The notes beneath the pieces were generated by a model, which did no database searches, was not told where the DNA came from, and saw nothing but the letters and a program-made list of their open reading frames with translations. From an uncultured Pseudomonadales bacterium (GTDB lineage Bacteria > Patescibacteriota > Microgenomatia > UBA1400 > PJMF01), in assembly GCA_964583795.1 (NCBI GenBank), contig CAZOWX010000002.1, positions 14,966 through 78,965 of the forward strand: a stretch of DNA of 64,000 nucleotides, read 5' to 3'. Below are positions 1 through 64,000 of the stretch, one piece after another; positions within the stretch are counted from its first letter, which is position 1; every line of letters begins with the position of its first letter. Made by a program: the position numbers and the translations under genes.

Positions 1-528
1 GTTTTTGATACGCATTTTCAATTGTTGCACTCAGCGATTTGTTGCCCTTTAGTATCCAAGACAGAGCATCAATCATCGTCATATCTGAAAAGCCTAGACG
101 CAACTTTCCCAAGACGATTCTCACCACATAACGGCATGAAAGCGGGTCCGTTTTTTTAAGCAGTACCGTAAGCTCGTTTACTTTTCGCTCTTGAGATCCT
201 TGACCGTTATCTTCAGCAATTTGAGTGAGCAGTGAAAACACTTCAGAAATAGTGAGTTGGGAGTCTGTTTGCGCTTTTTTTTCCTTAATCATCTGAGCCA
301 CATACCCCAAATCTCCAAGGTTTTTGTACATTTCCAAGACTTCTTTACCATCACCCTGATCATCAGAATCATTCAAAACTCTGGAAATTGCACGCATCAC
401 CATCTTGTCAGATAGCTGAAACTCTTTTGATTCGTAGCGTGCGACCAGTTTTCCTTGCAACAAGTACGACGTTAATTGAATTTCATCGGACTCCAGTTTT
501 TTAAATAAGTCACACAACAAGTTCGTCA
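1..528 (-). CDS. ATP-dependent DNA ligase, N-terminal portion (3' end lies beyond window start)
   Basis: Minus-strand frame open from ATG (complement of 526-528) to position 1; absent from ORF track because truncated. Hand translation MTNLLCDLFKKLESDEIQLTSYLLQGKL...VRIVLGKLRLGFSDMTMIDAL resembles the N-terminal DNA-binding domain of ATP-dependent ligases. Confidence 0.45.
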
Positions 529-695
529 TCTCTAAGCGTTTACTAGTCACTTCAATTTGGGAAAGTAGGTTAGAGAGTTGGGAAAAAAGCATAAGAAAAA
601 TACAAATGAAAATAACGGTTCTGTCAATTATATAGCGAGCTCAATAAGAAAAGGGTGCCAAATTCAGAGAGAAACACTTTTTACAAAAAAACTTA

Positions 696-990
696 AACGT
701 CGTCATCCTCGACCTGACGGTCAAGTCCTGGCCAACGGCAAAGAATTGACGATCAAGCATCGGGGATCCATTTCAACACATGTATTGAAACCGGTATTGA
801 TTTCATGTCTGCTTTATATTGCAAGCTCGCAATGTTATGTAAACAGGCTAAAAAACTGGAAAAATTTTAAGAAAAGAAGAAATAACAATACCAATCGATA
901 TTTTTTAGGGTTTTTTCTGGATCCCCGATGCTCTATTGCACTCTCTTGACCGTTGGTCAGGATTTCGCTGTCGGGTCGAGGATGACAGCC
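696..990. repeat. Two inverted copies (696-776 and 903-990) of a ~75-bp hairpin element (GTCATCCTCGACC...GTCGAGCATCGGGGATCC); third copy at 23913-23985
   Basis: Direct sequence comparison; ORFs 578..949 and 835..1053 are translations of these copies (shared ...HPRPD...HRGS peptide). Confidence 0.7.
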
Positions 991-997
991 ATCCCAG

Positions 998-1068
998 CAC
1001 CTGACACCTGCTGTGCCCGCCGTAGCAAAGTGCGAAGGAGGGACACCTGACACCTGACACCTGACACC
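998..1068. repeat. Tandem CACCTGACA-type repeat (about 5 units)
   Basis: cacctgacacctg...cacctgacacctgacacctgacacc seen directly; related CTGACAC units again at 39575-39630. Confidence 0.7.
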
Positions 1069-1077
1069 TAGAATATT

Positions 1078-2172
1078 CTAACCAGCCAGCGTATACTTCA
1101 CCCCCTTCGTCACCCCATGCTTCTCAATGATCCCTTTATCCATCAAGTCTTTGAGGTCACGAAGAATCGTATCAACACTCACATTCGGCAAGATCTTAGC
1201 GGCATCTTGGCTCATGATTTCACCCTGTTTTTGTACCAGCTCAAAAAGCATAATCTGACGCTCAGAAAGGGCGATTTGACGCCCTAAGCGGCTTTGCAAC
1301 TGCAAATCTTTGGAAAGCTTCAACACTTGCTGCTTCACTCGATCAAGCTCAATCGCTAAACCATAGCAAAAATACTCCAACCAATACGTCAAGTCATTTT
1401 GCTCATTTTGCTGCACCGACAAAATCGCGTTGTAATACCCTTCAACATCACTATCAAAATATGATTCGAGTGATAAAAAGCGCTTGAAGTCATAGTTCTC
1501 AGCATAGAGCACCAACATTGCAAGCGCTCGTGCCGTTCGGCCATTGCCTTCGATAAATGGGTGGATTCGCACCAATTCATAATGAGTCAGTGCTGCTCGA
1601 AATACCGGGTGAAGTTTCCGACCTTCTTCACTATTTAGCCATTCCAAAAACTCTTCAATTAAAAAGGGGATTTCTACAGAAACTGGAGGACGAAAAGCGA
1701 TTTGGCCGGTTTGGACACTACGAACAACGACTTGTTGTTTGCGATACTGACCAACTTGTTCATCAGTCAAAATTCGCTGCGTGGTAAGCGCATGAAGCGT
1801 TTGCAAAATTTCCTCTGAGTAGACTACTTCTTTACCCACAAAATCTTGCCATTGATCAAGCCACTCCAAAACGCTTCGATAGTTGATCACTTCTTGAACA
1901 TCACGATCTTTTGCCACTATTCCGGAGCGCATTTTGGCCGACTCGACATCACCAATATCATCAAGTCGAACAAGTTGTTCGGTTTGTTCTTGAGTGAGAT
2001 CATTTCCCTCTAAGTGCGTTCCATGAAATACTGTTCGGGCTCTGGCTTCATCTCGAAATTTACTTTCCCAGGCAGGAACAATTGGTGAGTGCTCAATTAG
2101 CGCCTTTGCCGCCTCAATGCGAGAGACGTACAGCAGTAAGTTGTTGGTGATGGTGAACTTGGGTTGAAACAT
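1078..2172 (-). CDS. Fic/Doc family protein (AMPylator-type) with C-terminal HTH-like region
   Basis: Canonical Fic motif HPFIEGNGRTARAL; start chosen at MFQPKFTIT (ATG 2172); track ORF extends to 2187. Confidence 0.8.
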   Translation of the reverse strand: MFQPKFTITNNLLLYVSRIEAAKALIEHSPIVPAWESKFRDEARARTVFHGTHLEGNDLTQEQTEQLVRLDDIGDVESAKMRSGIVAKDRDVQEVINYRSVLEWLDQWQDFVGKEVVYSEEILQTLHALTTQRILTDEQVGQYRKQQVVVRSVQTGQIAFRPPVSVEIPFLIEEFLEWLNSEEGRKLHPVFRAALTHYELVRIHPFIEGNGRTARALAMLVLYAENYDFKRFLSLESYFDSDVEGYYNAILSVQQNEQNDLTYWLEYFCYGLAIELDRVKQQVLKLSKDLQLQSRLGRQIALSERQIMLFELVQKQGEIMSQDAAKILPNVSVDTILRDLKDLMDKGIIEKHGVTKGVKYTLAG

Positions 2173-2391
2173 ATCACACCTCGTCATCCCGATGAAAATC
2201 GGAATCTGATCGAGGAAAACGTTATTCTTTTATTAACAAAGACATGTTGTGTGTGGTTCGGTTGTAGGGTTGTTGCACATGTCTCCACACATAACAACAC
2301 AACGATACAACAACTTAACAACTTCCACAGGATATTGTCGCATATTTTGCAGGAAAAAGGAAGTGGGCCTACACTTTGCACTTAATTGGGA

Positions 2392-5300
2392 TTAAAAACA
2401 CGAACCATAGTGAACTCTTTGGTCTGTATACGAGGTGTAATCTTTTTCTTTCAAAGCATGCCATAATCTCCATACATATTCACCCTGGGTAGGACATTCA
2501 TTCCAAACTCTTCCATATTCATTAAACGAATTATTTCGAACTGCAAAGGCTTTGACAAAATTATCCTCATTGTCATATTGCCCATTTGCCCCAATTGCAT
2601 TGAGCAACCGACAAGCAGCATCAGCTGCAGCATATACGTTTGTTGGGCTACAAGTGGTTTCTGACGCCGGATTACGACAATCAAAGTGGTCTCCATCTTG
2701 CGATACGAAATTTGAAGTTGCCGGTGGTTTTGTATAAAACGCAATTTTCCAAGCATCGTACACCCAATTTAATGCAGTAAATTGCCAAACACCTCGAGCA
2801 GAAGCATAGTTGGGATTCTGATGGTTAGTGTATGATTGGCTCTCACTGTGGGCCGTCGCAATCACCAAATATGGATCACACCCATGCTTCGCTCCCGCCG
2901 CATTAGCAGCATCAACAACAAGCTGAGGCGGAATCGTAAAATTAAGATAGCTATCATTCCAATATTGAATACGAAACTCTTCAAATCCAGTTGCTGGAGC
3001 ACCTAAATCAGTATTCGACGGAATACTATTATCCCCAATTGCCTGCCCTCGGCTCTGGCAGTGCAATAAAAAGTCCTCAGTATTTTTCTTTGGGTCAGTC
3101 ACTGCTCTGGCACACTCCAACAGATTCTGACCAGCCGATGAAACTTGCTGGACTACAGCTCTCGTCGAGTGGTTGAAAATTTTCGCTAGCCAGGGAATTC
3201 TGGCACTAACTTGCGGAGGCTCTTGACTCAGGTAAATCTCATCGCGTACTTCTTTTGGTTGGTACACCACATGCGTCTCTCCATCGACAGTAACTTCAGT
3301 GGGTTCATTGTACCCAACAATGTCCGGGTCACTGGCTAGGGAACTGCCAAAAATAGACTCAAACGTTGTTAAGTAATCACCGTCATCTTGAAACTGCCCT
3401 GATTGCTGCGCTTGTGCAAACAAAGCATCAAACGCTTCTGCCACATACTTGGTGCGAAATCCATGTGGTGTCACATTGTAAATCACAGTTTGTGGCTGAG
3501 GAGTGCGGTTTCCCACCACGCTATTCCCTTTATCTCGGTACTCTTGAATCTTGATCTTGTTTTCTGCACTGCTAATCGGTTTTCCACCTTTCATAGCAGC
3601 CGCTTGATCAGGATCAGTATCGTTGGGCGCGAGTTGAGAACCAATCCGTGAGCCGGACTCAGCGTCTTCTGTTATCGGATGCGTACACGCATCGGTGAGC
3701 TGCGCTTGTGCATACGCGTTGATAAAGTTAATCAAACCTTTTTCAAGTGGGCGGTTGCATTCGGGATCAAAACAGCGAATAACTGGAATTGGTGAAGGAT
3801 CATCACTTGCAGCTTGCAAGTTGGTTCTATTTTGATCCCACACTTTCTTTACATCGAGTTGTACTTGTTGGGGCGTAAAAACATTTACTGTGCGAGTGAT
3901 TACATCATCCACTGCCCCAGGTTCTCCCTCTTTAAAGTCAGTAATGGTATCGGGAACGTGGTACACCAAAAAATCCACAACATGGTCACTTTGCTCGTTA
4001 ATAGCGACACCTGGACGAATTTGCTGGCTAGGATTATCAGGAGAGATCGCGTGTTTGGTCGCATCTTTATCAATTTCAGTCACTAACACCAAAAATGCTG
4101 GCCGATAGGCAGTCTCCTGGTACAAATCCACTCGGGACATCTCGTTTGCAAGTCTTTGCTCTTGTTCGGATGGCGCTTGCCCCTCCTCTTGCGGTTGAAA
4201 CACGTTTTTACAAATATCCGGGTGTGCACTCACTTCACCCGCCAACTGTCCATACGTTTTTTCTGTCCCATAAATTTTACGTGTCGTGAGGGCACAATCA
4301 CCACTTGGGTCAGCTTCTTTGCAAATATCGACCGAAGCCTTGAGCACTTCTTGCTCAGCCAAACACAACGAGTACAAAGAAGATAGCTTGTAAAACGGCC
4401 CCTGGTGAAGACCGTTGATCTCATCTGGCGTTTGATTCAGATACTCCCCTTGTCCTCCTGGAGTATGCAGAGACGGATTGTTCGCACCAAACCACTGTTC
4501 AACCGACTCAAATCGATTGGTGAATTCTCGTTTTTTCTGATCGTTAGTCAAAGAGTAATCGTATGCTCGCCATTTGACCTCATTCTCGTTTCTCAGTACT
4601 CCAAAGATGCGGTTGACACCAGTGCTAGAAACACCAAATGTGGCACTTGGTTCAAACAAACAGGCAGTAGAATCAATGGCGTTTCGACAACTTTCTCGTT
4701 GATAAAAAATCAATCGCTCGATCGTCCCGGAACCACCATTTCTCGTTTGATAATCCGCTGGATTCGAACACGTCATCGAGTAATCACTGAGCAACTTGTT
4801 GGTAATATCATCTGCACTCGAGCTAACCGAGTAAAACGGATAAATAAAACGCTTGTAGTAATCGCCAGCTGGGGGAAGTCCGGTATGCCCAGTACTTTTG
4901 TCACACGTTGCCGGATCGATCTCATTTCCTTGCGCGTCGTAAATTTTCCCGTTGATGTAATACAGCCAGGAATCACTGGCACTGTCACATTTATTGGGGA
5001 CCAAGGTCGTAGCAATCTTCCCATCAGGAGGAGTGTGTGATTTGTAAAAAGTCAGATGCTGTTGCAGCGATTTCGCTGGATCTGGACCATACTCAGTGAA
5101 CGCCGCCACATTGGCGCCATTGTTTGGGTAATTTTTATAGCTATCCAACCCACTGGTTCCTAATTCATACACATTCGCAACAACGGTGCCTCCATAAACC
5201 CCAGACTCTGTTATGAACGTCGAAAAATCAGGATAGACACTATTATACATATCGAGCGGAGCTGGCACCGGAGTGTATTTGGCAGTTGCAGCCGCATTTT

Positions 5301-5814
5301 TGAAAGTGGTGAAAAACCCACCATACTCTCTCGCTGCGGTTGTCGTCTGATCGGGACAAGCAGTTGAACACAACTTCCACTCTTTATCGAGGTTGTTCAC
5401 TTCATTGCCAAATACAACCAAAGTCCCTGGTTTAATGGCTGAATTATTGAGCTTTTCAGCAATTGCGGAAGCAGTACCACTGTTTAAACTCGCATTGTGA
5501 TCGACACCGACAATGCGCACAATCTTGGTTAGCCCATCTGAAGCATTTAAGACGCTATTAATTTGATCTGCGGTATCATTGATACCTATCATCACAGTAA
5601 TAGTCGTACCACCTTTATTTTTGACCAACTCGGCAATTTTGATGTTATTGCCGTAGTCAAAAAACCCCGCATGTGTCCCTATTGCAGTGTTTGAACTCGA
5701 GGTATTTTGTTGGGCATTGGAAAAAAGCGGAAAACCCAGCGAACCAACAACTCTCACCACAGCCACAACTCCCAGAAGTACCACTAACGCAGTAATCAAA
5801 CCGTTTCTCCGCAT
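2392..5814 (-). CDS. Large secreted/membrane-anchored multidomain protein; C-terminus possibly lytic transglycosylase (SLT)/lysozyme-like
   Basis: Long ORF; N-terminal signal/TM MRRNGLITALVVLLGVVAVV; C-terminal ATAHSESQ...ARGVWQF...YAAADAA resembles SLT motifs ES / GLMQ / AYNAG. The track ORF start (5970) runs through a heptamer DNA repeat, so start set at ATG 5814 (alternative 5883). Confidence 0.5.
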   Translation of the reverse strand: MRRNGLITALVVLLGVVAVVRVVGSLGFPLFSNAQQNTSSSNTAIGTHAGFFDYGNNIKIAELVKNKGGTTITVMIGINDTADQINSVLNASDGLTKIVRIVGVDHNASLNSGTASAIAEKLNNSAIKPGTLVVFGNEVNNLDKEWKLCSTACPDQTTTAAREYGGFFTTFKNAAATAKYTPVPAPLDMYNSVYPDFSTFITESGVYGGTVVANVYELGTSGLDSYKNYPNNGANVAAFTEYGPDPAKSLQQHLTFYKSHTPPDGKIATTLVPNKCDSASDSWLYYINGKIYDAQGNEIDPATCDKSTGHTGLPPAGDYYKRFIYPFYSVSSSADDITNKLLSDYSMTCSNPADYQTRNGGSGTIERLIFYQRESCRNAIDSTACLFEPSATFGVSSTGVNRIFGVLRNENEVKWRAYDYSLTNDQKKREFTNRFESVEQWFGANNPSLHTPGGQGEYLNQTPDEINGLHQGPFYKLSSLYSLCLAEQEVLKASVDICKEADPSGDCALTTRKIYGTEKTYGQLAGEVSAHPDICKNVFQPQEEGQAPSEQEQRLANEMSRVDLYQETAYRPAFLVLVTEIDKDATKHAISPDNPSQQIRPGVAINEQSDHVVDFLVYHVPDTITDFKEGEPGAVDDVITRTVNVFTPQQVQLDVKKVWDQNRTNLQAASDDPSPIPVIRCFDPECNRPLEKGLINFINAYAQAQLTDACTHPITEDAESGSRIGSQLAPNDTDPDQAAAMKGGKPISSAENKIKIQEYRDKGNSVVGNRTPQPQTVIYNVTPHGFRTKYVAEAFDALFAQAQQSGQFQDDGDYLTTFESIFGSSLASDPDIVGYNEPTEVTVDGETHVVYQPKEVRDEIYLSQEPPQVSARIPWLAKIFNHSTRAVVQQVSSAGQNLLECARAVTDPKKNTEDFLLHCQSRGQAIGDNSIPSNTDLGAPATGFEEFRIQYWNDSYLNFTIPPQLVVDAANAAGAKHGCDPYLVIATAHSESQSYTNHQNPNYASARGVWQFTALNWVYDAWKIAFYTKPPATSNFVSQDGDHFDCRNPASETTCSPTNVYAAADAACRLLNAIGANGQYDNEDNFVKAFAVRNNSFNEYGRVWNECPTQGEYVWRLWHALKEKDYTSYTDQRVHYGSCF

Positions 5815-5898
5815 GGCTATATTATACGATAGGGGGGAAGAAGTTGGGAGTCGGAAGTTGATTTGTTGATTAGACTTGTTCATCAGGATACGGTAGTT

Positions 5899-5940
5899 AC
5901 CCAGTACCCAGTACCCAATACCCAATACCCAATACCCAAA
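5899..5940. repeat. Heptanucleotide tandem repeat (CCCAGTA/CCCAATA) x about 6 at the 5' end/upstream of the large surface protein gene
   Basis: acccagtacccagtacccaatacccaatacccaatacccaaa seen directly. Confidence 0.8.
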
Positions 5941-5941
5941 T

Positions 5942-6391
5942 CTAACACACCCCACCGAAACAGATGTCAAAGATTTTGATGGTACTTACTCCAGTAAATC
6001 TGGCAATGAAGTCTAATATAATCCAAGAACTTAGTGAGACAATCAACCCAATAATGGCATACGTCAAAGTGTTTTTCCCGCCTTCCACTCCTTTTGAGTT
6101 GCCTCCGGAGAGTAAATACTGGAACGAACCAACGATCATCATCACAAATCCAGCAAATCCAATCCCACTGATCGCCACGGCCAAAACATTTCCCACTATT
6201 CCCTCGATAGCATGGATGGTAAGGACTCCACCTTCGTCTACACCTTGAGTTTCAGGATTATCAACGCTCACATACCCCTTGTTCGGGTCATCAAGTGGTT
6301 TTATTTGTTGGGCATTTGCTTGAGTCGGGGCACCAACAACGAACACCATCATCCCTACAATGAGCACAAGTTTGTATATCGATTTGAACAT
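5942..6391 (-). CDS. VirB2/TrbC-like pilin family protein (paralog 1 of 7)
   Basis: Signal peptide plus two hydrophobic helices around a GG...GGNSKGVEGGK loop; same architecture and motifs as the six tandem genes at 9444-11860. Confidence 0.5.
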   Translation of the reverse strand: MFKSIYKLVLIVGMMVFVVGAPTQANAQQIKPLDDPNKGYVSVDNPETQGVDEGGVLTIHAIEGIVGNVLAVAISGIGFAGFVMMIVGSFQYLLSGGNSKGVEGGKNTLTYAIIGLIVSLSSWIILDFIARFTGVSTIKIFDICFGGVC

Positions 6392-6446
6392 AATGGAATT
6401 ATAATACACAAAAGCCTTGAAGCGAAATACCCCTCTTTAAAAAAGC

Positions 6447-7664
6447 ATGACCCCTACACAAATTCACCATATATTGCCATTTTTGAAAGGACTGAAGTCC
6501 GATCGTGTATTTATTAAATCATTTATTTTTTTTGTGTTGCTCAACACGGGAATTTATCTCAATATAGTAACCTTCCATTCAATTATTCCTCATGGAGATT
6601 CTACAGCTCAAATGCATCACTTTTTACTTGACTACAGAGCTACGCACACACCATTTAGCCTACTACGATCACTTAATCAAACAGATGCCCAATGGTACAT
6701 AGGCATTGCTACTCATGGATATCCAACTCCCCCTAATAATATTTACGACTTCACAGACACAAGCAAATTTAGCAGTTTGGCATTCGCTTTTTTTCCAGTT
6801 TTCCCGCTTCTGATCGCTCTCGTTAACTTAGCGGTACATAACATAGAGCTCTCTGCTTTTATCTTGAATAGTCTCTTTTTGATTGCTGGTTTTGTGAGTC
6901 TTTATGGATTGATTCGAACATTTGGATACAGCGCAATAATCAGCGCAAAAACCTGTCTGTTTTTCTTCTTTTATCCTTTTTCATTTTATTTTCGAAGTTA
7001 CTTTACTGAACCGCTCTTCTTATTACTGCTCATTTGGTTCTACTATTTTTTTACTCAAAAAAAATATATCTTCGCAGCCGTTTTGCTATCGGTGCTAACC
7101 GTAACGAGAGGATCAATCATACTTTTTTTACCGTTTTTCTGGTTACTCACTTTTCAGGACACTGAAAATCTCATGAAGTCACTGGCAATTGTCACGGTTA
7201 CAGTATTACCACTGGGAGCGTGGTCAATCTTTAACTTTGCTCAAACGGGTGATCCACTGTACTTTTTACATATCAGAGATTTGTGGATTCCCTCAGATAT
7301 TCCTTTTCGAAGTTCGATTATTTTTAATATCGCGGTTATCGCAAGTTTTTTTGACTTTCCCATCTTGTTCAGTACATTTAATAAAACGGATATTTTACTC
7401 ATCTTTGCATATGGGTTCCTACTATTAAAGTCCAGAGAAGTAGCTTCAAAAAAAATCTGGATCTCTAATATTTTTCTTTGGCTCTCACCACTCATTTTTG
7501 CCAGTACGATGTCTTTTAACCGTTATTTGTCAGTCATCTTCCAACCATATCTTTATATCGTCAAAAAATTTCCAGACTGGCTATTGAGTCTTACTTTTGT
7601 TTTACAATATATCATTCTCAATATTTTTGTTTTGTTCTTTATTAATGGACATTGGATTGGATAA
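6447..7664 (+). CDS. Polytopic membrane protein, possible GT-C fold glycosyltransferase (ArnT/PMT-like)
   Basis: 405 aa, about 10 predicted TM helices, F/L/I/Y rich, AT-rich gene; family assignment tentative. Confidence 0.35.
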   Translation: MTPTQIHHILPFLKGLKSDRVFIKSFIFFVLLNTGIYLNIVTFHSIIPHGDSTAQMHHFLLDYRATHTPFSLLRSLNQTDAQWYIGIATHGYPTPPNNIYDFTDTSKFSSLAFAFFPVFPLLIALVNLAVHNIELSAFILNSLFLIAGFVSLYGLIRTFGYSAIISAKTCLFFFFYPFSFYFRSYFTEPLFLLLLIWFYYFFTQKKYIFAAVLLSVLTVTRGSIILFLPFFWLLTFQDTENLMKSLAIVTVTVLPLGAWSIFNFAQTGDPLYFLHIRDLWIPSDIPFRSSIIFNIAVIASFFDFPILFSTFNKTDILLIFAYGFLLLKSREVASKKIWISNIFLWLSPLIFASTMSFNRYLSVIFQPYLYIVKKFPDWLLSLTFVLQYIILNIFVLFFINGHWIG

Positions 7665-9265
7665 TTATGAATTATTTTCAAAAATTAGCGCTAATAATCC
7701 TCAATCACATCCATGAGAGCTTTTCTCAAATGTGGTTTGACTTCTCAAAAACCAGGATTTTTTGTTTCGGAATTGATTTCTTACCCGTTTGGATTTTACT
7801 CTTCAATCTTATTTTTCACTTGCTCATTACCATTAACATTGCCAGTCTCAACTATGATGAGTTTATTTTACTTTCCATTAGCAAACAACCCACGCACGAG
7901 TTCTTTAACACCATACAAGCTGAGCCACATCCTCTAGGATTCTACTTATTATTGCGATTGTTTCAACTCACTCACTTCAGCACATCACAAATAAGAATTA
8001 TCCTTACTGCGTTTTTTCACAGCGTGTTACTGTTTACAACAATTTTCGCCTACAAATCAAAACTCATTGAAAAATTCAATGCAAAGCTTGGTCTTTCCTT
8101 AGTTTTTACTTCGTTTGTCATCTTTCAGGTTGGTATACAAGTTAAACAAGACGTCGTTTCATTTCCTCTCTTTTTCGTGTTTTTTGTCTCCTCATTTTGT
8201 TTGGCTTTTCTGAAAACAAGACATCCACAGGTACTCAAAAGTGTCTCTTTTTTCTCAGTTACTTTGCTTTTATTTTTTAGTTATATCTACTTATTATTCT
8301 CAAGCATTACCATACTATTGTTCCTAGTTTTTGCAATGAAAAAAAAGGCCGCTAATGGAACGTTTTTTTTCTGTACACTCATTGTTTTAACAATAAGTTC
8401 ATTGTTCTATTTTTATGCTTACGGTCATTATCAGATTGAAAATAATTACTTGCAAAAAAATCGATTTTTGTGGACACAAACAGTTCCTAATAGTTTTATA
8501 GCAGGAATTCCTGGTTCAATCGCAGGAGCGCAACTTGACGGCCCTATCGGAGATGCTTTTACGATCATCTTTATTGTCTTGTTTTTTACTGCAATCAAGC
8601 AAAATCGGAAATCATCAGAAACTGCACACAGATGGGTTTTGGCAGCCTTTCTCATTTTTCTCTTGACGACCTCGTTTTCACGATTGTTTGTTCAGGACCG
8701 ATACAGTGTCCCAGTATTTATGGTGTTTATGTTTATTTGTGGATCAGTGGTCGGGATTAAGTTACGTCAATCATTGATCTGGATACTTCTTTTCGTGCTT
8801 TACATTCGTTCGGCAACTGTTATTTTATCAGCTTCAGATAACACTCGTTCGTTTGAAACACTTGCACGTGTTTTATCAGAAGTATCTCAAAATCAAAAAA
8901 CAGGGTTACTGTCTAACTTGCCCGGCGGAGGTTTATATCTCAAAGTTCGATTTGCACCAAAACTACCGCAGATTATTCCACTTAGCACTTCAAAAAACTC
9001 GGCACTCATCCCAAAACCAATATTTAATCATCAATATTTAAGCGAGTCAGCTGAAAGCATAGAAAAAACCAGTTCTGACCTCCAGGCTGACTTTCGATCG
9101 CTTCAATTTTCTCAGTTTGTGCTAGTTGACTCATACAGCAGTGCCTACAGCTTTTATGACCCTGAACACCGAACTAAATCTGCTCTCGCTAGTATGTGTA
9201 CTAAAAACGATGAACTCGTCCAGTTTAATTCAGTTGACGTAGTTTTGTTTTCTGATTGTCAATAA
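7652..9265 (+). CDS. Polytopic membrane protein, possible GT-C glycosyltransferase with C-terminal soluble domain
   Basis: 537 aa; multiple TM helices in N-terminal two thirds; overlaps upstream gene by 13 nt (likely operon). Confidence 0.35.
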   Translation: MDWIIMNYFQKLALIILNHIHESFSQMWFDFSKTRIFCFGIDFLPVWILLFNLIFHLLITINIASLNYDEFILLSISKQPTHEFFNTIQAEPHPLGFYLLLRLFQLTHFSTSQIRIILTAFFHSVLLFTTIFAYKSKLIEKFNAKLGLSLVFTSFVIFQVGIQVKQDVVSFPLFFVFFVSSFCLAFLKTRHPQVLKSVSFFSVTLLLFFSYIYLLFSSITILLFLVFAMKKKAANGTFFFCTLIVLTISSLFYFYAYGHYQIENNYLQKNRFLWTQTVPNSFIAGIPGSIAGAQLDGPIGDAFTIIFIVLFFTAIKQNRKSSETAHRWVLAAFLIFLLTTSFSRLFVQDRYSVPVFMVFMFICGSVVGIKLRQSLIWILLFVLYIRSATVILSASDNTRSFETLARVLSEVSQNQKTGLLSNLPGGGLYLKVRFAPKLPQIIPLSTSKNSALIPKPIFNHQYLSESAESIEKTSSDLQADFRSLQFSQFVLVDSYSSAYSFYDPEHRTKSALASMCTKNDELVQFNSVDVVLFSDCQ

Positions 9266-9395
9266 GCTCATTGTTAAAGCAAATAAAGTTGATACAGTTT
9301 CACTGCATAAACAGAGCTGCATAGTGTCTATGATAGGCATTATTAAACTGTTCAATTTATCTAATACTTCTTAAAAAGATCTACCATGTAAACAA

Positions 9396-9424
9396 AAACC
9401 CCCTCTTTTGAGGGGGTTGGATTT
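9396..9424 (-). terminator. Rho-independent terminator downstream of pilin gene 9444..9845
   Basis: Minus-strand hairpin ccccctcaaaagaggggg followed by a T-run (plus strand aaaaaccccctcttttgagggggtt). Confidence 0.6.
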
Positions 9425-9443
9425 CAAAATCGAACAGAAAAAC

Positions 9444-9845
9444 TTATTCAAACGCCTTTGGTATAGCAAAGTTGCCTTTAAATGGATCGTCCACACCCAA
9501 GAAAGAGATCACCAACAAGAAGATTGCATACGAGGCAGCAACCACAGCTAAACCAATTACTGCAGCAGTGATTTTATTTCTTGCCTCTTCAGTCTTGCCT
9601 TTATCGCCGCCTGAAGTAATCCATTGAATTCCACCCCAAACCAAGTAAGCAAATACGAGCAAAGCAGCGACAAACATCACCATATTGAGTAAACCGGTAA
9701 TCAATTTTCCAAAATCCTGAATCTTAAAACCACCTTTACTTAAATCAATTGAAATTGACTCAACTTGTGCAAAAGCTGTAGTAACAGCAGTCAAACTGCT
9801 AGCAGCCACCGAAGTCAGGGCGATTACTTTTTTGGGCAAATTCAT
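9444..9845 (-). CDS. VirB2/TrbC-like pilin family protein (paralog 2)
   Basis: Signal peptide; LVWGGIQWITSGGDKGKTEEARNKITAAVIGLAVV motif shared by all paralogs. Confidence 0.55.
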   Translation of the reverse strand: MNLPKKVIALTSVAASSLTAVTTAFAQVESISIDLSKGGFKIQDFGKLITGLLNMVMFVAALLVFAYLVWGGIQWITSGGDKGKTEEARNKITAAVIGLAVVAASYAIFLLVISFLGVDDPFKGNFAIPKAFE

Positions 9846-9952
9846 ATATACCTTTCATTCACCATGTTTATGGATAAACGATTATTGTAAATATCTGAGC
9901 TTCTCTAGCTTATATTTTACCCTGTACGACTTCAAGAGTCAAATTGAACAAA

Positions 9953-10330
9953 CTATTCTTCAGGGATACAAAGAGCGCCCCTACAGTTAGGTGGTGCAAC
10001 ACGAGTCGCAGGCGCATTCACAACATTAATCCCCAAAAAAGTCTGAAGTATCATGAAAATAGCCCCGACGCTTGCCAAAACAGCTAAGCCAATCATGGCG
10101 TGGGTAATTTTCTTACGAGCTGACTCCACCTTTCCAGTGTCACCTTGAGACATGATCCAATCAACTGCGCCCCATAGCATGTAAAAGAACGCCAAAATAG
10201 CAGCAAAAACCAGCAGACCTCGCATGAATCCCTCGACCGTCGGTCCAAATTGATTTAATGGCGAAATCTCTCCCACTCTACTTTCAATGTTAATCGTCGC
10301 TGGCGATTGTAAGAGCATTTGAAAAAACAT
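9953..10330 (-). CDS. VirB2/TrbC-like pilin family protein (paralog 3)
   Basis: MLWGAVDWIMSQGDTGKVESARKKITHAMIGLAVLASV; same family motif. Confidence 0.55.
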   Translation of the reverse strand: MFFQMLLQSPATINIESRVGEISPLNQFGPTVEGFMRGLLVFAAILAFFYMLWGAVDWIMSQGDTGKVESARKKITHAMIGLAVLASVGAIFMILQTFLGINVVNAPATRVAPPNCRGALCIPEE

Positions 10331-10345
10331 AAAAGACTCTCTTTG

Positions 10346-10702
10346 TTAACAGGTGATACCTGGTCCTGGGATACAAATATTGAGTAAATTCAGCCCAAAC
10401 AACGAACCAACTAGCTGAACAATTGCCACGGAAGCGGCAAGAATCGCCAATCCCACCACAGCTCCAGTCATTTTCTTGCGTGCCGAAGAAACTTTCCCCT
10501 CTTCCCCGCCGGCCATAATCCAATCAAGAGCCCCCCAAAGTAAAAACAAAAGGGCGACCAAATTTCCTACCATGATCAATGCTCGCCATAGCAAAACAAT
10601 ATAGTTTGTCAAAGCAGCTGTTCCATCTCCGGCTCTACCTCCGTACCCAGGCGTCAAAACCGGATTATGAATTTGAGTAAGTAGTGTCAATAAAGGTAAC
10701 AT
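10346..10702 (-). CDS. VirB2/TrbC-like pilin family protein (paralog 4)
   Basis: LWGALDWIMAGGEEGKVSSARKKMTGAVVGLAIL; start set at ATG 10702 (MLPLLTLL), 3 nt after the upstream gene's stop. Confidence 0.5.
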   Translation of the reverse strand: MLPLLTLLTQIHNPVLTPGYGGRAGDGTAALTNYIVLLWRALIMVGNLVALLFLLWGALDWIMAGGEEGKVSSARKKMTGAVVGLAILAASVAIVQLVGSLFGLNLLNICIPGPGITC

Positions 10703-10704
10703 CG

Positions 10705-11130
10705 TTACTCCACAATAACAGGGGCCCCACCCACACCAGGACATCCTGACACAGGGTTTAATATACTTAACATATTGCCAGGATTAAGAATATCCAAACC
10801 GACAACTGTTCCCACGACAGCAATTACGCCATAGGCCACAATGACAATGATTAAACCGATTGCTCCATTCGTCATTTGCTTCTTCGCGCTATCAACCTTT
10901 CCACTATCGCCACCAGCCAACGCCCACTGCAACCCACCAAACACAAAGTAAAGCAAGAACGCTAGTCCCGCAATCACTGTCAAAAATCCAATAATTAAGG
11001 AAATAATATCATTAAAGTTTGTCAATGCCTTGGTGCCACACTCACCAACAGTAGCATCGGTTTTAAAAAATCCAGAGCCGGGCACTTTAAACCCATCTCC
11101 AAACTGTGCTATTAAGTTAAGTATCATCAT
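10705..11130 (-). CDS. VirB2/TrbC-like pilin family protein (paralog 5)
   Basis: FGGLQWALAGGDSGKVDSAKKQMTNGAIGLIIVIV. Confidence 0.55.
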   Translation of the reverse strand: MMILNLIAQFGDGFKVPGSGFFKTDATVGECGTKALTNFNDIISLIIGFLTVIAGLAFLLYFVFGGLQWALAGGDSGKVDSAKKQMTNGAIGLIIVIVAYGVIAVVGTVVGLDILNPGNMLSILNPVSGCPGVGGAPVIVE

Positions 11131-11142
11131 ACGATAATAGTG

Positions 11143-11514
11143 CTATACCCCAGTGAGTTTGGGGTTGAGTATGTAAGTCGCATCACCAAAGAAAATCAAA
11201 CCAATAATCGCTGCAATCGTAAAGGCACTCACAATAATTAGCAGCCCAATCAAGCTCATGTAAATACTTTGCCAGGCGGTTTCCACAGCCTTAACATCAT
11301 TTGAGGAAGTAATGTACTTAAAGCCAGCGAGTACCAAGTTAAAAAGTGCCCAAATGCCCGCAATGACAGTAATCAGCTTAATCATATTTGAAGCAAAAAT
11401 AATGATCCCAATTTCACCCGGCGCTACTAAACCTTGATACTTTGCAACTCCCGGAGGAGGACTAATTTTCCCCCAAGGAGATGCTTGCGCTAGTAGTGTC
11501 GAAAACAAAGTCAT
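11143..11514 (-). CDS. VirB2/TrbC-like pilin family protein (paralog 6, divergent)
   Basis: Two-TM architecture with ...KYITSSNDVKAVETAWQSIYMSLIGLLIIV. Confidence 0.45.
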   Translation of the reverse strand: MTLFSTLLAQASPWGKISPPPGVAKYQGLVAPGEIGIIIFASNMIKLITVIAGIWALFNLVLAGFKYITSSNDVKAVETAWQSIYMSLIGLLIIVSAFTIAAIIGLIFFGDATYILNPKLTGV

Positions 11515-11527
11515 ACGCTGATTCGAT

Positions 11528-11860
11528 TTACCCGATAATTGTTACCCCTGTAATAAATTCCACTATCTGTATAATCCAGTATGCACTAAACATTACCAAA
11601 AAACCAATGATCGCTGAGGTGATTTTCTTTTTTCCTTCTTCCACCCCTTTTGATGAATCTGATGCAATTATACTCAATCCACCCAAAATCAACAAGAAAA
11701 GCAAAAAAATTCCTGCAAACACAAATAAGTTGGTAACCACCAAATTGACCAAGTCAGACAAGCTTTTGTATTTTTCTCCAACTGTTTTACAGTTACCGGC
11801 AGCATCACATCCCAAGACAATTGACTTTTCCAGATCAATTTGAGCGAGTAAGTGTAACAT
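11528..11860 (-). CDS. VirB2/TrbC-like pilin family protein (paralog 7)
   Basis: GGLSIIASDSSKGVEEGKKKITSAIIGFLVMF. Confidence 0.5.
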   Translation of the reverse strand: MLHLLAQIDLEKSIVLGCDAAGNCKTVGEKYKSLSDLVNLVVTNLFVFAGIFLLFLLILGGLSIIASDSSKGVEEGKKKITSAIIGFLVMFSAYWIIQIVEFITGVTIIG

Positions 11861-12054
11861 CGGTCACCTTTATAAAGCTGTTATTATTATACTACAAGCA
11901 AGGCTTCCTGTCTGGCAAGCAGTGAAGTTTTCCACTTGAGGAAAAAGCTGCTTAGCTTTTTAAGCATCAAAGTCCCATGCCGCTACTTCGAACGAATCAC
12001 TCTTGAGGAGACTTGCGCCACCCACCATTGAGTGTATATAATTCTTCCTCACCT

Positions 12055-12606
12055 ATGAAACAATCTGTTATCGACCAAGACACTGCCTTGATTTCTGATC
12101 TAAAGTCGGGCATACCAGAAGCAGTCGAGGTGTGGTACCGCAAGTACCTCAGAACCGTTCAAGCTTTTATCAATACTAAAGTCGACAATAAAAAAGATGT
12201 CGAAGAAATTACTCGTGAAACTTTTTTAAACTGTCTTCGGGATTTGCCACTTTTTCTGGGAAAATCATCACTCAAAACCTGGATGTTTCGTATCGCCTCA
12301 CATGAAGTTGCTGACTATTATCGGCGTCGTTATGCAAAAAAATTTATTCATGCAATCCCTTTGTCCACATATCTTTTTCATGAAGAACCAAAGCGCATGC
12401 ACGAGACTTCCTCTTACGTAGTCGAGGTTCTCAAGCGCATGCGCAATGAGTACAAGCAATTAATTATTCTGAAATATGTTGATAACTTGTCTGTCAAAGA
12501 AATCGCTCTAAAAGTGAATAGATCAATTAAATCGGTCGAGTCAGATCTGTTTCGCGCTAGAAAGGAGTTTCGAGTACTATATCAAACTGTTAGCGCAAAC
12601 AGGTAA
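12055..12606 (+). CDS. ECF-type sigma-70 family RNA polymerase sigma factor
   Basis: Region 2-like EITRETFLNCLRDLPLF...WMFRIASHEVADYYRRR and region 4-like LSVKEIALKVNRSIKSVESDLFRARKEF; divergent from the pilin array; track start 12013, ATG MKQSV at 12055 preferred. Confidence 0.7.
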   Translation: MKQSVIDQDTALISDLKSGIPEAVEVWYRKYLRTVQAFINTKVDNKKDVEEITRETFLNCLRDLPLFLGKSSLKTWMFRIASHEVADYYRRRYAKKFIHAIPLSTYLFHEEPKRMHETSSYVVEVLKRMRNEYKQLIILKYVDNLSVKEIALKVNRSIKSVESDLFRARKEFRVLYQTVSANR

Positions 12607-12683
12607 AATAGCTACAAGTTGCAAGCTTCAAGATACAAGGCACTTGCCCCATCGGCAATAAGAAGCATAAAAAGAGGTTGTGA

Positions 12684-12989
12684 GTGCTGAAAAAAACTCT
12701 CAAACAAAAAAGCAAAATTATTGCACATATTTTGCAAAAGCTTCACTCGGCCACCAACACAACTATGAAAACAACGCATGAGCCATTTTTAAACGAGCTT
12801 CAACAAACAGCTCGCCGACAATCACGATTACAAAACAACTCCGTTTTTCCAAAGTTTATGAATCCAGTCAATGCCTTTATTGGGGAAAAACCCTGGCAAA
12901 CACTCGTATTGTCATCGTTTATTTTTTCATGGATTGTGTTTCTTTTTTGGTTTGAATTTTTTTATAATTTCGTGCACAATATAGTGTAG
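12684..12989 (+). CDS. Small single-TM protein, possible anti-sigma factor
   Basis: Immediately downstream of the ECF sigma gene; C-terminal TM helix SSFIFSWIVFLFWF; assignment positional only. Confidence 0.25.
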   Translation: MLKKTLKQKSKIIAHILQKLHSATNTTMKTTHEPFLNELQQTARRQSRLQNNSVFPKFMNPVNAFIGEKPWQTLVLSSFIFSWIVFLFWFEFFYNFVHNIV

Positions 12990-13059
12990 TTATTCACCCC
13001 ACTGCTAGAAAAAAAGAGCTCAGAACTGCCCCGAGTCATGAGGAACGGGGAGTGTTAGT

Positions 13060-13371
13060 ATGGATAAAAGAACATTACTTACTTCAACTTTTTACAGCAT
13101 CTTGCAAGCTTCGAGTGGTTTAATTCTCCATCCGTATCAGACCATGCAACATTTGGTTGAAGACAGGATTTTTCTATGGCTGACGTTTTTACCGATCTAT
13201 CTGGGGATATTGTTTTATAGCACTTGGTGGTTTTCATTACAGTTTTTATTCCGCTACTTACCGTATCTGGGAGCTTGGGCTTTCTCGCTGATTTGGGGAA
13301 GTAGCTTTTTACTTTTCTGGCAAATTTTGCTGCTCTATTTATTTTTGCGGTTTTTCATGACGCTGCGATAA
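13060..13371 (+). CDS. Small integral membrane protein (hypothetical)
   Basis: 103 aa, three hydrophobic segments. Confidence 0.3.
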   Translation: MDKRTLLTSTFYSILQASSGLILHPYQTMQHLVEDRIFLWLTFLPIYLGILFYSTWWFSLQFLFRYLPYLGAWAFSLIWGSSFLLFWQILLLYLFLRFFMTLR

Positions 13372-13612
13372 AGAGTTTTCCTTGTTTCAATAATTTTGCG
13401 TGCTCGTGCAACAAGAAGGGCTCGTCATCCTTGACTTGCTAACTAGACTATTTAAGCGAGCAAGTCAGATCGTGAAATTCTGGTCCCGCACTGCGGGACC
13501 AAAATTTCACGATCTGACTGAACTGATTTTGAAAGTGTATCAGTTCAGTCAAGGATGACGACTTTTTATTTTTTTTCTTTCAATACACATTGAACCACTT
13601 CACGATCCACAA

Positions 13613-13660
13613 TCACCCCACTATTAACTGTTTCACTGTCCACTATTCACTAGCACTGCC
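13613..13660 (+). promoter_or_regulatory. Conserved upstream motif CCACTATTAACTGTTTCACTGTCCACTATTCACTA (copy 1); followed by TATAAT 8 nt before the ATG of 13679
   Basis: Near-identical copies in gene orientation upstream of 14793 (+), 26208 (-), dnaA 56664 (-) and at 26395-26440; contains a CACTATT direct repeat. Confidence 0.5.
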
Positions 13661-13678
13661 CTCCGCTATAATCACTCC

Positions 13679-14545
13679 ATGAATCTTCCCATCATCCTCG
13701 CTTTAGTCACCTTTATTGGCTGGGGGACAGGTGATTTATTCACGGTGGTTGCGACTCGCAAAATTGGGGCACTACTGACCACTTTTTGGGTGTTTGCCTT
13801 TAGTTTTTTTCTCTCGTTGCTCGTTTTTCCTCTGGTGCCACATTCATTTGGAAGTATCACGCTGCCACTTCTAATGTTTAATATTTTTTTGGGGATCTTG
13901 CTTGTTTCCGGCAATGTACTGATTAGCGAAGCGTTCAGAATCTCGAGTGCTCCACTAGTTGGAATTATTATTCAAGCCTTTCCAGCAGTTGTGTTGGTGC
14001 TCTCTGCGCTCATTTTTCACGATGTCATCACTCCAATTCAGATGGTGTTTACTGCAGTTATTTTCTGTGGTGTTTTTCTATGTAGCGTTGATCTGGGCAA
14101 GTTAAAACGAGCCGAAAAAATTCTTGACCGAGGAACGACGTTGGCGCTGATTGCGATGGTATTTCTCTCAACTTTTTTCACTTTTTCTCGCATCCTAATT
14201 AACGCGTATGACTGGTTTCTTCCCAGTTTCATTGCTACAGCATGTTTCCCTATTATTTTGCTCTTTATTCATGTCAAAAAAGAGCAATTTACTTTTCCCA
14301 AAGAACTCCCTATTCTCGGGGCTACATTTATGATTGCATTACTGATTCGTTCCGGTGATTTTGCGCTTAACTGGGGCCTCTCGATACCTAGGGCCAGTAG
14401 CATTGTCGCGCCGATTGCTGGAGCAGCTCCAATCTTGTTTGTAATTACCTCATCAGTCATTTTTAAGGACAAACTCACTAAACAGCAAGTTGCCGGTATT
14501 GTCACCACCTTGATTGGGATTGTGTTGCTGACCATGCAGCAGTGA
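13679..14545 (+). CDS. EamA/DMT-family transporter
   Basis: 288 aa, 10 TM helices, N-terminus MNLPIILALVTFIGWGTGDLF typical of EamA permeases. Confidence 0.55.
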   Translation: MNLPIILALVTFIGWGTGDLFTVVATRKIGALLTTFWVFAFSFFLSLLVFPLVPHSFGSITLPLLMFNIFLGILLVSGNVLISEAFRISSAPLVGIIIQAFPAVVLVLSALIFHDVITPIQMVFTAVIFCGVFLCSVDLGKLKRAEKILDRGTTLALIAMVFLSTFFTFSRILINAYDWFLPSFIATACFPIILLFIHVKKEQFTFPKELPILGATFMIALLIRSGDFALNWGLSIPRASSIVAPIAGAAPILFVITSSVIFKDKLTKQQVAGIVTTLIGIVLLTMQQ

Positions 14546-14749
14546 GTCCTGCTACGATTAGCTCCAAGAAATAACAGCTCCTGAACGGTCTGACTCTCAA
14601 CAGTCGCCAAACACTTCAGCTTAGCTGTCCGGTAGGCAGGGATGACGACTTTTTAGTTTTGTTGCTTTTGAAAAATTTTAAGACCAATTTAACACTTGCT
14701 CGCGGTTTATAGTTCTTGAATTTTTGAGCTGGAACATGAAGCTTGTAAC

Positions 14750-14790
14750 CCACTATTAACTGTTTCACTGTCCACTATTCACTACTTTTC
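14750..14790 (+). promoter_or_regulatory. Conserved upstream motif (copy 2) immediately 5' of the mevalonate operon
   Basis: cccactattaactgtttcactgtccactattcactac. Confidence 0.5.
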
Positions 14791-14831
14791 CTTTGCATGA
14801 TTTTGATCCATTTTTGCGACTATGTGAGTGT

Positions 14832-16019
14832 ATGGTTGACTCTACGATTCAACTCCACAATGCTCCTGGTGACACAGCAGAGCAACAATTTCACCACCGC
14901 CAAAATCTAGTCAGACAAGGGTGGGATGATGTTGCGCTGGATTCACTGCTGCAAACTCGACTCGATATCGATCAAGTTAGCACAAAAAATTGTGAGAATA
15001 TGATCGGCAGTGTTGAAGTCCCGGTAGGACTTGCTGGGCCAAGTACAGTTCAACTCGACAATCAAACAATGGAACTATGGATCCCCCTTGCCACCACAGA
15101 AGGCGCACTCGTGGCGAGTGTCAGTCGTGGAATGAAGTTACTCAGCCAAGCAGGAACAACAACAGTCATCACGCAAAAAAAAGGCATGTCACGTGCTCCA
15201 GTTTTTGAGTGCACCAATGGCAAAATAGCCCAAGAGTTTGCTGCGTGGTTGGACACTCAAACCCAGTTTTTTGCGCAGCAAGCAAGAGAGTCATCTTCAC
15301 ATCTCACTTATCTGAATCACACCGCGTTTATTCAAGGTCGAAGCGTCTTTGTCCGGTTTCACTTTGACACGAGTGAGGCCATGGGAATGAACATGATTAC
15401 GATTGCTCTGGAAAAAATCATCGGAAAGTTATTCAGCACTTTTTCTGGAGTAAAACTACTGAGCATCTCTGGCAACGTCTGTACTGACAAAAAGCCTGCA
15501 CATATTAACACGATCTTCGGACGCGGGTGGTGGGTGCAAGCGGAAAGTTTTATTCCCAAAGAGTTGATTGAACGATCACTGCACTCTGACGTGGAAACAA
15601 TTTTAAAAGTTCACACGCAAAAAAACCTCGTTGGCGGTCATATTGCTGGATCTTTGGGTCAAAACGCACATATCGCCAACGTTGCCGCAGCGTTTTATCT
15701 GGCAACGGGCCAAGATCTCGCACACACCGTCAACGCAAGTTTGGGATCAACCACAATTGAATCGACCGCTGACGGGATCTACTGTGCGGTGACTTTACCG
15801 GAAGTTGATGTGGGAAGTGTTGGTGGTGGAACAGTGCTTCAGCCGCAATCACAAGCACGACAACTGATTTGCCAAGATAAAAATGTTGCGGTAAACTCGC
15901 AACTCTTAGCCGTCACGCTCAGCGTCGGTTGCTTAGCCGCAGAATTGTCACTACTTGGAGCGCTAGCAGCAAAACATTTGGGGCGCGCTCACAATCAACT
16001 GGGCAGGGGAATCAAATGA
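14832..16019 (+). CDS. mvaA: Hydroxymethylglutaryl-CoA reductase
   Basis: ENMIGSVEVPVGLAGP, EAMGMNM and GGT motifs; track ORF starts at TTG 14793, first ATG at 14832. Confidence 0.8.
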   Translation: MVDSTIQLHNAPGDTAEQQFHHRQNLVRQGWDDVALDSLLQTRLDIDQVSTKNCENMIGSVEVPVGLAGPSTVQLDNQTMELWIPLATTEGALVASVSRGMKLLSQAGTTTVITQKKGMSRAPVFECTNGKIAQEFAAWLDTQTQFFAQQARESSSHLTYLNHTAFIQGRSVFVRFHFDTSEAMGMNMITIALEKIIGKLFSTFSGVKLLSISGNVCTDKKPAHINTIFGRGWWVQAESFIPKELIERSLHSDVETILKVHTQKNLVGGHIAGSLGQNAHIANVAAAFYLATGQDLAHTVNASLGSTTIESTADGIYCAVTLPEVDVGSVGGGTVLQPQSQARQLICQDKNVAVNSQLLAVTLSVGCLAAELSLLGALAAKHLGRAHNQLGRGIK

Positions 16020-17059
16020 AATTTAGCAAACCAATTGGCATTGTTTCGTATGGAGTCGCACTTCCGACTCTCTGCATTCAGACACATGAAATTGAAAAAG
16101 CCAACAATGCTCACGGAGTTGCGGCATCGCTTGGAATTAAGTCAAAAACCGTTCCCGATAAAGATGAAGATACTGTGACGTTAAGCACTCGGGCCCTTTT
16201 TCAAGCGCTTGAGCGCACTTCTCCAGAAATCAAAGACGAAATTGGAGCACTCTTTATCGGCAGTGAAAGTCACCCGTATGCCGTAAAACCCAGTGGTAGT
16301 ATTGTGGCAAATGCATTGGGTTTGAATCCAAAGTTGTCACTGGCTGATCTACAATTCGCGTGTAAAGCCGGCACCCAATCACTACAAATCACCTTTAGTT
16401 ATCTTGAGGCTGGATTAACCCAATCTGCTGTGGCCATTGGCGCGGATACCGCCCAAGGAGCACCGGGAGATGCATTAGAGTACAGTGCAGCCGCTGGAGC
16501 AGCTGCTTTTATTTTGGGAACTGAGAATGTACTGGCAAAAGTGATCGCCTCGACCTCTATTGCAACAGACACTCCAGATTTTTGGCGTCGTCCCAAACAA
16601 AGTTATCCAAAACATGCCGGTCGATTTTCCGGTGAACCGGCGTACATGACTCATATTATTGATAACACTCATCAGATTCTTGATGAAGTGAATATGGATA
16701 TTAAAGACTTTGACTTGATTGTATTTCACACTCCCAATAAAAAATTCCCTCAAGCTGTAGCCAAAACACTCAATTGCACCAAAGAGCAACTGCAACATAG
16801 TTTAATTGTAGAAACGGTTGGCAATACCTATGCTGCGGCCAGTTTGATTGCTTTCGCAAACGTACTTGATCACGCGGGTGCAAATCAAAAGATTTTGGTC
16901 GTCTCATACGGATCGGGTTCTGGATCAGACGCATTTGTATTTGAAACCACAAATCATTTACCAAAGTCGCGAAAAAATTGGACGTCGCTCGTTTCAGATC
17001 AAATTGCAGCGCTTAAACCAATAGAATATCACCAGTACTTACAGCATTTGCATCATTAG
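16016..17059 (+). CDS. mvaS: Hydroxymethylglutaryl-CoA synthase
   Basis: ATGA overlap with mvaA stop; MKFSKPIGIVSYGVALP...; HMGCS/KAS III-like thiolase fold with active-site Cys region. Confidence 0.75.
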   Translation: MKFSKPIGIVSYGVALPTLCIQTHEIEKANNAHGVAASLGIKSKTVPDKDEDTVTLSTRALFQALERTSPEIKDEIGALFIGSESHPYAVKPSGSIVANALGLNPKLSLADLQFACKAGTQSLQITFSYLEAGLTQSAVAIGADTAQGAPGDALEYSAAAGAAAFILGTENVLAKVIASTSIATDTPDFWRRPKQSYPKHAGRFSGEPAYMTHIIDNTHQILDEVNMDIKDFDLIVFHTPNKKFPQAVAKTLNCTKEQLQHSLIVETVGNTYAAASLIAFANVLDHAGANQKILVVSYGSGSGSDAFVFETTNHLPKSRKNWTSLVSDQIAALKPIEYHQYLQHLHH

Positions 17060-17061
17060 CT

Positions 17062-18174
17062 ATGACAATCTCTATCATCGGCTCTAGCATTACTCAATTT
17101 GGCGAACTGTGGGATAAATCCCTAATTGATTTAGCCAAACAAGCAGTTGATGAATCACTCACTGATGCGAAGTTAGAACACGCTGACATTGAAGCAGTAT
17201 TTGTGGCCAACATGAGCAGCCACGTCTTCGATGGCCAGGCACAACTCGGGGCTTTGGTTTCACAATTCTTTCCCCACTACCCAAGTGCTTTTCACTCTGA
17301 AGCATCGTGTGCTTCTGGAAGTATGGCTCTCTTGAGTGCTCAGTATGCACTGCTTTCTGGTCGCTATACAACGGTGATGGTTGTCGGAGTAGAAAAAATG
17401 ACCGATGCTCCAAGCAGTGATGTCACTCAGATGCTGTCCGGTGCGGCAAAAAAATCAGAAGAAGAGGGGAGTACTTTTCCTGCCCTGTATGCTCTACTCG
17501 CGCAAATTCATATGAGCGAGTTTGGTACTTCACGCGAGATGTTAAGTGCTGTCGCTGTGCAAAATCATGAGCATGCATTTCAGAATCCTCATGCTCAATA
17601 CCATAAACACTTAACACAAGAGATTGTTTCCAATAGCACACTCGTTGCACCACCACTACGGTTGCTTGACTGCTCGCCTATTACTGATGGTGCTTCAGCA
17701 CTCATTCTTACCACCAAACCGGTAAAAAATGCAGTTCAAATCTTGGGCCGAGGTCATGGTCAGGACTCTCTTGATTTGGCATCTCGGGAAAAACTAACTA
17801 CATTGCAAGCCACAGTTCGAGCCAGTCGCGAAGCATTTTCTGAAGCGAAGCTCGATCATAAAAAAATTCAAGTCATTGAAGTGCACGATTGTTTTACCAT
17901 TGCCCAACTGTTGGCACTCGAAGATTTGGGATTTTATGAAAAAGGCAAAGCCGGAATCGCTACACTCAGTGGAAAAACCACTTTTGGTGGAGAGATCGTC
18001 GTTAATCCTTCCGGAGGATTAAAGGCCAGTGGTCATCCGGTTGGCGCCACTGGTGTGAAACAAGTTGCCTATTTAACAAAATTAATACAGCAAGATCAGT
18101 TTCCGCTCGCTCTCGCCCATAATGTGGGTGGTAGCGGAGCAACCGCAATTGTGCACATCATTGGAAAGGTGTAA
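17062..18174 (+). CDS. Thiolase (archaeal-type acetyl-CoA acetyltransferase)
   Basis: EASCASGSMALLSAQYALLSG...VVGVEKMTDAP; C-terminal GHPVGATG; in archaea forms a complex with HMGCS and DUF35. Confidence 0.75.
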   Translation: MTISIIGSSITQFGELWDKSLIDLAKQAVDESLTDAKLEHADIEAVFVANMSSHVFDGQAQLGALVSQFFPHYPSAFHSEASCASGSMALLSAQYALLSGRYTTVMVVGVEKMTDAPSSDVTQMLSGAAKKSEEEGSTFPALYALLAQIHMSEFGTSREMLSAVAVQNHEHAFQNPHAQYHKHLTQEIVSNSTLVAPPLRLLDCSPITDGASALILTTKPVKNAVQILGRGHGQDSLDLASREKLTTLQATVRASREAFSEAKLDHKKIQVIEVHDCFTIAQLLALEDLGFYEKGKAGIATLSGKTTFGGEIVVNPSGGLKASGHPVGATGVKQVAYLTKLIQQDQFPLALAHNVGGSGATAIVHIIGKV

Positions 18175-18176
18175 CT

Positions 18177-18464
18177 ATGTATCCCTCACAGTACTGGCGC
18201 GAAAGCAAAAAATGGGCGTCTCTGATTGGTCAAAAAGGCAAAGTGTTGGCTGTCACTACGGTTCACACACCTCCTCCTGAATACGAGCAATACTCTCCGT
18301 ATAACCTAGCTTTAGTTGAATTTAGCAATTTTCGCAAGCTGCTTCCCGTTCCTCCAGCGTACGAACTCTCAATGGGGCAAACAGTTGAAGTGGTGCTACG
18401 AAAAGGCGGCACAACCTCGGATGATGAAATCATTGCGTATCAATTAAAAGTTATTCCTGCCTAA
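18177..18464 (+). CDS. DUF35-like OB-fold protein (thiolase/HMGCS scaffold)
   Basis: 95 aa directly after the thiolase; OB-fold-like sequence with no Zn-ribbon cysteines; assignment by synteny and size. Confidence 0.45.
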   Translation: MYPSQYWRESKKWASLIGQKGKVLAVTTVHTPPPEYEQYSPYNLALVEFSNFRKLLPVPPAYELSMGQTVEVVLRKGGTTSDDEIIAYQLKVIPA

Positions 18465-18469
18465 ACTTC

Positions 18470-19102
18470 ATGAACACCGCAGACCTCGTCACTTTAGTGG
18501 ATGAAAGCGATCAAGTCATTGGATCGATGGATAAAGTTGAGGCCCACAAAGGGACAGCAATCCGACATCGAGCAATTAGCGTGTATTTATTTCAACAAAG
18601 AGATGACGGCGAATACCTGCTCATTCAGCAACGCAGTACCAAAAAAATTCTCGGTAGCCTGCAGTGGGCGAACACCGTTTGCGGAAATGTTTGGCCAAAT
18701 GAAAGTTATCATCAATGTGCAATGCGACGATTGTCGGTAGAGCTGGGAATTACTTCAGTAAACATTACGCCTATTCATAAGTTTGAGTATCACCTACAGT
18801 GTAGTGAACAATTCAGCGAATGGGAAATCGATCAAGTATTTGCAGGATGGTACGATGATGCAGTGACCGCAAATCCAGATGAAGTAAGAGACTTTGTTTG
18901 GGTGAAGTGGGAGGATTTAATAAACAAAAACAAGAATACACCATTTGATCATTCCCCCTTTAGAAGTAAAACAATTGAGATAACAAACCCAACAACACAA
19001 CAACTCAACAACACAACAACGCTTCAGCTGAGTCCTTGGTTCGTCCACATGCTTGATGATACCCAATTAGTTAACAAGCTAAATTCATTTGTAAACCAAT
19101 GA
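18470..19102 (+). CDS. idi: Isopentenyl-diphosphate delta-isomerase, type 1 (Nudix fold)
   Basis: HRAISVYLFQ...LLIQQRSTKKILGSLQWANTVCGNVWPNE...AMRRLSVELGI matches IDI-1 conserved blocks; carries an in-frame QQLNNTTT repeat insertion near the C-terminus. Confidence 0.7.
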   Translation: MNTADLVTLVDESDQVIGSMDKVEAHKGTAIRHRAISVYLFQQRDDGEYLLIQQRSTKKILGSLQWANTVCGNVWPNESYHQCAMRRLSVELGITSVNITPIHKFEYHLQCSEQFSEWEIDQVFAGWYDDAVTANPDEVRDFVWVKWEDLINKNKNTPFDHSPFRSKTIEITNPTTQQLNNTTTLQLSPWFVHMLDDTQLVNKLNSFVNQ

Positions 19103-19986
19103 CCACAACGGCTTCATCACCAGCAAAAGTCATTTTATTTGGCGAGCATGCTGTGGTACACGGGCATCCTGCTGTCGTTGCTACACTTGGACTCAAGGTG
19201 AATGCCACAGTAGAAGATTCAACATCTTCATCTCAATATTCTGAATTTATACAAAATATTTTGAGAATATTTGAACAAAAGTATCAACGCTCAACGAACA
19301 ATCTTAAAGTAACAATTCACAGCGAAGTACCCATTGGTGGTCACCTCGGATCATCGGCGGCAACTGCGAACGCTTTGTTTCAAGCTCTTTTACAACATTT
19401 CGAAATTTCGTTTACACAAAATCAGTTGCTCGATTTAGTCTATAAAAGTGAGCAGTTTGCTCATGGAAACCCCAGTGGCATTGATCCAACTGTAGTTGTT
19501 TATGGTGGAATTTTAGCATTTCAAAAAAAAGATGGTGAACTTACATTTTCACACATTCACACAACCGCTTTTCAAAACACACCATTTTTCCTTGTCCAAT
19601 CCGGAACGCCAAAAGAAAATACCAAGGAAATGGTCGCAAAAGTACAAGCACTGATTGATGCTAATGAAGAGAAAAAACAGGTATTAGAAAAGATCGGACA
19701 ACTGTCGCAAGCTGTCACCCTTGATCTAAGACACAATAATTTCAACCCTATTTTCATAACCCAAAATGAACGACTACTTGAAAAAATCGAGGTTGTCGGT
19801 AAAAAAGCGCAATCAATGATCAGTCAAATTGAACTAATTGGGGGTTTTGCAAAAGTAACCGGCGGGGGTGGTTATCAAGAGGGAAGCGGGATGCTTCTCG
19901 CCCATCATCCCCAACCAGAAATTCTGCGAAACTTTTTGCAAACAAACAATTGGGAATTTTTTGATGTGAATCTAGGAGAACTATGA
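19099..19986 (+). CDS. mvk: Mevalonate kinase (GHMP kinase)
   Basis: SPAKVILFGEHAVVHGHPAVVA and PIGGHLGSSAATANA (GHMP motif II). Confidence 0.7.
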   Translation: MTTTASSPAKVILFGEHAVVHGHPAVVATLGLKVNATVEDSTSSSQYSEFIQNILRIFEQKYQRSTNNLKVTIHSEVPIGGHLGSSAATANALFQALLQHFEISFTQNQLLDLVYKSEQFAHGNPSGIDPTVVVYGGILAFQKKDGELTFSHIHTTAFQNTPFFLVQSGTPKENTKEMVAKVQALIDANEEKKQVLEKIGQLSQAVTLDLRHNNFNPIFITQNERLLEKIEVVGKKAQSMISQIELIGGFAKVTGGGGYQEGSGMLLAHHPQPEILRNFLQTNNWEFFDVNLGEL

Positions 19987-20954
19987 ACAACGTTACTGTA
20001 TCCGCACCTGGCAAGCTATTACTTTACGGCGACCACTCTGTGGTGCACGGACATCCCTGTATCGTCACCGCTGTCGATCAGCGAATGTACGTTACCGTTC
20101 AAGAAAGCGCTAAGAGACAACTTTGCGTCATTGCTCCAGATGTTGACACACAAAAATACGAAAAAGCAATTGCGCAACTAGGAGAAGGGACTACTCCAAA
20201 GTCGGTTGCTTTTATCGAACATTGTTACAAGCGGTTTTTAGAAAAACATCCACAATCAACAGGGATCGTAGTTACTACCAAAAGTGATTTTTCGTCACTG
20301 TTTGGGTTTGGTTCCAGTAGTGCAGTGACAGTCGCGTTTGCGAAAGCGCTAAGCACACTTTACTCTGTTACACTCTCAAATAAAGAGTTATTTGATCTTT
20401 GCTATAGCGCTGTCATTGACGTCCAAGGAGTTGGCTCCGGGTTTGACATTGCCGTCGCAATCTGGGGTGGAACAATTTACTATGTCAGTCCAGCAAAAAC
20501 TGTCGAGTCAGTGAATTGTCCTGATTTACCGCTCATTGTTGGATACACGGGTGTAAAAGCCGATACGCCAACGCTCATTCGGCAAGTTGCGCAACAAAAA
20601 GAAAAACATCCTGAAGAAGTTGAACACATCTTTCAAAGCATCACTCAAATTGTTGATCAATCCAAAGTATGCTTAGAAAAACAAGACTGGCACAAAGCAG
20701 GAAAACTCTTGACAGAGAATCAGCAACTGTTGCGAAAACTGCATGTGAGTAGTACAGTCCTAGACAATTTAATCAATGCTGCCAATCTAGCCGGAGCGTA
20801 CGGAGCAAAGCTCTCGGGTGCTGGCGGTGGAGACTGTATGATTGCTTTTTGCGATGCCGCTCATCACATGAGAGTGATTGAAGCCATCCAGAAAGCCGGT
20901 GGCACTCACATGAGTGTGAGTACCAATGCAACGGGGGTAAGGATTGAGAAATAA
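19983..20954 (+). CDS. GHMP kinase, putative phosphomevalonate kinase
   Basis: SAPGKLLLYGDHSVVHGHP, GFGSSSAVTVAFAKA; second GHMP kinase in the operon, exact substrate not resolvable from sequence. Confidence 0.5.
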   Translation: MNNVTVSAPGKLLLYGDHSVVHGHPCIVTAVDQRMYVTVQESAKRQLCVIAPDVDTQKYEKAIAQLGEGTTPKSVAFIEHCYKRFLEKHPQSTGIVVTTKSDFSSLFGFGSSSAVTVAFAKALSTLYSVTLSNKELFDLCYSAVIDVQGVGSGFDIAVAIWGGTIYYVSPAKTVESVNCPDLPLIVGYTGVKADTPTLIRQVAQQKEKHPEEVEHIFQSITQIVDQSKVCLEKQDWHKAGKLLTENQQLLRKLHVSSTVLDNLINAANLAGAYGAKLSGAGGGDCMIAFCDAAHHMRVIEAIQKAGGTHMSVSTNATGVRIEK

Positions 20955-21100
20955 AAAAATAAATTACTTTAAATAATAGAGTCAGATCCTCGATCTCGAT
21001 GGCTTCACTTGGTACGTCCAGGGCGAACCAGGTTCACTCATCGGGTCAAACCTACCTCGCTGGTAGACAGGTATGACAACGTTGAAGGAGCCACATACAC

Positions 21101-22081
21101 ATGCAAAAAGCCACAGCCAAAGCCTCATCGGATATTGCCCTCATCAAATATTGGGGGAAGAAAGATGAAATACTTCGTCTGCCCGAGAACTCGAGTATCT
21201 CTCTCATCTTGGATGGACTGGATACCACAACTACGGTAGAGTTCCAACCAGAGCTAAAAAAGGACTTTGTCACCATTTCAGGTGAAATAGAAGAAGGAGA
21301 AGAGGGGCGGGTGATCAAACATTTAGATCGCATTCGCAAGTTAGCAAATATTTCTACTTATGCAAAAGTTGTCTCGGACAATAACTTTCCGAAAGCAACA
21401 GGCCTGTCAAGTTCGGCATCAGGTTTCGCAGCATTATCATACGCTGCATCAAAAGCGGCAGGACTCAATTTGTCAGAAAAACAACTCAGCATTTTATCCA
21501 GACAAGGTTCCGGCAGCGCCTGCCGTTGTGCTTGTGGGGGGATCGTGCAGTGGCTCGATGGAGACACTTCTGAAACTTCGTACTCAAAATCGCTTTACGA
21601 TTCTCACTATTGGGACATTCGTGATGTGATAGCAGTAGTTGATGAAGGGAAGAAAAGCATTTCATCAACGGCAGGACACACCACAGCTCGAAGCAGTATT
21701 TTCTATCAATCCAGGCAAGATAATTTGCCAAAAAAAATCAAGGCTTTAAAAAATGCTCTGAAGAAAAAAGACTTTACACAATTGGGAGAGATTGCAGAAG
21801 GAGATGCTCTTGAATTTCACACCATTCTACTCACTTCTCACCCTGCTCTCATTGCCTGGTATCCCGGGACCATTGAAGTCATGCTCGCAGTGCAAGCGAT
21901 GAGAAAAGAGGGAGTAGAAGCGTATTTCACTATTAACACAGGGTTTAATGTTCACATTTTGACTCTCCCCGAAAATGAAAAGAAAGTGCGATCTCGGTTG
22001 CAAAAATTACCTTTAGTGCAAAAAACACTGATCGCTAAAATTGGTGAAAAACCAAAGTTTTTAACAAAGCACTTATTCTAA
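21101..22081 (+). CDS. mvaD: Diphosphomevalonate decarboxylase
   Basis: ASSDIALIKYWGKKDE...NSSISLIL, GLSSSASGFAAL motifs. Confidence 0.8.
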   Translation: MQKATAKASSDIALIKYWGKKDEILRLPENSSISLILDGLDTTTTVEFQPELKKDFVTISGEIEEGEEGRVIKHLDRIRKLANISTYAKVVSDNNFPKATGLSSSASGFAALSYAASKAAGLNLSEKQLSILSRQGSGSACRCACGGIVQWLDGDTSETSYSKSLYDSHYWDIRDVIAVVDEGKKSISSTAGHTTARSSIFYQSRQDNLPKKIKALKNALKKKDFTQLGEIAEGDALEFHTILLTSHPALIAWYPGTIEVMLAVQAMRKEGVEAYFTINTGFNVHILTLPENEKKVRSRLQKLPLVQKTLIAKIGEKPKFLTKHLF

Positions 22082-22088
22082 AAAAAAC

Positions 22089-22634
22089 ATGTCTGAAACA
22101 ATTGTAGAAGTTACTGAAAACGGAGAGATGGTGGGCCCTATTGATAGAGATGTGGCTCATCAAAAAAATATCCCCCACGCAATTGTAATGATTTTACTTC
22201 GAACACCAAAATCATCACCCCAAGCATTGTTTCAAGTTCGAGGGAAAAATGTAAAAAAATATCCAGGGTTTATTACGTTAACAGCAACTGGTCATATCAG
22301 ATATGAGGAAGGAAGAACGCTACAAGAACTTGCAAAAACAAATGCAAAAGAAGAACTTGAACAGGAAACAAAAGGTTTCGTTCTTTTGGGAGATATCGGA
22401 AAGATTGATTTGAAGCTGACAACCCAAGGATTCTTTTCTGATGGAGAAGAACGACAATATGTCTTTATTTTTACTGCTGAGATAGAGCACTTGCCACAAT
22501 TACAATCTGCTAAAAACGAAGAGGTCGCTCAACTGAAAATGCTTACAATCGATGAGGTTTTAAAGCTCGCAAAACAAGGACAAGTTACACCATTTGCTTT
22601 AGAAGCATTACGGTTGCTTAAATTAATTGATTAA
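22089..22634 (+). CDS. Nudix-fold protein (degenerate Nudix box)
   Basis: Nudix-like core ...TATGHIRYEEGRTLQELAKTNAKEELEQE; function unclear. Confidence 0.4.
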   Translation: MSETIVEVTENGEMVGPIDRDVAHQKNIPHAIVMILLRTPKSSPQALFQVRGKNVKKYPGFITLTATGHIRYEEGRTLQELAKTNAKEELEQETKGFVLLGDIGKIDLKLTTQGFFSDGEERQYVFIFTAEIEHLPQLQSAKNEEVAQLKMLTIDEVLKLAKQGQVTPFALEALRLLKLID

Positions 22635-22657
22635 AATCTTTTTACTTTCATAAATAC

Positions 22658-23200
22658 ATGCCTCTCGATGACGCTACAGAGCTTTTTTATCAGGTAGATC
22701 AACACGATCGCGAGATTGGACGGATCACTAGAAAACAAGCCCACTCAAATCCTAACATCATTCATCGTAGTGTTGCCGCATTAATCATTAACCAAAATGA
22801 TGAGATGTTATTTCAAAAACGAAGTCTACAAAAAGATATGAACCCTGGATTTTGGAGCTATGGTGTAGGGGGACATGTAAACTATGGTCAAACATACCAA
22901 TCAGCCATAGTTAGAGAACTACAAGAAGAGTTGGGGTTAATTCATCCTCAAGTTCGATTCCTCAAAAAAATTCTTGTCCCGAGTGAAAAAGAAACAGAGA
23001 TGAAATCAGTATTTGAAGTGCGATTAAAAGAAGTACCTCACTTTGTTTTGGATTCTACAGAAGTATCCGAAGTACAATGGGTGAGTATTGATAAAATTAC
23101 TCATTTTGTGAACACCCATCCATTTACTGACTGGACCATCATGACATTAAAACATACCGGGTATTTAGATGAAAACTTCATACAAAAAGGAGAAATATGA
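22658..23200 (+). CDS. Nudix hydrolase
   Basis: Nudix box GGHVNYGQTYQSAIVRELQEELGL. Confidence 0.6.
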   Translation: MPLDDATELFYQVDQHDREIGRITRKQAHSNPNIIHRSVAALIINQNDEMLFQKRSLQKDMNPGFWSYGVGGHVNYGQTYQSAIVRELQEELGLIHPQVRFLKKILVPSEKETEMKSVFEVRLKEVPHFVLDSTEVSEVQWVSIDKITHFVNTHPFTDWTIMTLKHTGYLDENFIQKGEI

Positions 23201-23898
23201 CAAAAACAAGCTTATCTAACCCTAAACATATTGCCATCATCATGGACGGTAATCGACGCTGGGCAAAACAACACAAACTTAAAGCTTTGCAAGGACATCA
23301 GTATGTCACCGACAAAGTAATAGAACCATTACTCGATGCTTGTGTAGAGCGAGGAGTGGAGTACTTAACTCTCTGGGCATTTAGTACTGAGAACTGGCAG
23401 CGCGACAAAGCAGAAGTTGAAGGATTAATGAAAATCTTTCGCAGCGCTTTTTCAAAAAGTGCTCAAGATTTATACAAGAAAGGAGTGCGTCTCAATTACA
23501 TCGGTGACATGTCGAAATTCCCACCAGACATTCAAGAAGGTGTAAAAAAATGGATGGATATTTCAAAGAATAATACGAAGATAACAGCCACATTTGCTCT
23601 CAATTACGGTGGTCATGATGAAATTATTCGAGCAATTCACAAACTCAAAGCAATAAACATTGATTCGCAAACAGTGACAGCGGATCAATTTTCAAGCTTG
23701 CTTGATACTGCCAAATTGCCAAACCCCGATCTGCTTATTCGACCAGGGGGAGAACAACGGCTTTCTGGTTTCATGCCGTGGCAGACAGTGTACACCGAGC
23801 TATACTTCACCGATGTTCTCATGCCAGACTTTGATGAAAGCGAACTGCAAAAAGCAATAGAGGAGTATCAAAGTCGGTCAAGACGTTTTGGACGGTAA
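23197..23898 (+). CDS. uppS: Undecaprenyl-diphosphate synthase (cis-isoprenyl transferase)
   Basis: HIAIIMDGNRRWAK, ...RPGGEQRLSGF motifs. Confidence 0.9.
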   Translation: MTKTSLSNPKHIAIIMDGNRRWAKQHKLKALQGHQYVTDKVIEPLLDACVERGVEYLTLWAFSTENWQRDKAEVEGLMKIFRSAFSKSAQDLYKKGVRLNYIGDMSKFPPDIQEGVKKWMDISKNNTKITATFALNYGGHDEIIRAIHKLKAINIDSQTVTADQFSSLLDTAKLPNPDLLIRPGGEQRLSGFMPWQTVYTELYFTDVLMPDFDESELQKAIEEYQSRSRRFGR

Positions 23899-23912
23899 AC
23901 AAAACCACTTCA

Positions 23913-24680
23913 GCGTCATCCTCGACCCGACAGAGAAATCCTGGCTACCAGCCAAGAGAGATCAGTCGAGCATCGGGGATCCATAAAAAAATCCCTTTAT
24001 AGAATCGGTCAACGTGGCTATTTTATCCGGTCGTACCAGAGCTCAAAATTCATAGTTTCCTGAATTAACATTGCGAGCACACAGTGCTCTTTTGACAAAA
24101 AAAACTACAGCTTGCTTAAAATGTGTAGAAATGAATCCCTGATGCTCGTCAAAAGAAGGCAGCAATTGGGGTGATCTTGTGAATTCCTGATCCCGCAGTG
24201 CGGGATCAGGAATTCACGATCTGACTGAACTGATTTGAAAAGTGTATCAGTTCAGTCAAGGGTGACAACTTTTTGTTTTTTTTGCTTTCGAAACGGATTT
24301 GCTAATACCCTTTTAATGGATTTACATTGCCTTAATGTTTTTTCTTGATCGTTACCCAGACAAACTGTAGTTGGAGAAATTGGCTCATTGGGTGAAGTCG
24401 TCACGATCATTTACTCAAGATTTTAAACATTAAGGATTCTGACTTTAGATCCTGAATCCGTCATGCTCGTACCTCGCTTGACTGTCCAGGATGACGAGGA
24501 TTATCTGAATAAAAAAGGTTTTAAAACACCAATGGAGAAGTGGTTTAAAAATAAGTAGAGAAGTGGTCTTCTATTTTATTTTTATGATTTAATTTGTAAA
24601 AAAGTTATCAAAGGTTACTGACTTTAGATCCCGATTTTCATCGGGATGACGACAGCTATTCAACTTATCACTTACAACTT
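23913..24680. repeat. Gene-free ~1 kb region packed with dispersed hairpin elements (75-bp element copy; CCCGCAGTGCGGGA hairpin; GTCATCCCGATGAAAATCGGGATC hairpin; GGATGACAAC+T-tract module)
   Basis: Direct comparison with copies at 696-990, 13470-13600, 14638-14690, 27560-27640 and 44380-44990. Confidence 0.7.
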
Positions 24681-24885
24681 GTAACTTTAATGGTTTTCCA
24701 CATCACATGTAATTCTTGCATATGGCTCGTTTAATTACGTCTCATAAGTATTCAACAAATCAAACAGCGCTTAAGTACCACATTGATATAGTTCGGGTTA
24801 TTTCTCCCCTTGTAATGTGAAAAGCGTGAAAATAAGAAATATTATAGGTTGTTAGCAGTTTCCCTCTTCTCTGCTAATCCTCAAC

Positions 24886-25173
24886 TCACTTTTTCTTTTC
24901 TGACTCTTGATCGAGTTTTTTTTGAATTTTGGTCAGTTGCATCGTTACTAAAACAGCAATAACAGTAATCACCGTGGCGTAAATAAACAACGATAACACA
25001 CCACTTCCCTGCCCCAAGTATGGTTTGATGTACACTTCAACCAAATTCTTAATAAACTCATTCCATGCCAAAGCAACCACAACTCCAAAACCACCAGTAG
25101 AAAGTAAAATCATTTGCGAAATCAATGCTCGTGGAAATTCACGGATATCATTTGGAGTTTTAAGACTTGGCAT
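24886..25173 (-). CDS. Small membrane protein (hypothetical)
   Basis: 95 aa, two hydrophobic helices, lysine-rich C-terminus. Confidence 0.3.
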   Translation of the reverse strand: MPSLKTPNDIREFPRALISQMILLSTGGFGVVVALAWNEFIKNLVEVYIKPYLGQGSGVLSLFIYATVITVIAVLVTMQLTKIQKKLDQESEKKK

Positions 25174-25227
25174 AGAATCCTTTTCGTAACGTATGAAGTC
25201 AATATATTAGCATAAATTGCGAATAAA

Positions 25228-25258
25228 ACAAAAAAGAGGGGCGAACCCCTCCTTTTTT
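25228..25258. terminator. Bidirectional intrinsic terminator
   Basis: gaggggcgaacccctc hairpin flanked by A-run 5' and T-run 3'. Confidence 0.6.
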
Positions 25259-25278
25259 ACATTAAGTCAAGTCGGATA

Positions 25279-26184
25279 CTAATTGCCACCTTTTCCTGCA
25301 TTGGGAAGTCCGATTCCCCCTCCCAACTTCTGATCAATCTTCGCTTTAAATGATGCCAAAGGTTGTGCACCAACTAAAGGCTCTTTTTCAATAAAGAAAG
25401 TCGGTGTTCCACCTGCTCCAACTCGCTGTGCTAAAGTAGAGTCTGCCTCCGTTGCTTTCTTGTACTTGTCAGATTTCACACACGATACAGCTTTGTCACC
25501 ATTAGCACCCGCCGCATTAGCAAGCTCTGCATACTTCGCAAACAAAGCATCCCCTGAAAGTGGTGTCCAAATGGCTTGATTGGTAAAGAGTTGATCATGC
25601 ATTTGCTCAGCCTTACCCTGCTCTGCAGTACATCGAACTAACTGTGCAGCTGAGTTTGCATTGGGGTGAAACGAAAGTGGCTGATCACGCAGCACGATCT
25701 TCATCTTTCCCGATTTCACATAATCTTCGACCAACTGCTTGTGGGTATCGGTATAGTACCGTCCACAAAATGGACACTGATAATCCGTAAACTCAACCAT
25801 AGTGATTTTGGCATTTTTATTGCCAATAACCATTACAGGATCTTTTTGAATTTCCTTCCAATCGGCATCGGATAATGGCGCTGCTTCTGGAGGTGCTTGT
25901 TGCTGTTGAGCAGCTGGCTGTTGGGCAACACTTCCTGATCCTCCACCGGCCCTCAAGGTTTGATTTTCTTTCCACATCGAACCAAACACAAAACCAAAAA
26001 GGAAAAGCCCTCCGCCTAAAACTAATAACAGAAAGTTGTTATTGATAAATGACAACATCGCAGACAAAGAATAATTGTTTGCCATTGGTGACGCGGTTGT
26101 TATTGATGGAGTATTATCCGAAACAGATTCCACTTTTACCACCCTTTTATTCGGCGCGCGGTCGACCGCTTTTTTTGTTGGCAT
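25279..26184 (-). CDS. DsbA-family thiol:disulfide oxidoreductase, membrane-anchored
   Basis: CPFC active site (EFTDYQCPFCGRYY); N-terminal TM helix; start set at MPTKK (ATG 26184) preceded by AAGGAG 5 nt upstream. Confidence 0.75.
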   Translation of the reverse strand: MPTKKAVDRAPNKRVVKVESVSDNTPSITTASPMANNYSLSAMLSFINNNFLLLVLGGGLFLFGFVFGSMWKENQTLRAGGGSGSVAQQPAAQQQQAPPEAAPLSDADWKEIQKDPVMVIGNKNAKITMVEFTDYQCPFCGRYYTDTHKQLVEDYVKSGKMKIVLRDQPLSFHPNANSAAQLVRCTAEQGKAEQMHDQLFTNQAIWTPLSGDALFAKYAELANAAGANGDKAVSCVKSDKYKKATEADSTLAQRVGAGGTPTFFIEKEPLVGAQPLASFKAKIDQKLGGGIGLPNAGKGGN

Positions 26185-26274
26185 ACTGCTCCTTGAAAAA
26201 TTCATCACTATTTTTTTATCGATCTCACTCTATCAAAAAAAAAGACGTGTGGAAAGCGGGAATTTGATTTTAGT

Positions 26275-26312
26275 TAACAGTAAACAGTGAATAGTTAATA
26301 GTGGGCCGTCAA
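26275..26312 (-). promoter_or_regulatory. Conserved upstream motif (copy 3, minus orientation) 5' of the DsbA-like gene
   Basis: Reverse complement cccactattaactattcactgtttactgttaac. Confidence 0.45.
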
Positions 26313-26394
26313 AGAGTTTTTCTAGTAGCTAGTTGAGAGCAAAGAATGTTTAGCTTCGTCACCATTGTCGATAGCAGTTCTGAGTACTATTTTA

Positions 26395-26440
26395 GTGTTA
26401 ACTATTAACTGTTTCACTGCTAACTGTCCTTTATCTTCCT
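26395..26440 (+). promoter_or_regulatory. Conserved motif (copy 4); with copy 3 forms an inverted pair flanking an ~80-bp spacer at the 3' end of trxB
   Basis: taactattaactgtttcactgctaactgtcc. Confidence 0.4.
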
Positions 26441-27432
26441 TCCAACCATCGCTCTGCATCCAGTGCTGCTTGGCACCCTTGTGCCGCTGCAGTGATCGCT
26501 TGTTTGTAGCGCACATCCACTGCATCTCCAGCAGCAAATACTCCTTCAACACTTGTCATTGTGGGAAATGCCACGAGCCCTTCTTCACTGAGAGCCGCTT
26601 GAGCTTGTTCCACTCCATTTTTTGTGGCACTGGTACGATTCACAATGTATCCATGCCCATCCAGTTCCACACTATTATCCAAAAACTGAGACGTCGGGCG
26701 ATGTCCAATTGCTAAAAACACTCCATCCGTTGGAACAACCTGCTCTTTCCCATCTGTCACAACTCTCAATCCTTCTACTTTTTGTTCACCGACGACTTCT
26801 TTTGTTTCAGTATTCCATAGCACTTTGATCTTCGGATGATTCAGCACTCGCTCTTGCATAATTTTGCTCGCACGAAACGCATCACGTCGATGAACAATCG
26901 TTACCGATTTGGCAAATTTCGTTAACGCCATTGCATCTTCCATCGCACTATCACCGCCACCAATCACAATCGTATCTTTTTCTCGAAAAAACGCGGCATC
27001 ACACACAGCGCACGTCGAAACACCGCGACCAATGAGTCGCTCTTCTCCAGGGATTCCCAACATTACCGACTCTGCCCCTGTGGCTATGATCACCGCTTTA
27101 GTCTGATACTCTGTTTCTTTTTCACCTGTCCCTATGTACACTTTTTTCACGGTTGGGTCGGAAAAATCAACTCGCTCAACATTCTTATACTCAACCTTCG
27201 CTCCAAAATGTTCTGCTTGCTTACGCATCTCATCCATTAGCTTTGGACCATCGACGCCATGTTCAAATCCGGGATAATTTTCAATCACTGTTGTCCACAT
27301 CAGTTGCCCACCGGCTTTTTCACCAGCAAGGATCAAAGGCGCCAAACTGGCTCTCGCAGCATAAATGCCGGCAGTGTATCCCGAAGGACCGGAGCCGATA
27401 ATGATAACATCATGGAGAGTGGGAGTGGACAT
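26431..27432 (-). CDS. trxB: Thioredoxin-disulfide reductase
   Basis: IIIGSGPSGYTAGIYAARA (FAD), CAVCDAAFF redox-active disulfide, GGGDSAMEDA (NADPH). Confidence 0.9.
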   Translation of the reverse strand: MSTPTLHDVIIIGSGPSGYTAGIYAARASLAPLILAGEKAGGQLMWTTVIENYPGFEHGVDGPKLMDEMRKQAEHFGAKVEYKNVERVDFSDPTVKKVYIGTGEKETEYQTKAVIIATGAESVMLGIPGEERLIGRGVSTCAVCDAAFFREKDTIVIGGGDSAMEDAMALTKFAKSVTIVHRRDAFRASKIMQERVLNHPKIKVLWNTETKEVVGEQKVEGLRVVTDGKEQVVPTDGVFLAIGHRPTSQFLDNSVELDGHGYIVNRTSATKNGVEQAQAALSEEGLVAFPTMTSVEGVFAAGDAVDVRYKQAITAAAQGCQAALDAERWLEGR

Positions 27433-27732
27433 AGCAGCTCCAAGTTAATTTCTAATTGACCGAATTGATCTAATTTCTAAAAAAATGCTTCCAAAGACAA
27501 CTCTTTAGAAGGATTGTATTTCTGTATTGCAACCGTAACTTCAAAATTCCTCAATAAATTTTTGAGTCAGATCCTCGATCTCGATGGCTTCATCCCGCAG
27601 TGCGGGACCAGGTTCATTCATCGGGTCAAGGATGACGGACACGTCCTAACTCGTCTAATTGACCGAACTTCTAAAGCTGCCCTCAAAAGGCTTTCCTTTA
27701 GAACAATTCGGTCAATTAGAAATTCGATTAAT

Positions 27733-28059
27733 TTACTTAACCTTCGCAATCATACTTTCATACCCGGCTTTTCCAGCAAAACCAACTTGGCGATCGACCT
27801 CTTGTCCATCTTTAAACATGACCACTGTTGGGATGCTCATCACCCCATACTTTGATGGAGTGGTCTGGTTCTCATCAACATTCATTTTTACAATTGTCAC
27901 ATCGTTTTGCTCTCCACTTAACTCATCCAGAATTGGAGCCGCCATCTTACATGGACCACACCACTCAGCATAGAAATCAACAAGAACCGGTTTATCGGAC
28001 TTGAGAACCATCGCCTCAAACTCTTCATCGGTGATGTGTGCTGCTTTTGCATCTGACAT
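27733..28059 (-). CDS. trxA: Thioredoxin
   Basis: WCGPCK active site. Confidence 0.9.
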   Translation of the reverse strand: MSDAKAAHITDEEFEAMVLKSDKPVLVDFYAEWCGPCKMAAPILDELSGEQNDVTIVKMNVDENQTTPSKYGVMSIPTVVMFKDGQEVDRQVGFAGKAGYESMIAKVK

Positions 28060-28158
28060 AGTTGTTTCTCATCGCATTTTTTCGATGAGCCTCCTTTTTA
28101 TAGTATGTAGTATATGGTATTTCGTATATAGGGATTGATTGCCTCCATAATCCATAAT

Positions 28159-28395
28159 CTAATACTTCAGTACTTCAGCCAAAACTGCATCAAGGTCTTC
28201 AATTCTTCTCTCCTTCGAACAGCGCATTGCTTCTGTCGTCAAAATTGATCGAGCGACACTCGTCAGTGAGTTTCGCGCCGCAATGACTTGTCGAACTATT
28301 TCGATGCACTCTCGGTCAGACTCATACATTTGAGTAATTCCGTTGATTTGACCGGCAATACGCTTGAGCTGGACTAAAACTTGATCAGAAGACAT
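28159..28395 (-). CDS. CsoR/RcnR/CstR-family (DUF156) metal- or persulfide-sensing transcriptional repressor
   Basis: 78 aa all-helical; two Cys (C30, C59) at the W-X-Y-Z positions with no His at C-4, i.e. CstR-like rather than Cu-CsoR-like. Confidence 0.65.
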   Translation of the reverse strand: MSSDQVLVQLKRIAGQINGITQMYESDRECIEIVRQVIAARNSLTSVARSILTTEAMRCSKERRIEDLDAVLAEVLKY

Positions 28396-28442
28396 TGTTT
28401 GTTTGGTTGGTTGTTGGTTGTTAGAAAAATAGCGACAAACTC

Positions 28443-28464
28443 ATTATACCCCCAGGGGGTATGC
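28443..28464. promoter_or_regulatory. Candidate CsoR-family operator (ATACCCCCAGGGGGTAT palindrome) about 50 bp upstream of the repressor gene
   Basis: Perfect GC-rich inverted repeat of the type bound by CsoR-family repressors (B. subtilis copZA operator TACCC-N-GGGTA). Confidence 0.45.
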
Positions 28465-28508
28465 GAGTCAATAGTAATCTTTCTTTTGTAGCATTCTAAC
28501 TCAAGAGC

Positions 28509-28844
28509 TTACTGAACATCCTCAACTTTCGCCGCAAAGAGAGTGTCTCCACTATATTGGCCGCTGATCCGAACCCTTTTGCCTTCAAACCCAGCCAGAT
28601 CAACATTGTAACTATCAACTTCAGTTTGTTTACCCTGTCCATCGACAACAGAAAACACTCCATTTGTTAGAGTGAGTTTTCCTTCTAGGGTGGTGTCTCC
28701 AACTCGTGCTTGGGACTGAGATTCACTTGAAACTGGTTGTTCACTTACTGATGTCTTTGGTTGACACCCCACCAACAGAGCACTCCCCAAAAGCAGCAAA
28801 AAAACATTTTTCACTTGAGTTATCATACACAATCCTTTCCCCAC
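28509..28844 (-). CDS. Lipoprotein (hypothetical)
   Basis: Lipobox LLVGC after signal peptide. Confidence 0.4.
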   Translation of the reverse strand: MGKGLCMITQVKNVFLLLLGSALLVGCQPKTSVSEQPVSSESQSQARVGDTTLEGKLTLTNGVFSVVDGQGKQTEVDSYNVDLAGFEGKRVRISGQYSGDTLFAAKVEDVQ

Positions 28845-28932
28845 AATTCCTTTGACAGTTTGTTTTCTAATGCTGTACTATACCATCACATATACATGAT
28901 AATGCATTATCTAGTTCCCTTGGAGGAGTAAT

Positions 28933-29556
28933 ATGAAAAAAACGAAACTCACATTACTTGCTTTGGTGCTTTCAAGTTCACTTATCGTTGGAACAACAAC
29001 GATTCAAGCGGAAAACGAGACGGAAACAGAGAGCGAGCCAACAAGTATTCCTCAAAACAGAAATGCGTTTAGAAAAGAAATTGAAGAGAAAAGAGAGACT
29101 GTACAAGAAGAGCGTCAAGAAAGAATTGAAGAACGAAAAGAAAAACGTGAAGAAGTGAAGGCTACAATTACTGAGCGCGCACAAAATCGTCAAGAACATC
29201 GCTCTGAAGTCGCGAAACAACACGCTGAAAATTTACAGAAGCGTTTTGAAAATCACTACACTCGACTTTCAAATATTGCCAGTCGAATTCAAACGCGACT
29301 CAATACTCTTGAAGAAAAAGGCGAAGATGTCAGTACAGCTCAGGCAAAACTTGATACTGCAAACGCTTTGCTGCAACAGGCTCAGACACTGGGCGACGAA
29401 GCAGTGAAGGGTTTTGAAACTATTGATCCTCAGAAATACGAAGAACAACGAGAGTTAGCTCTTGCGGCTCGAGATAAAGCAGGGAAAGCACGGCAAGCGT
29501 ATGTCGATGCGATGCAAAGTATGAAAGATGCCTTACTTGCTTTGAAAAAACAATAA
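28933..29556 (+). CDS. Secreted coiled-coil protein (hypothetical)
   Basis: Signal peptide then E/K/R/Q-rich heptad-like sequence. Confidence 0.4.
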   Translation: MKKTKLTLLALVLSSSLIVGTTTIQAENETETESEPTSIPQNRNAFRKEIEEKRETVQEERQERIEERKEKREEVKATITERAQNRQEHRSEVAKQHAENLQKRFENHYTRLSNIASRIQTRLNTLEEKGEDVSTAQAKLDTANALLQQAQTLGDEAVKGFETIDPQKYEEQRELALAARDKAGKARQAYVDAMQSMKDALLALKKQ

Positions 29557-29580
29557 GTCTTTTTTGAAGGAGAAAATCAT

Positions 29581-29832
29581 ATGACAAGAAATTTTTTTTA
29601 TCATTCAGCTGCAGCCTTAATTATCGGATCCTTCCTGTTAAGTGGTTGCAACAGTACTCAACCCACACCAGATACTGAAAGTGAAACAGGCGTAGAAAGT
29701 AGCACAGAAATGAAAGCTCAAGACTCTGCGATGGAAACCGAACAAAAGTTATCAACTTCGACTGAAGTTGATGATCTAGAGCAAGATCTTGAAAACACCA
29801 CGATTGGAACTGAAGACTTTAGTGATCTATAA
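29581..29832 (+). CDS. Small acidic lipoprotein (hypothetical)
   Basis: Lipobox LLSGC; E/D/T/S rich. Confidence 0.35.
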   Translation: MTRNFFYHSAAALIIGSFLLSGCNSTQPTPDTESETGVESSTEMKAQDSAMETEQKLSTSTEVDDLEQDLENTTIGTEDFSDL

Positions 29833-29853
29833 CAACTGCTTTTTTCACTATTC

Positions 29854-30324
29854 CTATTTAGTGTTCACCCTCTCCACCGTCAATGTAGTCGACACCTTTG
29901 GATTGTGTTGATGTACAATCACAAGCTGTCCTCCAAACTTTTCAATAATGGATTGTTTTTCTGATTGATGAGGCGTGTGCGAAGAGATTGCCAAAAAGTT
30001 TGGTTTGATTCTTTCAATCAATGCTTCGTGGTCAGAAGGCCTTGAAAACTTCTGAGGTAAAACAAACACCACATCGGCAATTTTTGTCTTCATAATTGCG
30101 GACACTCGCTGCTCCTCATTCCAAATCGGCCGGTTTTCGCCCTTTAACTGCCTCACCCTCAAGTCAGACTCGACTCCAACAACAAGAATATCCCCTAACT
30201 CTTTCGCTCTTTGTAAAAACAGTTTGTGCTCTTTGTGAAACAGGTCAAACACTCCTGTCACCAGTACCACTGTTTTTTGGCGACGATGAATCGATAACCA
30301 CTGCACAGCGGACTGGACTGTCAT
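29854..30324 (-). CDS. Cytidylyltransferase-family nucleotidyltransferase (TagD/RfaE domain II-like)
   Basis: VLVTGVFDLFHKEHKLFLQRAKELGD matches the (T/H)xGH nucleotidyltransferase motif. Confidence 0.55.
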   Translation of the reverse strand: MTVQSAVQWLSIHRRQKTVVLVTGVFDLFHKEHKLFLQRAKELGDILVVGVESDLRVRQLKGENRPIWNEEQRVSAIMKTKIADVVFVLPQKFSRPSDHEALIERIKPNFLAISSHTPHQSEKQSIIEKFGGQLVIVHQHNPKVSTTLTVERVNTK

Positions 30325-30363
30325 ATCGTTTCCCTTGTATTTCTTGACATCGATAAAAATAAA

Positions 30364-31353
30364 TCATTGCTCCATGCTGTAGCCACACCAACTCTTCCCT
30401 TCTGAAAAAATGCCATTCCAAAGACGCAGCTGTTCTTGATCAAATCCACCTTTTTCTAAAATGTGCAACCACTCAGATAATACCCAACTTCTTGTGTCTC
30501 TTGGATGGAAAAACGCAAACCCTCTATCAACTGACTCTGTAGAGCGCCGCGGAGACATGTACAATCGTTGGAGATAGTAACTAGGCAAATCAAACAAAGA
30601 AACCACAACAATACACACTTTTTTGAAAAAAGCGGTAAAACTCTTTTTCATTTCTACGTGATTTTCATCGCGTTCTATTCGTGTCCCGTAATAGTTATGA
30701 CTTTCGTCTTCATCTGAGTAATTTATATATTCCTTTATCCATCTGTTTGCATTGATTAACTCGTTTTGTGTACCCAATACGAGTGTCGCTTGTATCACTT
30801 CATACGCAGAATATACGGATCGCTTTTTCTTTGGGATTTCCAAGTGTTTTTGGTCCAACCACAAATTAAAACACCACCCCCACTCTCCACTACTTCCATG
30901 CAGTCGATACTTGCCAATCAATGTTGTCCACAGAACAACAAGCATCCGAGTAAACCAAAGCGTTCCAGGAATGGTTACGACGAGCAAATCAATATCATCG
31001 GCAATTGAGCGGACATTATTCATTGCCAACGAACCGGTGACATACACCGATGAAATCGTCGGAATTTTTTTTAAAATGCTCAAAAGAGTTGAAACTTCTT
31101 TCCATTTCCCTTTTGAAAATTGTTCGCGCTCTTCTCGAGTTTTCAAGCTTGCAGGACTTTTTTGTAAAACCAAGAAACCACGCTCTTTTGTCACCAATGA
31201 CGTGCTATGAAGCGTTTCGAAAAGCTGCTTTTTGTCAGAGGTAGTAACACCTATCAAACGGTTGAAAAGTTCTTCATTCGTCAATGGATACTGAAAAATG
31301 GCACTGTACGCGAGTGTCGCAAGGGTACTTTCAAGCAAAAAGGTCTTTTTCAC
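30364..31353 (-). CDS. Pol-beta-superfamily nucleotidyltransferase domain protein (hypothetical)
   Basis: GSLAMNNVRSIADDIDLLVV resembles the GS...D.D minimal nucleotidyltransferase motif. Confidence 0.35.
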   Translation of the reverse strand: MKKTFLLESTLATLAYSAIFQYPLTNEELFNRLIGVTTSDKKQLFETLHSTSLVTKERGFLVLQKSPASLKTREEREQFSKGKWKEVSTLLSILKKIPTISSVYVTGSLAMNNVRSIADDIDLLVVTIPGTLWFTRMLVVLWTTLIGKYRLHGSSGEWGWCFNLWLDQKHLEIPKKKRSVYSAYEVIQATLVLGTQNELINANRWIKEYINYSDEDESHNYYGTRIERDENHVEMKKSFTAFFKKVCIVVVSLFDLPSYYLQRLYMSPRRSTESVDRGFAFFHPRDTRSWVLSEWLHILEKGGFDQEQLRLWNGIFSEGKSWCGYSMEQ

Positions 31354-31544
31354 TCGAGTATCATAACATATTAGGGAGTAGTATATAGGGTGTAGGATGT
31401 AGGAACTATACTTCTAACTAATCTGACCCCTTACAAAACAAAAAAACCAACCATTACTGGACTTCTTGCTAAATTGACAATAAAGTGAATGAAGCAACAA
31501 GTCTACTATTTTGGAGATTGGTTTTGATTTTTTTCGCACTGAAG

Positions 31545-33266
31545 CTACTTAGCCACGCCTTGTTGAGCCCCTGCTCCCACTCCGTATTGACCAAGTACTT
31601 GGTTCATTCCTTGAGAGACCGTTGCTGTACTTTGGGTCAGCGCTCCAGACCCAGCATTAACCATGTCCAGGTAGTACTTGATGATGCGATCGTTAATCCC
31701 GTTATCGTGAGTGTATGCGTTGAGATACCACGACTTTGCATAGGGAGCATCTTGAATAAAGGCTCCAACATACTGTTTGTTTGCAATCTCGTCAGCCAAA
31801 TCCACTCGCGAGTACAACTCACCAAAGGCACGCACATTCGAGGCGTCAGCATATAATTTTTTCTCAACATCGGCAGAACTTAAATACTTGAGTAAAAGCC
31901 ACGAACCTTCTTTTTGACTGCTTTGTGCATTGACGCCCTCTGCCCAAAAACTTGCCCAAGTCGTACGCGGTTTATCAGCCAATTGAGGCACTGGCACCAC
32001 ATCAAACTGCAAGTTAGGATTTGCCGACTTCACTTCATGTGCTCTCCATGATGGCGCAAGCATCATCGCTACGTCACCTTTGGCAAAAGCGACAGTTGCA
32101 TTGGGAAGTGTTGTATCCCAGACACCGAGCTTTCCTGAAAAGTCAAGGTAAAAGGAGATCGCTTCCAAAGCTTGTTCGGATGTTGGATTTGCAGGATTAG
32201 CTCCATTTTGCAACATCAGTAGTGCAATAATTTCCGGAAAATGCTCAACATTTGAGGCCGTTCCCATGGCAATTCCACCACGAGTTATCTTCCCCCCTGA
32301 TTTAATAGTTAACTCTTGCGATAGTCGTTTTAACTCTTCCCAATCCTTTGGTGGAGTTTTGTTGGCAATCGTAAAAATGTCTTTGTTATAGTACAAGCCT
32401 AAACCGTCGATCATGAGTGGGATCCCTACCACATTCCCATTCAAGGTAAGCTGCTGTGTCGCTGTCGGATAAAAGGTCTTTGAGAACTCATCCTTAGTCA
32501 TAATTTTTTCTGGTAAAGGACTGAGCTCGTTTTTGAGCATTGGCACCCAACTGGCATGAAAGCGAAATACGTCTGGGCCACTGCCTTTGGAGATCTCGGC
32601 CTGCAAGCGCTCACGATAATCTTGATACGATTGTTGAGTGTATTGAACTTGATACTCCGGATTCGCTTTTTCAAAATCACTCAGCACCTGTTGCATGACT
32701 GTGGTTGGCTCCCAAAGCCCCCAATACACAATTGTTTTCTTTTTGACTGGAGCAGTGGTACTTGTTTTGGGGTTAGAGATTGACTTGTTTTTATTTAAAA
32801 ACCAATACGCTCCAAAGGCCAATAAACCAACAAACAATATCCCGAGCAATAAAAAGGGCAAAAACCGTAAAATGGATTTTTTCGGTTGATCAGCACCACC
32901 AGCACTACTTGGAGGGGGGGTACTTGCTTTAAATTGGGTCGCCGTTCCCACTACTGTGGCATTGGGCTTCACTGAACTTACCGGAGGTTGAGTCATTGAA
33001 GGCTTCATTCCCACTTGAGCTGAACCTCCAACCGATTTCACGGATGAGGCATTCATAACGGGATTGTTCGGGAAAGTTGTCGGAGTCGAGTTAACAGGAT
33101 TTGCACTCATGGTAGCACCAGCAGGGGCTCCGGGAGCTTTCGCCGAAAATGCGGCTGATGACGGTTGTGGGACACTTTGTTGAGCGCTTGCCATTCCCAC
33201 AGGGTTCCCTGGTTGAAATGGGTTCAATGGTTTTACGTTTGGGGTGGGAAGTGTATTATCAGGCAT
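31545..33266 (-). CDS. ABC transporter substrate-binding protein (family 1, sugar-type), N-terminal TM anchor and long low-complexity linker
   Basis: about 170-aa P/S/A/T-rich linker, TM, then MalE-like SBP domain (IVYWGLWEP...DVFRFHASW); no permease or ATPase adjacent. Confidence 0.55.
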   Translation of the reverse strand: MPDNTLPTPNVKPLNPFQPGNPVGMASAQQSVPQPSSAAFSAKAPGAPAGATMSANPVNSTPTTFPNNPVMNASSVKSVGGSAQVGMKPSMTQPPVSSVKPNATVVGTATQFKASTPPPSSAGGADQPKKSILRFLPFLLLGILFVGLLAFGAYWFLNKNKSISNPKTSTTAPVKKKTIVYWGLWEPTTVMQQVLSDFEKANPEYQVQYTQQSYQDYRERLQAEISKGSGPDVFRFHASWVPMLKNELSPLPEKIMTKDEFSKTFYPTATQQLTLNGNVVGIPLMIDGLGLYYNKDIFTIANKTPPKDWEELKRLSQELTIKSGGKITRGGIAMGTASNVEHFPEIIALLMLQNGANPANPTSEQALEAISFYLDFSGKLGVWDTTLPNATVAFAKGDVAMMLAPSWRAHEVKSANPNLQFDVVPVPQLADKPRTTWASFWAEGVNAQSSQKEGSWLLLKYLSSADVEKKLYADASNVRAFGELYSRVDLADEIANKQYVGAFIQDAPYAKSWYLNAYTHDNGINDRIIKYYLDMVNAGSGALTQSTATVSQGMNQVLGQYGVGAGAQQGVAK

Positions 33267-33319
33267 AAGCTATTTTACCATGCTTTTAACTAGAGACATT
33301 CAGATCTATAATAGCACCC

Positions 33320-35083
33320 ATGCGTGTTTTACGACAAGAGTGGTTCAGCGGACACATAAAAGCTTTCTTCTTGGGAGCTGTCTTGGCTGTGTTTGCGCTG
33401 GTTATCGGAGGCTCACTCGCTTACTATACAACATATCATAGTCGGTTTTACGAGGGAGTCTTCATCGACTCTGTTGACGTCTCTCGTTTGACCAAGGCTG
33501 AGGCGTTACAAAAACTGCAGGAAAACACAGTTGTCCCCAGCACAACCGTCACGCTGCAACTTGACCAAACTTCGCTAGCATCTTCTTCTGCGGCTTTAGG
33601 AGTTCATCATGAATATGATGACACACTCGTGACTGCACTCCAGTGGGGGCGTAGTAGTACTATTATTAATAACATCGCCACTATTTTTTCAACCTATACA
33701 CAAGCTAAAAATTTTGAGTCTCCACTCGCATTTGACACTGAACTGACAACAGCATTTACCAAACAGTATGCAACCCTGGCAGATCATCCTGGAAAAAATC
33801 CCAGTGCTCATCTTGAAAACGGGAAGATCATCATTGATGCAGGTGCATTTGGTCAAGCAGTCGACATCGAACAAACCAACCAAGCCATACTCTCAGCCGC
33901 AAACACCTCTTCTCCAGTTATTACCGCTGTTATGAAAGATACGGGAATTCAACTGAATCCGGAACAAATTACAGCGGCAGTAACTCGTGCACAAAAACTG
34001 GTTGGAAAAACCCTCAAAGGGAAAGTTGATATTGTTACGGTCGATATTGATGACGCACAACTCGTGGCGGCGCTGACTTTCCCAGAAGGCTATGATGATG
34101 AGCTCATCAGCTCAATCACTGATGAGTTTAAAGAGAAGATTGATCGACCGGCAAAAAACGCAGTTTTTTCTTTCGACCCATCATCGCTCAAGGTTTCTGA
34201 GTTTCAACCAGACCTTGACGGGATCACGATCGATCAACAGCTTGCTCATGATGAAGTCGTGAAAGCTCTAAAAACGTTTGAGTCTGATACTGCTCCGAAA
34301 GAACTGGTGATAGAAATTCCCAAAACGGCGAAAAAGGCCGAGATCACGTTGGGTTCGCTTAACAACTTGGGGATTAACGAACGCATTGGGTTTGGTGAAA
34401 CGTATTATTATCATTCAATTCCCTCTCGTGTACACAACGTTTCCCAAGCCAGCAAAATCTTGAACAATACTATTGTAAAACCCGGCGAAGAGTTTTCATT
34501 CAATAAGACACTCGGAGAAGTTTCGAAGAGCACGGGTTTTCTGCCGGCATACATCATCCAATCTGGTCAAACAGTACTTGGTGATGGTGGGGGCGTGTGT
34601 CAAGTCAGTACGACACTTTTCCGATCGCTCCTTGACTCGGGATTAAAAATCACCAAACGCAAAGCTCACACTTACAGAGTCAGCTACTACGAGCTCAATC
34701 GCGAACCAGGGTTTGATGCGACTGTTTTTTCTGGTGACGTGGATCTGCGTTTTGTGAATGACTCACCAGGAGCGGTACTGCTTCACTTTGAGACGTTTCC
34801 CGATGATCGCTATATGTTTGTGACTATTTATGGCACAGACGATGGTCGAACCACAGAAATTTCAGAATATAAAAAATGGGATTCTCGAGGAGCTCCACCA
34901 GCCCAATATATTGATGATCCCTCTCTGCCTCCCGGGAAGCTCGTTCAAATCGATTTTGCAGTGGGTGGGATTAAGGCCCAGTTCAAGCACACGGTTCGTG
35001 ATAAAACGGGCAACTTAATGTATGAAAATGTCTACTACTCAAATTACATCCCGTGGTCAGCGAAGTATCGGAGAGGAGTTTAG
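33320..35083 (+). CDS. VanW-family protein with N-terminal TM anchor
   Basis: C-terminal VanW domain GGGVCQVSTTLFRSLLDSGLKITKRKAHTYRVSYY. Confidence 0.7.
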   Translation: MRVLRQEWFSGHIKAFFLGAVLAVFALVIGGSLAYYTTYHSRFYEGVFIDSVDVSRLTKAEALQKLQENTVVPSTTVTLQLDQTSLASSSAALGVHHEYDDTLVTALQWGRSSTIINNIATIFSTYTQAKNFESPLAFDTELTTAFTKQYATLADHPGKNPSAHLENGKIIIDAGAFGQAVDIEQTNQAILSAANTSSPVITAVMKDTGIQLNPEQITAAVTRAQKLVGKTLKGKVDIVTVDIDDAQLVAALTFPEGYDDELISSITDEFKEKIDRPAKNAVFSFDPSSLKVSEFQPDLDGITIDQQLAHDEVVKALKTFESDTAPKELVIEIPKTAKKAEITLGSLNNLGINERIGFGETYYYHSIPSRVHNVSQASKILNNTIVKPGEEFSFNKTLGEVSKSTGFLPAYIIQSGQTVLGDGGGVCQVSTTLFRSLLDSGLKITKRKAHTYRVSYYELNREPGFDATVFSGDVDLRFVNDSPGAVLLHFETFPDDRYMFVTIYGTDDGRTTEISEYKKWDSRGAPPAQYIDDPSLPPGKLVQIDFAVGGIKAQFKHTVRDKTGNLMYENVYYSNYIPWSAKYRRGV

Positions 35084-35372
35084 TTTCTAGGGCTTAGGGT
35101 TTAGGCATTTGGCCTTAGGGGTTGACTTTTAATTTTTCGACTTCAGATTTGCTTTTACGTGTCCCTTAGGACGTTTTTTCTTTAAAAAAATTGAATATTT
35201 ATATCCGGAATCATCAGCATTTCTACCACTATATAAGCTGGAATTATTAATTACAACACTGGTAGCACAAATTGCGGCTCATCTCGGCGAAGTACCACAA
35301 GCACTCTTTGCAGGGTTAATGGGATCTCAAAGCCCTCAAGACTAAACAGGTGTCGATCGTATTCATAAGACG

Positions 35373-35759
35373 TCAACCGTACTTTCCAGGTTTTCTCACC
35401 TTCAGTCCCTTGATCATCTGGAAATGTTTCACATTATCAGTAACCAAGGTCAGTCCTTCTTCCATTGCTGTCGCGGTAATCAGTGCGTCAAAAAACCCGA
35501 CTCCATGAGAAGGACCATATTGTAATACAATCTCACAAGCCTTTTTGTGAATGCTTTCACTTCCCCAATGAATCTTGCTATTATTTGCAATCTGAACAAC
35601 TTTCTTTTTTTCCTGTTTATTGAACGATCCTTGAAGCAACTCGCCATACGTTACGTATGACATCACATAATCCAAATGAGCATTGAGAAAATTTTGAGAA
35701 GGGAGATGTTTTCTGAGAACGGAGATGAAAACCGTCGTGTCAATCAAGATTGAGTTCAT
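35373..35759 (-). CDS. vapC: PIN-domain toxin VapC
   Basis: MNSILIDTTVFISVLR N-terminus, acidic residues typical of PIN; 20-nt overlap with the upstream antitoxin. Confidence 0.65.
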   Translation of the reverse strand: MNSILIDTTVFISVLRKHLPSQNFLNAHLDYVMSYVTYGELLQGSFNKQEKKKVVQIANNSKIHWGSESIHKKACEIVLQYGPSHGVGFFDALITATAMEEGLTLVTDNVKHFQMIKGLKVRKPGKYG

Positions 35760-36045
35760 ATCGAGGTTTTCTAATGTTATTGACCCATGCTACGGGATCT
35801 GCCATGTCGTCCCGATCTGCCCACATGCCTGCGGCTGCATCAAGAGCTTTCTTTAGCCGTTCTTTTCTCTTTTGCTCATCTTGAGAGGCAACTTTTTCAT
35901 CAGTCACGGGAATAATAAGAGCTTTCACTTTGCCAAACTTTTTCACCACAAAACGTTTTCCCAAATAATCGACCTGATCTAGAATCTCAGCCAAAGTATC
36001 CCTTGTTTGCTTGACAGTCAGTGTGGTATATGGTGTTTGAGACAT
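35740..36045 (-). CDS. vapB: Antitoxin (VapB/Phd-like)
   Basis: 101-aa protein immediately upstream and overlapping vapC. Confidence 0.5.
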   Translation of the reverse strand: MSQTPYTTLTVKQTRDTLAEILDQVDYLGKRFVVKKFGKVKALIIPVTDEKVASQDEQKRKERLKKALDAAAGMWADRDDMADPVAWVNNIRKPRYELNLD

Positions 36046-36144
36046 AGTTGGTTGATTTTATTACAAAATGTACAAAGCGTCAACTTTGACACAAGAATTC
36101 AAAATCTGCTCAATCTTCAGGTTACCATCTGCTAAAATACAGTC

Positions 36145-37452
36145 ATGAACCCACCCAGTCAACCGTTGACCGTTCTCGCTATAGAATCGTCCTGTGACGA
36201 GACTGCTTGTTCAGTAGTACAAAAAAGTGACAGTGAACCATTGGCTCACGTCCTCTCCTCTGTTACGGCAACCAGTCTGGCCAAGCATAAAGCAACCAAA
36301 GGAATTGTTCCTGAAATAGCTGCGAGAGAGCAGTTAAAGTATATATTGCCGGTTATTGAGGAAGCGCTGAGTAAACTCAAAACTCAAAACTCAAAATTCA
36401 AAATTGGTAGTCAAAAAACATCCAATAACCAATACCCAACAACCAATACCCAACTTGATGCAATAGCGGTTACCGTCGGTCCAGGATTAGCTGGGTCGCT
36501 CTTAGTCGGGATTGAGACCGCTCGTGCCCTCGCAATGGCGTGGAATCTTCCCATTATTCCGGTCAATCACATAAAGGCTCACCCGTATGCAAATTTCATC
36601 AAAAGTCAAAGCTCAACAAACGATAAACTGGTTCGTGCAGTTGTGAATGAACGATCAACAACTCAACAACTCAACAGCTCAACAACAGTCCCAAACTTTC
36701 CCCTTCTCTCCTGGGTAATCTCCGGCGGACATACCGATTTATTTCTAATGAACTCTCACACCGATATTCAACGACTTGGTGGAACTGTCGATGATGCGGC
36801 TGGTGAGTGCTTTGACAAGTGCGCTCGCGTTCTTGGATTTGATTATCCAGGCGGACCGTTTATCGAAAAATTGGCAGGGGGAAAAAGGAAGATCCCCAAT
36901 GGCCAAGCTCATCCCCCTCGCTTTGCACTTCAGGATGACAAAAACCATCATTTCGGCGAAAGCCGGGATCTATCCACAGTTGTTGTGTCAACAACCCAAC
37001 AACCGAACAACACAACAACTATCCCCCTCCCCCGCCCGCTCTTTTACGAGAAGACTCTGAACATGTCCTTTTCCGGTCTTAAGGCAGCTTTTTTGCGATC
37101 ATTCAACGAAAACAAAGAAACAATCCCACTAGAAGAACTTCAGCACAAACTCGCAACTGCGTTGCAAGAAGCAGTCACAGACATTATCGTCAAACGTACC
37201 CAGCAAGCACTCGAGCTCTATCCGCAAGTTCGCTCAATCATCGTCTCTGGTGGCGTCAGTGCAAATCAGAAATTAAGAGAAAAACTCGACACTCACACCC
37301 AACAACCCAACAACACAACCACTCAACAACTGACAATGCACTTTCCCTCTATTGATTACTGTACCGACAACGCAGCAATGATCGGCAGCTACGCGCTGTT
37401 TCACATGGATGAAAAAACGGATTGGAAAAATGTAAAACTTGACTTAAGCTAA
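36145..37452 (+). CDS. tsaD: tRNA N6-adenosine threonylcarbamoyltransferase TsaD, with several in-frame repeat insertions
   Basis: LAIESSCDETACSVV N-terminus, HIKAHPYA, GGVSANQKLREKL; about 95 aa longer than typical TsaD because of low-complexity inserts (NNQYPTTNTQ; STTQQLNSSTT; HFGESRDLSTVVVSTTQQPNNTTT; HTQQPNNTTTQQL). Confidence 0.8.
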   Translation: MNPPSQPLTVLAIESSCDETACSVVQKSDSEPLAHVLSSVTATSLAKHKATKGIVPEIAAREQLKYILPVIEEALSKLKTQNSKFKIGSQKTSNNQYPTTNTQLDAIAVTVGPGLAGSLLVGIETARALAMAWNLPIIPVNHIKAHPYANFIKSQSSTNDKLVRAVVNERSTTQQLNSSTTVPNFPLLSWVISGGHTDLFLMNSHTDIQRLGGTVDDAAGECFDKCARVLGFDYPGGPFIEKLAGGKRKIPNGQAHPPRFALQDDKNHHFGESRDLSTVVVSTTQQPNNTTTIPLPRPLFYEKTLNMSFSGLKAAFLRSFNENKETIPLEELQHKLATALQEAVTDIIVKRTQQALELYPQVRSIIVSGGVSANQKLREKLDTHTQQPNNTTTQQLTMHFPSIDYCTDNAAMIGSYALFHMDEKTDWKNVKLDLS

Positions 37453-37484
37453 AGGATAGAGTTACAACAACAAATATTCAATCA

Positions 37485-38519
37485 ATGCAAACAAACCCTC
37501 CTGATTTTGTTGAACAAGAAAATAATATTGAGAGACTCACTCAGTCTTGGCTTGCAGATTTTGAAGCAGAACTTGAACAAAACCCAGACGTACACTCTTT
37601 TCTTCGCCACTGCGTAATCAAAGACTTAAAGGAAAGAGTCCGTGTAACCGAAGAAAATGGGTGTTTAGTCGTATTTGTCGACGAAGATCACCATGAAGTG
37701 AACAATGAATCCCTGGCGGTTTGGGAGCTCTTACTAGAAAGAAAACAGGTTGAGGGATTATTTATCGAGTATTTTTCTCCAGAGCTCAAATACAATTCTC
37801 GTAAAAGTCCTATTTTTATAAAACCAATACTTAGTGCTTTCTTTAAAATGAAGCGGTATAAACTCCGACTTTTTTCAGCAAACCAAGTTGTAAAAATTGC
37901 AAGAGAAAATCAAGTTCAAATTTCAACTTGTGATATAGCCAATTCATGGAGATACCAACTCGGATACTTTCTAGCATACATCCTTTCAACTTTGAATCTG
38001 TCCCTTTTCTTAGCTCAAACTTTTCAAGAACATCAATGGATTTCTCCAACGGTCTCACTAGCATTTTCAATTTATATTGCATTTAAAGAAACACTCAATC
38101 TCACCGCTGAAAACACAGAAAATTCAGCATTTTTGAAAAAAATAGAACATTGGATTGTCACGTTTGAAGATGCTCGTCGACACTTTGTAGCAAAAGGAAT
38201 TGAGACCAAAACAAAACAGACTCAACAAAAACGGACCGAACATGGTTCGCCTCGTCCAGAATTTATTGTTCGCTATCCCAAGGCTCATAACAATAGAATT
38301 ATTCAAGATCTCCTTTACCCAATTCCAATAAAAAAACTGGCGTATCGAATAATAGCCCCATACCTCGACTTCAGCATCAGAACTTTTGTTCCATACTCAG
38401 ATGGTGAGGATGTCTCAGCAGAGGAAAAAAGAAAGTATAGTGGTTGGAAACTTCTAGAAAGAATTCAATTCCCGTTTTTCGATTTTGCTATTGAAGACCG
38501 CCCTCGAGAAAACACTTAA
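37485..38519 (+). CDS. Hypothetical protein
   Basis: 344-aa ORF, no recognisable motif. Confidence 0.3.
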   Translation: MQTNPPDFVEQENNIERLTQSWLADFEAELEQNPDVHSFLRHCVIKDLKERVRVTEENGCLVVFVDEDHHEVNNESLAVWELLLERKQVEGLFIEYFSPELKYNSRKSPIFIKPILSAFFKMKRYKLRLFSANQVVKIARENQVQISTCDIANSWRYQLGYFLAYILSTLNLSLFLAQTFQEHQWISPTVSLAFSIYIAFKETLNLTAENTENSAFLKKIEHWIVTFEDARRHFVAKGIETKTKQTQQKRTEHGSPRPEFIVRYPKAHNNRIIQDLLYPIPIKKLAYRIIAPYLDFSIRTFVPYSDGEDVSAEEKRKYSGWKLLERIQFPFFDFAIEDRPRENT

Positions 38520-38530
38520 AGATTCTGACC

Positions 38531-39208
38531 TTATCCAAACAGCCCCTCCACCACCGGCGCTAAAATCAAAACAACTGCCATAAACACTGCAAAAAACACA
38601 ATCGCCATAAGAACAGTCTTTATCGAAAGTCCTGCTGATTTTTTAGCCACAGCCAACTCTTCTTCCAACCGTCTCTCATTGTTTTGCAGTTTCTGATCAT
38701 GCGTTTGTTGAGAAGATACCACTTGAATAGACAAAACATCGTGAGAATCGTCATTCATTTCAAGCTCGATCATGTCTCCAATATCTAGGTAGGAGTACAT
38801 CTCTCGCTCAATGTTGTACTCCATTTTCGATTGATCAACAGAAATATAAAAATCATAATGAAGCCCATACTTTGAACGGTACGCAAAGACTCTTTTATTC
38901 GTGATAGTGACTTGTTTTTTACTAATATTTTTTGACCAAATAACAACAAGCAGGTTTCGCAAACTCCATATGACCCAATGCAGTGTTCCAACAGCAAGAG
39001 CTCCAATCAAAAGCGTCACAATCGTGATTGGCTTTTTTATACTTAAGGTGTGTGGGAAGTCCTCAAGCAAAATGCTGGAAAAAGCAAACAGCAGTACTCC
39101 ACTCCCAACCAACTGAAATACGCTTTCCTTTAACACGTTCTTCGTTAAAAGCATCCATTGTGAGGCAGGATTCAATTGTTGACTGCTTGAAGGGTTCTCC
39201 ATACTCAT
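38531..39208 (-). CDS. Membrane protein, possible bacterial PH (YdbS/T-like) domain
   Basis: Two TM hairpin then soluble domain; C-terminal TM. Confidence 0.3.
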   Translation of the reverse strand: MSMENPSSSQQLNPASQWMLLTKNVLKESVFQLVGSGVLLFAFSSILLEDFPHTLSIKKPITIVTLLIGALAVGTLHWVIWSLRNLLVVIWSKNISKKQVTITNKRVFAYRSKYGLHYDFYISVDQSKMEYNIEREMYSYLDIGDMIELEMNDDSHDVLSIQVVSSQQTHDQKLQNNERRLEEELAVAKKSAGLSIKTVLMAIVFFAVFMAVVLILAPVVEGLFG

Positions 39209-39639
39209 ACTATAGCACCATGTGCTATAATTCTCGATAACAAGTGAATCCGGCTAGTCACCGGCAATCTTTCATATAGAAGCTTGAAGCAATCCGCTAT
39301 CGTTATAACGGATTTTTTTAGAGCTATTTTTAAGAAGGATTGATTTGAGAGGAAATCTTTTAGCGTAACACAGCTTATAACACGGGTCAAGCAAGGGACA
39401 CGTGAAAATGGAAATTTTTTTCATTCCGATGTAGGGTTCTTGTCATAATTTCGGACCGATAGTTCGTAAATTTGAAAGACATCTTGAGAAAACGCTCAAA
39501 GAAAGTAGAGCTCAACGGGTACGCCCGTCATAGCAGAAAATAAGAGGTTTCAGGTTTCAGCTTTCAGGTGTCAGGTAATTCCTGAGACCTGACACTCTGA
39601 CATCCGACACCGAAACTACGATGGTACCGAGTGGAAAGC

Positions 39640-39695
39640 ACTCTCGTATATACTTAATGGAGTATGTAGGAGAGTGCTTTTTTGTTGCCCGCCGA
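39640..39695 (+). terminator. Intrinsic terminator-like hairpin in the valS leader (possible attenuator)
   Basis: aagcactctcgtatatacttaatggagtatgtaggagagtgcttttttgtt; preceded by gatggtaccgagtgg, a T-box-like sequence. Confidence 0.4.
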
Positions 39696-39912
39696 AGTAG
39701 ACAGATTTTCAATATGGCTGAACAAGCCCAAAAGTGAAAAATCTGGTACGAAGGAGGGTTAGAAACGTTTGTAATCTTGAACAGTCCTGAGAGCTTGCGC
39801 CGGCAGGCAGGAATCGAGCACAACGGATTCAGGATCTAAAGTCAGTCTATAATAAAAACAGGCCCAGACTTTCCGGGCAACTTAAAGAAGTTAATTAAAA
39901 TAAGGAACAACT

Positions 39913-42678
39913 ATGCAGAAAAACTTTGACCACAACCAATCAGAAACCCACACTTACGAACTTTGGGAAAAAGCTGGAGCATTTAATCCGGACGAGGTAA
40001 AAAGGATGAGGGAGGATCAAAAAGGACAGATCCCGTATCGCCACGCTCCTCACGGTCGCTTGGCAGTACGGGATGACAAAGACGATTTAAAAAGTGTATC
40101 GTCTTTGTCAACACCACACTCCAAGCGTCAACAACTCAACAACTCAACCACTCAACAACCATTCTCCATCATCATGCCTCCTCCCAATGCCAACGACCCG
40201 TTGCATGTGGGTCACGCGATGTTCATCAGCATCGAAGATATTTTGATCCGCTATCATCGCATGAAGGGTGATGACACAATCTGGATCCCAGGGACTGATC
40301 ACGCTGGTATCGAAACACAGTTCGTCTTCGAAAAAAAACTTGCCAAACAAGGTAAAAGCCGGTTTAACTTTGATCGAGACACTCTCTACAAAATGATTTG
40401 GGATTACGTCCAAGAAAATTCAGGAGTCGCTGTCGATCAAATGAAAAAGCTTGGTGCAAGTGCCGACTGGTCACGGTTTACGTTCACACTCGATCCATCC
40501 GTCGTAAAGTTTGTGACAAACACTTTCAAAAAAATGCATCAGGATGGACTCGTTTACCGCGATCAAAAACTGGTGCATTATTGCGTCAAATGTGGTACCA
40601 GCTACTCAGAACTTGAAGTGGTTCACAAAGAACAAACGGATAAATTGTATTACCTCAAATATGGCCCGTTTACTCTTGCCACAACTCGGCCTGAAACGAA
40701 GTTTGCCGACACTGCGGTGGCAGTTCATCCAGATGATACTCGCTACAAAAAATATATTGGAACTGAAATTGAAGTCGAGGGACTGACCAGCAAGTTCAAG
40801 ATGAAAGTCATCGCCGACGAGTATGTCGATAGTGAATTTGGAACAGGTGTCGTGAAGATTACTCCCTACCACGACTTTAACGACTACGAAGTTTGGCAAC
40901 GACATAAAAATGAAATTCCTGCACCAAAACAAGTCATTGGCTTTGACGGGAAGTTAACCGCTATTGCTGGAAAGTATGCTGGAATGAAAGTCAAAGCTGC
41001 TCGAGATCTGATTGAAAAAGACTTGCAAGAAAAAGGCTTACTGGAAAAAGTGAATAACAACTATCTGCACACTGTTGGGGTATGTTATCGCTGTGGAACG
41101 GTTCTCGAACCACTCCCCTTGCCTCAATTTTTTATCAAAGTAAAAGATAAAACCAATAATCTGACACAAAAAGTGTTGGAAGTTTTAGATAAAAAAGAGA
41201 CCAAGATTTATGGAGCTGGTCGAGAAAAAATTTTAAGAAACTGGTTGGAAAACCTTAAAGATTGGAACATCAGTCGCCAAATTGTGTGGGGAATTCGGAT
41301 TCCGGTGTGGTACCCGGTGGAAGGAAATGAAGAGAAAATTTCCGTGTCGTTCATCAATCAAAAAGGAGAGTTTCAAAAAAACGAAACCGTAAAACAACGA
41401 CTCGACGAAGGCTACACGATAGAAGAGATGAAGAAAGGATTGCAACAAGTCTATCCGTCAGCTGAATTGGATTTTGTTGTGGCAACAGAGGATCCTGGAA
41501 TCGATAAGTCAAAGGGCAAAAGTCAAAAGTCAAACAGCACAACAACCCAACCACACGACCACACGACAACACGACCACACGACAACACGTCCACAATGTT
41601 GGAGTCTGCTACAAGCTACAAGCCACAAGCTTCAAGCAAACGCGCCTCATCGGTTTCCTACTTTCCAGAAACCGACACGTTTGACACTTGGTTTTCATCA
41701 GGACAGTGGCCAGTCGTCACTTTAAAGACCAACAACTCAACAACACAACAACACAACAACGACTCTGATTTCGACCGGTTTTATCCAACCACTGTCATGG
41801 AGACTGCCTACGACATTTTGCTGTTCTGGGTAATGCGTATGATGATGATGGGCATTTACTTGGAAAATAAAACACCGTTTGAGCATGTCTACTTGCATGG
41901 GCTCGTCCGCGATGAAAAAGGTCAAAAGATGAGCAAGAGTAAAGGCAATGTGATCAACCCACTGGAGTTTGTGAGTAAATACGGCGCGGATGCCGTCAGA
42001 ATGGCTCTGGTAATGTCCTCTACTCCGGGTTCTGATAGCGCTGTGGGGGAAAATAAAATCAAAGGCATGCGCAACTTTTCCAATAAGATTTGGAATGCCT
42101 CTCGTTTTGTAATGATGGCATTGGACGAACAGAGTAATGCCTCTTATTCAAGAGAGAATCTGCAAATGGAAAAGTCAAAAGTCAAAAGTCAAAAGTCAAG
42201 AGACGACCAAGTTTCTTTTCCTCAGCTGGAAAATCAGAATGATATTCAAGAAGGAAACCGTCATCCCGGCGAAAGCCGGGATCCAGTGAAGTCTGCAACC
42301 GATGTTCAAAAAGACGACGGGGTCCTTCTCCGCCAGTCGGCGGATCAGGATGACAGTGCCTTTAAAAAAAGACTTCAAGAAGTATCTGACGCTGTCTCAG
42401 ACCATTTAGAAAAACTGCGTCCCGGTCAAGCTGCAGAGCTGGTCTACAACGAGTTTTGGCACTGGTTTTGTGATGTGTGTATCGAAGATCAGAAAAAAGG
42501 CAATCTTTCGCGAGGCGCTTTGTTAGAAGGGCTGATTACTTTTCTCAAACTCCTCCACCCATTCGTCCCATTCGTCACTGAAGCACTCTGGCAAGAGCTC
42601 TGGCAAGGAGGTGATGATACGATGAAAGAAATGATGGGAAGTGGGTTGCTAATCGTGGCAGACTGGCCAGGGAAGTAG
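39913..42678 (+). CDS. valS: Valine--tRNA ligase with in-frame repeat insertions
   Basis: HIGH-region PPPNANDPLHVGHA, KMSKS as KMSKSKGN, editing and anticodon-binding regions; inserts QQLNNSTTQQ, KSQKSNSTTTQPHDHTTTRPHDNTST, NNSTTQQHNN, KSKVKSQKS, RHPGESRDP. Confidence 0.9.
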   Translation: MQKNFDHNQSETHTYELWEKAGAFNPDEVKRMREDQKGQIPYRHAPHGRLAVRDDKDDLKSVSSLSTPHSKRQQLNNSTTQQPFSIIMPPPNANDPLHVGHAMFISIEDILIRYHRMKGDDTIWIPGTDHAGIETQFVFEKKLAKQGKSRFNFDRDTLYKMIWDYVQENSGVAVDQMKKLGASADWSRFTFTLDPSVVKFVTNTFKKMHQDGLVYRDQKLVHYCVKCGTSYSELEVVHKEQTDKLYYLKYGPFTLATTRPETKFADTAVAVHPDDTRYKKYIGTEIEVEGLTSKFKMKVIADEYVDSEFGTGVVKITPYHDFNDYEVWQRHKNEIPAPKQVIGFDGKLTAIAGKYAGMKVKAARDLIEKDLQEKGLLEKVNNNYLHTVGVCYRCGTVLEPLPLPQFFIKVKDKTNNLTQKVLEVLDKKETKIYGAGREKILRNWLENLKDWNISRQIVWGIRIPVWYPVEGNEEKISVSFINQKGEFQKNETVKQRLDEGYTIEEMKKGLQQVYPSAELDFVVATEDPGIDKSKGKSQKSNSTTTQPHDHTTTRPHDNTSTMLESATSYKPQASSKRASSVSYFPETDTFDTWFSSGQWPVVTLKTNNSTTQQHNNDSDFDRFYPTTVMETAYDILLFWVMRMMMMGIYLENKTPFEHVYLHGLVRDEKGQKMSKSKGNVINPLEFVSKYGADAVRMALVMSSTPGSDSAVGENKIKGMRNFSNKIWNASRFVMMALDEQSNASYSRENLQMEKSKVKSQKSRDDQVSFPQLENQNDIQEGNRHPGESRDPVKSATDVQKDDGVLLRQSADQDDSAFKKRLQEVSDAVSDHLEKLRPGQAAELVYNEFWHWFCDVCIEDQKKGNLSRGALLEGLITFLKLLHPFVPFVTEALWQELWQGGDDTMKEMMGSGLLIVADWPGK

Positions 42679-42715
42679 TTGTGAGTGGTCAGTTGTTGGT
42701 CTTACCGCTGACGGA

Positions 42716-43549
42716 TCAGTTGGTGCCAATGCGTTGTTTGGAGGATTCAAGGATCCCTACTACAGCTCTTGCTGTATGCCCTTTATCATCTGGCATTGAG
42801 TACCCCCACTTCTTAGCAGTTGTACTTAATACTTCATGAGCACTGTATCCAGGATACAAAAGTGTCATTGAATCAATACTTCGAGGATCATCGGAAACAA
42901 AGTAGTCCGGGTGAGGGCAAACGCCACTATCTGAAACCTCTATAATGTGCTGAAATTCATATTCAACCCCTCCCCGAACCAAGACTCCATATTTAGACTC
43001 AATATTCGCTTTTTGCAAAATTGCCTTCAAATTATCAGCTGTTTGAACATTTGCTGAAATGAATTCAATAACGATTTCTTGACCGGATAAAGCGATTCGC
43101 AATTGTCCATCAATTCCATTTGTTGAGATTGTAATACTTTCTCTATTAATTCCGACTTTCTCTAGCTCTGCTATGATGTCCACAGCTGGTTGAACAGTCC
43201 TTGCATATTTTAAAAGTCCTAAGCGAGCTTTATTTGAATCTACAACTGCAAGAACGTCTTCAACTGATTGAAATAAATCATCATTGAATCCCTCTTGTTT
43301 GTTTTTTGCTAAAAAGGGATTATTATCGACAAGAATTATTCTTTTCGAGCCTGAAACTAACAAGGCTGTAACAATATCTCCACCAGATCCAATGTAGATC
43401 AACGGCATAGTACTTGCTTCAGGGAGTTCTCTGAGTAAAGAATCCTTCACTTGTAACGTAAATCTTAGGTTTTCCTTTTCATTTGTTTTAAGTTGATCAA
43501 GCTTACGACAAATCGTCTCAACAATAATTGATTCTTTACCATCGTTCAT
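42716..43549 (-). CDS. Hypothetical protein
   Basis: 277 aa; no motif recognised. Confidence 0.3.
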   Translation of the reverse strand: MNDGKESIIVETICRKLDQLKTNEKENLRFTLQVKDSLLRELPEASTMPLIYIGSGGDIVTALLVSGSKRIILVDNNPFLAKNKQEGFNDDLFQSVEDVLAVVDSNKARLGLLKYARTVQPAVDIIAELEKVGINRESITISTNGIDGQLRIALSGQEIVIEFISANVQTADNLKAILQKANIESKYGVLVRGGVEYEFQHIIEVSDSGVCPHPDYFVSDDPRSIDSMTLLYPGYSAHEVLSTTAKKWGYSMPDDKGHTARAVVGILESSKQRIGTN

Positions 43550-43854
43550 ACAAGATGATTAAAAAAGTAACTTATTAGCAATGGTACGTTAAAGCAAAAA
43601 GGAAAACAAACATCCATATCTTTGGTAAGAATTCATCATTTCCATACAGTAAACTCGCATTCGTTCATACTGCGGAGAAGCAAGCAAACCAACATCCTTC
43701 TAAGGCTTTCTCCATAATCCATAATCCATAATCCACATTCCCCCTCCTCCTGCTACAATATTCAGAGATGGAATCGCTTGCTTTATTTTTCTTTACCTTG
43801 CGTTTGTCGCTCGCATTACTGAGTGAGTTTTTTTTCGTGGCTGTGCGCTTGCTG

Positions 43855-44232
43855 ATGGGCACAAAAACGTTTTTCTTATCGTTTTTCCTATCATTAGTCG
43901 TTGCGAGTTCGTGGACCGTACAATTGGTGTTCCCAACTCCTCCACCGCAACCACAGGTGGTCATCCTCAAGGATCGTCAAGCGGTTGAGACACGTATTGC
44001 CTTTTGGGAAAGTTTGTCCGCAGTATCACCGACGCGCGATATCTTTCTCAACTTGGAAAAACTCTATCGTTACATTGATGAAAATGATCGCGCACTGCTC
44101 TATCGCAAACGCGCGTTTGAACTGGACCCAAATAATCCGGAGTTTGTGAATGATGAGTGGTTGTGGGAGGAGGAAGAGACCGCTTCACAAGCAGCCAGTC
44201 CTTCAGCTACGGTCGGAAGTGAAAGTCTTTAG
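43855..44232 (+). CDS. Secreted TPR-like protein (hypothetical)
   Basis: Signal peptide MGTKTFFLSFFLSLVVASS; LEKLYRYIDENDRALLYRKRAFELDPNNPEF TPR-like; track ORF begins earlier (43768). Confidence 0.3.
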   Translation: MGTKTFFLSFFLSLVVASSWTVQLVFPTPPPQPQVVILKDRQAVETRIAFWESLSAVSPTRDIFLNLEKLYRYIDENDRALLYRKRAFELDPNNPEFVNDEWLWEEEETASQAASPSATVGSESL

Positions 44233-44379
44233 TGCCTAGTCTATAGTCTTTAGAAGTTGTGGAGTAACCGTGTTGCTCTTCCTTCGCCAAAGGCTACAGA
44301 GCACACAGTAAGTTGTTGCAAAAGTGAAAATGATTTTCATTCGTACAAATCTCCCTTCTTTTGACTCCTTCACAAACCA

Positions 44380-44990
44380 GTCCACTTCCGTCATCCCGAC
44401 GAAAGTCGGGATCTAAAGTCAGAGTTCTTTGGGATTGTTTGAAAAAATATTCTTTTAATTCCTCAACGGTTTTTTCATTGTATTGAAATTAAGGAAATGG
44501 ATCCCGGCCTTGCGCCACCGCTAAAGCTTTATGCGACACGCGGTCGCCGGGATGACGACTTTTTAGTTTTTTTGCTTTCGAATAAGTTTTTCACAAATTA
44601 AAACGCAGTATCCTGTTGGAATGCGAAATAGTATTGAGATAAAAAGGAAACGCTTGTCATCCTTGCGGAGGCGAGGATCTGACTGTAAATGGCTTTGGAG
44701 TCAGGTCCTCGATACTTGGCCCGCCCTGGGCGGGCCAGGTTCAAGGATGACAACTTTTTTATTGTAGTGGCTTTTGAAATAGTTTTTCTCAATCATCTCT
44801 CTGTATTTTCCGAAATGACGACTTTTTAGGTTTTTTGCTTTCAAAATACTAAGTTTTCCTCAATCAACTCTCCGATTTCGACGGCTTTACTCGATCGAGC
44901 TGAGCTCAACGGGTTCATTCATCGGGTCAAGGATGACGACTTTTTTATTTTTGCGGTTTCGAAATTGACTTTCTAGGCTTGGTCCAGACC
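44380..44990. repeat. Cluster of at least 5 hairpin plus T-tract modules (...GGATGACGAC TTTTTAGTTTTTTTGCTTTCGAA) and GTCATCCCGACGAAAGTCGGGATC hairpins in a convergent intergenic gap
   Basis: Tail modules at 44550-44600, 44745-44800, 44812-44860, 44932-44985; hairpins at 44390-44425, 44500-44550, 44700-44745. Confidence 0.7.
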
Positions 44991-45039
44991 TCATCGAGAC
45001 GGCTGAAAAAGTAAAGATAAAGAACGTAAAACAACAAAA

Positions 45040-45063
45040 AAGGGCTCCTTTCGGAGCCCTTAA
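45040..45063 (-). terminator. Rho-independent terminator after rplY and the small downstream ORF
   Basis: gggctcctttcggagccc hairpin followed by T-run on minus strand. Confidence 0.7.
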
Positions 45064-45078
45064 GTCGTTGAAATTTTA

Positions 45079-45264
45079 CTACTCTTTTTGAGCTCTGCGA
45101 GCACAAGCAGCTTGAGATCTTACTTGAATAGCTTTAGTTATATCGGAATCATTGTTCAAAGCAGAAATTGCATCTGCAGTAACTCTTCTCCCTTTTTCAA
45201 ACTGGGCTATTGGAATTCCACTAACTCTAAAACGTTGAATTTCTCTATTTCCATTTTTGCTCAT
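45079..45264 (-). CDS. Small basic protein (hypothetical)
   Basis: 61-aa ORF co-directional with rplY and sharing its terminator. Confidence 0.3.
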   Translation of the reverse strand: MSKNGNREIQRFRVSGIPIAQFEKGRRVTADAISALNNDSDITKAIQVRSQAACARRAQKE

Positions 45265-45341
45265 ATTTTCTCCTTTTTAATAACACTCACAAGCCTGTAT
45301 TATACTACAAACTCAGCACAGTGTCAACTCTTATAGGACTA

Positions 45342-46034
45342 TTATTCTTTCTTCTCTTCTGCCTGGGCGGCATCTGAAGTGGCCGTCTGCTCAGCAGCAG
45401 GTTTTTCACCCTCGGCTGCAGCTGCGCCTTCGGCAGCTTCTTCTGCTGGAGCTTCAGCTGGCTCCTCGGCCATTTGCTGTACTTCTTGGATCTGCACTAG
45501 TACTTCGTCTGGTTCTAAATCAAGAGTGAGTTTCTCTGGATCAGCCTTCAATTCTTTCACGGTGAACTCTTGACCAATTTCAGTAAACAACGCTAAATCG
45601 ATCTGGAAAGCATCTGGGAAGTCGGTTGGCAACGCCTCGACTTCGATCTCCTCATGCATCAAGTTCACACTGGCATCTTTCACCAAAAGCTCGCCAATCA
45701 GCTCAACAGGGACTGCTGCACTGACTTTTTCTTTCAAAGAAACTTGACGGAATGACACGTGAACCAGTTTTTTGGTCAGCGGATTGTACTCGACACTGTC
45801 AACTAAAGTCGGTCGGGTTTGCTTTTCCTCGCCAACTTGCAGATACACGACTGCGGTCTCTCCAGCATCTTTGTAGATTTGAGAAAATGCCTTGGCTTCC
45901 ACACTGATCGCCACCGGCTCTTTAATCTTTCCTGAAATATTGGCTGGAACTTGACCCGAGACACGAAGTCTTTTGGTTTTTTTGCCAAAAAGATCACGCT
46001 TAACTGCTTTGAGGTTGTACTGCTGGGTAGTCAT
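45342..46034 (-). CDS. rplY: 50S ribosomal protein L25 / general stress protein Ctc, acidic C-terminal tail
   Basis: MTTQQYNLKAVKRDLFGKKTKRLRVSGQVPANISG... L25 N-terminal domain; E/A-rich tail. Confidence 0.75.
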   Translation of the reverse strand: MTTQQYNLKAVKRDLFGKKTKRLRVSGQVPANISGKIKEPVAISVEAKAFSQIYKDAGETAVVYLQVGEEKQTRPTLVDSVEYNPLTKKLVHVSFRQVSLKEKVSAAVPVELIGELLVKDASVNLMHEEIEVEALPTDFPDAFQIDLALFTEIGQEFTVKELKADPEKLTLDLEPDEVLVQIQEVQQMAEEPAEAPAEEAAEGAAAAEGEKPAAEQTATSDAAQAEEKKE

Positions 46035-46039
46035 ATTTT

Positions 46040-46225
46040 TGTTGTTGGGTTGTTAGTTGTTAGGTTGTTAGGTTGTTAGAGACAAGCGAGCGCATATTGT
46101 ACCAAGTTTTTTAGAGAATCTCTAGAGGGTGTCGCTTGCTTTGAGTTGTTGGGTGATTGAGTTGTTAGGTTGTTAACAACTTAACAACCCAACAACTTGC
46201 TCGCCGGCGAGGCGAGCACAACAAC
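46040..46225. repeat. GTTGTT(A/G)GGTTGTT repeat tract plus palindromes (GTTGTTAACAAC; GCTCGCCGGCGAGCGAGC) forming the rplY 5' leader
   Basis: mRNA-sense reads CAACAACCTAACAACCTAACAAC... immediately before the rplY ATG. Confidence 0.7.
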
Positions 46226-49200
46226 TCATCTGAACTTCACTCCTGCAAAACTGTGTTCACCTCCCCAGAAAGAAAACTCAATTTTATCGTTGGAAATCTT
46301 GGCGTCAGGAGCAATGACCGTAGGGACGTATTGGGAGTCGTAGAAAATCGACACTTTTGTCGGAGTTGCTCCCGTTCCAGGCTGTTTTTGATCAAAAAAT
46401 GCAAACGAGGCTTGTTTGCCAATCGACTCTTCTTCATACTCTAGAACCACTTTAGCGGTCGTTTGCGGCAACACCTCGATATAGGCACCCACCACCAGTG
46501 AGTTTTTGTCTTGATATTGTTTTATCTGATCAGCCGATAACTGTTGGTCATTCACCACCACGGCTTTGAGTCGGACGCCTTGCGGCAAGTACCAACGGAC
46601 GTAGTTCTTATACGATCCACCCGGCCAGCTATTGGTATCGCTGCTGTTTTCATAGTTAATAATCCGCTGATGGGTAATCACGTCTGGCTTTATCTGAATC
46701 ATGTGGTCAACTTTTTTCTTAATCGCTATGTTGACTTTATTGACCCCCACATTGGAATCAATTTGAAACACTCTGCTCACCAGACACTGATCGGACACAA
46801 TCTGGGTCGGACAGGGCGGCTTGATGACACTGCCAGTCCACCCCAAGGATCCGACCGTCGTTTCTGTCGCAAGATCTTGAAAAGAGAGCGTCATCTCGGC
46901 CTGCTTGAGTTGGGAAGAAACCGCGTCCATCAGCTTAAGCGTATGCGCATCATCCACGGTCTTGAGTTTGTTGAGTGCCGATTCGAGGACGCTTGAGACA
47001 AAATCGGGTTTGGATATTGGCTGCGAAGTACTCACCAAACTTGTTTTTGCATAGAAAAAAGCCCGATCGGAAAGGTTGTTTTCAGTCACATGCTCATCGT
47101 CGTAAGCTGCAACAGTCACACCATCAAGCGCCCCCACGATTTTAGCTAATGAGTTGGTATTCAGCCCCACGACGGCATCAATCTTGGTATTGAGACCTTT
47201 TTCTAAAAAGAACTGCAGCTGCTTTGCGCTCACTTCAAAATCTGGATTCCAGTTCCCATCGCGCAAAAACCAGTTCTTTTCACCTAAATATTGCGTCACT
47301 TCTTCTGGAGGAATGACTTCACCGCCAATCCCTTCAGAAAGAGAATCTGGTGCAATCATCTTCGCATCCGAAATCTTGCCGTTGGTCAGTGTCAATAATG
47401 CAACGCCTTGAACAAAGCCTCCAGTAGCGCGCAACTCCTGAGCATCTTGAAGCACGATGGCAATCGTCTTTTTACTTTCTTTTGTGAGCGTGTTGGGAAT
47501 CACTTCAGTAAGCTGTTGCCCCACCAAAACTTGTCGTCGAACCTCAGAAATCGACTCGATCAGCTCTTGTTGTTGTTGGGCGCTGAGCTGTGTTTGAAAA
47601 AAGATGTTTGACTCTGGCCCCTTGAGCTCCCCTTCAAGCAATGAGAGCTGCTTATACACGGTGTCGGTTTGGCCGAGGCTAGGAATAAGGGTCCCAACAG
47701 GGTCACCGTCAACCGCACCTACAACTTGTCGAATTGTTTTGATGTGACTGTGTTGGATAACTTGGAGCGCTTGACTGAGTGTTGAAAGCTTTTGAGCGAC
47801 CTCTAGATGCGCATATGACTCAGAAAAAACCCCTGTACCCAACACGATTGAATACAAAGACAACTGTTTTTCCAATGCGCTTTGCCAAAACACTAGTTGT
47901 TTCACATCCTCTTGTGTTTTGGCACTCCCCTGCTCAAACCCCAAGGCAACTTGTTTCGCAAAATGGACCATTTTAGAACTGGAGAAAAAGAAAAAACCGA
48001 CTAAAACCAGGGTTGTTAAAACAACCGCTGTAAGAAACCAAAACAAACCTTTCTTTGCGGCATACCACTTCCCTACCCGAGTATCTTTACCAAATAAGAC
48101 TTGAATTGCACTGAGCTGTTGTTTTTTGTGTAACCCTTTGGGTGCTGGAGGCTTCATCGCTCCAGAAAACATGTTGGCAATTTTTTTCTCAAGCAGTTTT
48201 TTTTGATGATCTTCTTGAACAGTTTGTTCTTGACGCTTCTCTTGTTCTTGATGTTGTTCGTGTTGTACTCGAGCAGCGGCTTGAGGGCTTACTTGGGGGA
48301 CAATCCGTTTTATTTCCGGTTCAGACGGTAAGTGATGTTCTAAACTGGTTGAAAACTGGTGCAAAATGATTTTTGACCGCCGAATATCTGGCATCGGCTG
48401 CTCTGGAATCAACACTGGTGGGCGCTTCACTTGAGTAACCAGGGGCGCGGCAACGGTCACTTGAATCGATTTTTCTTGAATACTTTTGGGCACTAAATCG
48501 GCAAGCGGCAAGTGAAGTGCCTGCGGTAAAACAGGCTCTTTCTTCACCGACGGCTGTTCACTCACAGGTTTTGACAGGGTTACCACTTTTTCTCGAGCAG
48601 TGGTGAGGGTATCCTTTGGTTTTTCTGGTTGAGTAGTTTGTGCAAGAGTGTGCTTGTTTTTCTCTTCTTGAACAGTGCTCTTTTCTTTGACTGGCTGTGG
48701 TTCTTTCTCTGGCAGCGGTGCCTCTTTTGGCTCTGGAGGCTGCTGCAGCGACTTTTCAACTACTGGCTTTTGTAGAGGAATTCTCGGCTTAGGAATATCC
48801 GATGCTTGGTACTCCTCCACTTTTGGCGGTTGATAGTGAAACTTTGCCTGAACGATAAGCTCAGAAACAAGTGATTCTTCTGTCACTTGGGAGGAAATGG
48901 CAAACTCTTTAAAATCACCACTCCACAAAGCGCTCACTTCTTTTTGCAACAATACATCCTCGCCATGAAATCGGCGCCGAAACTCTGACTGAATCGACTT
49001 AAGAACTTTTTTGGCAAGTAAAGGCTTTTTGCTCACCACTACTCTTCTCTTCCCTCCTCGAGGATCAAAGCTTAGGCTCACTACTGCCTCAAGCATTTCA
49101 GTCTCTTTGATAAACCCCAGTTGCTCAAAGGTAAGCGGAAAGCGCGATTGGTGTAAAAAGTGAACAATTTGCTGATAGTTCAGATTAAAGAACTCATCCG

Positions 49201-49615
49201 ATAACACGTCTTGATAACTCAGAATGCTTGTGTATGGCGATCGTTGTTCAAAAAAGACGTTTATATCAATTAATTTTTGTCCGTTTATCTCAAATTTAGC
49301 ATTTCCTTTATATGAATAGGGGTGATGCATCACCACATAACTCAACCCTTTAATCTGCTGAAAGATTTTTATTATTTGCTTTGACTGATCAATGGAAAGA
49401 TGGTCCACATCGTCGAGCCAAAACACTTTATACCATGTGGAGGAGAGTCCTGAATCAAGAAAAGTGGAAAGGGAGGAGATGTCGGAACTTTTCCGCGTTA
49501 CTTGTAACCCATACTGTTCAAGCAAATCGGTAAAGATGTCCGCCAACGCAGGGCTTTGGGAAAAAAGCAAAACGTTGACATCTTCAGGTAGTGTTTCAGT
49601 CACAAAGGCACTCAT
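46226..49615 (-). CDS. Large bitopic protein: cytoplasmic N-terminal domain, proline/charged linker, single TM, about 600-aa extracellular domain (hypothetical)
   Basis: TM LFWFLTAVVLTTLVLVGFFFF mid-protein; track start 49690 lies in a CAAC-type repeat, ATG MSAFVTE at 49615 preferred. Confidence 0.45.
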   Translation of the reverse strand: MSAFVTETLPEDVNVLLFSQSPALADIFTDLLEQYGLQVTRKSSDISSLSTFLDSGLSSTWYKVFWLDDVDHLSIDQSKQIIKIFQQIKGLSYVVMHHPYSYKGNAKFEINGQKLIDINVFFEQRSPYTSILSYQDVLSDEFFNLNYQQIVHFLHQSRFPLTFEQLGFIKETEMLEAVVSLSFDPRGGKRRVVVSKKPLLAKKVLKSIQSEFRRRFHGEDVLLQKEVSALWSGDFKEFAISSQVTEESLVSELIVQAKFHYQPPKVEEYQASDIPKPRIPLQKPVVEKSLQQPPEPKEAPLPEKEPQPVKEKSTVQEEKNKHTLAQTTQPEKPKDTLTTAREKVVTLSKPVSEQPSVKKEPVLPQALHLPLADLVPKSIQEKSIQVTVAAPLVTQVKRPPVLIPEQPMPDIRRSKIILHQFSTSLEHHLPSEPEIKRIVPQVSPQAAARVQHEQHQEQEKRQEQTVQEDHQKKLLEKKIANMFSGAMKPPAPKGLHKKQQLSAIQVLFGKDTRVGKWYAAKKGLFWFLTAVVLTTLVLVGFFFFSSSKMVHFAKQVALGFEQGSAKTQEDVKQLVFWQSALEKQLSLYSIVLGTGVFSESYAHLEVAQKLSTLSQALQVIQHSHIKTIRQVVGAVDGDPVGTLIPSLGQTDTVYKQLSLLEGELKGPESNIFFQTQLSAQQQQELIESISEVRRQVLVGQQLTEVIPNTLTKESKKTIAIVLQDAQELRATGGFVQGVALLTLTNGKISDAKMIAPDSLSEGIGGEVIPPEEVTQYLGEKNWFLRDGNWNPDFEVSAKQLQFFLEKGLNTKIDAVVGLNTNSLAKIVGALDGVTVAAYDDEHVTENNLSDRAFFYAKTSLVSTSQPISKPDFVSSVLESALNKLKTVDDAHTLKLMDAVSSQLKQAEMTLSFQDLATETTVGSLGWTGSVIKPPCPTQIVSDQCLVSRVFQIDSNVGVNKVNIAIKKKVDHMIQIKPDVITHQRIINYENSSDTNSWPGGSYKNYVRWYLPQGVRLKAVVVNDQQLSADQIKQYQDKNSLVVGAYIEVLPQTTAKVVLEYEEESIGKQASFAFFDQKQPGTGATPTKVSIFYDSQYVPTVIAPDAKISNDKIEFSFWGGEHSFAGVKFR

Positions 49616-49862
49616 GGGCAGGACACGGGCTAGTTTATTGGTTGGTTCGTTGCTTGGTTGATTAGTTACAATATTGTACGACAAGAGCAACTGGTATTTC
49701 TAAGAACATTCGCTCTCAGCTTTTTTTTGATATAACTGTCCAACCAATCAACAAAGCAACGATGCAACTAACACCATCTTACGGCAAAAAGGGGGGAAGA
49801 GGGGAGAGGGAGTTGTTCGTTGTTAGTTATCGAATGAGCGTTGTTGCAAGCATTCTTATCTG

Positions 49863-50450
49863 CTACTTCCAGGTAAATGCGGCAAAGAGTGTCGCGAAGA
49901 TATTTCCAAATACGACGCTCAGTGCAAAGCTATATAAACGATCCTTCCAAACAGCAATAAATTTCGGTTTGTCTAGTCGGTGTTTTTCTACGAGCAAAAA
50001 GGCTGCCGTGTTTATCGCAGCAAAAATGAAACCCACGCCTAACATCGCCGCACCAAGTTCAACCTTGAGAACACTGTCCATTATCCACAGGGTCGGTGCA
50101 TACAATATCAAAAAGGGGAAACCAAAAATTGGAGCACAAACAGCTAAAACCACCAAGGCAATCACAAAGCTGGTAATATAGCGTTTTTTCGCTGTCGCGC
50201 TCACTGGTTTTGATACATACAGCAACGCGAGTAGCGATGCGTACAGCAGAACAAGAGGGAGTTCGGTAAAAAAACGATACACTGATGCGCCTAGCGCTGT
50301 TGATTCATCGGGTTTCGGGAAAACAATTGAAAAAAGTATTTGCGCAACAAAAGCGACAATTAACGCACCCCACTGCTCTTTTTCAGACCGTTTAATCAAG
50401 ACAAAAAAAATAACCCCAATCAAAGCTGTTGCAGAAAAAAAATATATCAT
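49863..50450 (-). CDS. Integral membrane protein (hypothetical)
   Basis: 195 aa, about 6 TM helices. Confidence 0.3.
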   Translation of the reverse strand: MIYFFSATALIGVIFFVLIKRSEKEQWGALIVAFVAQILFSIVFPKPDESTALGASVYRFFTELPLVLLYASLLALLYVSKPVSATAKKRYITSFVIALVVLAVCAPIFGFPFLILYAPTLWIMDSVLKVELGAAMLGVGFIFAAINTAAFLLVEKHRLDKPKFIAVWKDRLYSFALSVVFGNIFATLFAAFTWK

Positions 50451-50510
50451 TGCTCAATTGTAGGACGCTTTATCATTTTGAAACAACTAAGAAAAAAACT
50501 CTTTCAGTTT

Positions 50511-50978
50511 CTACAGTGAGTCTTTTGCGGCATCAAGCGCTTCGTTGACCAATCGGTCTGCATCTTTATTTTCAGCACGGGGGACGTGCGCAAAAGAAGC
50601 AGAGCAGGGGAGTGTTTCTAATAACGTTTGAGCTTTTTTTACCAATGATTGCAAGTGAGCCTCTTTGACTTTCCAGTGTCCTTGTACTTGTTCAACCACC
50701 AACTTCGAGTCCAATAAAAAACGCACGCTCTTAACTGTTTGTGACTGACAAAATCGGCTTACCCACTCAATTGCGTAGAGAAGCGCCTCATACTCTGCAA
50801 CGTTATTGGTTTGTTCACCGATATACGCTTTGTGCTCGTGAACCAATGACTGGCCGGCGTGAATCACAATCCCAATTCCGGCTGGCCCAGGGTTACCACG
50901 CGCGCCGCCGTCGGTATGAATTGTGAGGGTCAGTTGTTGGGTTGCTGAGTTGTTGGGTTGCTGGGAAGGAGTGGTCAT
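50511..50978 (-). CDS. rnhA: Ribonuclease HI
   Basis: HTDGGARGNPGPAG, NNVAEYEALLYAIEW, HVPRAENKDADRL motifs; N-terminal 12 aa (PSQQPNNSATQQ) come from a CAAC repeat. Confidence 0.85.
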   Translation of the reverse strand: MTTPSQQPNNSATQQLTLTIHTDGGARGNPGPAGIGIVIHAGQSLVHEHKAYIGEQTNNVAEYEALLYAIEWVSRFCQSQTVKSVRFLLDSKLVVEQVQGHWKVKEAHLQSLVKKAQTLLETLPCSASFAHVPRAENKDADRLVNEALDAAKDSL

Positions 50979-51072
50979 AAATTTGAGGTGATTGCTAATC
51001 GGTTTTCCCCATTAACTATTCAATAAACAACAGTATGGCAAAAACCAAGCAACTAACAAACCAAGAAACTTT

Positions 51073-51522
51073 TCAACCATTCTTTGGGCTAATATACAAC
51101 CGTCGTTGCAAGCCTTCACCTTCTGAGTGCGTTTCGACTTGAGGATGGTCTTTCAGTGTCATATGGATCACTAACCGCTCGTTTGCGGGAAGGTATGGGA
51201 GGTATTGTGGGTTTCCGCTTTCAATCACCCGTTGGGCAAAACGGTTGGCCATGTTTTTAAGAACGTCATCGCGTTTTTCTTTGTAATCATTAACATTGAC
51301 CACCACGCGTTTTTCCTCAAGAGTGTCTCGGAATGAAACGGTTACCATGCGCTGCAAAGCACTTATCGTTTCTCCATGATGGCCAATCAACATGCCACTC
51401 TCTTCATCCGAGACGTTAATCTGAATGGTTATCGTTCCATCGTTTTCTTCAGCTGAAGTTTGGGCGTCAGAAACTCCCATATGAGACAAAAGGTCCTGCA
51501 CATAACTTAAAATGTCTTGCAT
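51073..51522 (-). CDS. jag: Jag/KhpB RNA-binding protein (KH + R3H)
   Basis: R3H-like C-terminus; position downstream of yidC. Confidence 0.7.
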   Translation of the reverse strand: MQDILSYVQDLLSHMGVSDAQTSAEENDGTITIQINVSDEESGMLIGHHGETISALQRMVTVSFRDTLEEKRVVVNVNDYKEKRDDVLKNMANRFAQRVIESGNPQYLPYLPANERLVIHMTLKDHPQVETHSEGEGLQRRLYISPKNG

Positions 51523-51570
51523 ATATTTTTTCGAACCACTGTTTTGTTTGTGGCTCTCCTAAAAATAAGT

Positions 51571-52380
51571 TTAACTATTGAACAACTTAAGTTTTCGCGC
51601 CCCCAGTTTTACATACGAAACTAGACCACCTGGGCCAGAAATAAAGTACTGTTGAACAGCACTAAACACGGTCGTAACTACCCAGTAAAGCGCTAGCCCC
51701 GACTGAAATCTCCAGGCAATAAATCCAGTAAAAATCGGCATCATAAACATCGTTTGTTTTTGCATGGTTGCCGCCATGTCGGCAAAATCTTCTTCCTTTT
51801 CGTTCTCTTTCTGAACCGCTTTTTGTTTGCTTTGATTTGGAACGATATCTGGAATCTCAGCCCCTGGAGCAATCATGAGGGAAAGCACTAACTGAGAAAC
51901 TCCGGCTAAAATGGGCAAAATGTGTAAAGGGTCGGGTTTGCTCAGGTTGAGCCAGTAAAAGTCTGGGTTAATCGGGACACCATTGATTTCGGTTTGACCG
52001 ATAAAGTGTTGCAAGACTTGATACAAAACAATTAATAATACAATCTGAACGAGATAGGGGAGACACCCCGACAATGGGTTAATGTTATAGCGCTTGTACA
52101 ACTCCATTTGTGCTTGTTGTAGCTTGGCTGAGTCTTTGCCATGCTTTTTCTTCAACTTGTCGAGCTCTGGTTTGAGATCCATCATTTTCTTTTGAGACTT
52201 CAGCGCACCCACAGAAAACGGTACCAACAAGAAACGGATCAACACGGTGAGAACGATAATCGCTATTCCAAGATTGCCAGTAAGTTGATAAAGCTGAAAC
52301 AAGATTTGAATCGTGAAATCCTTCATAGGATTAAAGAGCGATCCGGCAAACTGAGCAATGGGACTTAAAAAATTAAACAT
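51571..52380 (-). CDS. yidC: Membrane protein insertase YidC (short form)
   Basis: 5-TM YidC/Oxa1 core; synteny rnpA-yidD-yidC-jag. Confidence 0.8.
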   Translation of the reverse strand: MFNFLSPIAQFAGSLFNPMKDFTIQILFQLYQLTGNLGIAIIVLTVLIRFLLVPFSVGALKSQKKMMDLKPELDKLKKKHGKDSAKLQQAQMELYKRYNINPLSGCLPYLVQIVLLIVLYQVLQHFIGQTEINGVPINPDFYWLNLSKPDPLHILPILAGVSQLVLSLMIAPGAEIPDIVPNQSKQKAVQKENEKEEDFADMAATMQKQTMFMMPIFTGFIAWRFQSGLALYWVVTTVFSAVQQYFISGPGGLVSYVKLGARKLKLFNS

Positions 52381-52454
52381 ATCAATGTGCTTTTCTGGTG
52401 TTTGTTTTATAGGTGCTTTGATTCAACGACTTTTTCGGCTGTCCACTCTTCGTT

Positions 52455-52751
52455 TTATACTCTTTGCTTTGACTTCAATACATTCCAAACTCCCCAACAA
52501 CCTAAGATCCTTTTTACTCCGAAAAATAACCCTGAGATTGTACCATGGTTTTTGACCATACGAAGGGTGTAATGGCTACAGCTCTCGTCATAACGACACT
52601 GAAAATGAAACCCAAAAGCCCCCACTAACACACTATTGAGAACTTGCGAAATCACTTTTTGATACAACACTATCAAGGCCGTCACGACAATCATCGGGAT
52701 ACTTTTAGAGGCGGTGTGTAATGTTTTGAACTTCTTTAGCAAGTTGATCAT
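52455..52751 (-). CDS. yidD: Membrane protein insertion efficiency factor YidD
   Basis: YQKVIS...CRYDESCSHY...RILGC matches the YidD pattern. Confidence 0.7.
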   Translation of the reverse strand: MINLLKKFKTLHTASKSIPMIVVTALIVLYQKVISQVLNSVLVGAFGFHFQCRYDESCSHYTLRMVKNHGTISGLFFGVKRILGCWGVWNVLKSKQRV

Positions 52752-53022
52752 ATGACGAGTTTTTTCCTTTGGGGAAAAATATCACAACAAGTTGTTTTTG
52801 TGATAACTGAGCCTTTGCTTTCAGCAAGACGCTTTTCATTCGTCGCGAAAGAATGTGTCGTTGAACGGCCAACTTACTCACTTTCTTTGGGACAATGATG
52901 GCAAACTGTGTGTCTTGTGATGGGCGCCACCAAACTTGAAAACTCTGGGCGTTTTGACGTTTTGCGGTTTTGAAAAACTGCGTTTCATGACGAAGGTCAA
53001 GCCTATTCTCTTGAGGAAGCAT
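52705..53022 (-). CDS. rnpA: Ribonuclease P protein component
   Basis: Small basic protein between rpmH and yidD; overlaps yidD start. Confidence 0.7.
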   Translation of the reverse strand: MLPQENRLDLRHETQFFKTAKRQNAQSFQVWWRPSQDTQFAIIVPKKVSKLAVQRHILSRRMKSVLLKAKAQLSQKQLVVIFFPKGKNSSYDQLAKEVQNITHRL

Positions 53023-53059
53023 ACCATTCCTTCAGCTTTCCAAGCTCACCATGATCCCT

Positions 53060-53203
53060 TTAGACAGTCAAGCGCTTGCGCCCTCTAGCTCTTCGTCTTT
53101 TGAGCACTGTACGACCATCTTTGGTCGTCATTCTTTTCAGAAATCCGTGTACTCGAACGCGTTTCATTTTTTTTGGTTGCCAGGTGCGCTTGGTCTTGGG
53201 CAT
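53060..53203 (-). CDS. rpmH: 50S ribosomal protein L34
   Basis: Not in ORF track (47 aa). Hand translation of minus strand: [47 protein letters not shown]. Confidence 0.85.
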
Positions 53204-53459
53204 ACTCTACTCCTTAGATTTTGGGCACAATAAGAACAAACATTATACTTGAGAAAAATGAGAAAGGAAAGAGGAGGAGGGACAGATTCAGAGGTTGGGG
53301 GTTAGGGTTTTGGCCTTAGTCAATAAACCTCACTCATCAATTCATCCTGCCGGAGCGGTTAACCACGATAGCGGTCTGAGCATCTATGGTCAGAGCGCTT
53401 GATAAAGTAAAAGCATGTCTACTTGTTACGAAAACTCTACTCGAAAGTTCTTCTGGTTT

Positions 53460-54560
53460 CTAACTGCTCAACTTAAAGGGAACGGCAATATATGTTACTT
53501 GAGGAATCTTTTTACAGCTGAGACGAACGGGCTTGAGCGGATCGTTGCAATAAATTTGGCACTCTTCACCAGCAATTCGTTGTAAAAATTCCAAAAGGTA
53601 TCTCCCATTAAACGCGATCTTCAAACTTTCTTGGGTGTTTGATTTCGCGCTCAGGGAACTCGTGTATTCCCCTAAAAGAGAGGAGTGTGCACTCACACTC
53701 ATTTGGTCGGGAAAAACTTCAATTTGCACAATACTAGAGCCTTCGGCGCTAAAGATCATGGCTGATCGGATGTGGTGTTGCAGTTCATCGGCATCGACTG
53801 AAACTTCAATTGCGAACTCTTTGGGGATCACCGCTTTATAATTGGGAAACTCTCCTTCAAGAGTCCTCAACACAATCTGGGCACTCGGGAGAGAAAAAAA
53901 GACTTGTTTAGCACCTTGAGAAAAAGAAAGCATCACCGTATCCACTTTTTGAGACACAACAACTTTCTCAATTTCATTGATTGCTTTGGCTGGAAATAAG
54001 ATCTGCTTTGGCTCTTTGACTGAAAGCGCAGGTTCCAGGAGAGACATGCAGTACCCATCGGTAGCAACAATGTGTGACTGCTCAGACAAAGCAAACAAAA
54101 CTGCTGTCAAAATGGGTCGGTTTTCGTCTTTGCTTGATGTAAAGGTAACATAGTTCACCGCATCACTCAAAATAGACGCGGGCAAAGTCAGCGTCTCTCC
54201 CTCAACTTGTGGAAATGGAGGGAAGTCTTGTTCTGGGAACGTGTTTACCACGCTTTTGGTTTGATTCGAAGTAACTGACAGTGAAAGCCCACTCAAAACA
54301 AGACTCACTGATCCTGTCAGACTGGAAACAAGCTCACTAAAAACTTTAGCAGGAATAACACAAGAGCCTTCTTCGGCAACGGATCCGGCAATTTTTTGTC
54401 TCATACCAATGTTCAGATCAGTGGCAGTGAGCCAAATTTCTGAGTTTCTGGCTTCTAACAAGATACATGACAGAATTGGTAGCTGCGGCTTGGTGGAAAG
54501 AAAACGAGAAACAGTTTTAATTCCAGTGAGGAGGTTGGTTTGTAAAACATCGATTTTCAT
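53460..54560 (-). CDS. dnaN: DNA polymerase III beta subunit (sliding clamp)
   Basis: MKIDVLQTNLLTGIKTVSRFLS... three-domain clamp; track ORF extends upstream into oriC (54743), ATG at 54560 preferred. Confidence 0.8.
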   Translation of the reverse strand: MKIDVLQTNLLTGIKTVSRFLSTKPQLPILSCILLEARNSEIWLTATDLNIGMRQKIAGSVAEEGSCVIPAKVFSELVSSLTGSVSLVLSGLSLSVTSNQTKSVVNTFPEQDFPPFPQVEGETLTLPASILSDAVNYVTFTSSKDENRPILTAVLFALSEQSHIVATDGYCMSLLEPALSVKEPKQILFPAKAINEIEKVVVSQKVDTVMLSFSQGAKQVFFSLPSAQIVLRTLEGEFPNYKAVIPKEFAIEVSVDADELQHHIRSAMIFSAEGSSIVQIEVFPDQMSVSAHSSLLGEYTSSLSAKSNTQESLKIAFNGRYLLEFLQRIAGEECQIYCNDPLKPVRLSCKKIPQVTYIAVPFKLSS

Positions 54561-55146
54561 AGTTGCAGCACTTTTGAAAAAACTTTGTGTAAACGGTCTG
54601 TTCGTAGTATAGAGAACAAAAGATTTTTTACAAAAGTATTTTTTAGTGAATCTTACACAAACAGTACTAAATAAATATAAACTAGTAGTAGGTAATAGTA
54701 GAACTGTGGAGAAAACGAACAACTGCGTGAAGCTGCTCAACAAGTTCGGGAAAAGTTTTTGTGTAAAACCTGAGGAAATGTGTGGAAAACCTCAGTGCAT
54801 AAAAGGTGTGAAACCCGTCCTTTGTGTGAAACCAGAATGAAGTAAACCACATTCCCCCAATGCCAATGCACCAATTCACACCGCTTATCAACAGGGTTTT
54901 CCCCAAAGTTTTGCACAATAGTGGAAAACTAGCTTATAAAACTCAATAAACATTGGTTTATCAATGTAAAGTTAACTCTATGTCGTAAGTTTGCGAATAG
55001 TTGCAGACGATGAAAATTGTTTTGGTCGGTGTTTGGTGCACTGACAAGAATTTGTGAAGACTCTTTTTGTTGAAAATCAACTGAGGGGAGAGATTGTGAT
55101 GCAGGGAAACAAAGTCCTCTGAGGGATTTGAAAATTGTTTTTTCAC
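54561..55146. other. Putative oriC (dnaA-dnaN intergenic region)
   Basis: At least 6 DnaA-box-like 9-mers (tgtggaaaa, tgtgtaaaa, gtgtgaaac, tgtgtgaaa, ttatcaaca, agtggaaaa) plus AT-rich tract 54600-54690. Confidence 0.6.
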
Positions 55147-56664
55147 TTATTCCTCGGACTGGAGCGTGGAAAGAGAAGTGGGCGTACCACCAGACAAAGA
55201 AGTTCGTATGGCCTGGACTTGCGTTCTCAGCTCTTCGTCTTGTGGCAACGCCTCTTCGATTTTTTTCACAGCATGCATCACGCTGGTGTGGTCTCGATCC
55301 CCAAAATAGCGACCAATCTCTGCAAAGGGAATCTCGAGGTGGTGCTTGATGAGATACATGGCGATGTGTCGAGCGTTGGCGATGGGTTTGGCCCGTTTTG
55401 GACCACGAAGATCCATTAGTTTTATATGGTACTGGTTGGAGATGGTTTTGATGATTTCTAGCGGTTTTGCATAAATTTTTTCTTTTTTCTGATCGCTCAC
55501 TTGATGCTGACTAAGAATTTCTTGGACAAGATCGTGGGTAATCATTTTGTGACGAAGAATGTGTTCTGAGTGGAGTGCTTTGACGATACCCTCGAGCTTT
55601 CTGGTGCTGGTGATTGCTGCTGCAATTCTTTGAGCGATGTCCATGGGAATGGTGAACTGAATTTGTTTGGCTTTAATCAAAACAATGGCGGTTCGCAGCT
55701 CAAAAGACGGCTGTTGAATATCAATGATAAGGCCGCCTTCGAGTCTCGACTGAATTCTGTCATCCAGCGGGCTAATTTCATGTGGCGGCCGATCAGAAGT
55801 CAAGATAACTTGACCCCGCGATTTTAGCACTGAGTTAAAGGTGTGAAAAAATTCTTCTTGCATGGCTCGTTTTCCAGCCATGAACTGAATGTCATCAATC
55901 AACAAAATTTGGACGCTGCGATAGCGCTGTTTGAGCTGAATGGTTTTTTTTGTCTGAATCGCCTCGACGATCTCATTCATAAACTCTTCGCCAGTGCGGT
56001 AAATGAGATTGAAGTTTTGGTTGTTCCGAAGGATGTTTTGACCGACGGCTTGCATAAGATGCGTTTTTCCAACACCCACTCCGCCGTAGAGAAACAAGAC
56101 GTTGTAGGCTTTTCCTGGATTTTGGGAGACTGCAACCGCCGCTGCATGGGCCATCTCGTTGGTTGATGAGACGGCAAACGTGTCAAATATGTAGTTTTTG
56201 TTGAGGCCAGCTTGTTGAATTTTGTAATCAACGAGGTCGTCTGCTGATTGTTGAATGCTGGCTTGAGAAAACAGCGATGCAGCAGAAGGCGAAATTGGTG
56301 TTTGAGATGGCTCATTGGTTTGCTTTGGAATATCAAAACCGATGGATTGTTGTTCTTCGTTGTGAGGCGTCCTTTTGCGCTGTTTTCCTGTGGGAAGTGT
56401 GAAATCCCCCACTTGAAGCTTGAGTTCAACCGGTTTTTCTAAAATTGTTTCCAGTGTTTGTGCAATGGTTTGTTTAAAACTTTTTTCAATAATGGAGATG
56501 TGAAAAGAGGTTGGGGATTCAAGCGTGCACACAATTTTATCTGGTTGCTCTTGGACGTCTGAAAGAACGTTGGGGAAAATCCAAGTTTTAAAAACCCCTT
56601 GTGACAGAGCTACTGAAAGTTCTGCACAGACTTTTCCCCATAATTCTTCTGGTGAGTAGGTCAT
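55147..56664 (-). CDS. dnaA: Chromosomal replication initiator protein DnaA
   Basis: Walker A GGVGVGKTHL, IDDIQF, sensor motifs, C-terminal DNA-binding domain. Confidence 0.95.
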   Translation of the reverse strand: MTYSPEELWGKVCAELSVALSQGVFKTWIFPNVLSDVQEQPDKIVCTLESPTSFHISIIEKSFKQTIAQTLETILEKPVELKLQVGDFTLPTGKQRKRTPHNEEQQSIGFDIPKQTNEPSQTPISPSAASLFSQASIQQSADDLVDYKIQQAGLNKNYIFDTFAVSSTNEMAHAAAVAVSQNPGKAYNVLFLYGGVGVGKTHLMQAVGQNILRNNQNFNLIYRTGEEFMNEIVEAIQTKKTIQLKQRYRSVQILLIDDIQFMAGKRAMQEEFFHTFNSVLKSRGQVILTSDRPPHEISPLDDRIQSRLEGGLIIDIQQPSFELRTAIVLIKAKQIQFTIPMDIAQRIAAAITSTRKLEGIVKALHSEHILRHKMITHDLVQEILSQHQVSDQKKEKIYAKPLEIIKTISNQYHIKLMDLRGPKRAKPIANARHIAMYLIKHHLEIPFAEIGRYFGDRDHTSVMHAVKKIEEALPQDEELRTQVQAIRTSLSGGTPTSLSTLQSEE

Positions 56665-56774
56665 AACTTTTTTGATGTTTTTCTTGAGGAAACTCGAAGA
56701 AAAAGCAGATGAGGGCAGTCAGTTTTCCACAATATACACATAGTTTTACACAATTGGCAAGAGGGGGTTTAGTA

Positions 56775-56830
56775 GTTAACAGTGAAACAGTGAAACAGTG
56801 AAATAGTGAAACAGTTAATAGTGAATAGTT
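56775..56830 (-). promoter_or_regulatory. Conserved upstream motif (copy 5, expanded by a CAGTGAAA x4 tandem) about 110 bp upstream of dnaA
   Basis: Reverse complement ctattcactattaactgtttcactatttcactgtttcactgtttcactg. Confidence 0.45.
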
Positions 56831-56860
56831 TTGGTGACTTGTTCCGATGGAGTGTCTGAG

Positions 56861-56917
56861 TTGGTTGGTTGGTTGGTTGGTTGGTTGGTTGGTTGGTTGG
56901 TTGGTTGGTTGGTTGGT
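56861..56917. repeat. (TTGG)14 microsatellite
   Basis: Seen directly; ORF 56588..56935 (TNQPTNQP...) is its translation and is not credited. Confidence 0.9.
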
Positions 56918-57045
56918 CCGAAAGGAAAAGTACAACTCAAAGCTTTTTAGCTAGCTCATGATTATTGAAAAAAATGAAAATGTAGAAATGACAGCATACT
57001 TGCTGTTGTTTGAAACGAGAATCTTGTGCCTAATAGTTCTGATGA

Positions 57046-58929
57046 CTAATAGTTTGTCTGCTTATCAGCTAACACCTTCGCTTGGGCGGCTTGTTGTTCG
57101 CTGAGTTTTTGTTGGGCAAGAAGCTCTTCTGGGTTGGTGGTGATGAGCTGGTGTTCTATGTCTGAAGCTAAAACGCGAAGTGCGACATGATTTTGTCCGG
57201 CAAAAAAGATGCCCTCGCCAACGTCTGACGCTAGTAACAATCGCTGTTCACCCTCAGAAAGATAAAAGGTTTGGGTTAACACTGGCAAGGCGGCGCTGGA
57301 CTGTTTCATCAAAAACTGAATTGATGAGTTGGTCACAATCGCTTTTCCGTATTCGTTGCCCAAAAAGTCTTCAACGTCTTGAGTAATAGTGGTGATACCT
57401 AAAAAGTACTTTCTGGCGCGCTTGGCCATTCCGTGCAGAAACGAAGCACTGTCGGCATATTTCATGAAGTACCACGCTTCATCGACAATTAAAATTCTCT
57501 TTTTGAGTTTTTTCTTCACTCGAGTCCAGATAAAATCCAGGATCATGAACATGGCAATGGGGCGCAACTCTTCATGTAAATCTTTGACTGAAAAGACGGT
57601 GAAAGGATTGTGAATGTCCAGGTTCGATTTTTGATCAAAAATGCCTCGAAAAGAGCCTTTGATGAACTTTTCCAGACGTGCTGAAAGGTTGAGTGCATCC
57701 TGGGTTTCCATTCCGATTAATGCCTTGTAGAGGTCTTCCATTAATGGTGGTTCGTTGGCTTGTGTGGCGGGATCAGGGGTGATACCTTTTGATTTGTATG
57801 CAGCGACGAGCGCCTGATCTAAAATGGCATCTTCTGTCGGAGTCATTTCTCCGAGCATAACTCGAAGCAATGTGTGCAAAGAAATAATTTTTTGTCCCAA
57901 CTCATTTTCGCCTTCTTCATAGACGTTTGAGAGGTCAAATGGGTTAATTTTCGTTTTGGCGCCAAAAGTGAAGTTAATATACTCGCCACCAACAGACTGG
58001 CACATCTCTTCATACTCATGTTCAGGATCGAGTATCAAAATGTCTGCACCAAAAATGAGCATACGCATTGCCTCAAGTTTGATGGCATACGATTTTCCTG
58101 CACCGGACTTGGCAAATACGACCATGTTGGCGTTTTCCAGACTAAACCGGTCAAAAATAACCAAAGAGCCATTGTGCTCGTTAATGCCGTACACAATGCC
58201 GGTGTCTTGAGTGAGCTCTGAAGAAGTGAACGGAAATGTTGTGGCCAGAGAAGTGGTGTCCATATTTCTGGTAACGAGCAGTCGGTCAACACCCATGGGG
58301 AGTGTTGTTTTAAACCCGTCTTCCATCTGTAAAGAGGCTTTTTTTGAAACAATGAGTAAACTACCCAAGAGCGATTGGAGTTGTTTGGTAACTCTTTCTA
58401 GCGATGCTTTATCAACGTCCATCAGTGTTACATACAGTCCAAACTGGTAAAAGCGCTCAGAGCCCTTTGCGAGCTGTTCTTGGAGAGTCCTGGCGTCCTC
58501 GAGCTTGACCTCGGTGTTGATGTTGCTGATTTTGCCAGAGCGAATATCGGATTGAATTTCTGCTTCCATTTCTGTGATTTTGCGGCGCAAGTTGTCCAAA
58601 ATTTTGTCAATCTCTTGGGGGAAAATGTACATACCGATATCAAGTCTGTGCGGGAAGTTGATCAGTGGTGACAGCCAGTTTGCGGGGACGGTGCGAGGAT
58701 ATCCTGCGATGAAAAATGTCCGAGTGTAGGTGGAGTTGATTTTTTGATAAGTAAAATCAACCTCAATCGCTTCCGGAGCAATAATATCCTGAATACTTAC
58801 GAGTCCTTGAGCAAATTGCTTGAGCACCTTTTGGTTTTCTTGGTCTTGTTGGCGTTTTTGTTGATCAGCATCAGAACCTTGCGGCTTTTTCAGAAAGGGA
58901 AGTGGAAGATTGAGTGAAAATTTTGCCAT
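57046..58929 (-). CDS. Type IV secretion system ATPase, VirB4/TrbE/PrgJ family
   Basis: Walker A VVFAKSGAGKSYAI, Walker B RILIVDEAWYF, conserved VirB4 C-terminal domain. Confidence 0.8.
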   Translation of the reverse strand: MAKFSLNLPLPFLKKPQGSDADQQKRQQDQENQKVLKQFAQGLVSIQDIIAPEAIEVDFTYQKINSTYTRTFFIAGYPRTVPANWLSPLINFPHRLDIGMYIFPQEIDKILDNLRRKITEMEAEIQSDIRSGKISNINTEVKLEDARTLQEQLAKGSERFYQFGLYVTLMDVDKASLERVTKQLQSLLGSLLIVSKKASLQMEDGFKTTLPMGVDRLLVTRNMDTTSLATTFPFTSSELTQDTGIVYGINEHNGSLVIFDRFSLENANMVVFAKSGAGKSYAIKLEAMRMLIFGADILILDPEHEYEEMCQSVGGEYINFTFGAKTKINPFDLSNVYEEGENELGQKIISLHTLLRVMLGEMTPTEDAILDQALVAAYKSKGITPDPATQANEPPLMEDLYKALIGMETQDALNLSARLEKFIKGSFRGIFDQKSNLDIHNPFTVFSVKDLHEELRPIAMFMILDFIWTRVKKKLKKRILIVDEAWYFMKYADSASFLHGMAKRARKYFLGITTITQDVEDFLGNEYGKAIVTNSSIQFLMKQSSAALPVLTQTFYLSEGEQRLLLASDVGEGIFFAGQNHVALRVLASDIEHQLITTNPEELLAQQKLSEQQAAQAKVLADKQTNY

Positions 58930-59120
58930 GTAAATATCGACGTTTTACTTATTCAGACACACAATGAGTGTTGTCACTGTTTGTGTTTTGTCTTAACAAT
59001 GCTTTCTTCAACTAAATTTTTCTTCTGATACACTTTGTCATTTGACTAAAACCCACGATCGTAAGAATTACGACCCCGAACTACTTTTACAGTTTTTAGC
59101 AGCCACAAACGCTCCTCGAA

Positions 59121-60422
59121 CTAGTTTTGTGTCGGAGGAGTTGGCATAGCCGACGAAAAGGGGGGCTGCTGAGTACTTACTCCAGGAAAAACCGGCTGAG
59201 GAATGGCTGCTTGTGGCTGCGTGTTGCCCGCGTTGCTCATTGGTGACGCTTGACTGAGCGTCTGATTAATCATGCTTTGAACTTCCGCTGCTGGTGGGGT
59301 TAGTGGAGTTGGCTCTGTGGGCAGCTCTGGTGGCGTGGCCACCGCAGGAGACTCGCTGATAGGGCTGTCAACTGGATTTGCCACTGGAGCGCTCGTCATT
59401 GCTGGTTGTGGTATTGGTTCTACTGGTGCTGTTCCGGCCATTTGAGCAGGTGTAGAAAATCCAAGCGGTGTCTGGTTAAATTCAGGCATCTTTGGCTCTT
59501 CTGCGACACTCATGACTGGAATTATTGGTGTTGTGGCTGTTGGAATTGGCTCTGGTTGAGCCGAAACTGGCGGCATTGTTGGTGCAGGCATCACTGTCTG
59601 TGCTGGAGTGAAGCTTTGGATGGGAGGTTGAGTCATTCCCGTTGGTGCCGTAGTCATGCTTGGGACACTAGGTTCTGTTGCGGGTGGTGCCATGTTTGGC
59701 ACGGGTGTGGTGGTATCCATCATAAAGTCTCCTTGTATTTTTGCCTGGACAAGAGGCGTTGTGTAATGCGATGTGTCCGTGACCTTTAATCCTTCAAATG
59801 ATTCAGGGTTGTATGAAGAGTATAGCATTTGAATCAGCTCTTGAGTGGTTAGTTGCCGAGAGTACAGGCCAATGCGAGCGAGTTGATCGATGAGGTGGTC
59901 TTTGCGTGGTATTAAGTTCGTTTTTGCTTTTTCAATGATGTAGTTTTTTTCAAAACTCGAGAGCGGTTTGTTTTTGGCTCCGGGGACAACGCTTTGAGTG
60001 GTGAGGCCCATCTCAACGGCTGACAGAGGAATCACGATATAAAATTTCTTATCAAGGACGTTTTGATCTTGGACCAGAGCTTGGACAAACTCACGGTACT
60101 CTTTTATTTTTTGTCGATACGTTGGGTTGGTTGTTGTATCTTCCATGTCTTGAATTGTTTTAATGTAGGCAGTCACATCTTTTGGTTGTGAGCGAATGAC
60201 GATCTGAATGGGAAACGAAAGTGAGTTGAGCAGCGCCGCATACGCATAAATAGTAGCGTCTTGTTCGCCTTCTGACAGCAGTCCAAAGTTCATGGCACTA
60301 ACGCTAATGACCAAGGATGTTGCTCCGTCGCCCAAGATAATTAGGTCATTGGTAATGTCATACAGGTCCAAAAACAACTGGGTAGTGGACTGACTAATAT
60401 CGTGAATCTGCTTTTTTGCCAT
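59121..60422 (-). CDS. Hypothetical T4SS-associated protein with about 150-aa P/T/A/M-rich C-terminal tail
   Basis: Sits between the PrgI-like gene and VirB4; N-terminal about 280-aa globular region; tail low-complexity. Confidence 0.3.
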   Translation of the reverse strand: MAKKQIHDISQSTTQLFLDLYDITNDLIILGDGATSLVISVSAMNFGLLSEGEQDATIYAYAALLNSLSFPIQIVIRSQPKDVTAYIKTIQDMEDTTTNPTYRQKIKEYREFVQALVQDQNVLDKKFYIVIPLSAVEMGLTTQSVVPGAKNKPLSSFEKNYIIEKAKTNLIPRKDHLIDQLARIGLYSRQLTTQELIQMLYSSYNPESFEGLKVTDTSHYTTPLVQAKIQGDFMMDTTTPVPNMAPPATEPSVPSMTTAPTGMTQPPIQSFTPAQTVMPAPTMPPVSAQPEPIPTATTPIIPVMSVAEEPKMPEFNQTPLGFSTPAQMAGTAPVEPIPQPAMTSAPVANPVDSPISESPAVATPPELPTEPTPLTPPAAEVQSMINQTLSQASPMSNAGNTQPQAAIPQPVFPGVSTQQPPFSSAMPTPPTQN

Positions 60423-60455
60423 TGTTGTTCTTTACATACTCATGTCAAAACAAAG

Positions 60456-61553
60456 TTATACCAAACCAGGGTCACTATTGGTATCAGTAGCGCGGATTTC
60501 AATAGGATCGATAATGGTATTGTCGAGTACTAACTTTTGCGTTGGGAATAGTATACCGCCCTTCTCTGCCTTCATGAAATATTCTCCGTTTTTGAGTGGC
60601 GTACTGATAAAAAATTGACCAATTTTATTTGTCTTGACTGCACGAACCGGCATTCCTTGATCATCTTCAATTTCCACAATTGCGTTCTCGACAATATTGC
60701 CATACTGATCAAAGACCATTCCGACAACCAAGTTTGGTTTGTTTGGTTTCTGAGGGAACGGTAAGTCTTGGGAAGTTGTCACTACCTTGATATTCAAGTC
60801 TGTGGTGGGAGAGGGTGTTTGTGAAGGAGCTATTGGGGCGTTGAACACGTCGACTATCTGGTTTGTTTTTTCTTCAACAACCTGTTCAATTGGCTCTGGA
60901 GCAACTTGAATAATGGGAGGGATCACTTCTGGAATCTGGTCAGCTCGGAGGCGTTCTTCTTGCACCGGTGTATTGGGGGTCGTAAAGAGATCTTCATATT
61001 GTTTCAGAGAGTGAGGCGTTGAGGTGAGGTTTGGTTTCGAAAAACTTTCAACGGCTTCTACATGGGTAACTTGCACCGCATCAAAAAGAGTCATGATCGA
61101 GCTCACCTGTTGTTGTTCCAGCAAATCAAGCGGATTGAGCTGTGTCTCGGAAGGAAGTGTGTGGATGTACTCATAGATTCTTTGTTGTCGAAGTGGTGAG
61201 AGGTCAACTTCTTGTTGAAAAGCAGAGACGTCTTTTGCGGTGTGGGTGAAGTATCCAGGTAAATCACCTGATTTTTGCCAAAAGAATTGAGTTGGTTTGT
61301 AAATCGCCCGGAATAAGGCGATAAACCACTGATCAAGAGGTCGTCCTTCGTACGGTACAAAAGCGATCATGGCGCCAAGTCCGACAAAAAATACGATCAT
61401 TGGCCATTTAATAATGTCAGGAAGGTTGGTTTGGTGGAGCACCACACCGATAAGAATGCCGCCTGCCAGTTCTAGGAACTGTTTGAGCGTCATGTTCCCA
61501 ATCAAATGGAACTCATACGAGGTGACGGCTTGTGGTATTGGGTGATCTTGCAT
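60456..61553 (-). CDS. PrgI-like (VirB3-analogue) two-TM protein fused to C-terminal beta-sandwich domain
   Basis: N-terminus SYEFHLIGNMTLKQFLELAGGILIGVV plus second TM, typical of PrgI-family proteins that precede VirB4 in Gram-positive-type T4SS; C-terminal carboxypeptidase-regulatory-like fold (GMVFDQYGNIVENAIVEIED). Confidence 0.45.
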   Translation of the reverse strand: MQDHPIPQAVTSYEFHLIGNMTLKQFLELAGGILIGVVLHQTNLPDIIKWPMIVFFVGLGAMIAFVPYEGRPLDQWFIALFRAIYKPTQFFWQKSGDLPGYFTHTAKDVSAFQQEVDLSPLRQQRIYEYIHTLPSETQLNPLDLLEQQQVSSIMTLFDAVQVTHVEAVESFSKPNLTSTPHSLKQYEDLFTTPNTPVQEERLRADQIPEVIPPIIQVAPEPIEQVVEEKTNQIVDVFNAPIAPSQTPSPTTDLNIKVVTTSQDLPFPQKPNKPNLVVGMVFDQYGNIVENAIVEIEDDQGMPVRAVKTNKIGQFFISTPLKNGEYFMKAEKGGILFPTQKLVLDNTIIDPIEIRATDTNSDPGLV

Positions 61554-61832
61554 TTTTTAGGTTCTAGGTTATAGGTGCTAGGTTCTAGTTATTGTTGTGT
61601 TGTATTGAGTTTATCCAATTACTCCAAGTGGCTTTGGAATTTGATTGGGTGTTTTTGTTGTTCGTTATTTGTTGGCTTGCCTCGCCGTAGCGTTTCGCGA
61701 AGGCGGGGAGTTAAGATGTTCTTCTTACTTTATCAAGAAAAGGAGTTTTGACCAAGTGACGAAGTATGTCTTAAGAGAAAAAAGTGTCAGTAAATAATGA
61801 CGACTGAAGACTGATTTCTGACAACTTGTTGG

Positions 61833-62822
61833 TCATTCTACTTTGACAGCGGGAGAGATGGCTTCGACGTCAAAACTTTCACTTCCTGCAAAGCCAATTC
61901 CTACAAAACGTATGTATGGGACTATATATCCGTTTTGTTCGTTTTTTCGGTACTCAAGTAAGGCTTTATCAAAAGTAACTTCTCTGAGCGTGTCGGTATA
62001 GCTTTCAAAATCTTCTCTACTGCTTACATTAATAAAAGTAACATTTTTAAATGTGACTTGTTGTTCTATCTGATCAAGGCTGAGGGTGTTATGCGTTTCC
62101 ACTTTTTCAAATGTTTTTCCGATAGGATAAAAACTGGCTTTTTTAATATTTCCCTCTAAATCAGTCCAAAACTCTGCTGGTGGCTCTGCTGTGTCTCCAG
62201 AAATAAGGGGAAAACCATCAAGAAGAACGCTGACTTTAAACAACATTGCATTTGCAGCTTCTTTATTGGGGGCCGCAACAATGTGATTATCCATAAGCAT
62301 GTATTGGGGGTCAGATATAACTGTGTTTTCTGTCATACCTAATTTGATCAGTAAATCTTGAATATTTTCCAAAGCAAGGTCCTTTCTTTCTGTTATACCT
62401 GTCTTTGGTATCAAACCATCCTTATTATAAAAAGCAATCGAAATATCATTATTCGAACTTTTTTCTAATAAAATAGTGGCTTCTTCATTCCTCCAATAGG
62501 GAAGTGTGCTTTTTTTTACCAGTTGTAGATTTTTGACAAATTGTTGAACCAAGTCATCAGCTTTTGAGCTTTTATCTTCAAGATTTCTGTATACAGTGAT
62601 TTTTTTTGGGATTTCTATAGAGATTTGGTTGAAAACTATTTTTGGTGAGTATTTTTGAGTGTTTGTGACAATTGTTTCTATTGGAACTGGTGGTGGAGTG
62701 AGTGCTTGCAAAACAGCAGAGACAACAAGCAGCAGCGCAACGATACTCAAAAAAATTCGAGTTGATTTTTTCTTAAACAGGTTTGCTAAAAAATCTTTTA
62801 TATTATCGGCCATAATATTCAT
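61833..62822 (-). CDS. Bitopic extracellular protein (hypothetical, T4SS-associated by position)
   Basis: N-terminal TM IFLSIVALLLVVSAVL then about 290-aa ectodomain; overlaps M23 gene by 20 nt. Confidence 0.3.
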   Translation of the reverse strand: MNIMADNIKDFLANLFKKKSTRIFLSIVALLLVVSAVLQALTPPPVPIETIVTNTQKYSPKIVFNQISIEIPKKITVYRNLEDKSSKADDLVQQFVKNLQLVKKSTLPYWRNEEATILLEKSSNNDISIAFYNKDGLIPKTGITERKDLALENIQDLLIKLGMTENTVISDPQYMLMDNHIVAAPNKEAANAMLFKVSVLLDGFPLISGDTAEPPAEFWTDLEGNIKKASFYPIGKTFEKVETHNTLSLDQIEQQVTFKNVTFINVSSREDFESYTDTLREVTFDKALLEYRKNEQNGYIVPYIRFVGIGFAGSESFDVEAISPAVKVE

Positions 62823-63771
62823 TACAGACTATACCAATATCTTTTGTGTTTTGGGAGTATTCTCCGTTGAGTGAACTATAAAGGGCATACTCATTGAGGC
62901 CTGTAACTTCATAGTGTAAATGAACAAACCAATCTTTTACGCCCCCAGAACCCCCAACTAGGCCAATTTCCTCACCACCCTCTACTGTGTCCCCAACTTG
63001 TTTTGTACTGGCTGCGGCCATGTGTAGGTACATTGTTTGGTACGTTCCGTGATCTATTTTGACGTAATAACCGTACTTTTCCTCTTCATTTTGAGATGAA
63101 TGCACGACTGTTCCGGGTGCGGCGGCATAGATGGGGACCTCACCACCCAATCCAGGAGGGTTTGTTCCAATATCATACGCGTCGGGCTTATAGTTGGGGC
63201 CAAGTCCTCCACAGTGTGTCCCGATTATTGGCCTTCCGTTATCATCTGGAATGCATTTTAAGGGAGTAGGGTTACTTTTCGGTCCAGTAAACGGTGGTAG
63301 TTGTGAAATATGTCCGTCAATTGGCCAGCAGTCTGCCACCTGAGTTTTTGGACAGTCTCCAAAACAGGTTTGAGCTCTGGCGTTAGCCTCTTCAGCCGAG
63401 TCGTTTGCCGTAAATGACACCTTTATATCATTTTTAACTAAGGAGTTATTAAAACGAGAGTCTGAGGCATCAATGTCAAACTCCAGAGATATTGCAGCCT
63501 CTTTTTCTACTGTTTTCCCCTTCAAAGTTATTAGCTGATCGAGGACTGATTGTGGAATATCAGGCGGAACAACGGTATTTAAGTCTTTATCAATGGTTGA
63601 CATAGCTTCTGTAACATCTGTTATGATGATTGTCTCAGGAACATCTGGTTTTTTTGTAATCTCGATTCTGTAATGAATTTTCTGAGGCTCTTGAGCATTG
63701 GTTGGGCTTGGTATTTTTTTAACAGTGATATATCGAGATTCTTCAATATCTGTTGAATAGTACGGCGCCAC
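62803..63771 (-). CDS. M23-family (LytM) peptidoglycan endopeptidase
   Basis: HGTYQTMYLHM ... WFVHLHYEV motifs; the frame stays open upstream to the window end (hydrophobic TM-like stretch 63780-63900), so the true N-terminus may lie beyond 63771. Confidence 0.7.
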   Translation of the reverse strand: MAPYYSTDIEESRYITVKKIPSPTNAQEPQKIHYRIEITKKPDVPETIIITDVTEAMSTIDKDLNTVVPPDIPQSVLDQLITLKGKTVEKEAAISLEFDIDASDSRFNNSLVKNDIKVSFTANDSAEEANARAQTCFGDCPKTQVADCWPIDGHISQLPPFTGPKSNPTPLKCIPDDNGRPIIGTHCGGLGPNYKPDAYDIGTNPPGLGGEVPIYAAAPGTVVHSSQNEEEKYGYYVKIDHGTYQTMYLHMAAASTKQVGDTVEGGEEIGLVGGSGGVKDWFVHLHYEVTGLNEYALYSSLNGEYSQNTKDIGIVCNEYYGR

Positions 63772-64000
63772 TTGCGTGGTGCTGGCGTCGGGGAGAAAGG
63801 CTGAGAAAATGGCTGTGGTGGTCAGTAAAGAAAGTGTGGTGACGGCGACGAGTGGAGTGGCGACGGCGACGGTGGTGGTGGTATTTACGGCGATCGGGAC
63901 TCCAGAGGTGGTGATCGTACCAAGTGTCTTACTTAAGGCTGCTTTGGCTGGTGCAGCGGCTGATTGAGTTAAGCCGTCAAGAGCTCCTTTTGCGGCCTTG

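Follow-up and report, generated by a model that had tools for sequence, protein, structure and literature searches.

CGTC-1 REP hairpins as probable in-frame passengers in valS and tsaD of a Patescibacteria/Microgenomates genome

Results and discussion

The hairpin repeat found within valS and tsaD belongs to a family that has already been described, the CGTC-1 REP or Ssn-related motif (SRM), and not to a second, newly seen family of mobile hairpins as the earlier note had proposed. In the best overall explanation, which we regard as quite probable, its copies in the two genes are passengers in permissive loops of ValS and TsaD. In-frame genic copies of the family, among them Rickettsia RPE-6 and copies in tRNA synthetases of other bacteria, have been published as well (PMC3733652, PMC11893778); the novelty lies in the host phylum and in the high share of genic copies.

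Anatomy and distribution of the hairpin

A search of the window (the whole 64-kb stretch of DNA analysed) with GTCATCCCGRYGAAARYCGGGATC, allowing up to three mismatches, gave five matches, at 2183-2206 (+), 24627-24650 (-), 36947-36970 (+), 42260-42283 (+), and 44390-44413 (+), against none in 100 dinucleotide shuffles. The short element spans 28 nt (CGTC, ATCCCGRY, GAAA, RYCGGGAT, and C(C/T)A), in agreement with the published CGTC-1 definition, and its predicted fold, ....((((((((....))))))))...., has an 8-bp stem opening with AT and a GAAA loop. The unpaired 5' tag is CGTC in four of the five short copies and CATC in the decayed tsaD copy. The two central stem pairs (AT/AT, GC/GC, or AC/GT) are complementary in every short copy of the window, while the tail reads CCA in the valS copy and CTA or CTG in the remaining four. 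C directly follows the palindrome in all five, and GTC directly precedes it in four (ATC in tsaD). The SRM pattern HGTCWYN(0-2)YYVSBRHN(0-5)WNVSBRGN(0-2)RNCYNB has a sole match in the window, at 42259-42286 (0.16 expected); the other four short copies fall outside it, those with AT or AC stem pairs missing it at one S position. All short copies of the window are singletons, with no head-to-head dimers, which are a tendency of the family and not a strict requirement.

Short and long-loop forms together amount to at least 15 CGTC-headed elements in the window, about one per 4 kb, located mostly in mosaic intergenic spacers; a large share have loops of 27-47 nt. Seven lie on the plus and eight on the minus strand, with no strand bias relative to the GC-skew switch. 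At least four of the 15 are genic, all four within valS or tsaD. The elements besides those four are the following.

701..770, plus strand: 70-nt CGTC element with a 47-nt loop
918..987, minus strand: 70-nt TGTC element, inverted partner of 701-770
2182..2209, plus strand: short intergenic copy, stem ATCCCGAT / ATCGGAAT, abutting the Shine-Dalgarno sequence of a Fic gene
23914..23983, plus strand: 70-nt CGTC element
24446..24496, minus strand: long-loop CGTC element with a 28-nt loop
24624..24651, minus strand: short intergenic copy, ATCCCGAT GAAA ATCGGGAT, tail CTAA, in a mosaic spacer
27568..27637, minus strand: 70-nt CGTC element
44389..44416, plus strand: short intergenic copy, ATCCCGAC GAAA GTCGGGAT
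44498..44557, minus strand: long-loop CGTC element with a 37-nt loop and tail CCAT
44655..44682, plus strand: short variant with a TGTC tag and a GGAG loop
44702..44752, minus strand: long-loop TGTC element

The copies at 24624..24651 and 44389 have about 30 nt of 3' flank in common. The stem of 44498..44557 (ATCCCGGC / GCCGGGAT) is that of the valS short copy, and 44389..44416 equals in tag, stem, and loop, not in tail, the hairpin upstream of an ssn-like gene in the Microgenomates MAG L244. Searches of the whole window with Rfam 15 at the gathering score and with a tRNA scan yielded no matches. Several other identities were rejected: a CRISPR repeat (there is no array), an intein or intron (the element is too short and the signatures are absent), and an assembly artefact (the element is in frame and recurs in independent assemblies).

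Covariation and occurrence in other genomes

The stem-loop is borne out by covariation among 85 distinct low-GC copies, anchored on their ends only: 92% of the stem cells are paired (78% after shuffling, 17-49% after sliding), and double-change cells number 123 against 33 expected, with compensation at all six variable stem pairs. Loops in this set are mostly GNRA. At least 120 loci in the genome collection carry the hairpin, those listed being mostly from Sphingomonas and Xanthomonadales, plus Microgenomates UTCPR1. For 148 copies from other genomes among the matches listed, Watson-Crick pairing holds at both free stem positions in 145, GTC is preceded by C in 119 and by T in 22, and the commonest tail is CCA(G/T). 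Inverted pairs of CGTC hairpins are seen in many Proteobacteria as well as in the relatives L123 and L244.

A candidate partner gene

Proteins of about 90 aa with a GIY-YIG domain (Pfam PF01541) are encoded in seven of the 120 metagenome loci listed, which were fetched by the hairpin alone, and most of these seven have CGTC-1 hairpins on both sides of the gene. Their closest named homologue is a Microgenomates MAG protein whose gene lies between hairpins at 5961-5987 (+) and 6301-6329 (-), that is, SRM(+)-ssn-SRM(-) with the heads outward. In Microgenomates MAGs and in low-GC metagenome contigs, genes for ~94-aa Ssn-like GIY-YIG proteins have identical hairpins immediately beside them; within the lineage, the association is found in L244/L245 (Microgenomates), L246/L247 (Roizmanbacteria), and the seven metagenome loci. 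With an offset of one, the Y-Y-E positions agree with the published Y6/Y17/E64. Protein size, these positions, and the flanking hairpins suggest that the CPR GIY-YIG proteins are cd10448 Ssn members; NCBIfam has no Ssn-specific model, and its sole hits were weak ones to a model of group I intron endonucleases.

A cognate ssn gene of this genome is putative: regex and tblastn searches found no GIY-YIG gene in the 64-kb window or in L012 and L121-L123, and about 70 kb of close relatives gave none. The window likewise holds no RAYT gene, ten unannotated ORFs near the repeats gave no nuclease or transposase with Pfam, and the ssn loci and the window have no genes in common by tblastx. The ten ORFs include a PIN toxin, a sigma factor, and EamA.

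One DNA strand of the element forms a hairpin of 8 bp capped by a GNRA-type loop, with a conserved unpaired CGTC tag on its 5' side and a C on its 3' side. In the proposed mechanism, Ssn or another enzyme would move such hairpins. To our knowledge, no study has shown Ssn moving them. The elements could instead be of the REPIN type and mobilised by a RAYT (an IS200/IS605-like Y1 transposase), as proposed for the Neisseria repeat of identical class, ATTCCCGCGCAGGCGGGAATC, Ssn then being a neighbour or regulator. Such a mover would fit the decay of Neisseria REPINs, tied to frameshifted Group-2 RAYTs by Bertels and Rainey, and the inverted dimers in L123 and L244, but tblastn with E. coli RayT (a distant query for a single-copy target) gave no match at E<=1 across about 1.6 Mb (718 kb of low-GC hairpin loci and 860 kb of genome loci), whereas ssn-like genes occur in eight pattern-fetched loci plus one. 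Y1_Tnp is also absent from the precomputed Pfam annotation of L121-L123 and L244-L247, and Di Nocera, De Gregorio and Rocco saw no link between CGTC REPs and a transposase (PMC3733652). Mobilisation by a RAYT is considered unlikely.

Insertions in ValS and TsaD

36145..37452, plus strand: tsaD ORF, 435 aa (TIGR03723, 308 bits; relatives 348-403 aa)
36889..36940, minus strand: long-loop CGTC element in tsaD, just upstream of the short copy
36946..36973, plus strand: degenerate short CGTC-1 hairpin in tsaD, CATC-ATTTCGGC-GAAA-GCCGGGAT-CTAT
39913..42678, plus strand: valS ORF, 921 aa (NF004349, 730 bits; relatives 740-780 aa)
40027..40078, minus strand: long-loop CGTC element in the valS N-terminal insertion, TGTC-ATCCCGTA-(29 nt)-TACGGGAT-C
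42193..42345, plus strand: ValS 761-811, predicted disordered part of a composite insertion, holding the end of (AAAAGTC)4 and the short hairpin
42259..42286, plus strand: short CGTC-1 hairpin in valS, CGTC-ATCCCGGC-GAAA-GCCGGGAT-CCAG

The earlier note had reported a hairpin repeat with intergenic copies near 2182, 24622, and 44385 and further copies inside valS and tsaD. The intergenic copies and both gene identities hold, and the valS copy at 42259, read as RHPGESRDP, is exact (nt 42259-42285, ValS 783-791). The tsaD copy is real, encoding HHFGESRDL (TsaD 268-276), and had been placed about 9 nt too far right, at 36955-36980. A CAAC-type repeat was said to adjoin both: it does so in tsaD, where (CAACAACC)x3.9 at 36989-37019 lies 16 nt downstream of the hairpin, and not in valS, where (AAAAGTC)x4.3 at 42170-42199 is the neighbour and no CAAC array lies closer than the one at 41730-41760. 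The composite nature of the insertions, as the note proposed, is supported. Overall, the earlier observation is partly confirmed and its interpretation partly supported.

ValS is about 170 residues longer than its relatives, and the entire excess lies within four blocks predicted to be disordered: in the AlphaFold model, pLDDT falls below 50 exactly at these insertion blocks, 41-79, 535-579, 611-615, and 761-811. In the alignment with 1GAX, 81 ValS residues span an 18-residue gap. The ValS insertion block is missing in 18 aligned relatives, one of them 81% identical and syntenic; GESRD is found neither in that protein nor in 118 other homologues, and three syntenic TsaD proteins lack both GESRD and the TsaD insertion block. 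The valS long-loop element (RNA dG -25.2, z -3.4) encodes IPYRHAPHGRLAVRDD (ValS 40-55) inside the low-confidence segment 41-79 and is 75% identical to the tsaD long-loop element, which encodes IPNGQAHPPRFALQDD (TsaD 250-265) and has a degenerate stem and a fold no better than shuffles. A possible decayed second head, TCAGGATGACA (42345-42355), lies just beyond the end of 42193..42345; this 11-nt remnant was the only match of the valS and tsaD insertion flanks in the window (blastn-short).

Close relatives differ in their insertions. CGTC elements lie in tsaD and at the valS N-terminus (IPAFAGMT) of L122, valS of L123 contains two CGTC dimers, and L121 has no CGTC element in 21.6 kb. Related Patescibacteria carry different CGTC elements at other sites of valS and tsaD, and the same loop sites are filled by unrelated elements in different lineages (an 84-nt element in L121; CAAC or CGTC here). 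Judged by sequence comparison, the genic copies are lineage-specific in-frame insertions absent from orthologues, as are those of Rickettsia. Presence/absence and repeated independent insertions point to mobility of the hairpins.

Since stop codons occur in only one of the six frames in which the valS short copy can be read, a frame-keeping insertion block would just extend a variable loop and be tolerated, surviving purifying selection as a passenger peptide. The inserts are presumably translated and neutral.

Alternatively, the genic copies might be kept for a role of the hairpin in mRNA (e.g., nuclease protection or translation pausing), the peptide being a by-product. The valS and tsaD copies form stable RNA folds (-16.0 and -10.3 kcal/mol, respectively), and as DNA the valS copy is stable too (-9.8 kcal/mol, z -4.8). 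The tsaD copy is weak as DNA (-4.6) because of two G.T pairs; its three mismatches are the CATC tag and two stem C-to-T changes, which retain G.U pairs on the sense strand alone, although they are non-synonymous and resemble decay. The mostly GNRA loops would suit an RNA function, as would the argument of Di Nocera et al. that many REPs act as RNA (PMC3733652), but GAAA loops stabilise DNA hairpins too, and SsnA does not bind the RNA form of its hairpin (PMC11893778). Moreover, the element is found in either orientation and also between genes, in the long-loop genic copies the sense strand is not the one that bears the tag, and orthologues function without the hairpin. A role in mRNA is considered unlikely. 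Adaptive additions to ValS and TsaD, such as new interaction loops, are highly improbable: several lineages occupy the same loop sites and three long-loop genic copies have a common orientation and frame, reading IP...(R/Q)DD, but a common frame is weak evidence (~1 in 16), unrelated elements fill the same sites in different lineages, disorder is predicted for the ValS blocks, and the insert sequences are identical to intergenic repeats.

Implications

Read as passenger hairpins, these insertions extend the CGTC-REP/Ssn-motif family to the candidate phyla radiation and indicate that streamlined genomes of ~1 Mb tolerate selfish hairpin DNA within essential translation genes. Where CPR proteins contain peptides such as RHPGESRDP, IPAFAGMT, and DSRFRGND, these would be taken for passenger insertions and not for functional motifs of a lineage, and repeat-derived peptides can make proteins look more diverged than they are. 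Candidates for new specificities among ssDNA-cutting enzymes are the ssn genes of Microgenomates that have hairpins of their own. More tentatively, and with considerable doubt, the outward-facing SRM(+)-ssn-SRM(-) arrangement might constitute an active IS-like system in Microgenomates, whose orphan hairpins, short and long-loop, enter again and again at the same tolerant loops in essential proteins. In that case, mobile hairpin DNA would account for much of the additional loop sequence by which CPR housekeeping proteins are lengthened, and a small, simple genome would be available for testing the long-standing question of how CGTC REPs move.

Comparison with known systems

CGTC-1 REPs have an unpaired CGTC tag (variants TGTC and CCTC), an 8-bp stem with AT first, a 4-nt loop, and a three-base unpaired tail, mostly CCA; they are mostly head-to-head dimers, with many dispersed copies, longer-loop variants, and some copies wholly within ORFs, including tRNA synthetase genes (Di Nocera 2013, PMC3733652). 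They form one family with Neisseria dRS3/NTS and Rickettsia RPE-6 (PMC3733652). The window elements share the tag, the AT-first 8-bp stem, the 4-nt loop, the short tail (CCA in the valS copy), the genic copies, and the longer-loop variants. They differ in their host, Patescibacteria/Microgenomates, a phylum outside that survey (PMC3733652), in tails that are mostly CTA/CTG, in short copies without dimers, in the many 27-47-nt loops, and in a genic share of at least 4/15. Literature searches found no paper linking REPs with Patescibacteria and nothing for the insert peptide strings.

In other bacteria, Ssn, a single-domain GIY-YIG protein of ~94 aa, binds and nicks the ssDNA hairpin just upstream of the tag (Nat Commun 2025, PMC11893778). 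Binding and cutting by SsnA depend critically on the C immediately 3' and the GTC immediately 5' of the palindrome, and only about 2% of the N. meningitidis NTS are genic (PMC11893778). The window element is close to NTS CGTCATTCCCGCGMAVGCGGGAATCYRG: both have CGTCAT, a palindrome, and C, and the valS copy fits the SRM. The outward heads around the ssn-like genes of Microgenomates MAGs resemble NTS-ssnA-NTS. In contrast, the window has no ssn gene, and the stem is ATCCCGRY instead of ATTCCCGCG.

Ogata and colleagues reportedly described RPE-1, palindromic elements of 100-150 bp in Rickettsia. Like the Rickettsia elements, which are tolerated in protein surface regions, the present repeats are palindromic and lie in frame in housekeeping genes of a small host-dependent genome; unlike RPE-1, they are of unrelated sequence, insert 28-70 nt, and are accompanied by microsatellites of period 7 and period 8. 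REPIN-RAYT systems also consist of short hairpin repeats, often inverted doublets, with a single-copy partner gene between repeats, and the Neisseria REPIN master sequence is a CGTC-1 hairpin. Here, however, the tag is CGTC and not GTAG, and the partner adjoining the hairpins is a GIY-YIG protein rather than a Y1 transposase.

Hairpin copies in the window

A search for GTCATCCCGRYGAAARYCGGGATC with at most three mismatches yields five matches in the window and none in 100 dinucleotide-preserving shuffles, and the hairpin repeat with genic copies described in an earlier note on this DNA is thus real:

2183-2206, forward strand, hairpin copy
24627-24650, reverse strand, hairpin copy
36947-36970, forward strand, tsaD copy
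42260-42283, forward strand, valS copy
44390-44413, forward strand, hairpin copy

The consensus of all intact copies is CGTC + ATCCCGRY + GAAA + RYCGGGAT + C(C/T)A; as DNA, these copies form a stem of 8 bp closed by the GAAA loop (dG -7.6 to -9.8 kcal/mol, z -3.9 to -4.8). The tsaD copy is weak as DNA (-4.6) but stable as RNA (-10.3), because two C-to-T changes leave G.T pairs. Scanning for CGTC-headed hairpins recovers six short copies plus nine or more with long loops; the latter combine 27-47-nt loops with the tag, outer stem and tail of the short ones. Two long-loop copies, 75% identical to each other, are genic; therefore, valS and tsaD each hold two CGTC elements:

40027-40078, long-loop element in the valS N-terminal insertion, reading IPYRHAPHGRLAVRDD
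36889-36940, tsaD long-loop element, immediately upstream of that gene's short copy, reading IPNGQAHPPRFALQDD

At least 4 of the 15 clear CGTC elements are genic, and the others chiefly occupy the mosaic spacers at 23899-25278 and 44233-45341, both intergenic, longer than 1 kb and dense with CGTC elements. Both spacers also hold a six-copy family, GGATGACGACTTTTTAGTTTTTTTGCTTTCGAA (further at 13550 and 14637); long perfect palindromes listed with them are at 24179-24217 and 13463-13519. Directly upstream of the Fic gene, the CGTCAT tag of the element at 2182-2208 makes an upstream in-frame ATG on the minus strand; the true Fic start looks like the second ATG (2172), with a GAGGTG Shine-Dalgarno sequence. 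The cumulative GC skew minimum at about 52000-54000 and the presence of rnpA, yidC, jag and dnaN in the matching region of a syntenic relative (L121) indicate that this is probably the replication origin, relative to which CGTC elements have no strand bias.

Genic copies in valS and tsaD

NCBIfam identifies ORF 39913-42678 as valine-tRNA ligase and ORF 36145-37452 as TsaD. The valS hairpin reads as RHPGESRDP (residues 783-791, nt 42259-42285), as previously placed; the tsaD copy, reading HHFGESRDL (residues 268-276, nt 36946-36972), is present about 9 nt to the left of the position first reported. The proposed CAAC-type neighbour exists in tsaD, as (CAACAACC)x3.9 at 36989-37019, but the valS neighbour is (AAAAGTC)x4.3 at 42170-42199.

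The genic copies are in-frame insertions, and the suggested orthologue comparison bears this out: GESRD is absent both from ValS relatives and from three syntenic TsaD proteins (L121, 403 aa; L122, 378 aa; L123, 348 aa). ValS has 921 aa here versus 740-780 aa in its homologues, which are Patescibacteria proteins (Amesbacteria, Chisholmbacteria, Pacebacteria and similar). The RHPGESRDP block is missing in every relative of a 19-sequence alignment, and a relative's ValS with 81% identity over aligned columns (P0002) is without it. Compared with T. thermophilus ValRS (1GAX), 81 window residues (737-818) fill an 18-residue gap between anticodon-binding-domain helices. In the AlphaFold model of ValS (mean pLDDT 77.6), residues 41-79, 535-579, 611-615 and 761-811 have pLDDT <50 and no secondary structure, coinciding exactly with the four insertion blocks. 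The valS copy is tolerated in coding sequence because five of its six reading frames are free of stops.

Tandem repeats of 7- or 8-nt units (TCAACAAC, ACCACACG, AAAAGTC, AAACTCA; about 4-6 copies each) also occur within these frames, which are open even though the units are not multiples of three; the resulting peptides are of low complexity (STTQQPNNTTT-type).

36373-36403, 36655-36686, 36989-37019, 37297-37330, tandem repeats in the valS/tsaD frames
40128-40159, 41550-41595, 41730-41760, 42170-42199, tandem repeats in the valS/tsaD frames

A second small hairpin family (24222-24258, 40074-40110; variant near 13513-13551) shares the conserved loop TTRAAAAGTGT (11 nt) and has stems of 13 bp (TGAC-N6-GAT / ATC-N6-GTCA) whose six middle pairs differ wholly among copies while complementarity is kept; its valS copy abuts the long CGTC element. 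The non-coding valS leader (39209-39912, about 700 nt), for which no Rfam family match was found, contains (AGGTTTC)x4.6; in it, a hairpin resembling a terminator lies at about 39636-39690 and a long-loop CGTC element, now decayed, at about 39782-39848. Elsewhere, an EamA transporter gene (13679-14545) lies between perfect 36-nt direct repeats (13617-13652 and 14749-14784), and more repeat modules occur on either side of it.

Insertions in relatives

Each syntenic relative has its own, different insertions. In L122, tsaD contains a CGTC element of the long-loop form (IPYGLAPDSHQALRDD), and the N-terminal part of valS contains a short one (IPAFAGMT). The valS gene of L123 holds two CGTC dimers, one of them reading DSRFRGND. 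The GTCATCC heptamer was not found in the 21.6 kb of L121, whose tsaD holds two copies of an unrelated 84-nt element with a hairpin (6997-7080 and 7285-7368; 89% identity), in frame, at both TsaD loop sites that hold CAAC repeats/CGTC elements in the window. Such independent events at permissive sites, together with lineage-specific presence, are comparative evidence for putative mobility of the hairpin. Relative to L121 synteny, the window has extra genes at 35373-36045, 38531-39208 and 42716-44232: a PIN toxin with a small ORF upstream, a 225-aa ORF, and two ORFs, of 277 and 154 aa, that match no family.

Stem covariation and distribution

Window copies and low-GC related loci were aligned with only the tag, first two stem pairs and 3' C as anchor. 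All six inner positions are paired in 62 of 85 distinct sequences (random expectation about 0.3%), and 92% of cells are paired, versus 78% in shuffles and 17-49% with slid partners. The anticipated compensatory changes appear at all six variable pairs (123 double-change cells, 33 expected); loops are mostly GNRA. A scan for GTCATCCCGNNGAAANNCGGGATC, with one genome per species, gave at least 120 loci. Among the matches listed, the majority belong to Sphingomonas, Xanthomonadales and other Proteobacteria, with Microgenomates bacterium UTCPR1, Ignavibacteria, Bacteroidales and others also represented; of the 148 copies in these listed matches, 145 have Watson-Crick pairs at both free stem positions, 119 have C and 22 have T before GTC, and the most frequent tails are of the CCA type.

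Comparison with known families and their partner proteins

In tag, stem and loop the window copies agree with the published CGTC-1 family of CGTC-tagged REPs, whose members have an unpaired tag (CGTC or TGTC), a stem of 8 bp that begins with AT and a loop of 4 nt (PMC3733652). The published tail has 3 nt and is mostly CCA; in the window it is CCA in the valS copy and CTA or CTG in the other four short copies. Its authors equated CGTC-1 with Neisseria dRS3 and Rickettsia RPE-6, and already catalogued REPs wholly within ORFs, tRNA synthetase genes included (PMC3733652). The same hairpins were later called NTS (CGTCATTCCCGCGMAVGCGGGAATCYRG) or, more broadly, Ssn-related motifs (SRM); they are single-stranded-DNA targets of SsnA, a 94-aa GIY-YIG nuclease, and typically lie on the flanks of ssn genes (PMC11893778). 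The valS copy is the sole window match to the published degenerate SRM pattern; the variants with AT or AC in the stem fail to fit it at one position each.

No GIY-YIG or transposase gene was found in the 64-kb window. In metagenomes, scanning for the low-GC variant GTCATCCCGATGAAAATCGGGATC gave 120 loci, which total 539 kb and have a median GC of 43%. Seven of them encode GIY-YIG proteins of about 90 aa (Pfam PF01541), which share 44-56% identity with one from a Sphingomonas locus (L068). CGTC-1 hairpins flank most of these genes on both sides, within about 15-100 nt, with tag, stem and loop as in the window copies (ATCCCGAT, ATCCCGAC, ATCCCGGC stems). Among named homologues the nearest, at 85% identity, is 'GIY-YIG nuclease family protein [Microgenomates group bacterium]', and Roizmanbacteria and Parcubacteria have further ones. 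In the Microgenomates MAG of this nearest homologue, the gene is placed as follows:

L244 6001-6285, ssn-like gene between hairpins 5961-5987 (forward strand) and 6301-6329 (reverse strand), heads outward

In this locus, two CGTC dimers lie within the adjacent PMT_2 glycosyltransferase gene (6431-7873), and in a Roizmanbacteria locus (L247) a dimer lies within a UvrD/AddB-like helicase gene (8197-11205), an echo of the published DNA-repair-gene bias of genic REPs. As judged by reading the sequence, Tyr, Tyr and Glu of these GIY-YIG proteins would correspond to the published catalytic Y6, Y17 and E64, offset by one. Alternatively, the partner could be a Group-2 RAYT, a Y1-type REP-associated transposase to which Bertels and Rainey ascribed the Neisseria hairpin ATTCCCGCGCAGGCGGGAATC. 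However, tblastn with E. coli RayT (E<=1), a distant query for a single-copy gene, gave no match in 718 kb of low-GC and 860 kb of genome loci, whereas ssn-like genes are present in eight of the low-GC loci fetched by pattern and in a single genome locus.

The hairpin family and its genic occurrence are already known, and the earlier description of a second family of coding-tolerant hairpins gives way to the published CGTC-1 REP, genic copies included (PMC3733652). New are the Patescibacteria/Microgenomates host, the copy density, the abundance of long-loop variants and the large proportion of copies that lie within essential genes. The mosaic spacers resemble the intergenic mosaic elements of Neisseria.

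Follow-up and report, generated by a model that had tools for sequence, protein, structure and literature searches.

The leader of TMV, omega, has a core of (CAA)n in the style ..CAACAACAACAAACAACAAACAACA.., and it was reportedly found by Gallie and Kado in 1989 to substitute for a Shine-Dalgarno (SD) sequence in bacteria (cited in PMC13205671). Downstream CA multimers are likewise said, in work by Martin-Farmer and Janssen, to act as C/A-rich translational enhancers, and we know of no described link to start codons for the STRR repeats of cyanobacteria or the comparable repeats of Xanthomonas and Nostoc. C/A-rich leaders have so far been mostly engineered, or come from a few enterobacterial genes where they aid an SD. 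With CA-repeat 5' tails, maximal standby activity in E. coli was observed at lengths of 16-18 nt (PMC5934652), and ACA motifs were identified as translation-enhancing modules (PMC3879156). SD-independent initiation at A-rich, unstructured leaders is a feature of Bacteroidota and cyanobacteria, and of non-SD genes in general (PMC5397173).

In the 64-kb stretch of DNA analyzed here (the window), the leader of rplY, the gene for ribosomal protein L25, is built largely of an octamer repeat (Table 1). Read along the minus strand, the tract consists of CTAACAAC CTAACAAC CTAACAAC TAACAAC CCAACAAC, followed by AAAAAT and the rplY ATG; Tandem Repeats Finder returned a period of 8 with 5.0 copies and 90% matches. 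The tract is G-free, ACA occurs once in each unit, and the TAA triplets provide stops in all three frames. Like the C/A-rich enhancers of E. coli and Salmonella, it forms a G-poor, ACA-containing 5' UTR, predicted to be single-stranded, near the AUG with no strict spacing to it (PMC5934652, PMC3879156), and its length of ~40 nt equals or exceeds the optimum of 16-18 nt in E. coli. Those elements, however, assist an SD or are artificial constructs, whereas the rplY tract stands alone where an SD has been lost; it is also a natural octamer tandem repeat, in a CPR (Patescibacteria) bacterium. In style, the CAAC tract is almost identical to the poly(CAA) core of TMV omega, but the latter is viral, eukaryote-adapted and of trinucleotide period, and the likeness is one of function only, with no kinship. 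The leaders of rplY and of a second gene, csoR, resemble those of Bacteroidota and cyanobacteria in the lack of an SD, the low structure at the start and the A-rich positions -1 to -6, and many of the public cases described below come from Bacteroidota; there, however, the A-richness is a diffuse composition and not a discrete array, and in the present organism initiation at an SD and on leaderless mRNAs occurs as well.

Comparison with relatives indicates what preceded the repeat. In the three syntenic relatives L002, L003 and L004, the rplY promoter is conserved and AAGGA or AAGGAG stands 4 nt before the ATG; hence the tract occupies the place of a former SD. A single CTAACAAC is present near the 5' end of the leader in L002 and L003, and both of these leaders are predicted to be structured (minimum free energy [MFE] of -18.3 and -20.5 kcal/mol, respectively, vs. 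-4.2 kcal/mol here). The one ancestral CTAACAAC unit has recently expanded to a run of five in this species, and its leader now has neither hairpin nor SD. Being G-free, ACA-rich and predicted to lack structure, this leader most likely gives the 30S subunit an unpaired standby site immediately before the AUG, in the manner of the CA repeats and ACA motifs of E. coli and Salmonella and of the (CAA)n core of TMV omega. That the octamer repeat leader, following loss of the SD, serves rplY as such a landing site is the reading to which we lean, by a modest degree. Because strong purifying selection acts on L25 (dN/dS of 0.06 against the sister strain L001, from sample SRR29476927), rplY must be translated from its CAAC leader and, with no SD left, its initiation must presumably be SD-independent. 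Relaxed expression of L25 would account for the lost SD equally well. The tract has four units in L001 and five here, the difference being exactly one 8-nt unit in a region of ~97% local identity around the leader. The rplY genes of the two strains have a dS of 0.62, and the sliding-window identity inside the gene is mosaic and recombination-like, with flanks at ~97%. A test of leader conservation against synonymous sites was dropped owing to this mosaic divergence, because of which the comparison with L001 says nothing on selection on the leader.

The second true CAAC leader in the window belongs to csoR (ATG at 28395, minus strand). A CsoR with 100% identity (P0121) is encoded on an NCBI contig of 93.5 kb; the L25 of the window has no entry on record. 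In L125 and L126, csoR is leaderless, with 6 nt between the -10 box and the ATG; the distance is 47 nt in the window, beyond the 5-9 nt taken to define a leaderless gene, and it is ~61 nt for rplY. Here csoR has received an insertion of some 41 nt, a second event of the copy type, by which an ancestrally leaderless gene gained a 41-nt CAAC leader. The spacer of its promoter holds the palindrome ATACCCCCTGGGGGTAT, also present in L125 and L126, which is a putative CsoR operator. Each tract has a promoter match upstream of it, so that the predicted transcription start sites (TSS) place both in the 5' UTR and in the mRNA sense; the TSS of rplY would be near 46089, for a leader of ~55 nt. An upstream open reading frame in the rplY leader was rejected, as its ATG directly follows the -10 box and so precedes any plausible TSS. 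The two leaders have TCGCT-N5-6-CTAACAAC in common, beginning at the predicted TSS, a likeness that is unexplained; a shared leader cassette was discarded as a candidate because the pattern had been taken from the same two sequences, which made the statistic circular.

Table 1. Location of the repeat tracts, leaders, promoters and associated features in the window.
Feature	Coordinates	Strand	Remarks
csoR leader, ~41 nt: (g)TCGCTATTTTT, then CTAACAACCAACAACCAACCAAACAAACA adjoining ATG	28396..28436	-	Absent from relatives
csoR promoter, TTGACT-17-TATAAT	28443..28471	-	Same promoter in L125 and L126
rplY, ribosomal protein L25/TL5, 230 aa	45342..46034	-	Pfam; start codon shared with orthologues in N-terminal alignment
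A-rich spacer AAAAAT, repeat to rplY ATG	46035..46040	-	Without SD
Octamer short tandem repeat, five (Y)YAACAAC units (one of 7 nt)	46041..46080	-	Most of rplY 5' UTR
Predicted rplY promoter, TAGAGA-17-TG-extended -10 TACAAT	46096..46124	-	Kept in relatives L001-L004 (cctctagagatt...TTGGTACAAT)
Compound hairpin directly 3' of DUF4012 stop codon	46130..46232	-	MFE -49.8 kcal/mol, z = -8.6
C/A-rich CAAC-like stretch AATCAACCAAGCAACGAACCAACCAA, DUF4012 gene leader	49636..49665	-	Not adjoining ATG; absent in relatives
Heptamer repeat, GAACCTA-type, x4.4	61558..61588	-	4 nt before ATG of PrgI-like gene (61553)
In-frame CAAC octamer tract, Nudix gene (peptide ..NPTTQQLNNTTT..)	18986..19020	+	
In-frame CAAC octamer tract, tsaD (STTQQLNSSTT)	36655..36686	+	Orthologues without tract
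In-frame CAAC octamer tract, tsaD (STTQQPNNTTT)	36989..37019	+	Orthologues without tract
In-frame CAAC octamer tract, tsaD (THTQQPNNTTTQQLT)	37297..37330	+	Stretch varies among orthologues
In-frame CAAC octamer tract, class-I aminoacyl-tRNA synthetase gene (RQQLNNSTTQQP)	40128..40159	+	
In-frame CAAC octamer tract, same synthetase gene	41730..41760	+	Exact 24-nt (8-aa) insertion
In-frame CAAC-type octamer tract, RNase H gene N-terminus (MTTPSQQPNNSATQQLT)	50933..50965	-	Orthologues start 10-15 aa later

The two leaders are alike in composition and predicted structure. From the end of the tract to the ATG the distance is 6 nt for rplY and 2 nt for csoR, and the region from -30 to -1 has a C+A content of 0.90 and 0.93, respectively, with no G. 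Duplex energies of +2.0 and +2.3 kcal/mol with ACCUCCUUU, taken as the anti-SD, denote the lack of an SD, while MFE values of -4.2 and -5.3 kcal/mol were predicted over 86-98 nt, not better than those of shuffles, and the predicted centroid structures leave both leaders essentially unpaired throughout. These values bear out the view of an earlier note on this DNA that CAAC leaders are unstructured and without SD, as the CA-repeat tails and ACA motifs of E. coli and Salmonella bear out its statement that C/A-rich leaders are known enhancers (PMC5934652, PMC3879156). Its claim that SD sequences are mostly absent holds in so far as 34 of 59 genes (~58%) have neither signal and 13 (~22%) look leaderless; SD cores are nonetheless clearly used in ~20%, with GGAG, GAGG or AGGA at -17 to -4 in 12 of 59 genes (background 7%) and a 5-mer SD core in 11 (background 2.3%). 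AAGGAG, which the note saw only before the DsbA-like gene (where it was read by eye 4 nt before the ATG at ~26184), is carried by at least five genes, among them those that start at 21101, 23197, 29581 and 45264, with the motif 4-10 nt upstream; ~0.1 such start-proximal placements are expected by chance (arithmetic from 34 sites). Nor is CAAC a general leader code, for it forms the leader in only two of the 59 genes, and the upstream regions as a whole are rich in A and poor in G, without being rich in C. The proposed enrichment of CAAC before starts was seen within the window as a density of AACAAC of 5.7/kb (sense) at -40 to -1, compared with 1.3/kb in other intergenic DNA (and 1.3/kb sense and 0.44/kb antisense in coding sequences), but the excess comes from two genes and is not significant (Poisson P ~0.07). 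In relatives, too, tsaD and the genes for VanW and SBP are leaderless, and yidC and dnaA have leaders without an SD. As more than half of the organism's genes are already SD-less or leaderless, a CAAC leader would be readily tolerated.

The recurrence of such tracts was followed in two samples taken arbitrarily from public genome and metagenome collections, one of GTDB loci from many phyla, obtained by a pattern scan and reused for the orientation test, and one of metagenome loci, with (NNAACAAC)n tracts of at least three units; many loci came from Prevotella and other Bacteroidota, and all counts are among the matches listed. For non-coding tracts that had the ATG of an open reading frame of at least 80 aa no more than 20 nt downstream, CAAC-sense outnumbered GTTG-sense among the matches listed by 11:1 (GTDB) and 10:0 (metagenomes), or 21:1 for both samples together. 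Among the same matches, the ratios were 22:2 and 19:1 with the tracts left unclassified, and 14:2 and 13:0 when the ATG had to be preceded by a stop codon in frame. The downstream proteins resemble ordinary enzymes (FabG-, NagB-, epimerase- and DJ-1/PfpI-like, judged by eye with no domain search), and their conserved N-terminal motif begins, again by eye, at the tract-proximal ATG. In L006 (Candidatus Buchananbacteria), TGGTATAAT is followed by (CTAACAAC)x4, 8 nt and the ATG. This bias in orientation shows what is probably selection against GUUG-sense or for CAAC-sense tracts, which is not in itself enhancement; its occurrence before starts in many phyla suggests that the tract is favored at the mRNA level and not merely neutral. 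As similar repeats lie right before starts in many unrelated bacteria, the tract is probably an unstructured landing pad for the ribosome. A wider reading, somewhat less likely than not, is that (NNAACAAC)n repeats may constitute a recurrent, convergent and self-sufficient initiation module in Patescibacteria, Bacteroidota and Proteobacteria, a natural counterpart of the (CAA)n of TMV omega. It would be born by tandem amplification and could replace an SD (rplY) or give a leaderless gene a leader (csoR), with its TAA-free variants tolerated as hydrophilic in-frame inserts.

Above all, the rplY tract belongs to a lineage-specific burst of tandem repeats with units of 7-8 nt. The window holds 29 arrays of period 7 or 8, compared with 0, 0 and 1 in L002, L003 and L004 (~20 kb each), and AACAACNNAACAAC has 19 matches vs. 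0.04 expected from shuffles. The arrays are ~30 nt long, have many unrelated units and are found not only in leaders but also in promoters, at 3' ends and in coding regions, nearly half of them in frame within conserved genes. A repeat that is G/T-rich in the mRNA sense, (TTGGGTA)x6, stands in another leader 14 nt before the ATG at 5883, indicating that repeats land in leaders whatever their composition. As with the cyanobacterial STRR heptamers and the repeats of Xanthomonas (GGGAATC) and Nostoc (GGGGAYT), the units are of 7-8 nt in tandem with few copies per array, arrays are many per genome and lie for the most part close to the ends of genes, hairpins arise from inverted pairs, and array length differs between close relatives, as it does for the rplY tract (PMC4692102). 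The window arrays differ from those families in having many different units in a small CPR genome and in being so often in frame within conserved genes, and the CAAC unit is A/C-rich whereas STRR-type units are G-rich. Literature searches for STRR-like repeats in CPR bacteria, and for the tract sequences as such, gave no relevant hit. Hence the tract might be a passenger, that is, a by-product of the burst (e.g., of polymerase slippage on long units) that lasts where the damage is small and has no positive role in translation, a view in keeping with the abundance, diversity and scattered placement of the arrays, the G/T-rich leader repeat, the copy number that differs between strains, the lack of a significant excess before starts within the window, and the over-representation of heptameric simple sequence repeats (SSRs) and the slippage hypothesis that are already known (PMC4692102). 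Against it stand the 21:1 sense bias at start codons in the two public samples (among the matches listed), the fact that the tract took the place of a functional SD in a ribosomal protein gene still subject to strong purifying selection, and the strong enhancement by CA-rich tails where assayed (PMC5934652); we regard it as rather unlikely. The corollary that rplY is translated, perhaps less well, by the generic SD-independent route of most genes is in our view similarly doubtful. The interpretation given in the earlier note is partly supported, in that a repeat has been recruited to, or is at minimum tolerated in, the role of a leader independent of an SD.

Two regulatory roles were also weighed against the landing-site reading. 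Gain and loss of 8-nt units could alter leader length and with it the translation rate of rplY and csoR in a heritable and reversible manner, as the five units here and four in the sister strain at ~97% local identity, the length dependence of the CA-tail effect in E. coli (PMC5934652) and the phase variation by heptanucleotide SSRs in promoters and 5' UTRs, as of Haemophilus hmw1A (PMC8262952, PMC12721329), would allow; such a contingency repeat is nevertheless very unlikely, given housekeeping genes as the targets, a single polymorphism seen (window vs. L001) and arrays of only 4-5 units, for which slippage rates are low. Masking of the CAAC leader by a G/U-rich RNA, either an sRNA resembling GcvB or, in read-through transcripts, the GUUGUU arm of the 3'-UTR hairpin lying upstream, appears highly improbable. 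It draws on a complementary (GUUGUUNN)x4 on the same strand ~110 nt upstream, a GTTGTT arm in L041 that pairs directly with the leader tract and the targeting of CA-rich enhancers by GcvB (PMC3879156). The upstream copy is one arm of the compound hairpin listed in Table 1, where it pairs with a (NNAACAAC)x3-4 arm, a GC hairpin being nested inside, so that the arms represent the same CAAC repeat family in both orientations; the nested 21-nt GC hairpin is missing from L001, and the compound hairpin has no U-tail and gave no terminator-like site in a site search. When the read-through transcript was folded, the GUUGUU arm was predicted to pair with the adjacent CAAC arm of the hairpin, leaving the leader single-stranded, and rplY has its own promoter between hairpin and leader; no known RNA family (Rfam) was matched within the 64-kb window, where a novel sRNA may still lie. 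If CAAC arrays do suffice for initiation, as the landing-site reading would have it, rplY (SD to repeat) and csoR (leaderless to repeat) would provide natural before-and-after pairs in closely related genomes, and ribosome-binding sites would be replaceable in one step by repeat expansion; better prediction of gene starts in CPR and Bacteroidota genomes and a compact SD-independent leader for synthetic biology could follow. On a modest reading too, the window shows a CPR lineage whose genome is being reshaped by tandem repeats of 7-8 nt, some of them inserted in frame into essential enzymes.

These inserts, in the Nudix, tsaD, synthetase and RNase H genes, bear out what the earlier note suspected, that the octamer family is also present as in-frame inserts. 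Within the synthetase gene, the first tract is part of a ~47-aa N-terminal insert that orthologues are without, and the second gives TLKT-NNSTTQQH-N.. where three orthologues have TLKTNKENDFD. Insert sites in orthologues are A/C-rich; an exact local seed is clear only for the rplY leader. The same note had placed a CAAC tract against the ATG of four genes, which is correct for rplY and csoR but not for the other two. With the PrgI-like gene, the heptamer is (CTAGAAC/CTATAAC)x4.4, C/A-rich but a different unit and not CAAC, in a leader with a predicted MFE of -1.6 kcal/mol. Upstream of the DUF4012 gene (ATG at 49615), a C/A-rich aatcaaccaagcaacgaaccaaccaa lies 20-50 nt away, with actagcccgtgtcctgccc between the stretch and the ATG; the CTGCCC right before this ATG is kept in L002 and L004, and L003 has ggccca there. 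An inverted copy of the DUF4012 leader stretch is found at 51043-51070.

The rplY leader is an octamer array of five units followed by AAAAAT and the ATG, with no Shine-Dalgarno (SD) sequence, and the CAAC leader that the earlier note had described at this gene was thus recovered. The ORF of 230 aa encodes ribosomal protein L25/TL5 (Pfam); its start codon is in register with those of its orthologues upon alignment, and it is under constraint (dN/dS 0.06 versus L001, the sister strain). The tract was resolved by Tandem Repeats Finder as 5.0 copies of period 8 with 90% matches, and the two-unit pattern AACAACNNAACAAC has 19 matches in the window versus 0.04 expected from shuffles. Because a promoter match, common to all relatives compared (L001 and the syntenic relatives L002, L003, and L004), sits directly upstream, the tract is by inference nearly the entire 5' UTR of approximately 55 nt, in mRNA sense. 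No G occurs in the final 30 nt of the leader, which does not pair with the canonical anti-SD (+2.0 kcal/mol) and is predicted unstructured, its MFE over 98 nt (-4.2 kcal/mol) being no lower than for shuffled sequences; TAA triplets of the units place stops in all three frames across it.

Features of the window, with positions in window numbering unless another locus is named
Feature	Position	Strand	Sequence or layout
rplY octamer array	46041-46080	minus	CTAACAAC-CTAACAAC-CTAACAAC-TAACAAC-CCAACAAC, then AAAAAT, then ATG
Predicted rplY promoter	46124..46096	minus	TAGAGA-17-TACAAT with TG extension
Opening of both CAAC leaders, near predicted TSS	46072-46089, 28417-28435	minus	TCGCT, 5-6 T-rich nt, CTAACAAC
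rplY compared with L001	45342-46034 (L001 1013-1705)
Box 4-9 nt before ATG	13679, 31545-33320, 36145, 38531, 43768, 49863, 61833 and others		TANNNT
Period-7/8 arrays (positions include)	1042, 5898, 12610, 13619, 14751, 26271, 28099, 31378, 35088, 36373, 36422, 39545, 41506, 41550, 41608, 42170, 43711, 56778, 61558
tsaD	36145-37452
Class-I aminoacyl-tRNA synthetase gene	39913-42678
Hairpin element of in-frame inserts	36942, 42255		AAACCrTCATyyCGGCGAAAGCCGGGATC
Dispersed hairpin-type repeat	2182, 24592, 44389		CGTCATCCCGAyGAAArTCGGrATCT...
Dispersed hairpin-type repeat	13550, 14637, 24257, 44547, 44810, 44928		GGATGACGACTTTTT...
Dispersed hairpin-type repeat	13483, 24190, 27592		ATCCCGCAGTGCGGGAT
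Thioredoxin gene	27733-28059	minus
Thioredoxin leader	28060-28100		SD-like AAAAAGGAGG ~30 nt before ATG; 7-bp hairpin ctcatcg-aaaaaatg-cgatgag between them
dnaA	55147-56664	minus
Region upstream of dnaA	56778-56917		58-nt (CCAA/CAAC)x14.5 in dnaA sense, then (TTTCACTG)x4.8
Mevalonate-pathway cluster (Pfam)	16016-23898

Judged from syntenic loci (gene order dnaA-dnaN-rpmH-rnpA-yidC-jag-rnh-DUF4012-rplY...aaRS...tsaD), the rplY leader is a recent repeat expansion. The names of homologues place the organism among Patescibacteria (CPR). L001 belongs to the same species, with L25 93% identical, while L25 identity is 75% in L002, 73% in L003, and 65% in L004. In L002 and L003 the leader runs to approximately 90 nt: a single CTAACAAC stands 14-16 nt past the -10 element, a stable hairpin is predicted (MFE -18 to -20 kcal/mol), and AAGGA precedes the ATG by 4 nt, its counterpart in L004 being AAGGAG. 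In the window, one unit has become five and both hairpin and SD are lost, and the tract of L001 differs by exactly one 8-nt unit. The CAAC leader also noted at csoR (ATG 28395) proved to be a second true case: its promoter is TTGACT-17-TATAAT, the spacer of which holds a CsoR-type palindrome, and the leader behind it, approximately 41 nt long, ends CTAACAACCAACAACCAACCAAACAAACA-ATG. The same promoter and putative operator in L125 and L126, relatives compared for this locus, are followed by 6 nt and then the ATG, a leaderless layout, whereas 47 nt separate the -10 element from the ATG in the window. With rplY being SD-led and csoR leaderless in relatives, two different ancestral initiation modes have thus been overwritten by a CAAC-repeat leader in the window's lineage. 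Because both leaders share the same opening, the csoR insertion may be a copy of the whole leader cassette, a pattern derived from those same two leaders and hence carrying no independent statistic.

Between the window and L001, the flanks of rplY are about 97-100% identical and internal patches 72-85%, and dS across the whole gene is 0.62, a mosaic that points to recombination within rplY with a more distant lineage. Leader conservation versus synonymous divergence was dropped as a test of selection owing to this mosaic divergence between two strains.

The other two genes cited in the earlier note do not share this arrangement. Upstream of the DUF4012 gene (ATG 49615), a CAAC-like C/A-rich stretch lies 20-50 nt away rather than abutting the ATG, and the final bases, CTGCCC, are kept in L002 and L004 (ggccca in L003); the repeat preceding the PrgI-like gene (ATG 61553) is a different heptamer, (GAACCTA)x4.4. 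For the window as a whole, 59 genes were called by a simple codon-usage model with first-ATG starts, crude calls of which some starts are uncertain. An SD 5-mer core precedes 11 of these (background 2.3%), a -10-like box lies 4-9 nt before the start of 13 (background 7%), and 34 have neither an SD nor a leaderless signal. AAGGAG, thought earlier to occur only before the DsbA-like gene, is found 4-10 nt upstream of at least five starts, this gene (ATG near 26184, by eye) being the fifth, with approximately 0.1 expected by chance (arithmetic from 34 window sites), and it precedes rpmH, rplY, and other genes in relatives. These placements, together with the SD before relatives' genes, indicate a functional SD system serving a minority of genes; that SD sequences are mostly absent holds as to number (GGAG, GAGG, or AGGA at -17 to -4 in 12/59 genes, background 7%). 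Because more than half of the genes lack an SD, the ribosomes of this organism are evidently adapted to SD-less leaders. Genes with a TANNNT box 4-9 nt upstream look leaderless, a layout kept in three relatives for tsaD, the VanW-domain gene, and the SBP gene.

CAAC is no general leader code in the window. Upstream regions are A-rich and G-poor, not C-rich (A 37%, G 17%, C 19%). The density of AACAAC at -40 to -1 in the sense strand is 5.7/kb versus 1.3/kb in other intergenic DNA (CDS sense, 1.3/kb; CDS antisense, 0.44/kb), and the supposed enrichment before starts is to this extent present, but it comes from two genes only and the excess over other intergenic DNA is not significant (Poisson from window counts, P about 0.07).

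The arrangement was also sought elsewhere by scanning AACAACNNAACAACNNAACAAC in two public collections, which provided arbitrary, taxonomically skewed samples of at least 119 loci from GTDB species genomes and at least 120 metagenome loci. Tracts had to be followed within 20 nt by the ATG of an ORF no shorter than 80 aa, and tract orientations were compared, which controls for tract placement in intergenic DNA. Among the matches listed, CAAC outnumbered GTTG in the sense of the gene 11:1 (GTDB, p = 0.006) and 10:0 (metagenome, p = 0.002) for non-coding tracts, 22:2 and 19:1 for unclassified tracts, 14:2 and 13:0 where the ATG had an in-frame stop upstream, and 18:3 and 13:3 for non-coding tracts within 60 nt. 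The 11 GTDB cases among these matches represent 11 species, mostly Prevotella or other Bacteroidota, the remainder being a deltaproteobacterium, Thiohalomonas, and Candidatus Buchananbacteria. By eye, the downstream proteins resemble ordinary enzymes (FabG-, NagB-, NAD-epimerase-, and DJ-1/PfpI-like) with a conserved N-terminal motif opening at the ATG, and the GTDB examples inspected lack an SD between tract and ATG. The Candidatus Buchananbacteria locus, with TGGTATAAT, (CTAACAAC)x4, 8 nt, and ATG, has the same architecture as the rplY leader. Given the sense-biased counts in two samples, the placement of CAAC tracts before starts is therefore recurrent and orientation-specific well beyond the window; no description of such a cross-phylum association was found in the searchable literature.

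In L041, a locus from an unrelated deltaproteobacterial MAG, a CAACAACCTAA tract (about 6114-6143) ends 17 nt short of the ATG of an ORF of 613 aa, which by eye resembles the alpha subunit of a PHP-domain DNA polymerase III. Base pairing links this tract to a GTTGTT arm upstream, and an insert of PTTNNPTTNNPTTNN stands in frame within the ORF; all three uses (leader, hairpin, and in-frame) therefore co-occur outside the window.

The window holds 29 period-7/8 arrays of at least three copies (0.45/kb), most of them 25-46 nt long, while the same class numbers 0, 0, and 1 in approximately 20 kb each of L002, L003, and L004. Their units are unrelated (GACACCT, TACCCAA, CACTATT, TAGGGCT, AAACTCA, ACCACACG, and others), with mostly 4-5 copies spanning about 30 nt. 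Heptameric repeats are over-represented in some bacteria, with polymerase slippage as the proposed cause (PMC4692102); the arrays resemble the STRR heptamers of cyanobacteria, the rplY tract being by origin a long-unit tandem repeat of that kind, and no description of such arrays in Patescibacteria was found in the literature searched. Fourteen are intragenic, all A/C-rich in coding sense and stop-free, and alignment with orthologues identified them as lineage-specific in-frame inserts, in agreement with the dual use of the repeat family proposed earlier. One clean insert is of 24 nt (8 aa; TLKT-NNSTTQQH-N...); TsaD has 435 aa here versus 349-403 in orthologues, and the class-I aminoacyl-tRNA synthetase 921 versus 754-765. 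Both essential enzymes carry several inserts each, built from tandem repeats and a hairpin element, and in L003 two of the same TsaD loops hold in-frame copies of a repeated element distinct from these. A very stable compound hairpin (-49.8 kcal/mol, z = -8.6) of CAAC and GTTG arms lies directly 3' of the DUF4012 stop codon, and some of the remaining arrays cover promoter regions or 3' ends.

It is proposed, as the most likely mode, that the 30S subunit would load on the single-stranded ACA-rich tract beside the AUG independently of SD pairing. [quoted passage not shown] The rplY tract resembles these enterobacterial C/A-rich elements in sequence, position, and predicted structure, as far as sequence can tell. 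In bacteria, the omega leader of TMV, whose core is poly(CAA), reportedly functions as the equivalent of an SD (Gallie and Kado 1989, cited in PMC13205671); it may be likened to the rplY tract in putative mode of action. Octamer-repeat leaders replacing an SD were not found described in the searchable literature.

Alternatively, the rplY tract could be a neutral passenger with no positive role, a reading supported by the indiscriminate repeat burst and by the G/T-rich array (TTGGGTA)x6 that sits 14 nt before another start; the 21:1 orientation bias before starts among the matches listed weakens this account, which is considered rather doubtful. The tract of L001, differing in unit number, would agree with a contingency repeat that tunes expression, but this is the single such polymorphism seen and the genes concerned are housekeeping, making such a role very improbable. 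Slighter still is the chance that a G/U-rich RNA or the upstream GUUGUU arm pairs with the leader, for the leader is unpaired in the predicted fold of the read-through transcript and the window has no match to a known RNA family. Loading of the 30S subunit on the tract is retained as the most likely mode.

Several families of dispersed hairpin-type small repeats also occur in the window. At the Fic gene, the start codon (2187) and one of the copies overlap, and others fill the trx-trxB spacer of approximately 300 nt (16-50 nt in relatives). The thioredoxin leader could be a split ribosome-binding site joined by folding; in relatives it has no hairpin and the SD lies 5-7 nt upstream. The region upstream of dnaA is probably the origin region because cumulative GC skew reaches its minimum near 52-54 kb; its matches to DnaA boxes are few and all degenerate. 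Its (TTTCACTG)x4.8 array is related to the CACTATT/CACTGTT arrays that precede other genes (13619, 14751, 26271). The mevalonate cluster contains an archaeal-style trio (HMG-CoA synthase-like protein, thiolase, and OB-fold, DUF35-like, protein), as well as two GHMP kinases, diphosphomevalonate decarboxylase, Nudix proteins, and UppS.

Follow-up and report, generated by a model that had tools for sequence, protein, structure and literature searches.

Gene content of the region

The DNA analysed here, a stretch of 64,000 nucleotides (the window), carries next to dnaA and dnaN a group of genes that the initial annotation had described as five co-oriented minus-strand members of a type IV secretion system (T4SS) module. 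The list of open reading frames contains all five, at 57046..58929, 59121..60422, 60456..61553, 61833..62822 and 62803..63771. The features on which our analysis relies are the following:

5942..6409, minus strand: seventh VirB2-like pilin gene (PF18895, E 1.2e-8)
9444..11860, minus strand: six divergent VirB2-like T4SS pilin genes (PF18895 in the two that were scanned, E 3.1e-8 and 1e-4)
53460..54560, minus strand: dnaN, with three DNA_pol3_beta domains
54561..55146: dnaA-dnaN spacer with the DnaA-box-like repeats TTTTCCACA, GTTTCACAC and TTCTCCACA, likely oriC or a part of it
55147..56664, minus strand: dnaA (Bac_DnaA, E 9.5e-62; DnaA_N and DnaA_C domains)
56665..57045: virB4-dnaA spacer with a microsatellite, 8-bp repeats and a promoter-like site upstream of dnaA
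57046..58929, minus strand: VirB4-family T4SS ATPase of 627 aa without its own N-terminal ~170 residues (NF045971, NF045975, P-loop_TraG)
59121..60422, minus strand: TrsD-like protein, residues ~8-210 homologous to the VirB4 N-terminal domain (NF045975, NF041427, PF26593)
60456..61553, minus strand: PrgI/VirB3-like protein in which a long linker joins two transmembrane segments to a CarboxypepD_reg-like beta-sandwich at the C-terminus (PF12666, PF13620)
61833..62822, minus strand: bitopic 329-aa protein with one N-terminal transmembrane helix and, after it, an ectodomain made up of three alpha/beta subdomains (transmembrane prediction, AF2 model)
62803..64000, minus strand: 3' part (last ~399 codons) of a gene whose large membrane-anchored product has an M23 (LytM-type) metallopeptidase domain at its end (PF01551)

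The VirB4 ATPase and its apparently detached N-terminal domain

As had been proposed from the first reading of the sequence, 57046..58929 encodes a VirB4-family ATPase. The protein scores 367.5 bits (E 1.3e-109) against NF045971, the CD1110-family VirB4 profile with a curated cutoff of 325, covers positions 172-733 of its 752, and possesses an intact Walker A motif (AKSGAGKS, residue 273) and Walker B motif (ILIVDE, residue 479). It also matches Pfam P-loop_TraG (94.9 bits, cutoff 25.8, E 5.6e-27) and the ICE-type Mbov_0397 family; its best matches are VirB4 families, those to CedB and HerA/DUF87 being far weaker. More than 8,000 homologues were found, the best 120 of which are 72-100% identical. 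In the comparison used for grouping, VirB4 is 72-93% identical to its best homologues, and those with taxon names are mostly labelled as Patescibacteria-group, with a few other labels, so that the ATPase appears to group mostly with Patescibacteria VirB4s. An exact look-up of VirB4 returned a single 3.9-kb Logan contig only.

The membrane- and VirB3-interacting N-terminal domain of VirB4 is absent from the ATPase chain, which covers positions 278-893 of the 894 in NF045975 (VirB4_plasma); positions 98-281 of this profile are matched by the upstream TrsD-like protein (E 8.5e-9). Since the two proteins thus tile a single profile, VirB4 looks split and would be encoded as two chains, a TrsD-like N-domain and the ATPase. 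TrsD is described in PMC12102498, where Guglielmini 2014 is cited on this point, as a stand-alone homologue of the VirB4 N-terminal region. The match of the TrsD-like protein to the TrsD profile NF041427 itself (E 2.8e-4, 20.8 bits) lies far under the curated cutoff of 200, an identical gene carries a precomputed PF26593 TraC-like annotation, and a PDB sequence search gave no match. Across 78 loci its N-domain is 47-88% identical. The P/T-rich tail remarked upon in the initial annotation is a low-complexity segment of 208 aa (residues 226-433; 64% P/T/A/S/Q). That annotation had also suggested a search for VirB8/TcpC/PrgL kinship in this protein; what emerged was a TrsD-like homologue of the VirB4 N-domain and no VirB8/TcpC candidate.

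PrgI, the bitopic ectoprotein and the large M23 protein

The PrgI domain of the next protein (PF12666; 30.1 bits, cutoff 27) comprises the transmembrane segments 21-39 and 47-65, and the distal domain is CarboxypepD_reg-like (PF13620; E 1.1e-4). The fusion of a two-TM PrgI-like part to a beta-sandwich, recognised already in the initial annotation, is a stable trait: among 42 orthologues the PrgI domain is present in all and the CarboxypepD_reg domain in 41.

The protein encoded by 61833..62822 was rightly called bitopic, with one transmembrane helix at residues 23-41. It belongs to no Pfam or NCBIfam family, and an exact look-up gave no match. Word-indexed searches, conducted either with the single sequence or with a profile of 31 orthologues, yielded three matches each, and the family became visible only in an exhaustive search of cluster representatives, which returned 657 of them at E<=1e-3. 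An alignment of 31 positional orthologues reveals conserved TP, EYR, PYYRF and ITPAV motifs. The proposed relationship to VirB8, TcpC or PrgL found no support, as the AF2 model built from a deep alignment (pLDDT 93.5) fits no solved structure, VirB8/TcpC included, and has no fold match in PDB or BFVD. A YycI-like identity had been indicated by a Foldseek match to 2o3o_F (E 6.9e-5) obtained with a model from a shallow alignment of four sequences (pLDDT 72.8); because this match vanished with the deep-alignment model, we rejected the assignment as unreproducible. Judged from these comparisons, the bitopic protein represents an unnamed, fast-evolving family specific to the operon, and, as far as we found, this conserved ectoprotein is apparently also unnamed in PMC12102498 and PMC10633639.

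The outermost gene encodes an M23 domain (PF01551; E 1.6e-16) in which the metal-binding motifs H..D and HLH are present. No stop codon interrupts the frame of this gene up to base 63999, so that it runs past the edge of the window, by about 2.5 kb; the initial annotation had considered an extension to this edge possible. Positional orthologues are much longer than the visible part: 1,231 aa in L002, the closest relative, 1,156 aa in a second locus (L003), and 1,050-1,600 aa across relatives. Over the 399 codons in view, identity to residues 855-1231 of the 1,231-aa orthologue is 44%, and one hydrophobic helix lies at residues 50-68 of this part. In relatives, the large protein has a transmembrane block of three to five helices that could take the place of a VirB6/PrgH-like channel protein. 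A PDB sequence search with the N-terminal 763 aa of the L002 protein gave no match.

Components sought in the window and beyond its edge

The scanned open reading frames of at least 277 aa contain no profile match to a relaxase, T4CP or VirB6, in agreement with what had been noted for the window beforehand, and the only P-loop proteins among them are VirB4 and DnaA. Nor did we recognise a VirB8-like (NTF2-fold) bitopic protein of the PrgL/TraM/TcpC kind. The region past position 64000 was judged by proxy from L002, whose VirB4 is 92% identical. Upstream of the large M23 gene this locus carries an RHH/YafQ-like toxin-antitoxin pair, a carbohydrate kinase gene, a recF-like gene and SpoIID; these 3 kb (five genes) include no T4SS gene, relaxase, T4CP or integrase. 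The expectation that relaxase, VirD4 and VirB6 genes might lie beyond 64000 is thus not borne out by L002, and neither the window nor the flanks of L002 and L003 gave a match to any relaxase family. The initial annotation had held that an upstream region lacking further T4SS genes, combined with an ATPase closer to FtsK/HerA-type families, would speak against a T4SS. L002 indeed has no further T4SS genes upstream; the ATPase, in contrast, matches VirB4 best and not the FtsK/HerA type. Collectively, the lack of relaxase, T4CP and VirB6 in the window and of any T4SS gene in the 3 kb upstream in L002 argues for a resident, non-conjugative apparatus.

The VirB2-like pilin genes are located elsewhere in the window, 45.2 kb from the ATPase, in line with the ~45 kb given initially. 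All six genes of the array share a pilin-like pattern, and pairwise identity among the pilins is 18-46%. The seventh gene overlaps the start of a gene (2392..5970) for a secreted protein of 1,192 aa. An SLT-like end of the latter, guessed from reading the sequence, proved unsupported, and its C-terminus has no PDB sequence match. For the two polytopic proteins beside the array (6447..9265), the only Pfam or NCBIfam match is a weak one of 6447..7664 to a glycopolymer-formation NCBIfam family (E 8.8e-5). In relatives, BLAST searches with the pilins and pilin-adjacent proteins, a method of low sensitivity for such divergent proteins, detected no copy at a distance of up to 10 kb from virB4.

The probable replication origin and conservation of the arrangement

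The gene for DnaA begins 381 bp after virB4. The intervening spacer contains a (CCAA)14.5 microsatellite at 56860-56917, missing from the corresponding spacer of 70 relatives, and 8-bp repeats of the TGTTTCAC type at 56778-56829; promoter and terminator scans did not rise above shuffled controls. On the far side of dnaA, the dnaA-dnaN spacer holds one-mismatch DnaA boxes at 54705, 54781 and 54885, and the GC skew switches sign within it. Consensus DnaA boxes are only marginally enriched over the whole window (25 versus 16.4 expected, a value reached in 3 of 100 shuffles), and hence the placement of oriC rests on the local box-like repeats and the skew switch; on this basis the spacer is likely to be oriC or one part of it. 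The true start of dnaN is probably the ATG at 54560, and the listed reading frame over-extended, because the DNA_pol3_beta domains begin only at residue 62 of that frame. A scan of the region 53-64 kb against Rfam revealed no RNA family.

Across 80 species-representative loci, the order large protein, bitopic protein, PrgI, TrsD, VirB4, dnaA and dnaN on one strand is found in about 70 genomes, and this recurrence speaks against a chance juxtaposition. The neighbours of virB4 in 83 loci were as follows:

TrsD: 78 of 83 loci
dnaA: 76 of 83 loci
PrgI: 74 of 83 loci
dnaN: 70 of 83 loci
yidC: 65 of 83 loci

In 70 of the 76 loci with dnaA nearby, this gene lies immediately 3' of virB4 on the same strand; in the loci of relatives, the conserved large protein and then the bitopic protein precede PrgI. 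The invariant parts of the system are the large hydrolase protein, the bitopic ectoprotein, PrgI with its beta-sandwich, the TrsD-like protein and VirB4, a list that could guide structural or genetic studies.

Interpretation and alternative readings

We regard the region, with a probability of roughly 90%, as that core of the Patescibacteria-clade T4SS which sits at the cytoplasmic membrane and energises the system, a chromosomally fixed and vertically inherited derivative of the MPF_FATA conjugation machinery no longer tied to DNA transfer. Both the Gram-positive-type (MPF_FATA-like) character of the module and its status as a chromosomal resident beside dnaA and oriC had been anticipated in the initial annotation; this reading is backed by the profile matches, the synteny with dnaA, dnaN and yidC (65-76 of 83 loci) and the literature (PMC12102498; PMC10633639). 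In such an apparatus, a VirB4 hexamer would be anchored at the membrane by PrgI, and the N-terminal domain, through which VirB4 ordinarily touches both VirB3 and the membrane, would be supplied in trans by the TrsD-like protein. Local opening of the cell wall may fall to the M23 domain as a VirB1 analogue. In place of unrecognisable VirB8 and VirB6, a wall-spanning scaffold or channel might be formed by the bitopic ectoprotein together with the large protein's transmembrane block, roles that we infer from gene position only. The machine could then build VirB2-like pili from the distant seven-gene array and/or move protein or other cargo between epibiont and host; we put forward cargo translocation as a proposal, the VirB6-like channel, a VirB8-like protein and the coupling protein being unrecognised.

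A bolder version of this model, which we consider unlikely, would have VirB6 and VirB8 replaced by the 1,050-1,600 aa protein and the bitopic protein, VirB4 working as two chains, and the operon invariably reading into oriC/dnaA, head-on to the fork, so that assembly and replication are coupled. In the large protein, a cytoplasmic domain of ~750 aa that fits no known family would be combined with a transmembrane block rich in Gly/Ala and with an M23 domain in an exposed position. If true, assembly of a host-contact machine would be tied to replication initiation, beyond a mere gain in gene dosage.

The same parts could also serve a system that has retained no secretion channel, as an assembly motor with wall remodelling for VirB2-like adhesion filaments or as an origin-tied, division-linked wall process. 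This we hold to be possible, if doubtful: VirB6, VirB8 and T4CP are unrecognised, there are seven pilin paralogues, VirB4 is the pilus-biogenesis ATPase of classical systems (PMC12102498), and conservation extends to the M23 hydrolase and to the dnaA/dnaN/yidC neighbourhood. However, VirB6 and VirB8 may simply have diverged too far to be recognised, the large protein has its block of three to five helices, and nothing observed points to a link with cell division; moreover, this view overlaps our main explanation and does not exclude it. A Ced-like or ComB-like machine that takes up host DNA, be it for its nucleotides or for transformation, appears very improbable. The ATPase weakly matches archaeal CedB (E 9.7e-10) and CedD, T4SS genes of the class ABY1 co-localise with comF, recG and radA (PMC12102498), and Patescibacteria cannot synthesise nucleotides (PMC10633639). 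Yet the CedB match, at 37.7 bits, falls far short of its cutoff of 700, the surroundings of the module are free of competence genes both in the window and in the two loci examined, L002 and L003, and competence in Southlakia, according to PMC12857230 (citing Wang 2023), needs ComEC and type IV pili, with comEC deletion abolishing transformation in viable cells whereas the T4SS is essential.

Least credible is an ICE or a decaying conjugative plasmid inserted beside dnaA that transfers DNA now or did so once, with relaxase and coupling protein outside the window. The PrgI-TrsD-VirB4 order is the trsC-trsD-trsE order of staphylococcal conjugative plasmids. Furthermore, the best family match of the ATPase is to a conjugal-transfer VirB4 (the CD1110 family of CTn2), ICE-type Mbov_0397 is matched as well, and the window stops inside the operon. 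This view is nevertheless largely refuted by synteny, since about 70 different species have the operon at one and the same site next to dnaA. VirB4 identity among the relatives compared drops in step with DnaA identity, which fits vertical descent and not mobility; the L002 upstream region contains housekeeping genes and a toxin-antitoxin pair, with no relaxase, T4CP or integrase; and the GC content of the operon (0.41-0.46) equals that of the remainder of the window. Relaxases occur in only 103 of 3,035 genomes, and their absence, like that of T4CPs, near virB4 is the norm in the Patescibacteria lineage, in many genomes of which VirD4-like genes lie far from virB4 (PMC12102498). With 64 kb of the genome covered here, a T4CP or relaxase may lie elsewhere in it.

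Comparison with known systems

The trs system of the Staphylococcus plasmids pGO1 and pSK41 (MPF_FATA subclass) has, besides the succession of VirB3-like TrsC/PrgI, TrsD and the VirB4 protein TrsE, a dedicated cell-wall hydrolase and a monoderm envelope in common with the system studied here. It differs in that it resides on plasmids and is conjugative, having a relaxase and TrsK as coupling protein, that it lacks VirB2 pilins, and that TrsE keeps its own N-terminal region, whereas the ATPase here is without ~170 residues. With the Prg/Pcf T4SS of Enterococcus faecalis pCF10 (PrgH, PrgI, PrgJ, PrgK, PrgL), the system shares the PrgI family, a VirB4 gene beside PrgI and a wall hydrolase (PrgK) in the same operon. 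The hydrolase here is of the M23 type and not of the SLT/CHAP type of PrgK and TrsG. Unlike in pCF10, no PrgH (VirB6), PrgL (VirB8-like) or PcfC (T4CP) was detected, PrgI has an extension of ~270 residues ending in the beta-sandwich, and the system is chromosomal and origin-linked.

The T4SS cluster SEML1_0006-0019 of Southlakia epibionticum (Wang et al., 2023, Cell, PMC10633639) stands closer. The order PrgI, a protein of ~290-430 aa and VirB4 corresponds to SEML1_0010, 0009 and 0008, and SEML1_0008-0010 (VirB4, a 293-aa protein and PrgI) were scored as essential for growth on the host in the Tn-seq table of that study. The origin-linked T4SS of Patescibacteria is the first of its superfamily shown to be essential for its own carrier bacterium (PMC10633639; PMC12857230). 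Since these data stem from Saccharimonadia, another class with a partly different gene order, they would extend to the function of the present locus by analogy. In Southlakia, the pilin array lies within the cluster, in contrast to the 45 kb of separation here, and peptidase and lysozyme genes are found downstream of virB4, whereas the hydrolase-bearing large protein is encoded here upstream of PrgI. The bitopic ectoprotein between the large protein and PrgI, and the lack of a recognised VirB6, set this locus apart from the systems of both PMC12102498 and PMC10633639.

The ultrasmall Patescibacteria (CPR) account for a large part of the bacterial diversity that is uncultured, and they live attached to other microbes. 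Their VirB4 clade falls within MPF_FATA and is marked by abundant TrsD and PrgI genes in the vicinity of virB4, by arrays of VirB2, by few relaxases and by proximity to dnaA and dnaN (Quinonero-Coronel et al., 2025, Microb Genom, PMC12102498). The locus under study resembles this clade in the predominantly Patescibacteria-group labels of its VirB4 homologues, where labelled, the TrsD-like and PrgI-like genes adjoining virB4, the peptidoglycan peptidase in the cluster, the divergent VirB2-like pilin array, the absence of a relaxase and T4CP nearby, and the site by dnaA, dnaN, rpmH and rnpA. The system, its gene content and its position beside dnaA are already published (Wang 2023; Quinonero-Coronel 2025). 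The window provides a further well-preserved example, whose relatives are labelled Pacebacteria, Microgenomates or Woesebacteria, and it leaves the current picture unchanged; to this it adds, incrementally, the split-VirB4 tiling, the bitopic family, the fast evolution of the exposed parts and the orientation of the operon, which reads into the origin.

Gene content and conservation of the dnaA-proximal module

The window stems from a Patescibacteria (CPR) chromosome. Where a source is named for the nearest homologues of its VirB4, it is a MAG labelled Patescibacteria group, Pacebacteria, Paceibacterota, Microgenomates or Woesebacteria, and the window further contains a DUF4012 gene, a mevalonate pathway and pilin genes of the PF18895 type. 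The five minus-strand reading frames that an initial annotation, made from the sequence alone, had assigned to a type IV secretion (T4SS)-like module are all found at their positions in the ORF listing. The pilin array lies 45.2 kb away from virB4, in good agreement with the earlier estimate of about 45 kb.

Features of the module and its surroundings
62803..>64000, minus strand, large M23 protein (ORF listed as 62803..63771)
61833..62822, minus strand, bitopic protein
60456..61553, minus strand, PrgI/VirB3-like protein
59121..60422, minus strand, TrsD-like protein
57046..58929, minus strand, VirB4 ATPase
55147..56664, minus strand, dnaA, downstream of virB4 on the same strand; dnaN is next
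9444..11860, with a seventh gene at 5942..6409, minus strand, pilin genes, each a match to Pfam T4SS_pilin PF18895 or similar to it

Two gaps within the operon are unusually long, one of 279 nt (61554-61832) that precedes the PrgI gene and contains a (TAGGTTC)4.4 repeat, and one of 191 nt (58930-59120) that precedes virB4. Neither has an Rfam match, and promoter or terminator signals in them were not significant.

A scan of species-representative genomes yielded 80 loci, and neighbors of virB4 were counted by tblastn with the proteins of the window across 83 loci.

Genes found near virB4 in related loci (tblastn)
TrsD-like gene, 78/83 loci
dnaA, 76/83 loci
PrgI gene, 74/83 loci
dnaN, 70/83 loci
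yidC, 65/83 loci

Nearly always, the genes for the large protein, the bitopic protein, PrgI, TrsD, VirB4, DnaA and DnaN follow one another in this order on one strand, with yidC further on, and the alignment gap between virB4 and dnaA has a median of about 480 bp. Even in L003, a less closely related locus (77% VirB4 identity) in which virB4 has been relocated ahead of the other four genes, the cluster still adjoins dnaA/dnaN. This conserved position supports, with refinements, the earlier view of a resident chromosomal apparatus beside dnaA. The gene for a DUF4012 protein of 1,154 aa (46226-49690, minus strand), which lies past dnaN and yidC, a few genes further downstream, belongs to the conserved origin-proximal block as well, since a homologue occurs in the same neighborhood in 60 related loci.

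Families of coupling proteins (T4CP), relaxases and VirB6 found no match among the scanned ORFs of at least 277 aa in the window, as the initial annotation had noted. Its suggestion that these components might lie beyond position 64000 is not borne out by the closest relative (L002; 92% VirB4 identity): in the 3 kb upstream of the large protein, this locus carries five genes, namely a toxin-antitoxin pair of RHH/YafQ-like type, genes for a carbohydrate kinase and SpoIID, and a recF-like gene, and neither a relaxase, nor a coupling protein, nor VirB6. The RHH antitoxin and the YafQ/ParE-like toxin (L002 2309-2805) are situated directly upstream of the large M23 gene, a position corresponding to that just past the edge of the window.

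The VirB4 ATPase and the TrsD-like protein

The VirB4 ATPase scores 367.5 bits against a curated cutoff of 325 on NCBIfam NF045971 (VirB4-like conjugal transfer ATPase, CD1110 family) and matches Pfam P-loop_TraG (E 5.6e-27); the scores for other ATPase families, CedB and HerA/DUF87 among them, are much lower, so that the VirB4 assignment stands. Both its Walker A (AKSGAGKS, residue 273) and Walker B (ILIVDE, residue 479) motifs are intact. Because the match to NF045971 starts only at profile position 172 of 752, the protein is devoid of the usual N-terminal region.

A counterpart of this region is found in the neighboring gene. Residues 8-210 of the TrsD-like protein align with positions 98-281 of the mycoplasma-ICE VirB4 profile NF045975 (E 8.5e-9), and the ATPase covers positions 278-893; the two proteins therefore tile one VirB4 model end to end. 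The match to the TrsD/TraD family itself is weak (E 2.8e-4, far below the cutoff), and an identical gene carries the precomputed Pfam annotation PF26593 TraC-like. The P/T-rich tail recognized earlier is real, as the final 208 residues consist to 64% of P/T/A/S/Q; the proposed search for a VirB8/TcpC/PrgL relationship of this protein leads instead to VirB4 N-terminal/TrsD. Its length differs among relatives (398 aa in L002, 279 aa in L003).

PrgI, the bitopic protein and the large M23 protein

The PrgI/VirB3-like protein matches the PrgI family (30.1 bits; cutoff 27) and combines two transmembrane segments with a C-terminal CarboxypepD_reg-like beta-sandwich. The latter falls below the cutoff as a single-sequence match; yet among 42 orthologues, all match PrgI and 41 match the beta-sandwich (best E 3.8e-9), and this fusion is therefore fixed in the clade.

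The bitopic protein possesses a single, N-terminal transmembrane helix and matches no Pfam or NCBIfam family. Word-indexed searches retrieved merely three relatives; an exhaustive HMM search detected 657 cluster representatives at E<=1e-3, of which 426 reach E<=1e-10, and among the 150 matches listed, nearly all are full-length proteins of 304-384 aa, with five shorter fragments. Thirty positional orthologues from related loci align over their full length and share conserved TP, EYR, PYYRF and ITPAV motifs. An AlphaFold2 model based on a 144-sequence alignment is confident (pLDDT 93.5, pTM 0.87) and depicts the transmembrane helix followed by three alpha/beta subdomains. Foldseek searches with this model yielded neither a solved nor a viral structure at E<1e-3, and VirB8, TcpC and PrgL, the families considered for this protein in the initial annotation, were not among the matches. 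A model built from a shallow alignment (pLDDT 72.8) had matched YycI (E 6.9e-5, probability 1.0); we dropped this assignment because the match was not reproduced with the deeper model, a caution for the use of shallow-alignment models in such searches.

The reading frame of the M23 protein that ends at 63999 is open up to the window edge upon translation. In the absence of a stop codon the gene extends past the window; the initial annotation had considered a possible extension to the window edge. Its 399 visible codons align, at 44% identity, with the stretch 855-1231 of an L002 protein that is 1,231 aa long, and the M23 domain at the C-terminal end (E 1.6e-16) retains the H..D and HLH metal-ligand motifs. 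In relatives, the full-length protein is made up of four parts: an N-terminal region of about 750 residues that has no transmembrane segments and matches neither a Pfam family nor a PDB entry, a block of 3-5 hydrophobic helices rich in Gly/Ala, a linker, and the M23 domain.

When the window is compared with L002, identity amounts to 92% for VirB4, 86% for DnaA, 68% for PrgI, 64% for the TrsD-like protein (88% for its N-domain), 44% for the visible part of the M23 protein and 35% for the bitopic protein; the pilin paralogues of the window are 18-46% identical to one another. Judged by these values, the cytoplasmic motor is conserved like DnaA, whereas the parts predicted to be surface-exposed and the pilin paralogues diverge fast.

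The putative replication origin

The dnaA-dnaN spacer contains several DnaA-box-like nonamers with one mismatch and related GTTTCACAC repeats; the box-like sequences TTTTCCACA, TTCTCCACA and GTTTCACAC occupy 54705-54895. Upstream of dnaA, 8-bp tandem repeats of the TGTTTCAC type (56778-56829) occur in the virB4-dnaA spacer, together with one box-like site. This arrangement suggests a bipartite oriC flanking dnaA. The GC skew switches its sign at about 54 kb of the window. In 53 loci whose flanks are long enough, the T4SS side has a negative coding-strand skew without exception (53/53), and past dnaA the skew is positive in 41/53, with gene orientation constant across the switch. The simplest reading of these compositional data is a switch of the replication strand at dnaA, which would place the T4SS operon on the other replichore, transcribed towards the origin and head-on to the fork.

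Just upstream of a promoter-like site of dnaA, the virB4-dnaA spacer harbors a perfect tetranucleotide microsatellite, (CCAA)14.5 (56860-56917; GTTG on the plus strand); the corresponding spacers of 70 related genomes hold nothing comparable. The microsatellite may be prone to slippage, or just specific to this strain.

Other genes in the window

Directly after, and overlapping, the seventh VirB2-like pilin gene (5942-6409, minus strand) lies a gene for a 1,192-aa protein (2392-5970, minus strand). This protein has a hydrophobic segment at its N-terminus, finds no match in Pfam, NCBIfam or the PDB, and may represent an adhesin or a surface protein associated with the pilus. Between the pilin genes, two overlapping polytopic membrane proteins of 405 and 537 aa are encoded (6447-9265, plus strand). 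Their sole match in Pfam and NCBIfam is a weak one of the first protein (6447..7664) to an NCBIfam family for cell-surface glycopolymer formation (E 8.8e-5), a picture closer to glycosyltransferase-type membrane enzymes than to VirB6. A near-complete mevalonate pathway cluster (14793-22081, plus strand) comprises HMG-CoA reductase, an HMG-CoA synthase-like protein, thiolase, two GHMP kinases and a diphosphomevalonate decarboxylase-like protein, and the gene at 1078-2187 (minus strand) encodes a protein with a Fic/DOC domain and, at its C-terminus, a DeoR-like helix-turn-helix domain.

A model for the module and its relation to known systems

The gene content, domain homologies, intact motifs and conserved operon structure reported here lend themselves to a model in which PrgI would anchor VirB4, the TrsD-like protein would provide the missing VirB4 N-domain in trans, and the M23 domain would open the cell wall. 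The bitopic protein might, along with the large protein's transmembrane block, take the place of VirB8 and VirB6, neither of which is recognizable. The resulting machine may assemble VirB2-like pili and/or move cargo at the epibiont-host interface; a role in conjugation is argued against by the lack of a nearby relaxase or T4CP and by the fixed chromosomal position.

The system is already known. In Southlakia epibionticum (Saccharibacteria), PrgI (SEML1_0010), a 293-aa hypothetical protein (SEML1_0009) and a VirB4-like K12063 protein (SEML1_0008), all scored essential by Tn-seq (PMC10633639), stand in the same order as PrgI, the TrsD-like protein and VirB4 in the window; its system was described as having an unusual subunit composition and a series of pilins, without coupling protein and relaxase (Wang et al., 2023; PMC10633639). 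Quinonero-Coronel et al. (2025; PMC12102498) describe a Patescibacteria clade of 2,425 VirB4 proteins, which is nested in MPF_FATA. In their data no accessory component is more abundant than TrsD, which is associated with virB4; homologues of PrgI/VirB3 are common, hydrolases with an M23 domain occur, as do arrays of 2-11 VirB2 genes, VirB6 and VirB8 are scarce, and relaxases are confined to 103 genomes. The position of virB4 near dnaA, dnaN, rnpA and rpmH was interpreted as a gene-dosage effect (PMC12102498). Both studies are summarized in a 2025 FEMS review (PMC12857230). Our finding is therefore the correct recognition of a published system: the initial observation is confirmed, and its interpretation holds with refinements. 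Beyond these three texts, and as far as we found, the additions are incremental: the TrsD-like protein and the ATPase cleanly tile one VirB4 profile, the family of the bitopic protein has been delineated and given a confident model without a solved relative, and the fusion of PrgI with a beta-sandwich is fixed. Incremental too, and indirect, are the apparently steep gradient in rates from the motor to the exposed parts and the seemingly uniform direction of the operon, which reads into the origin.
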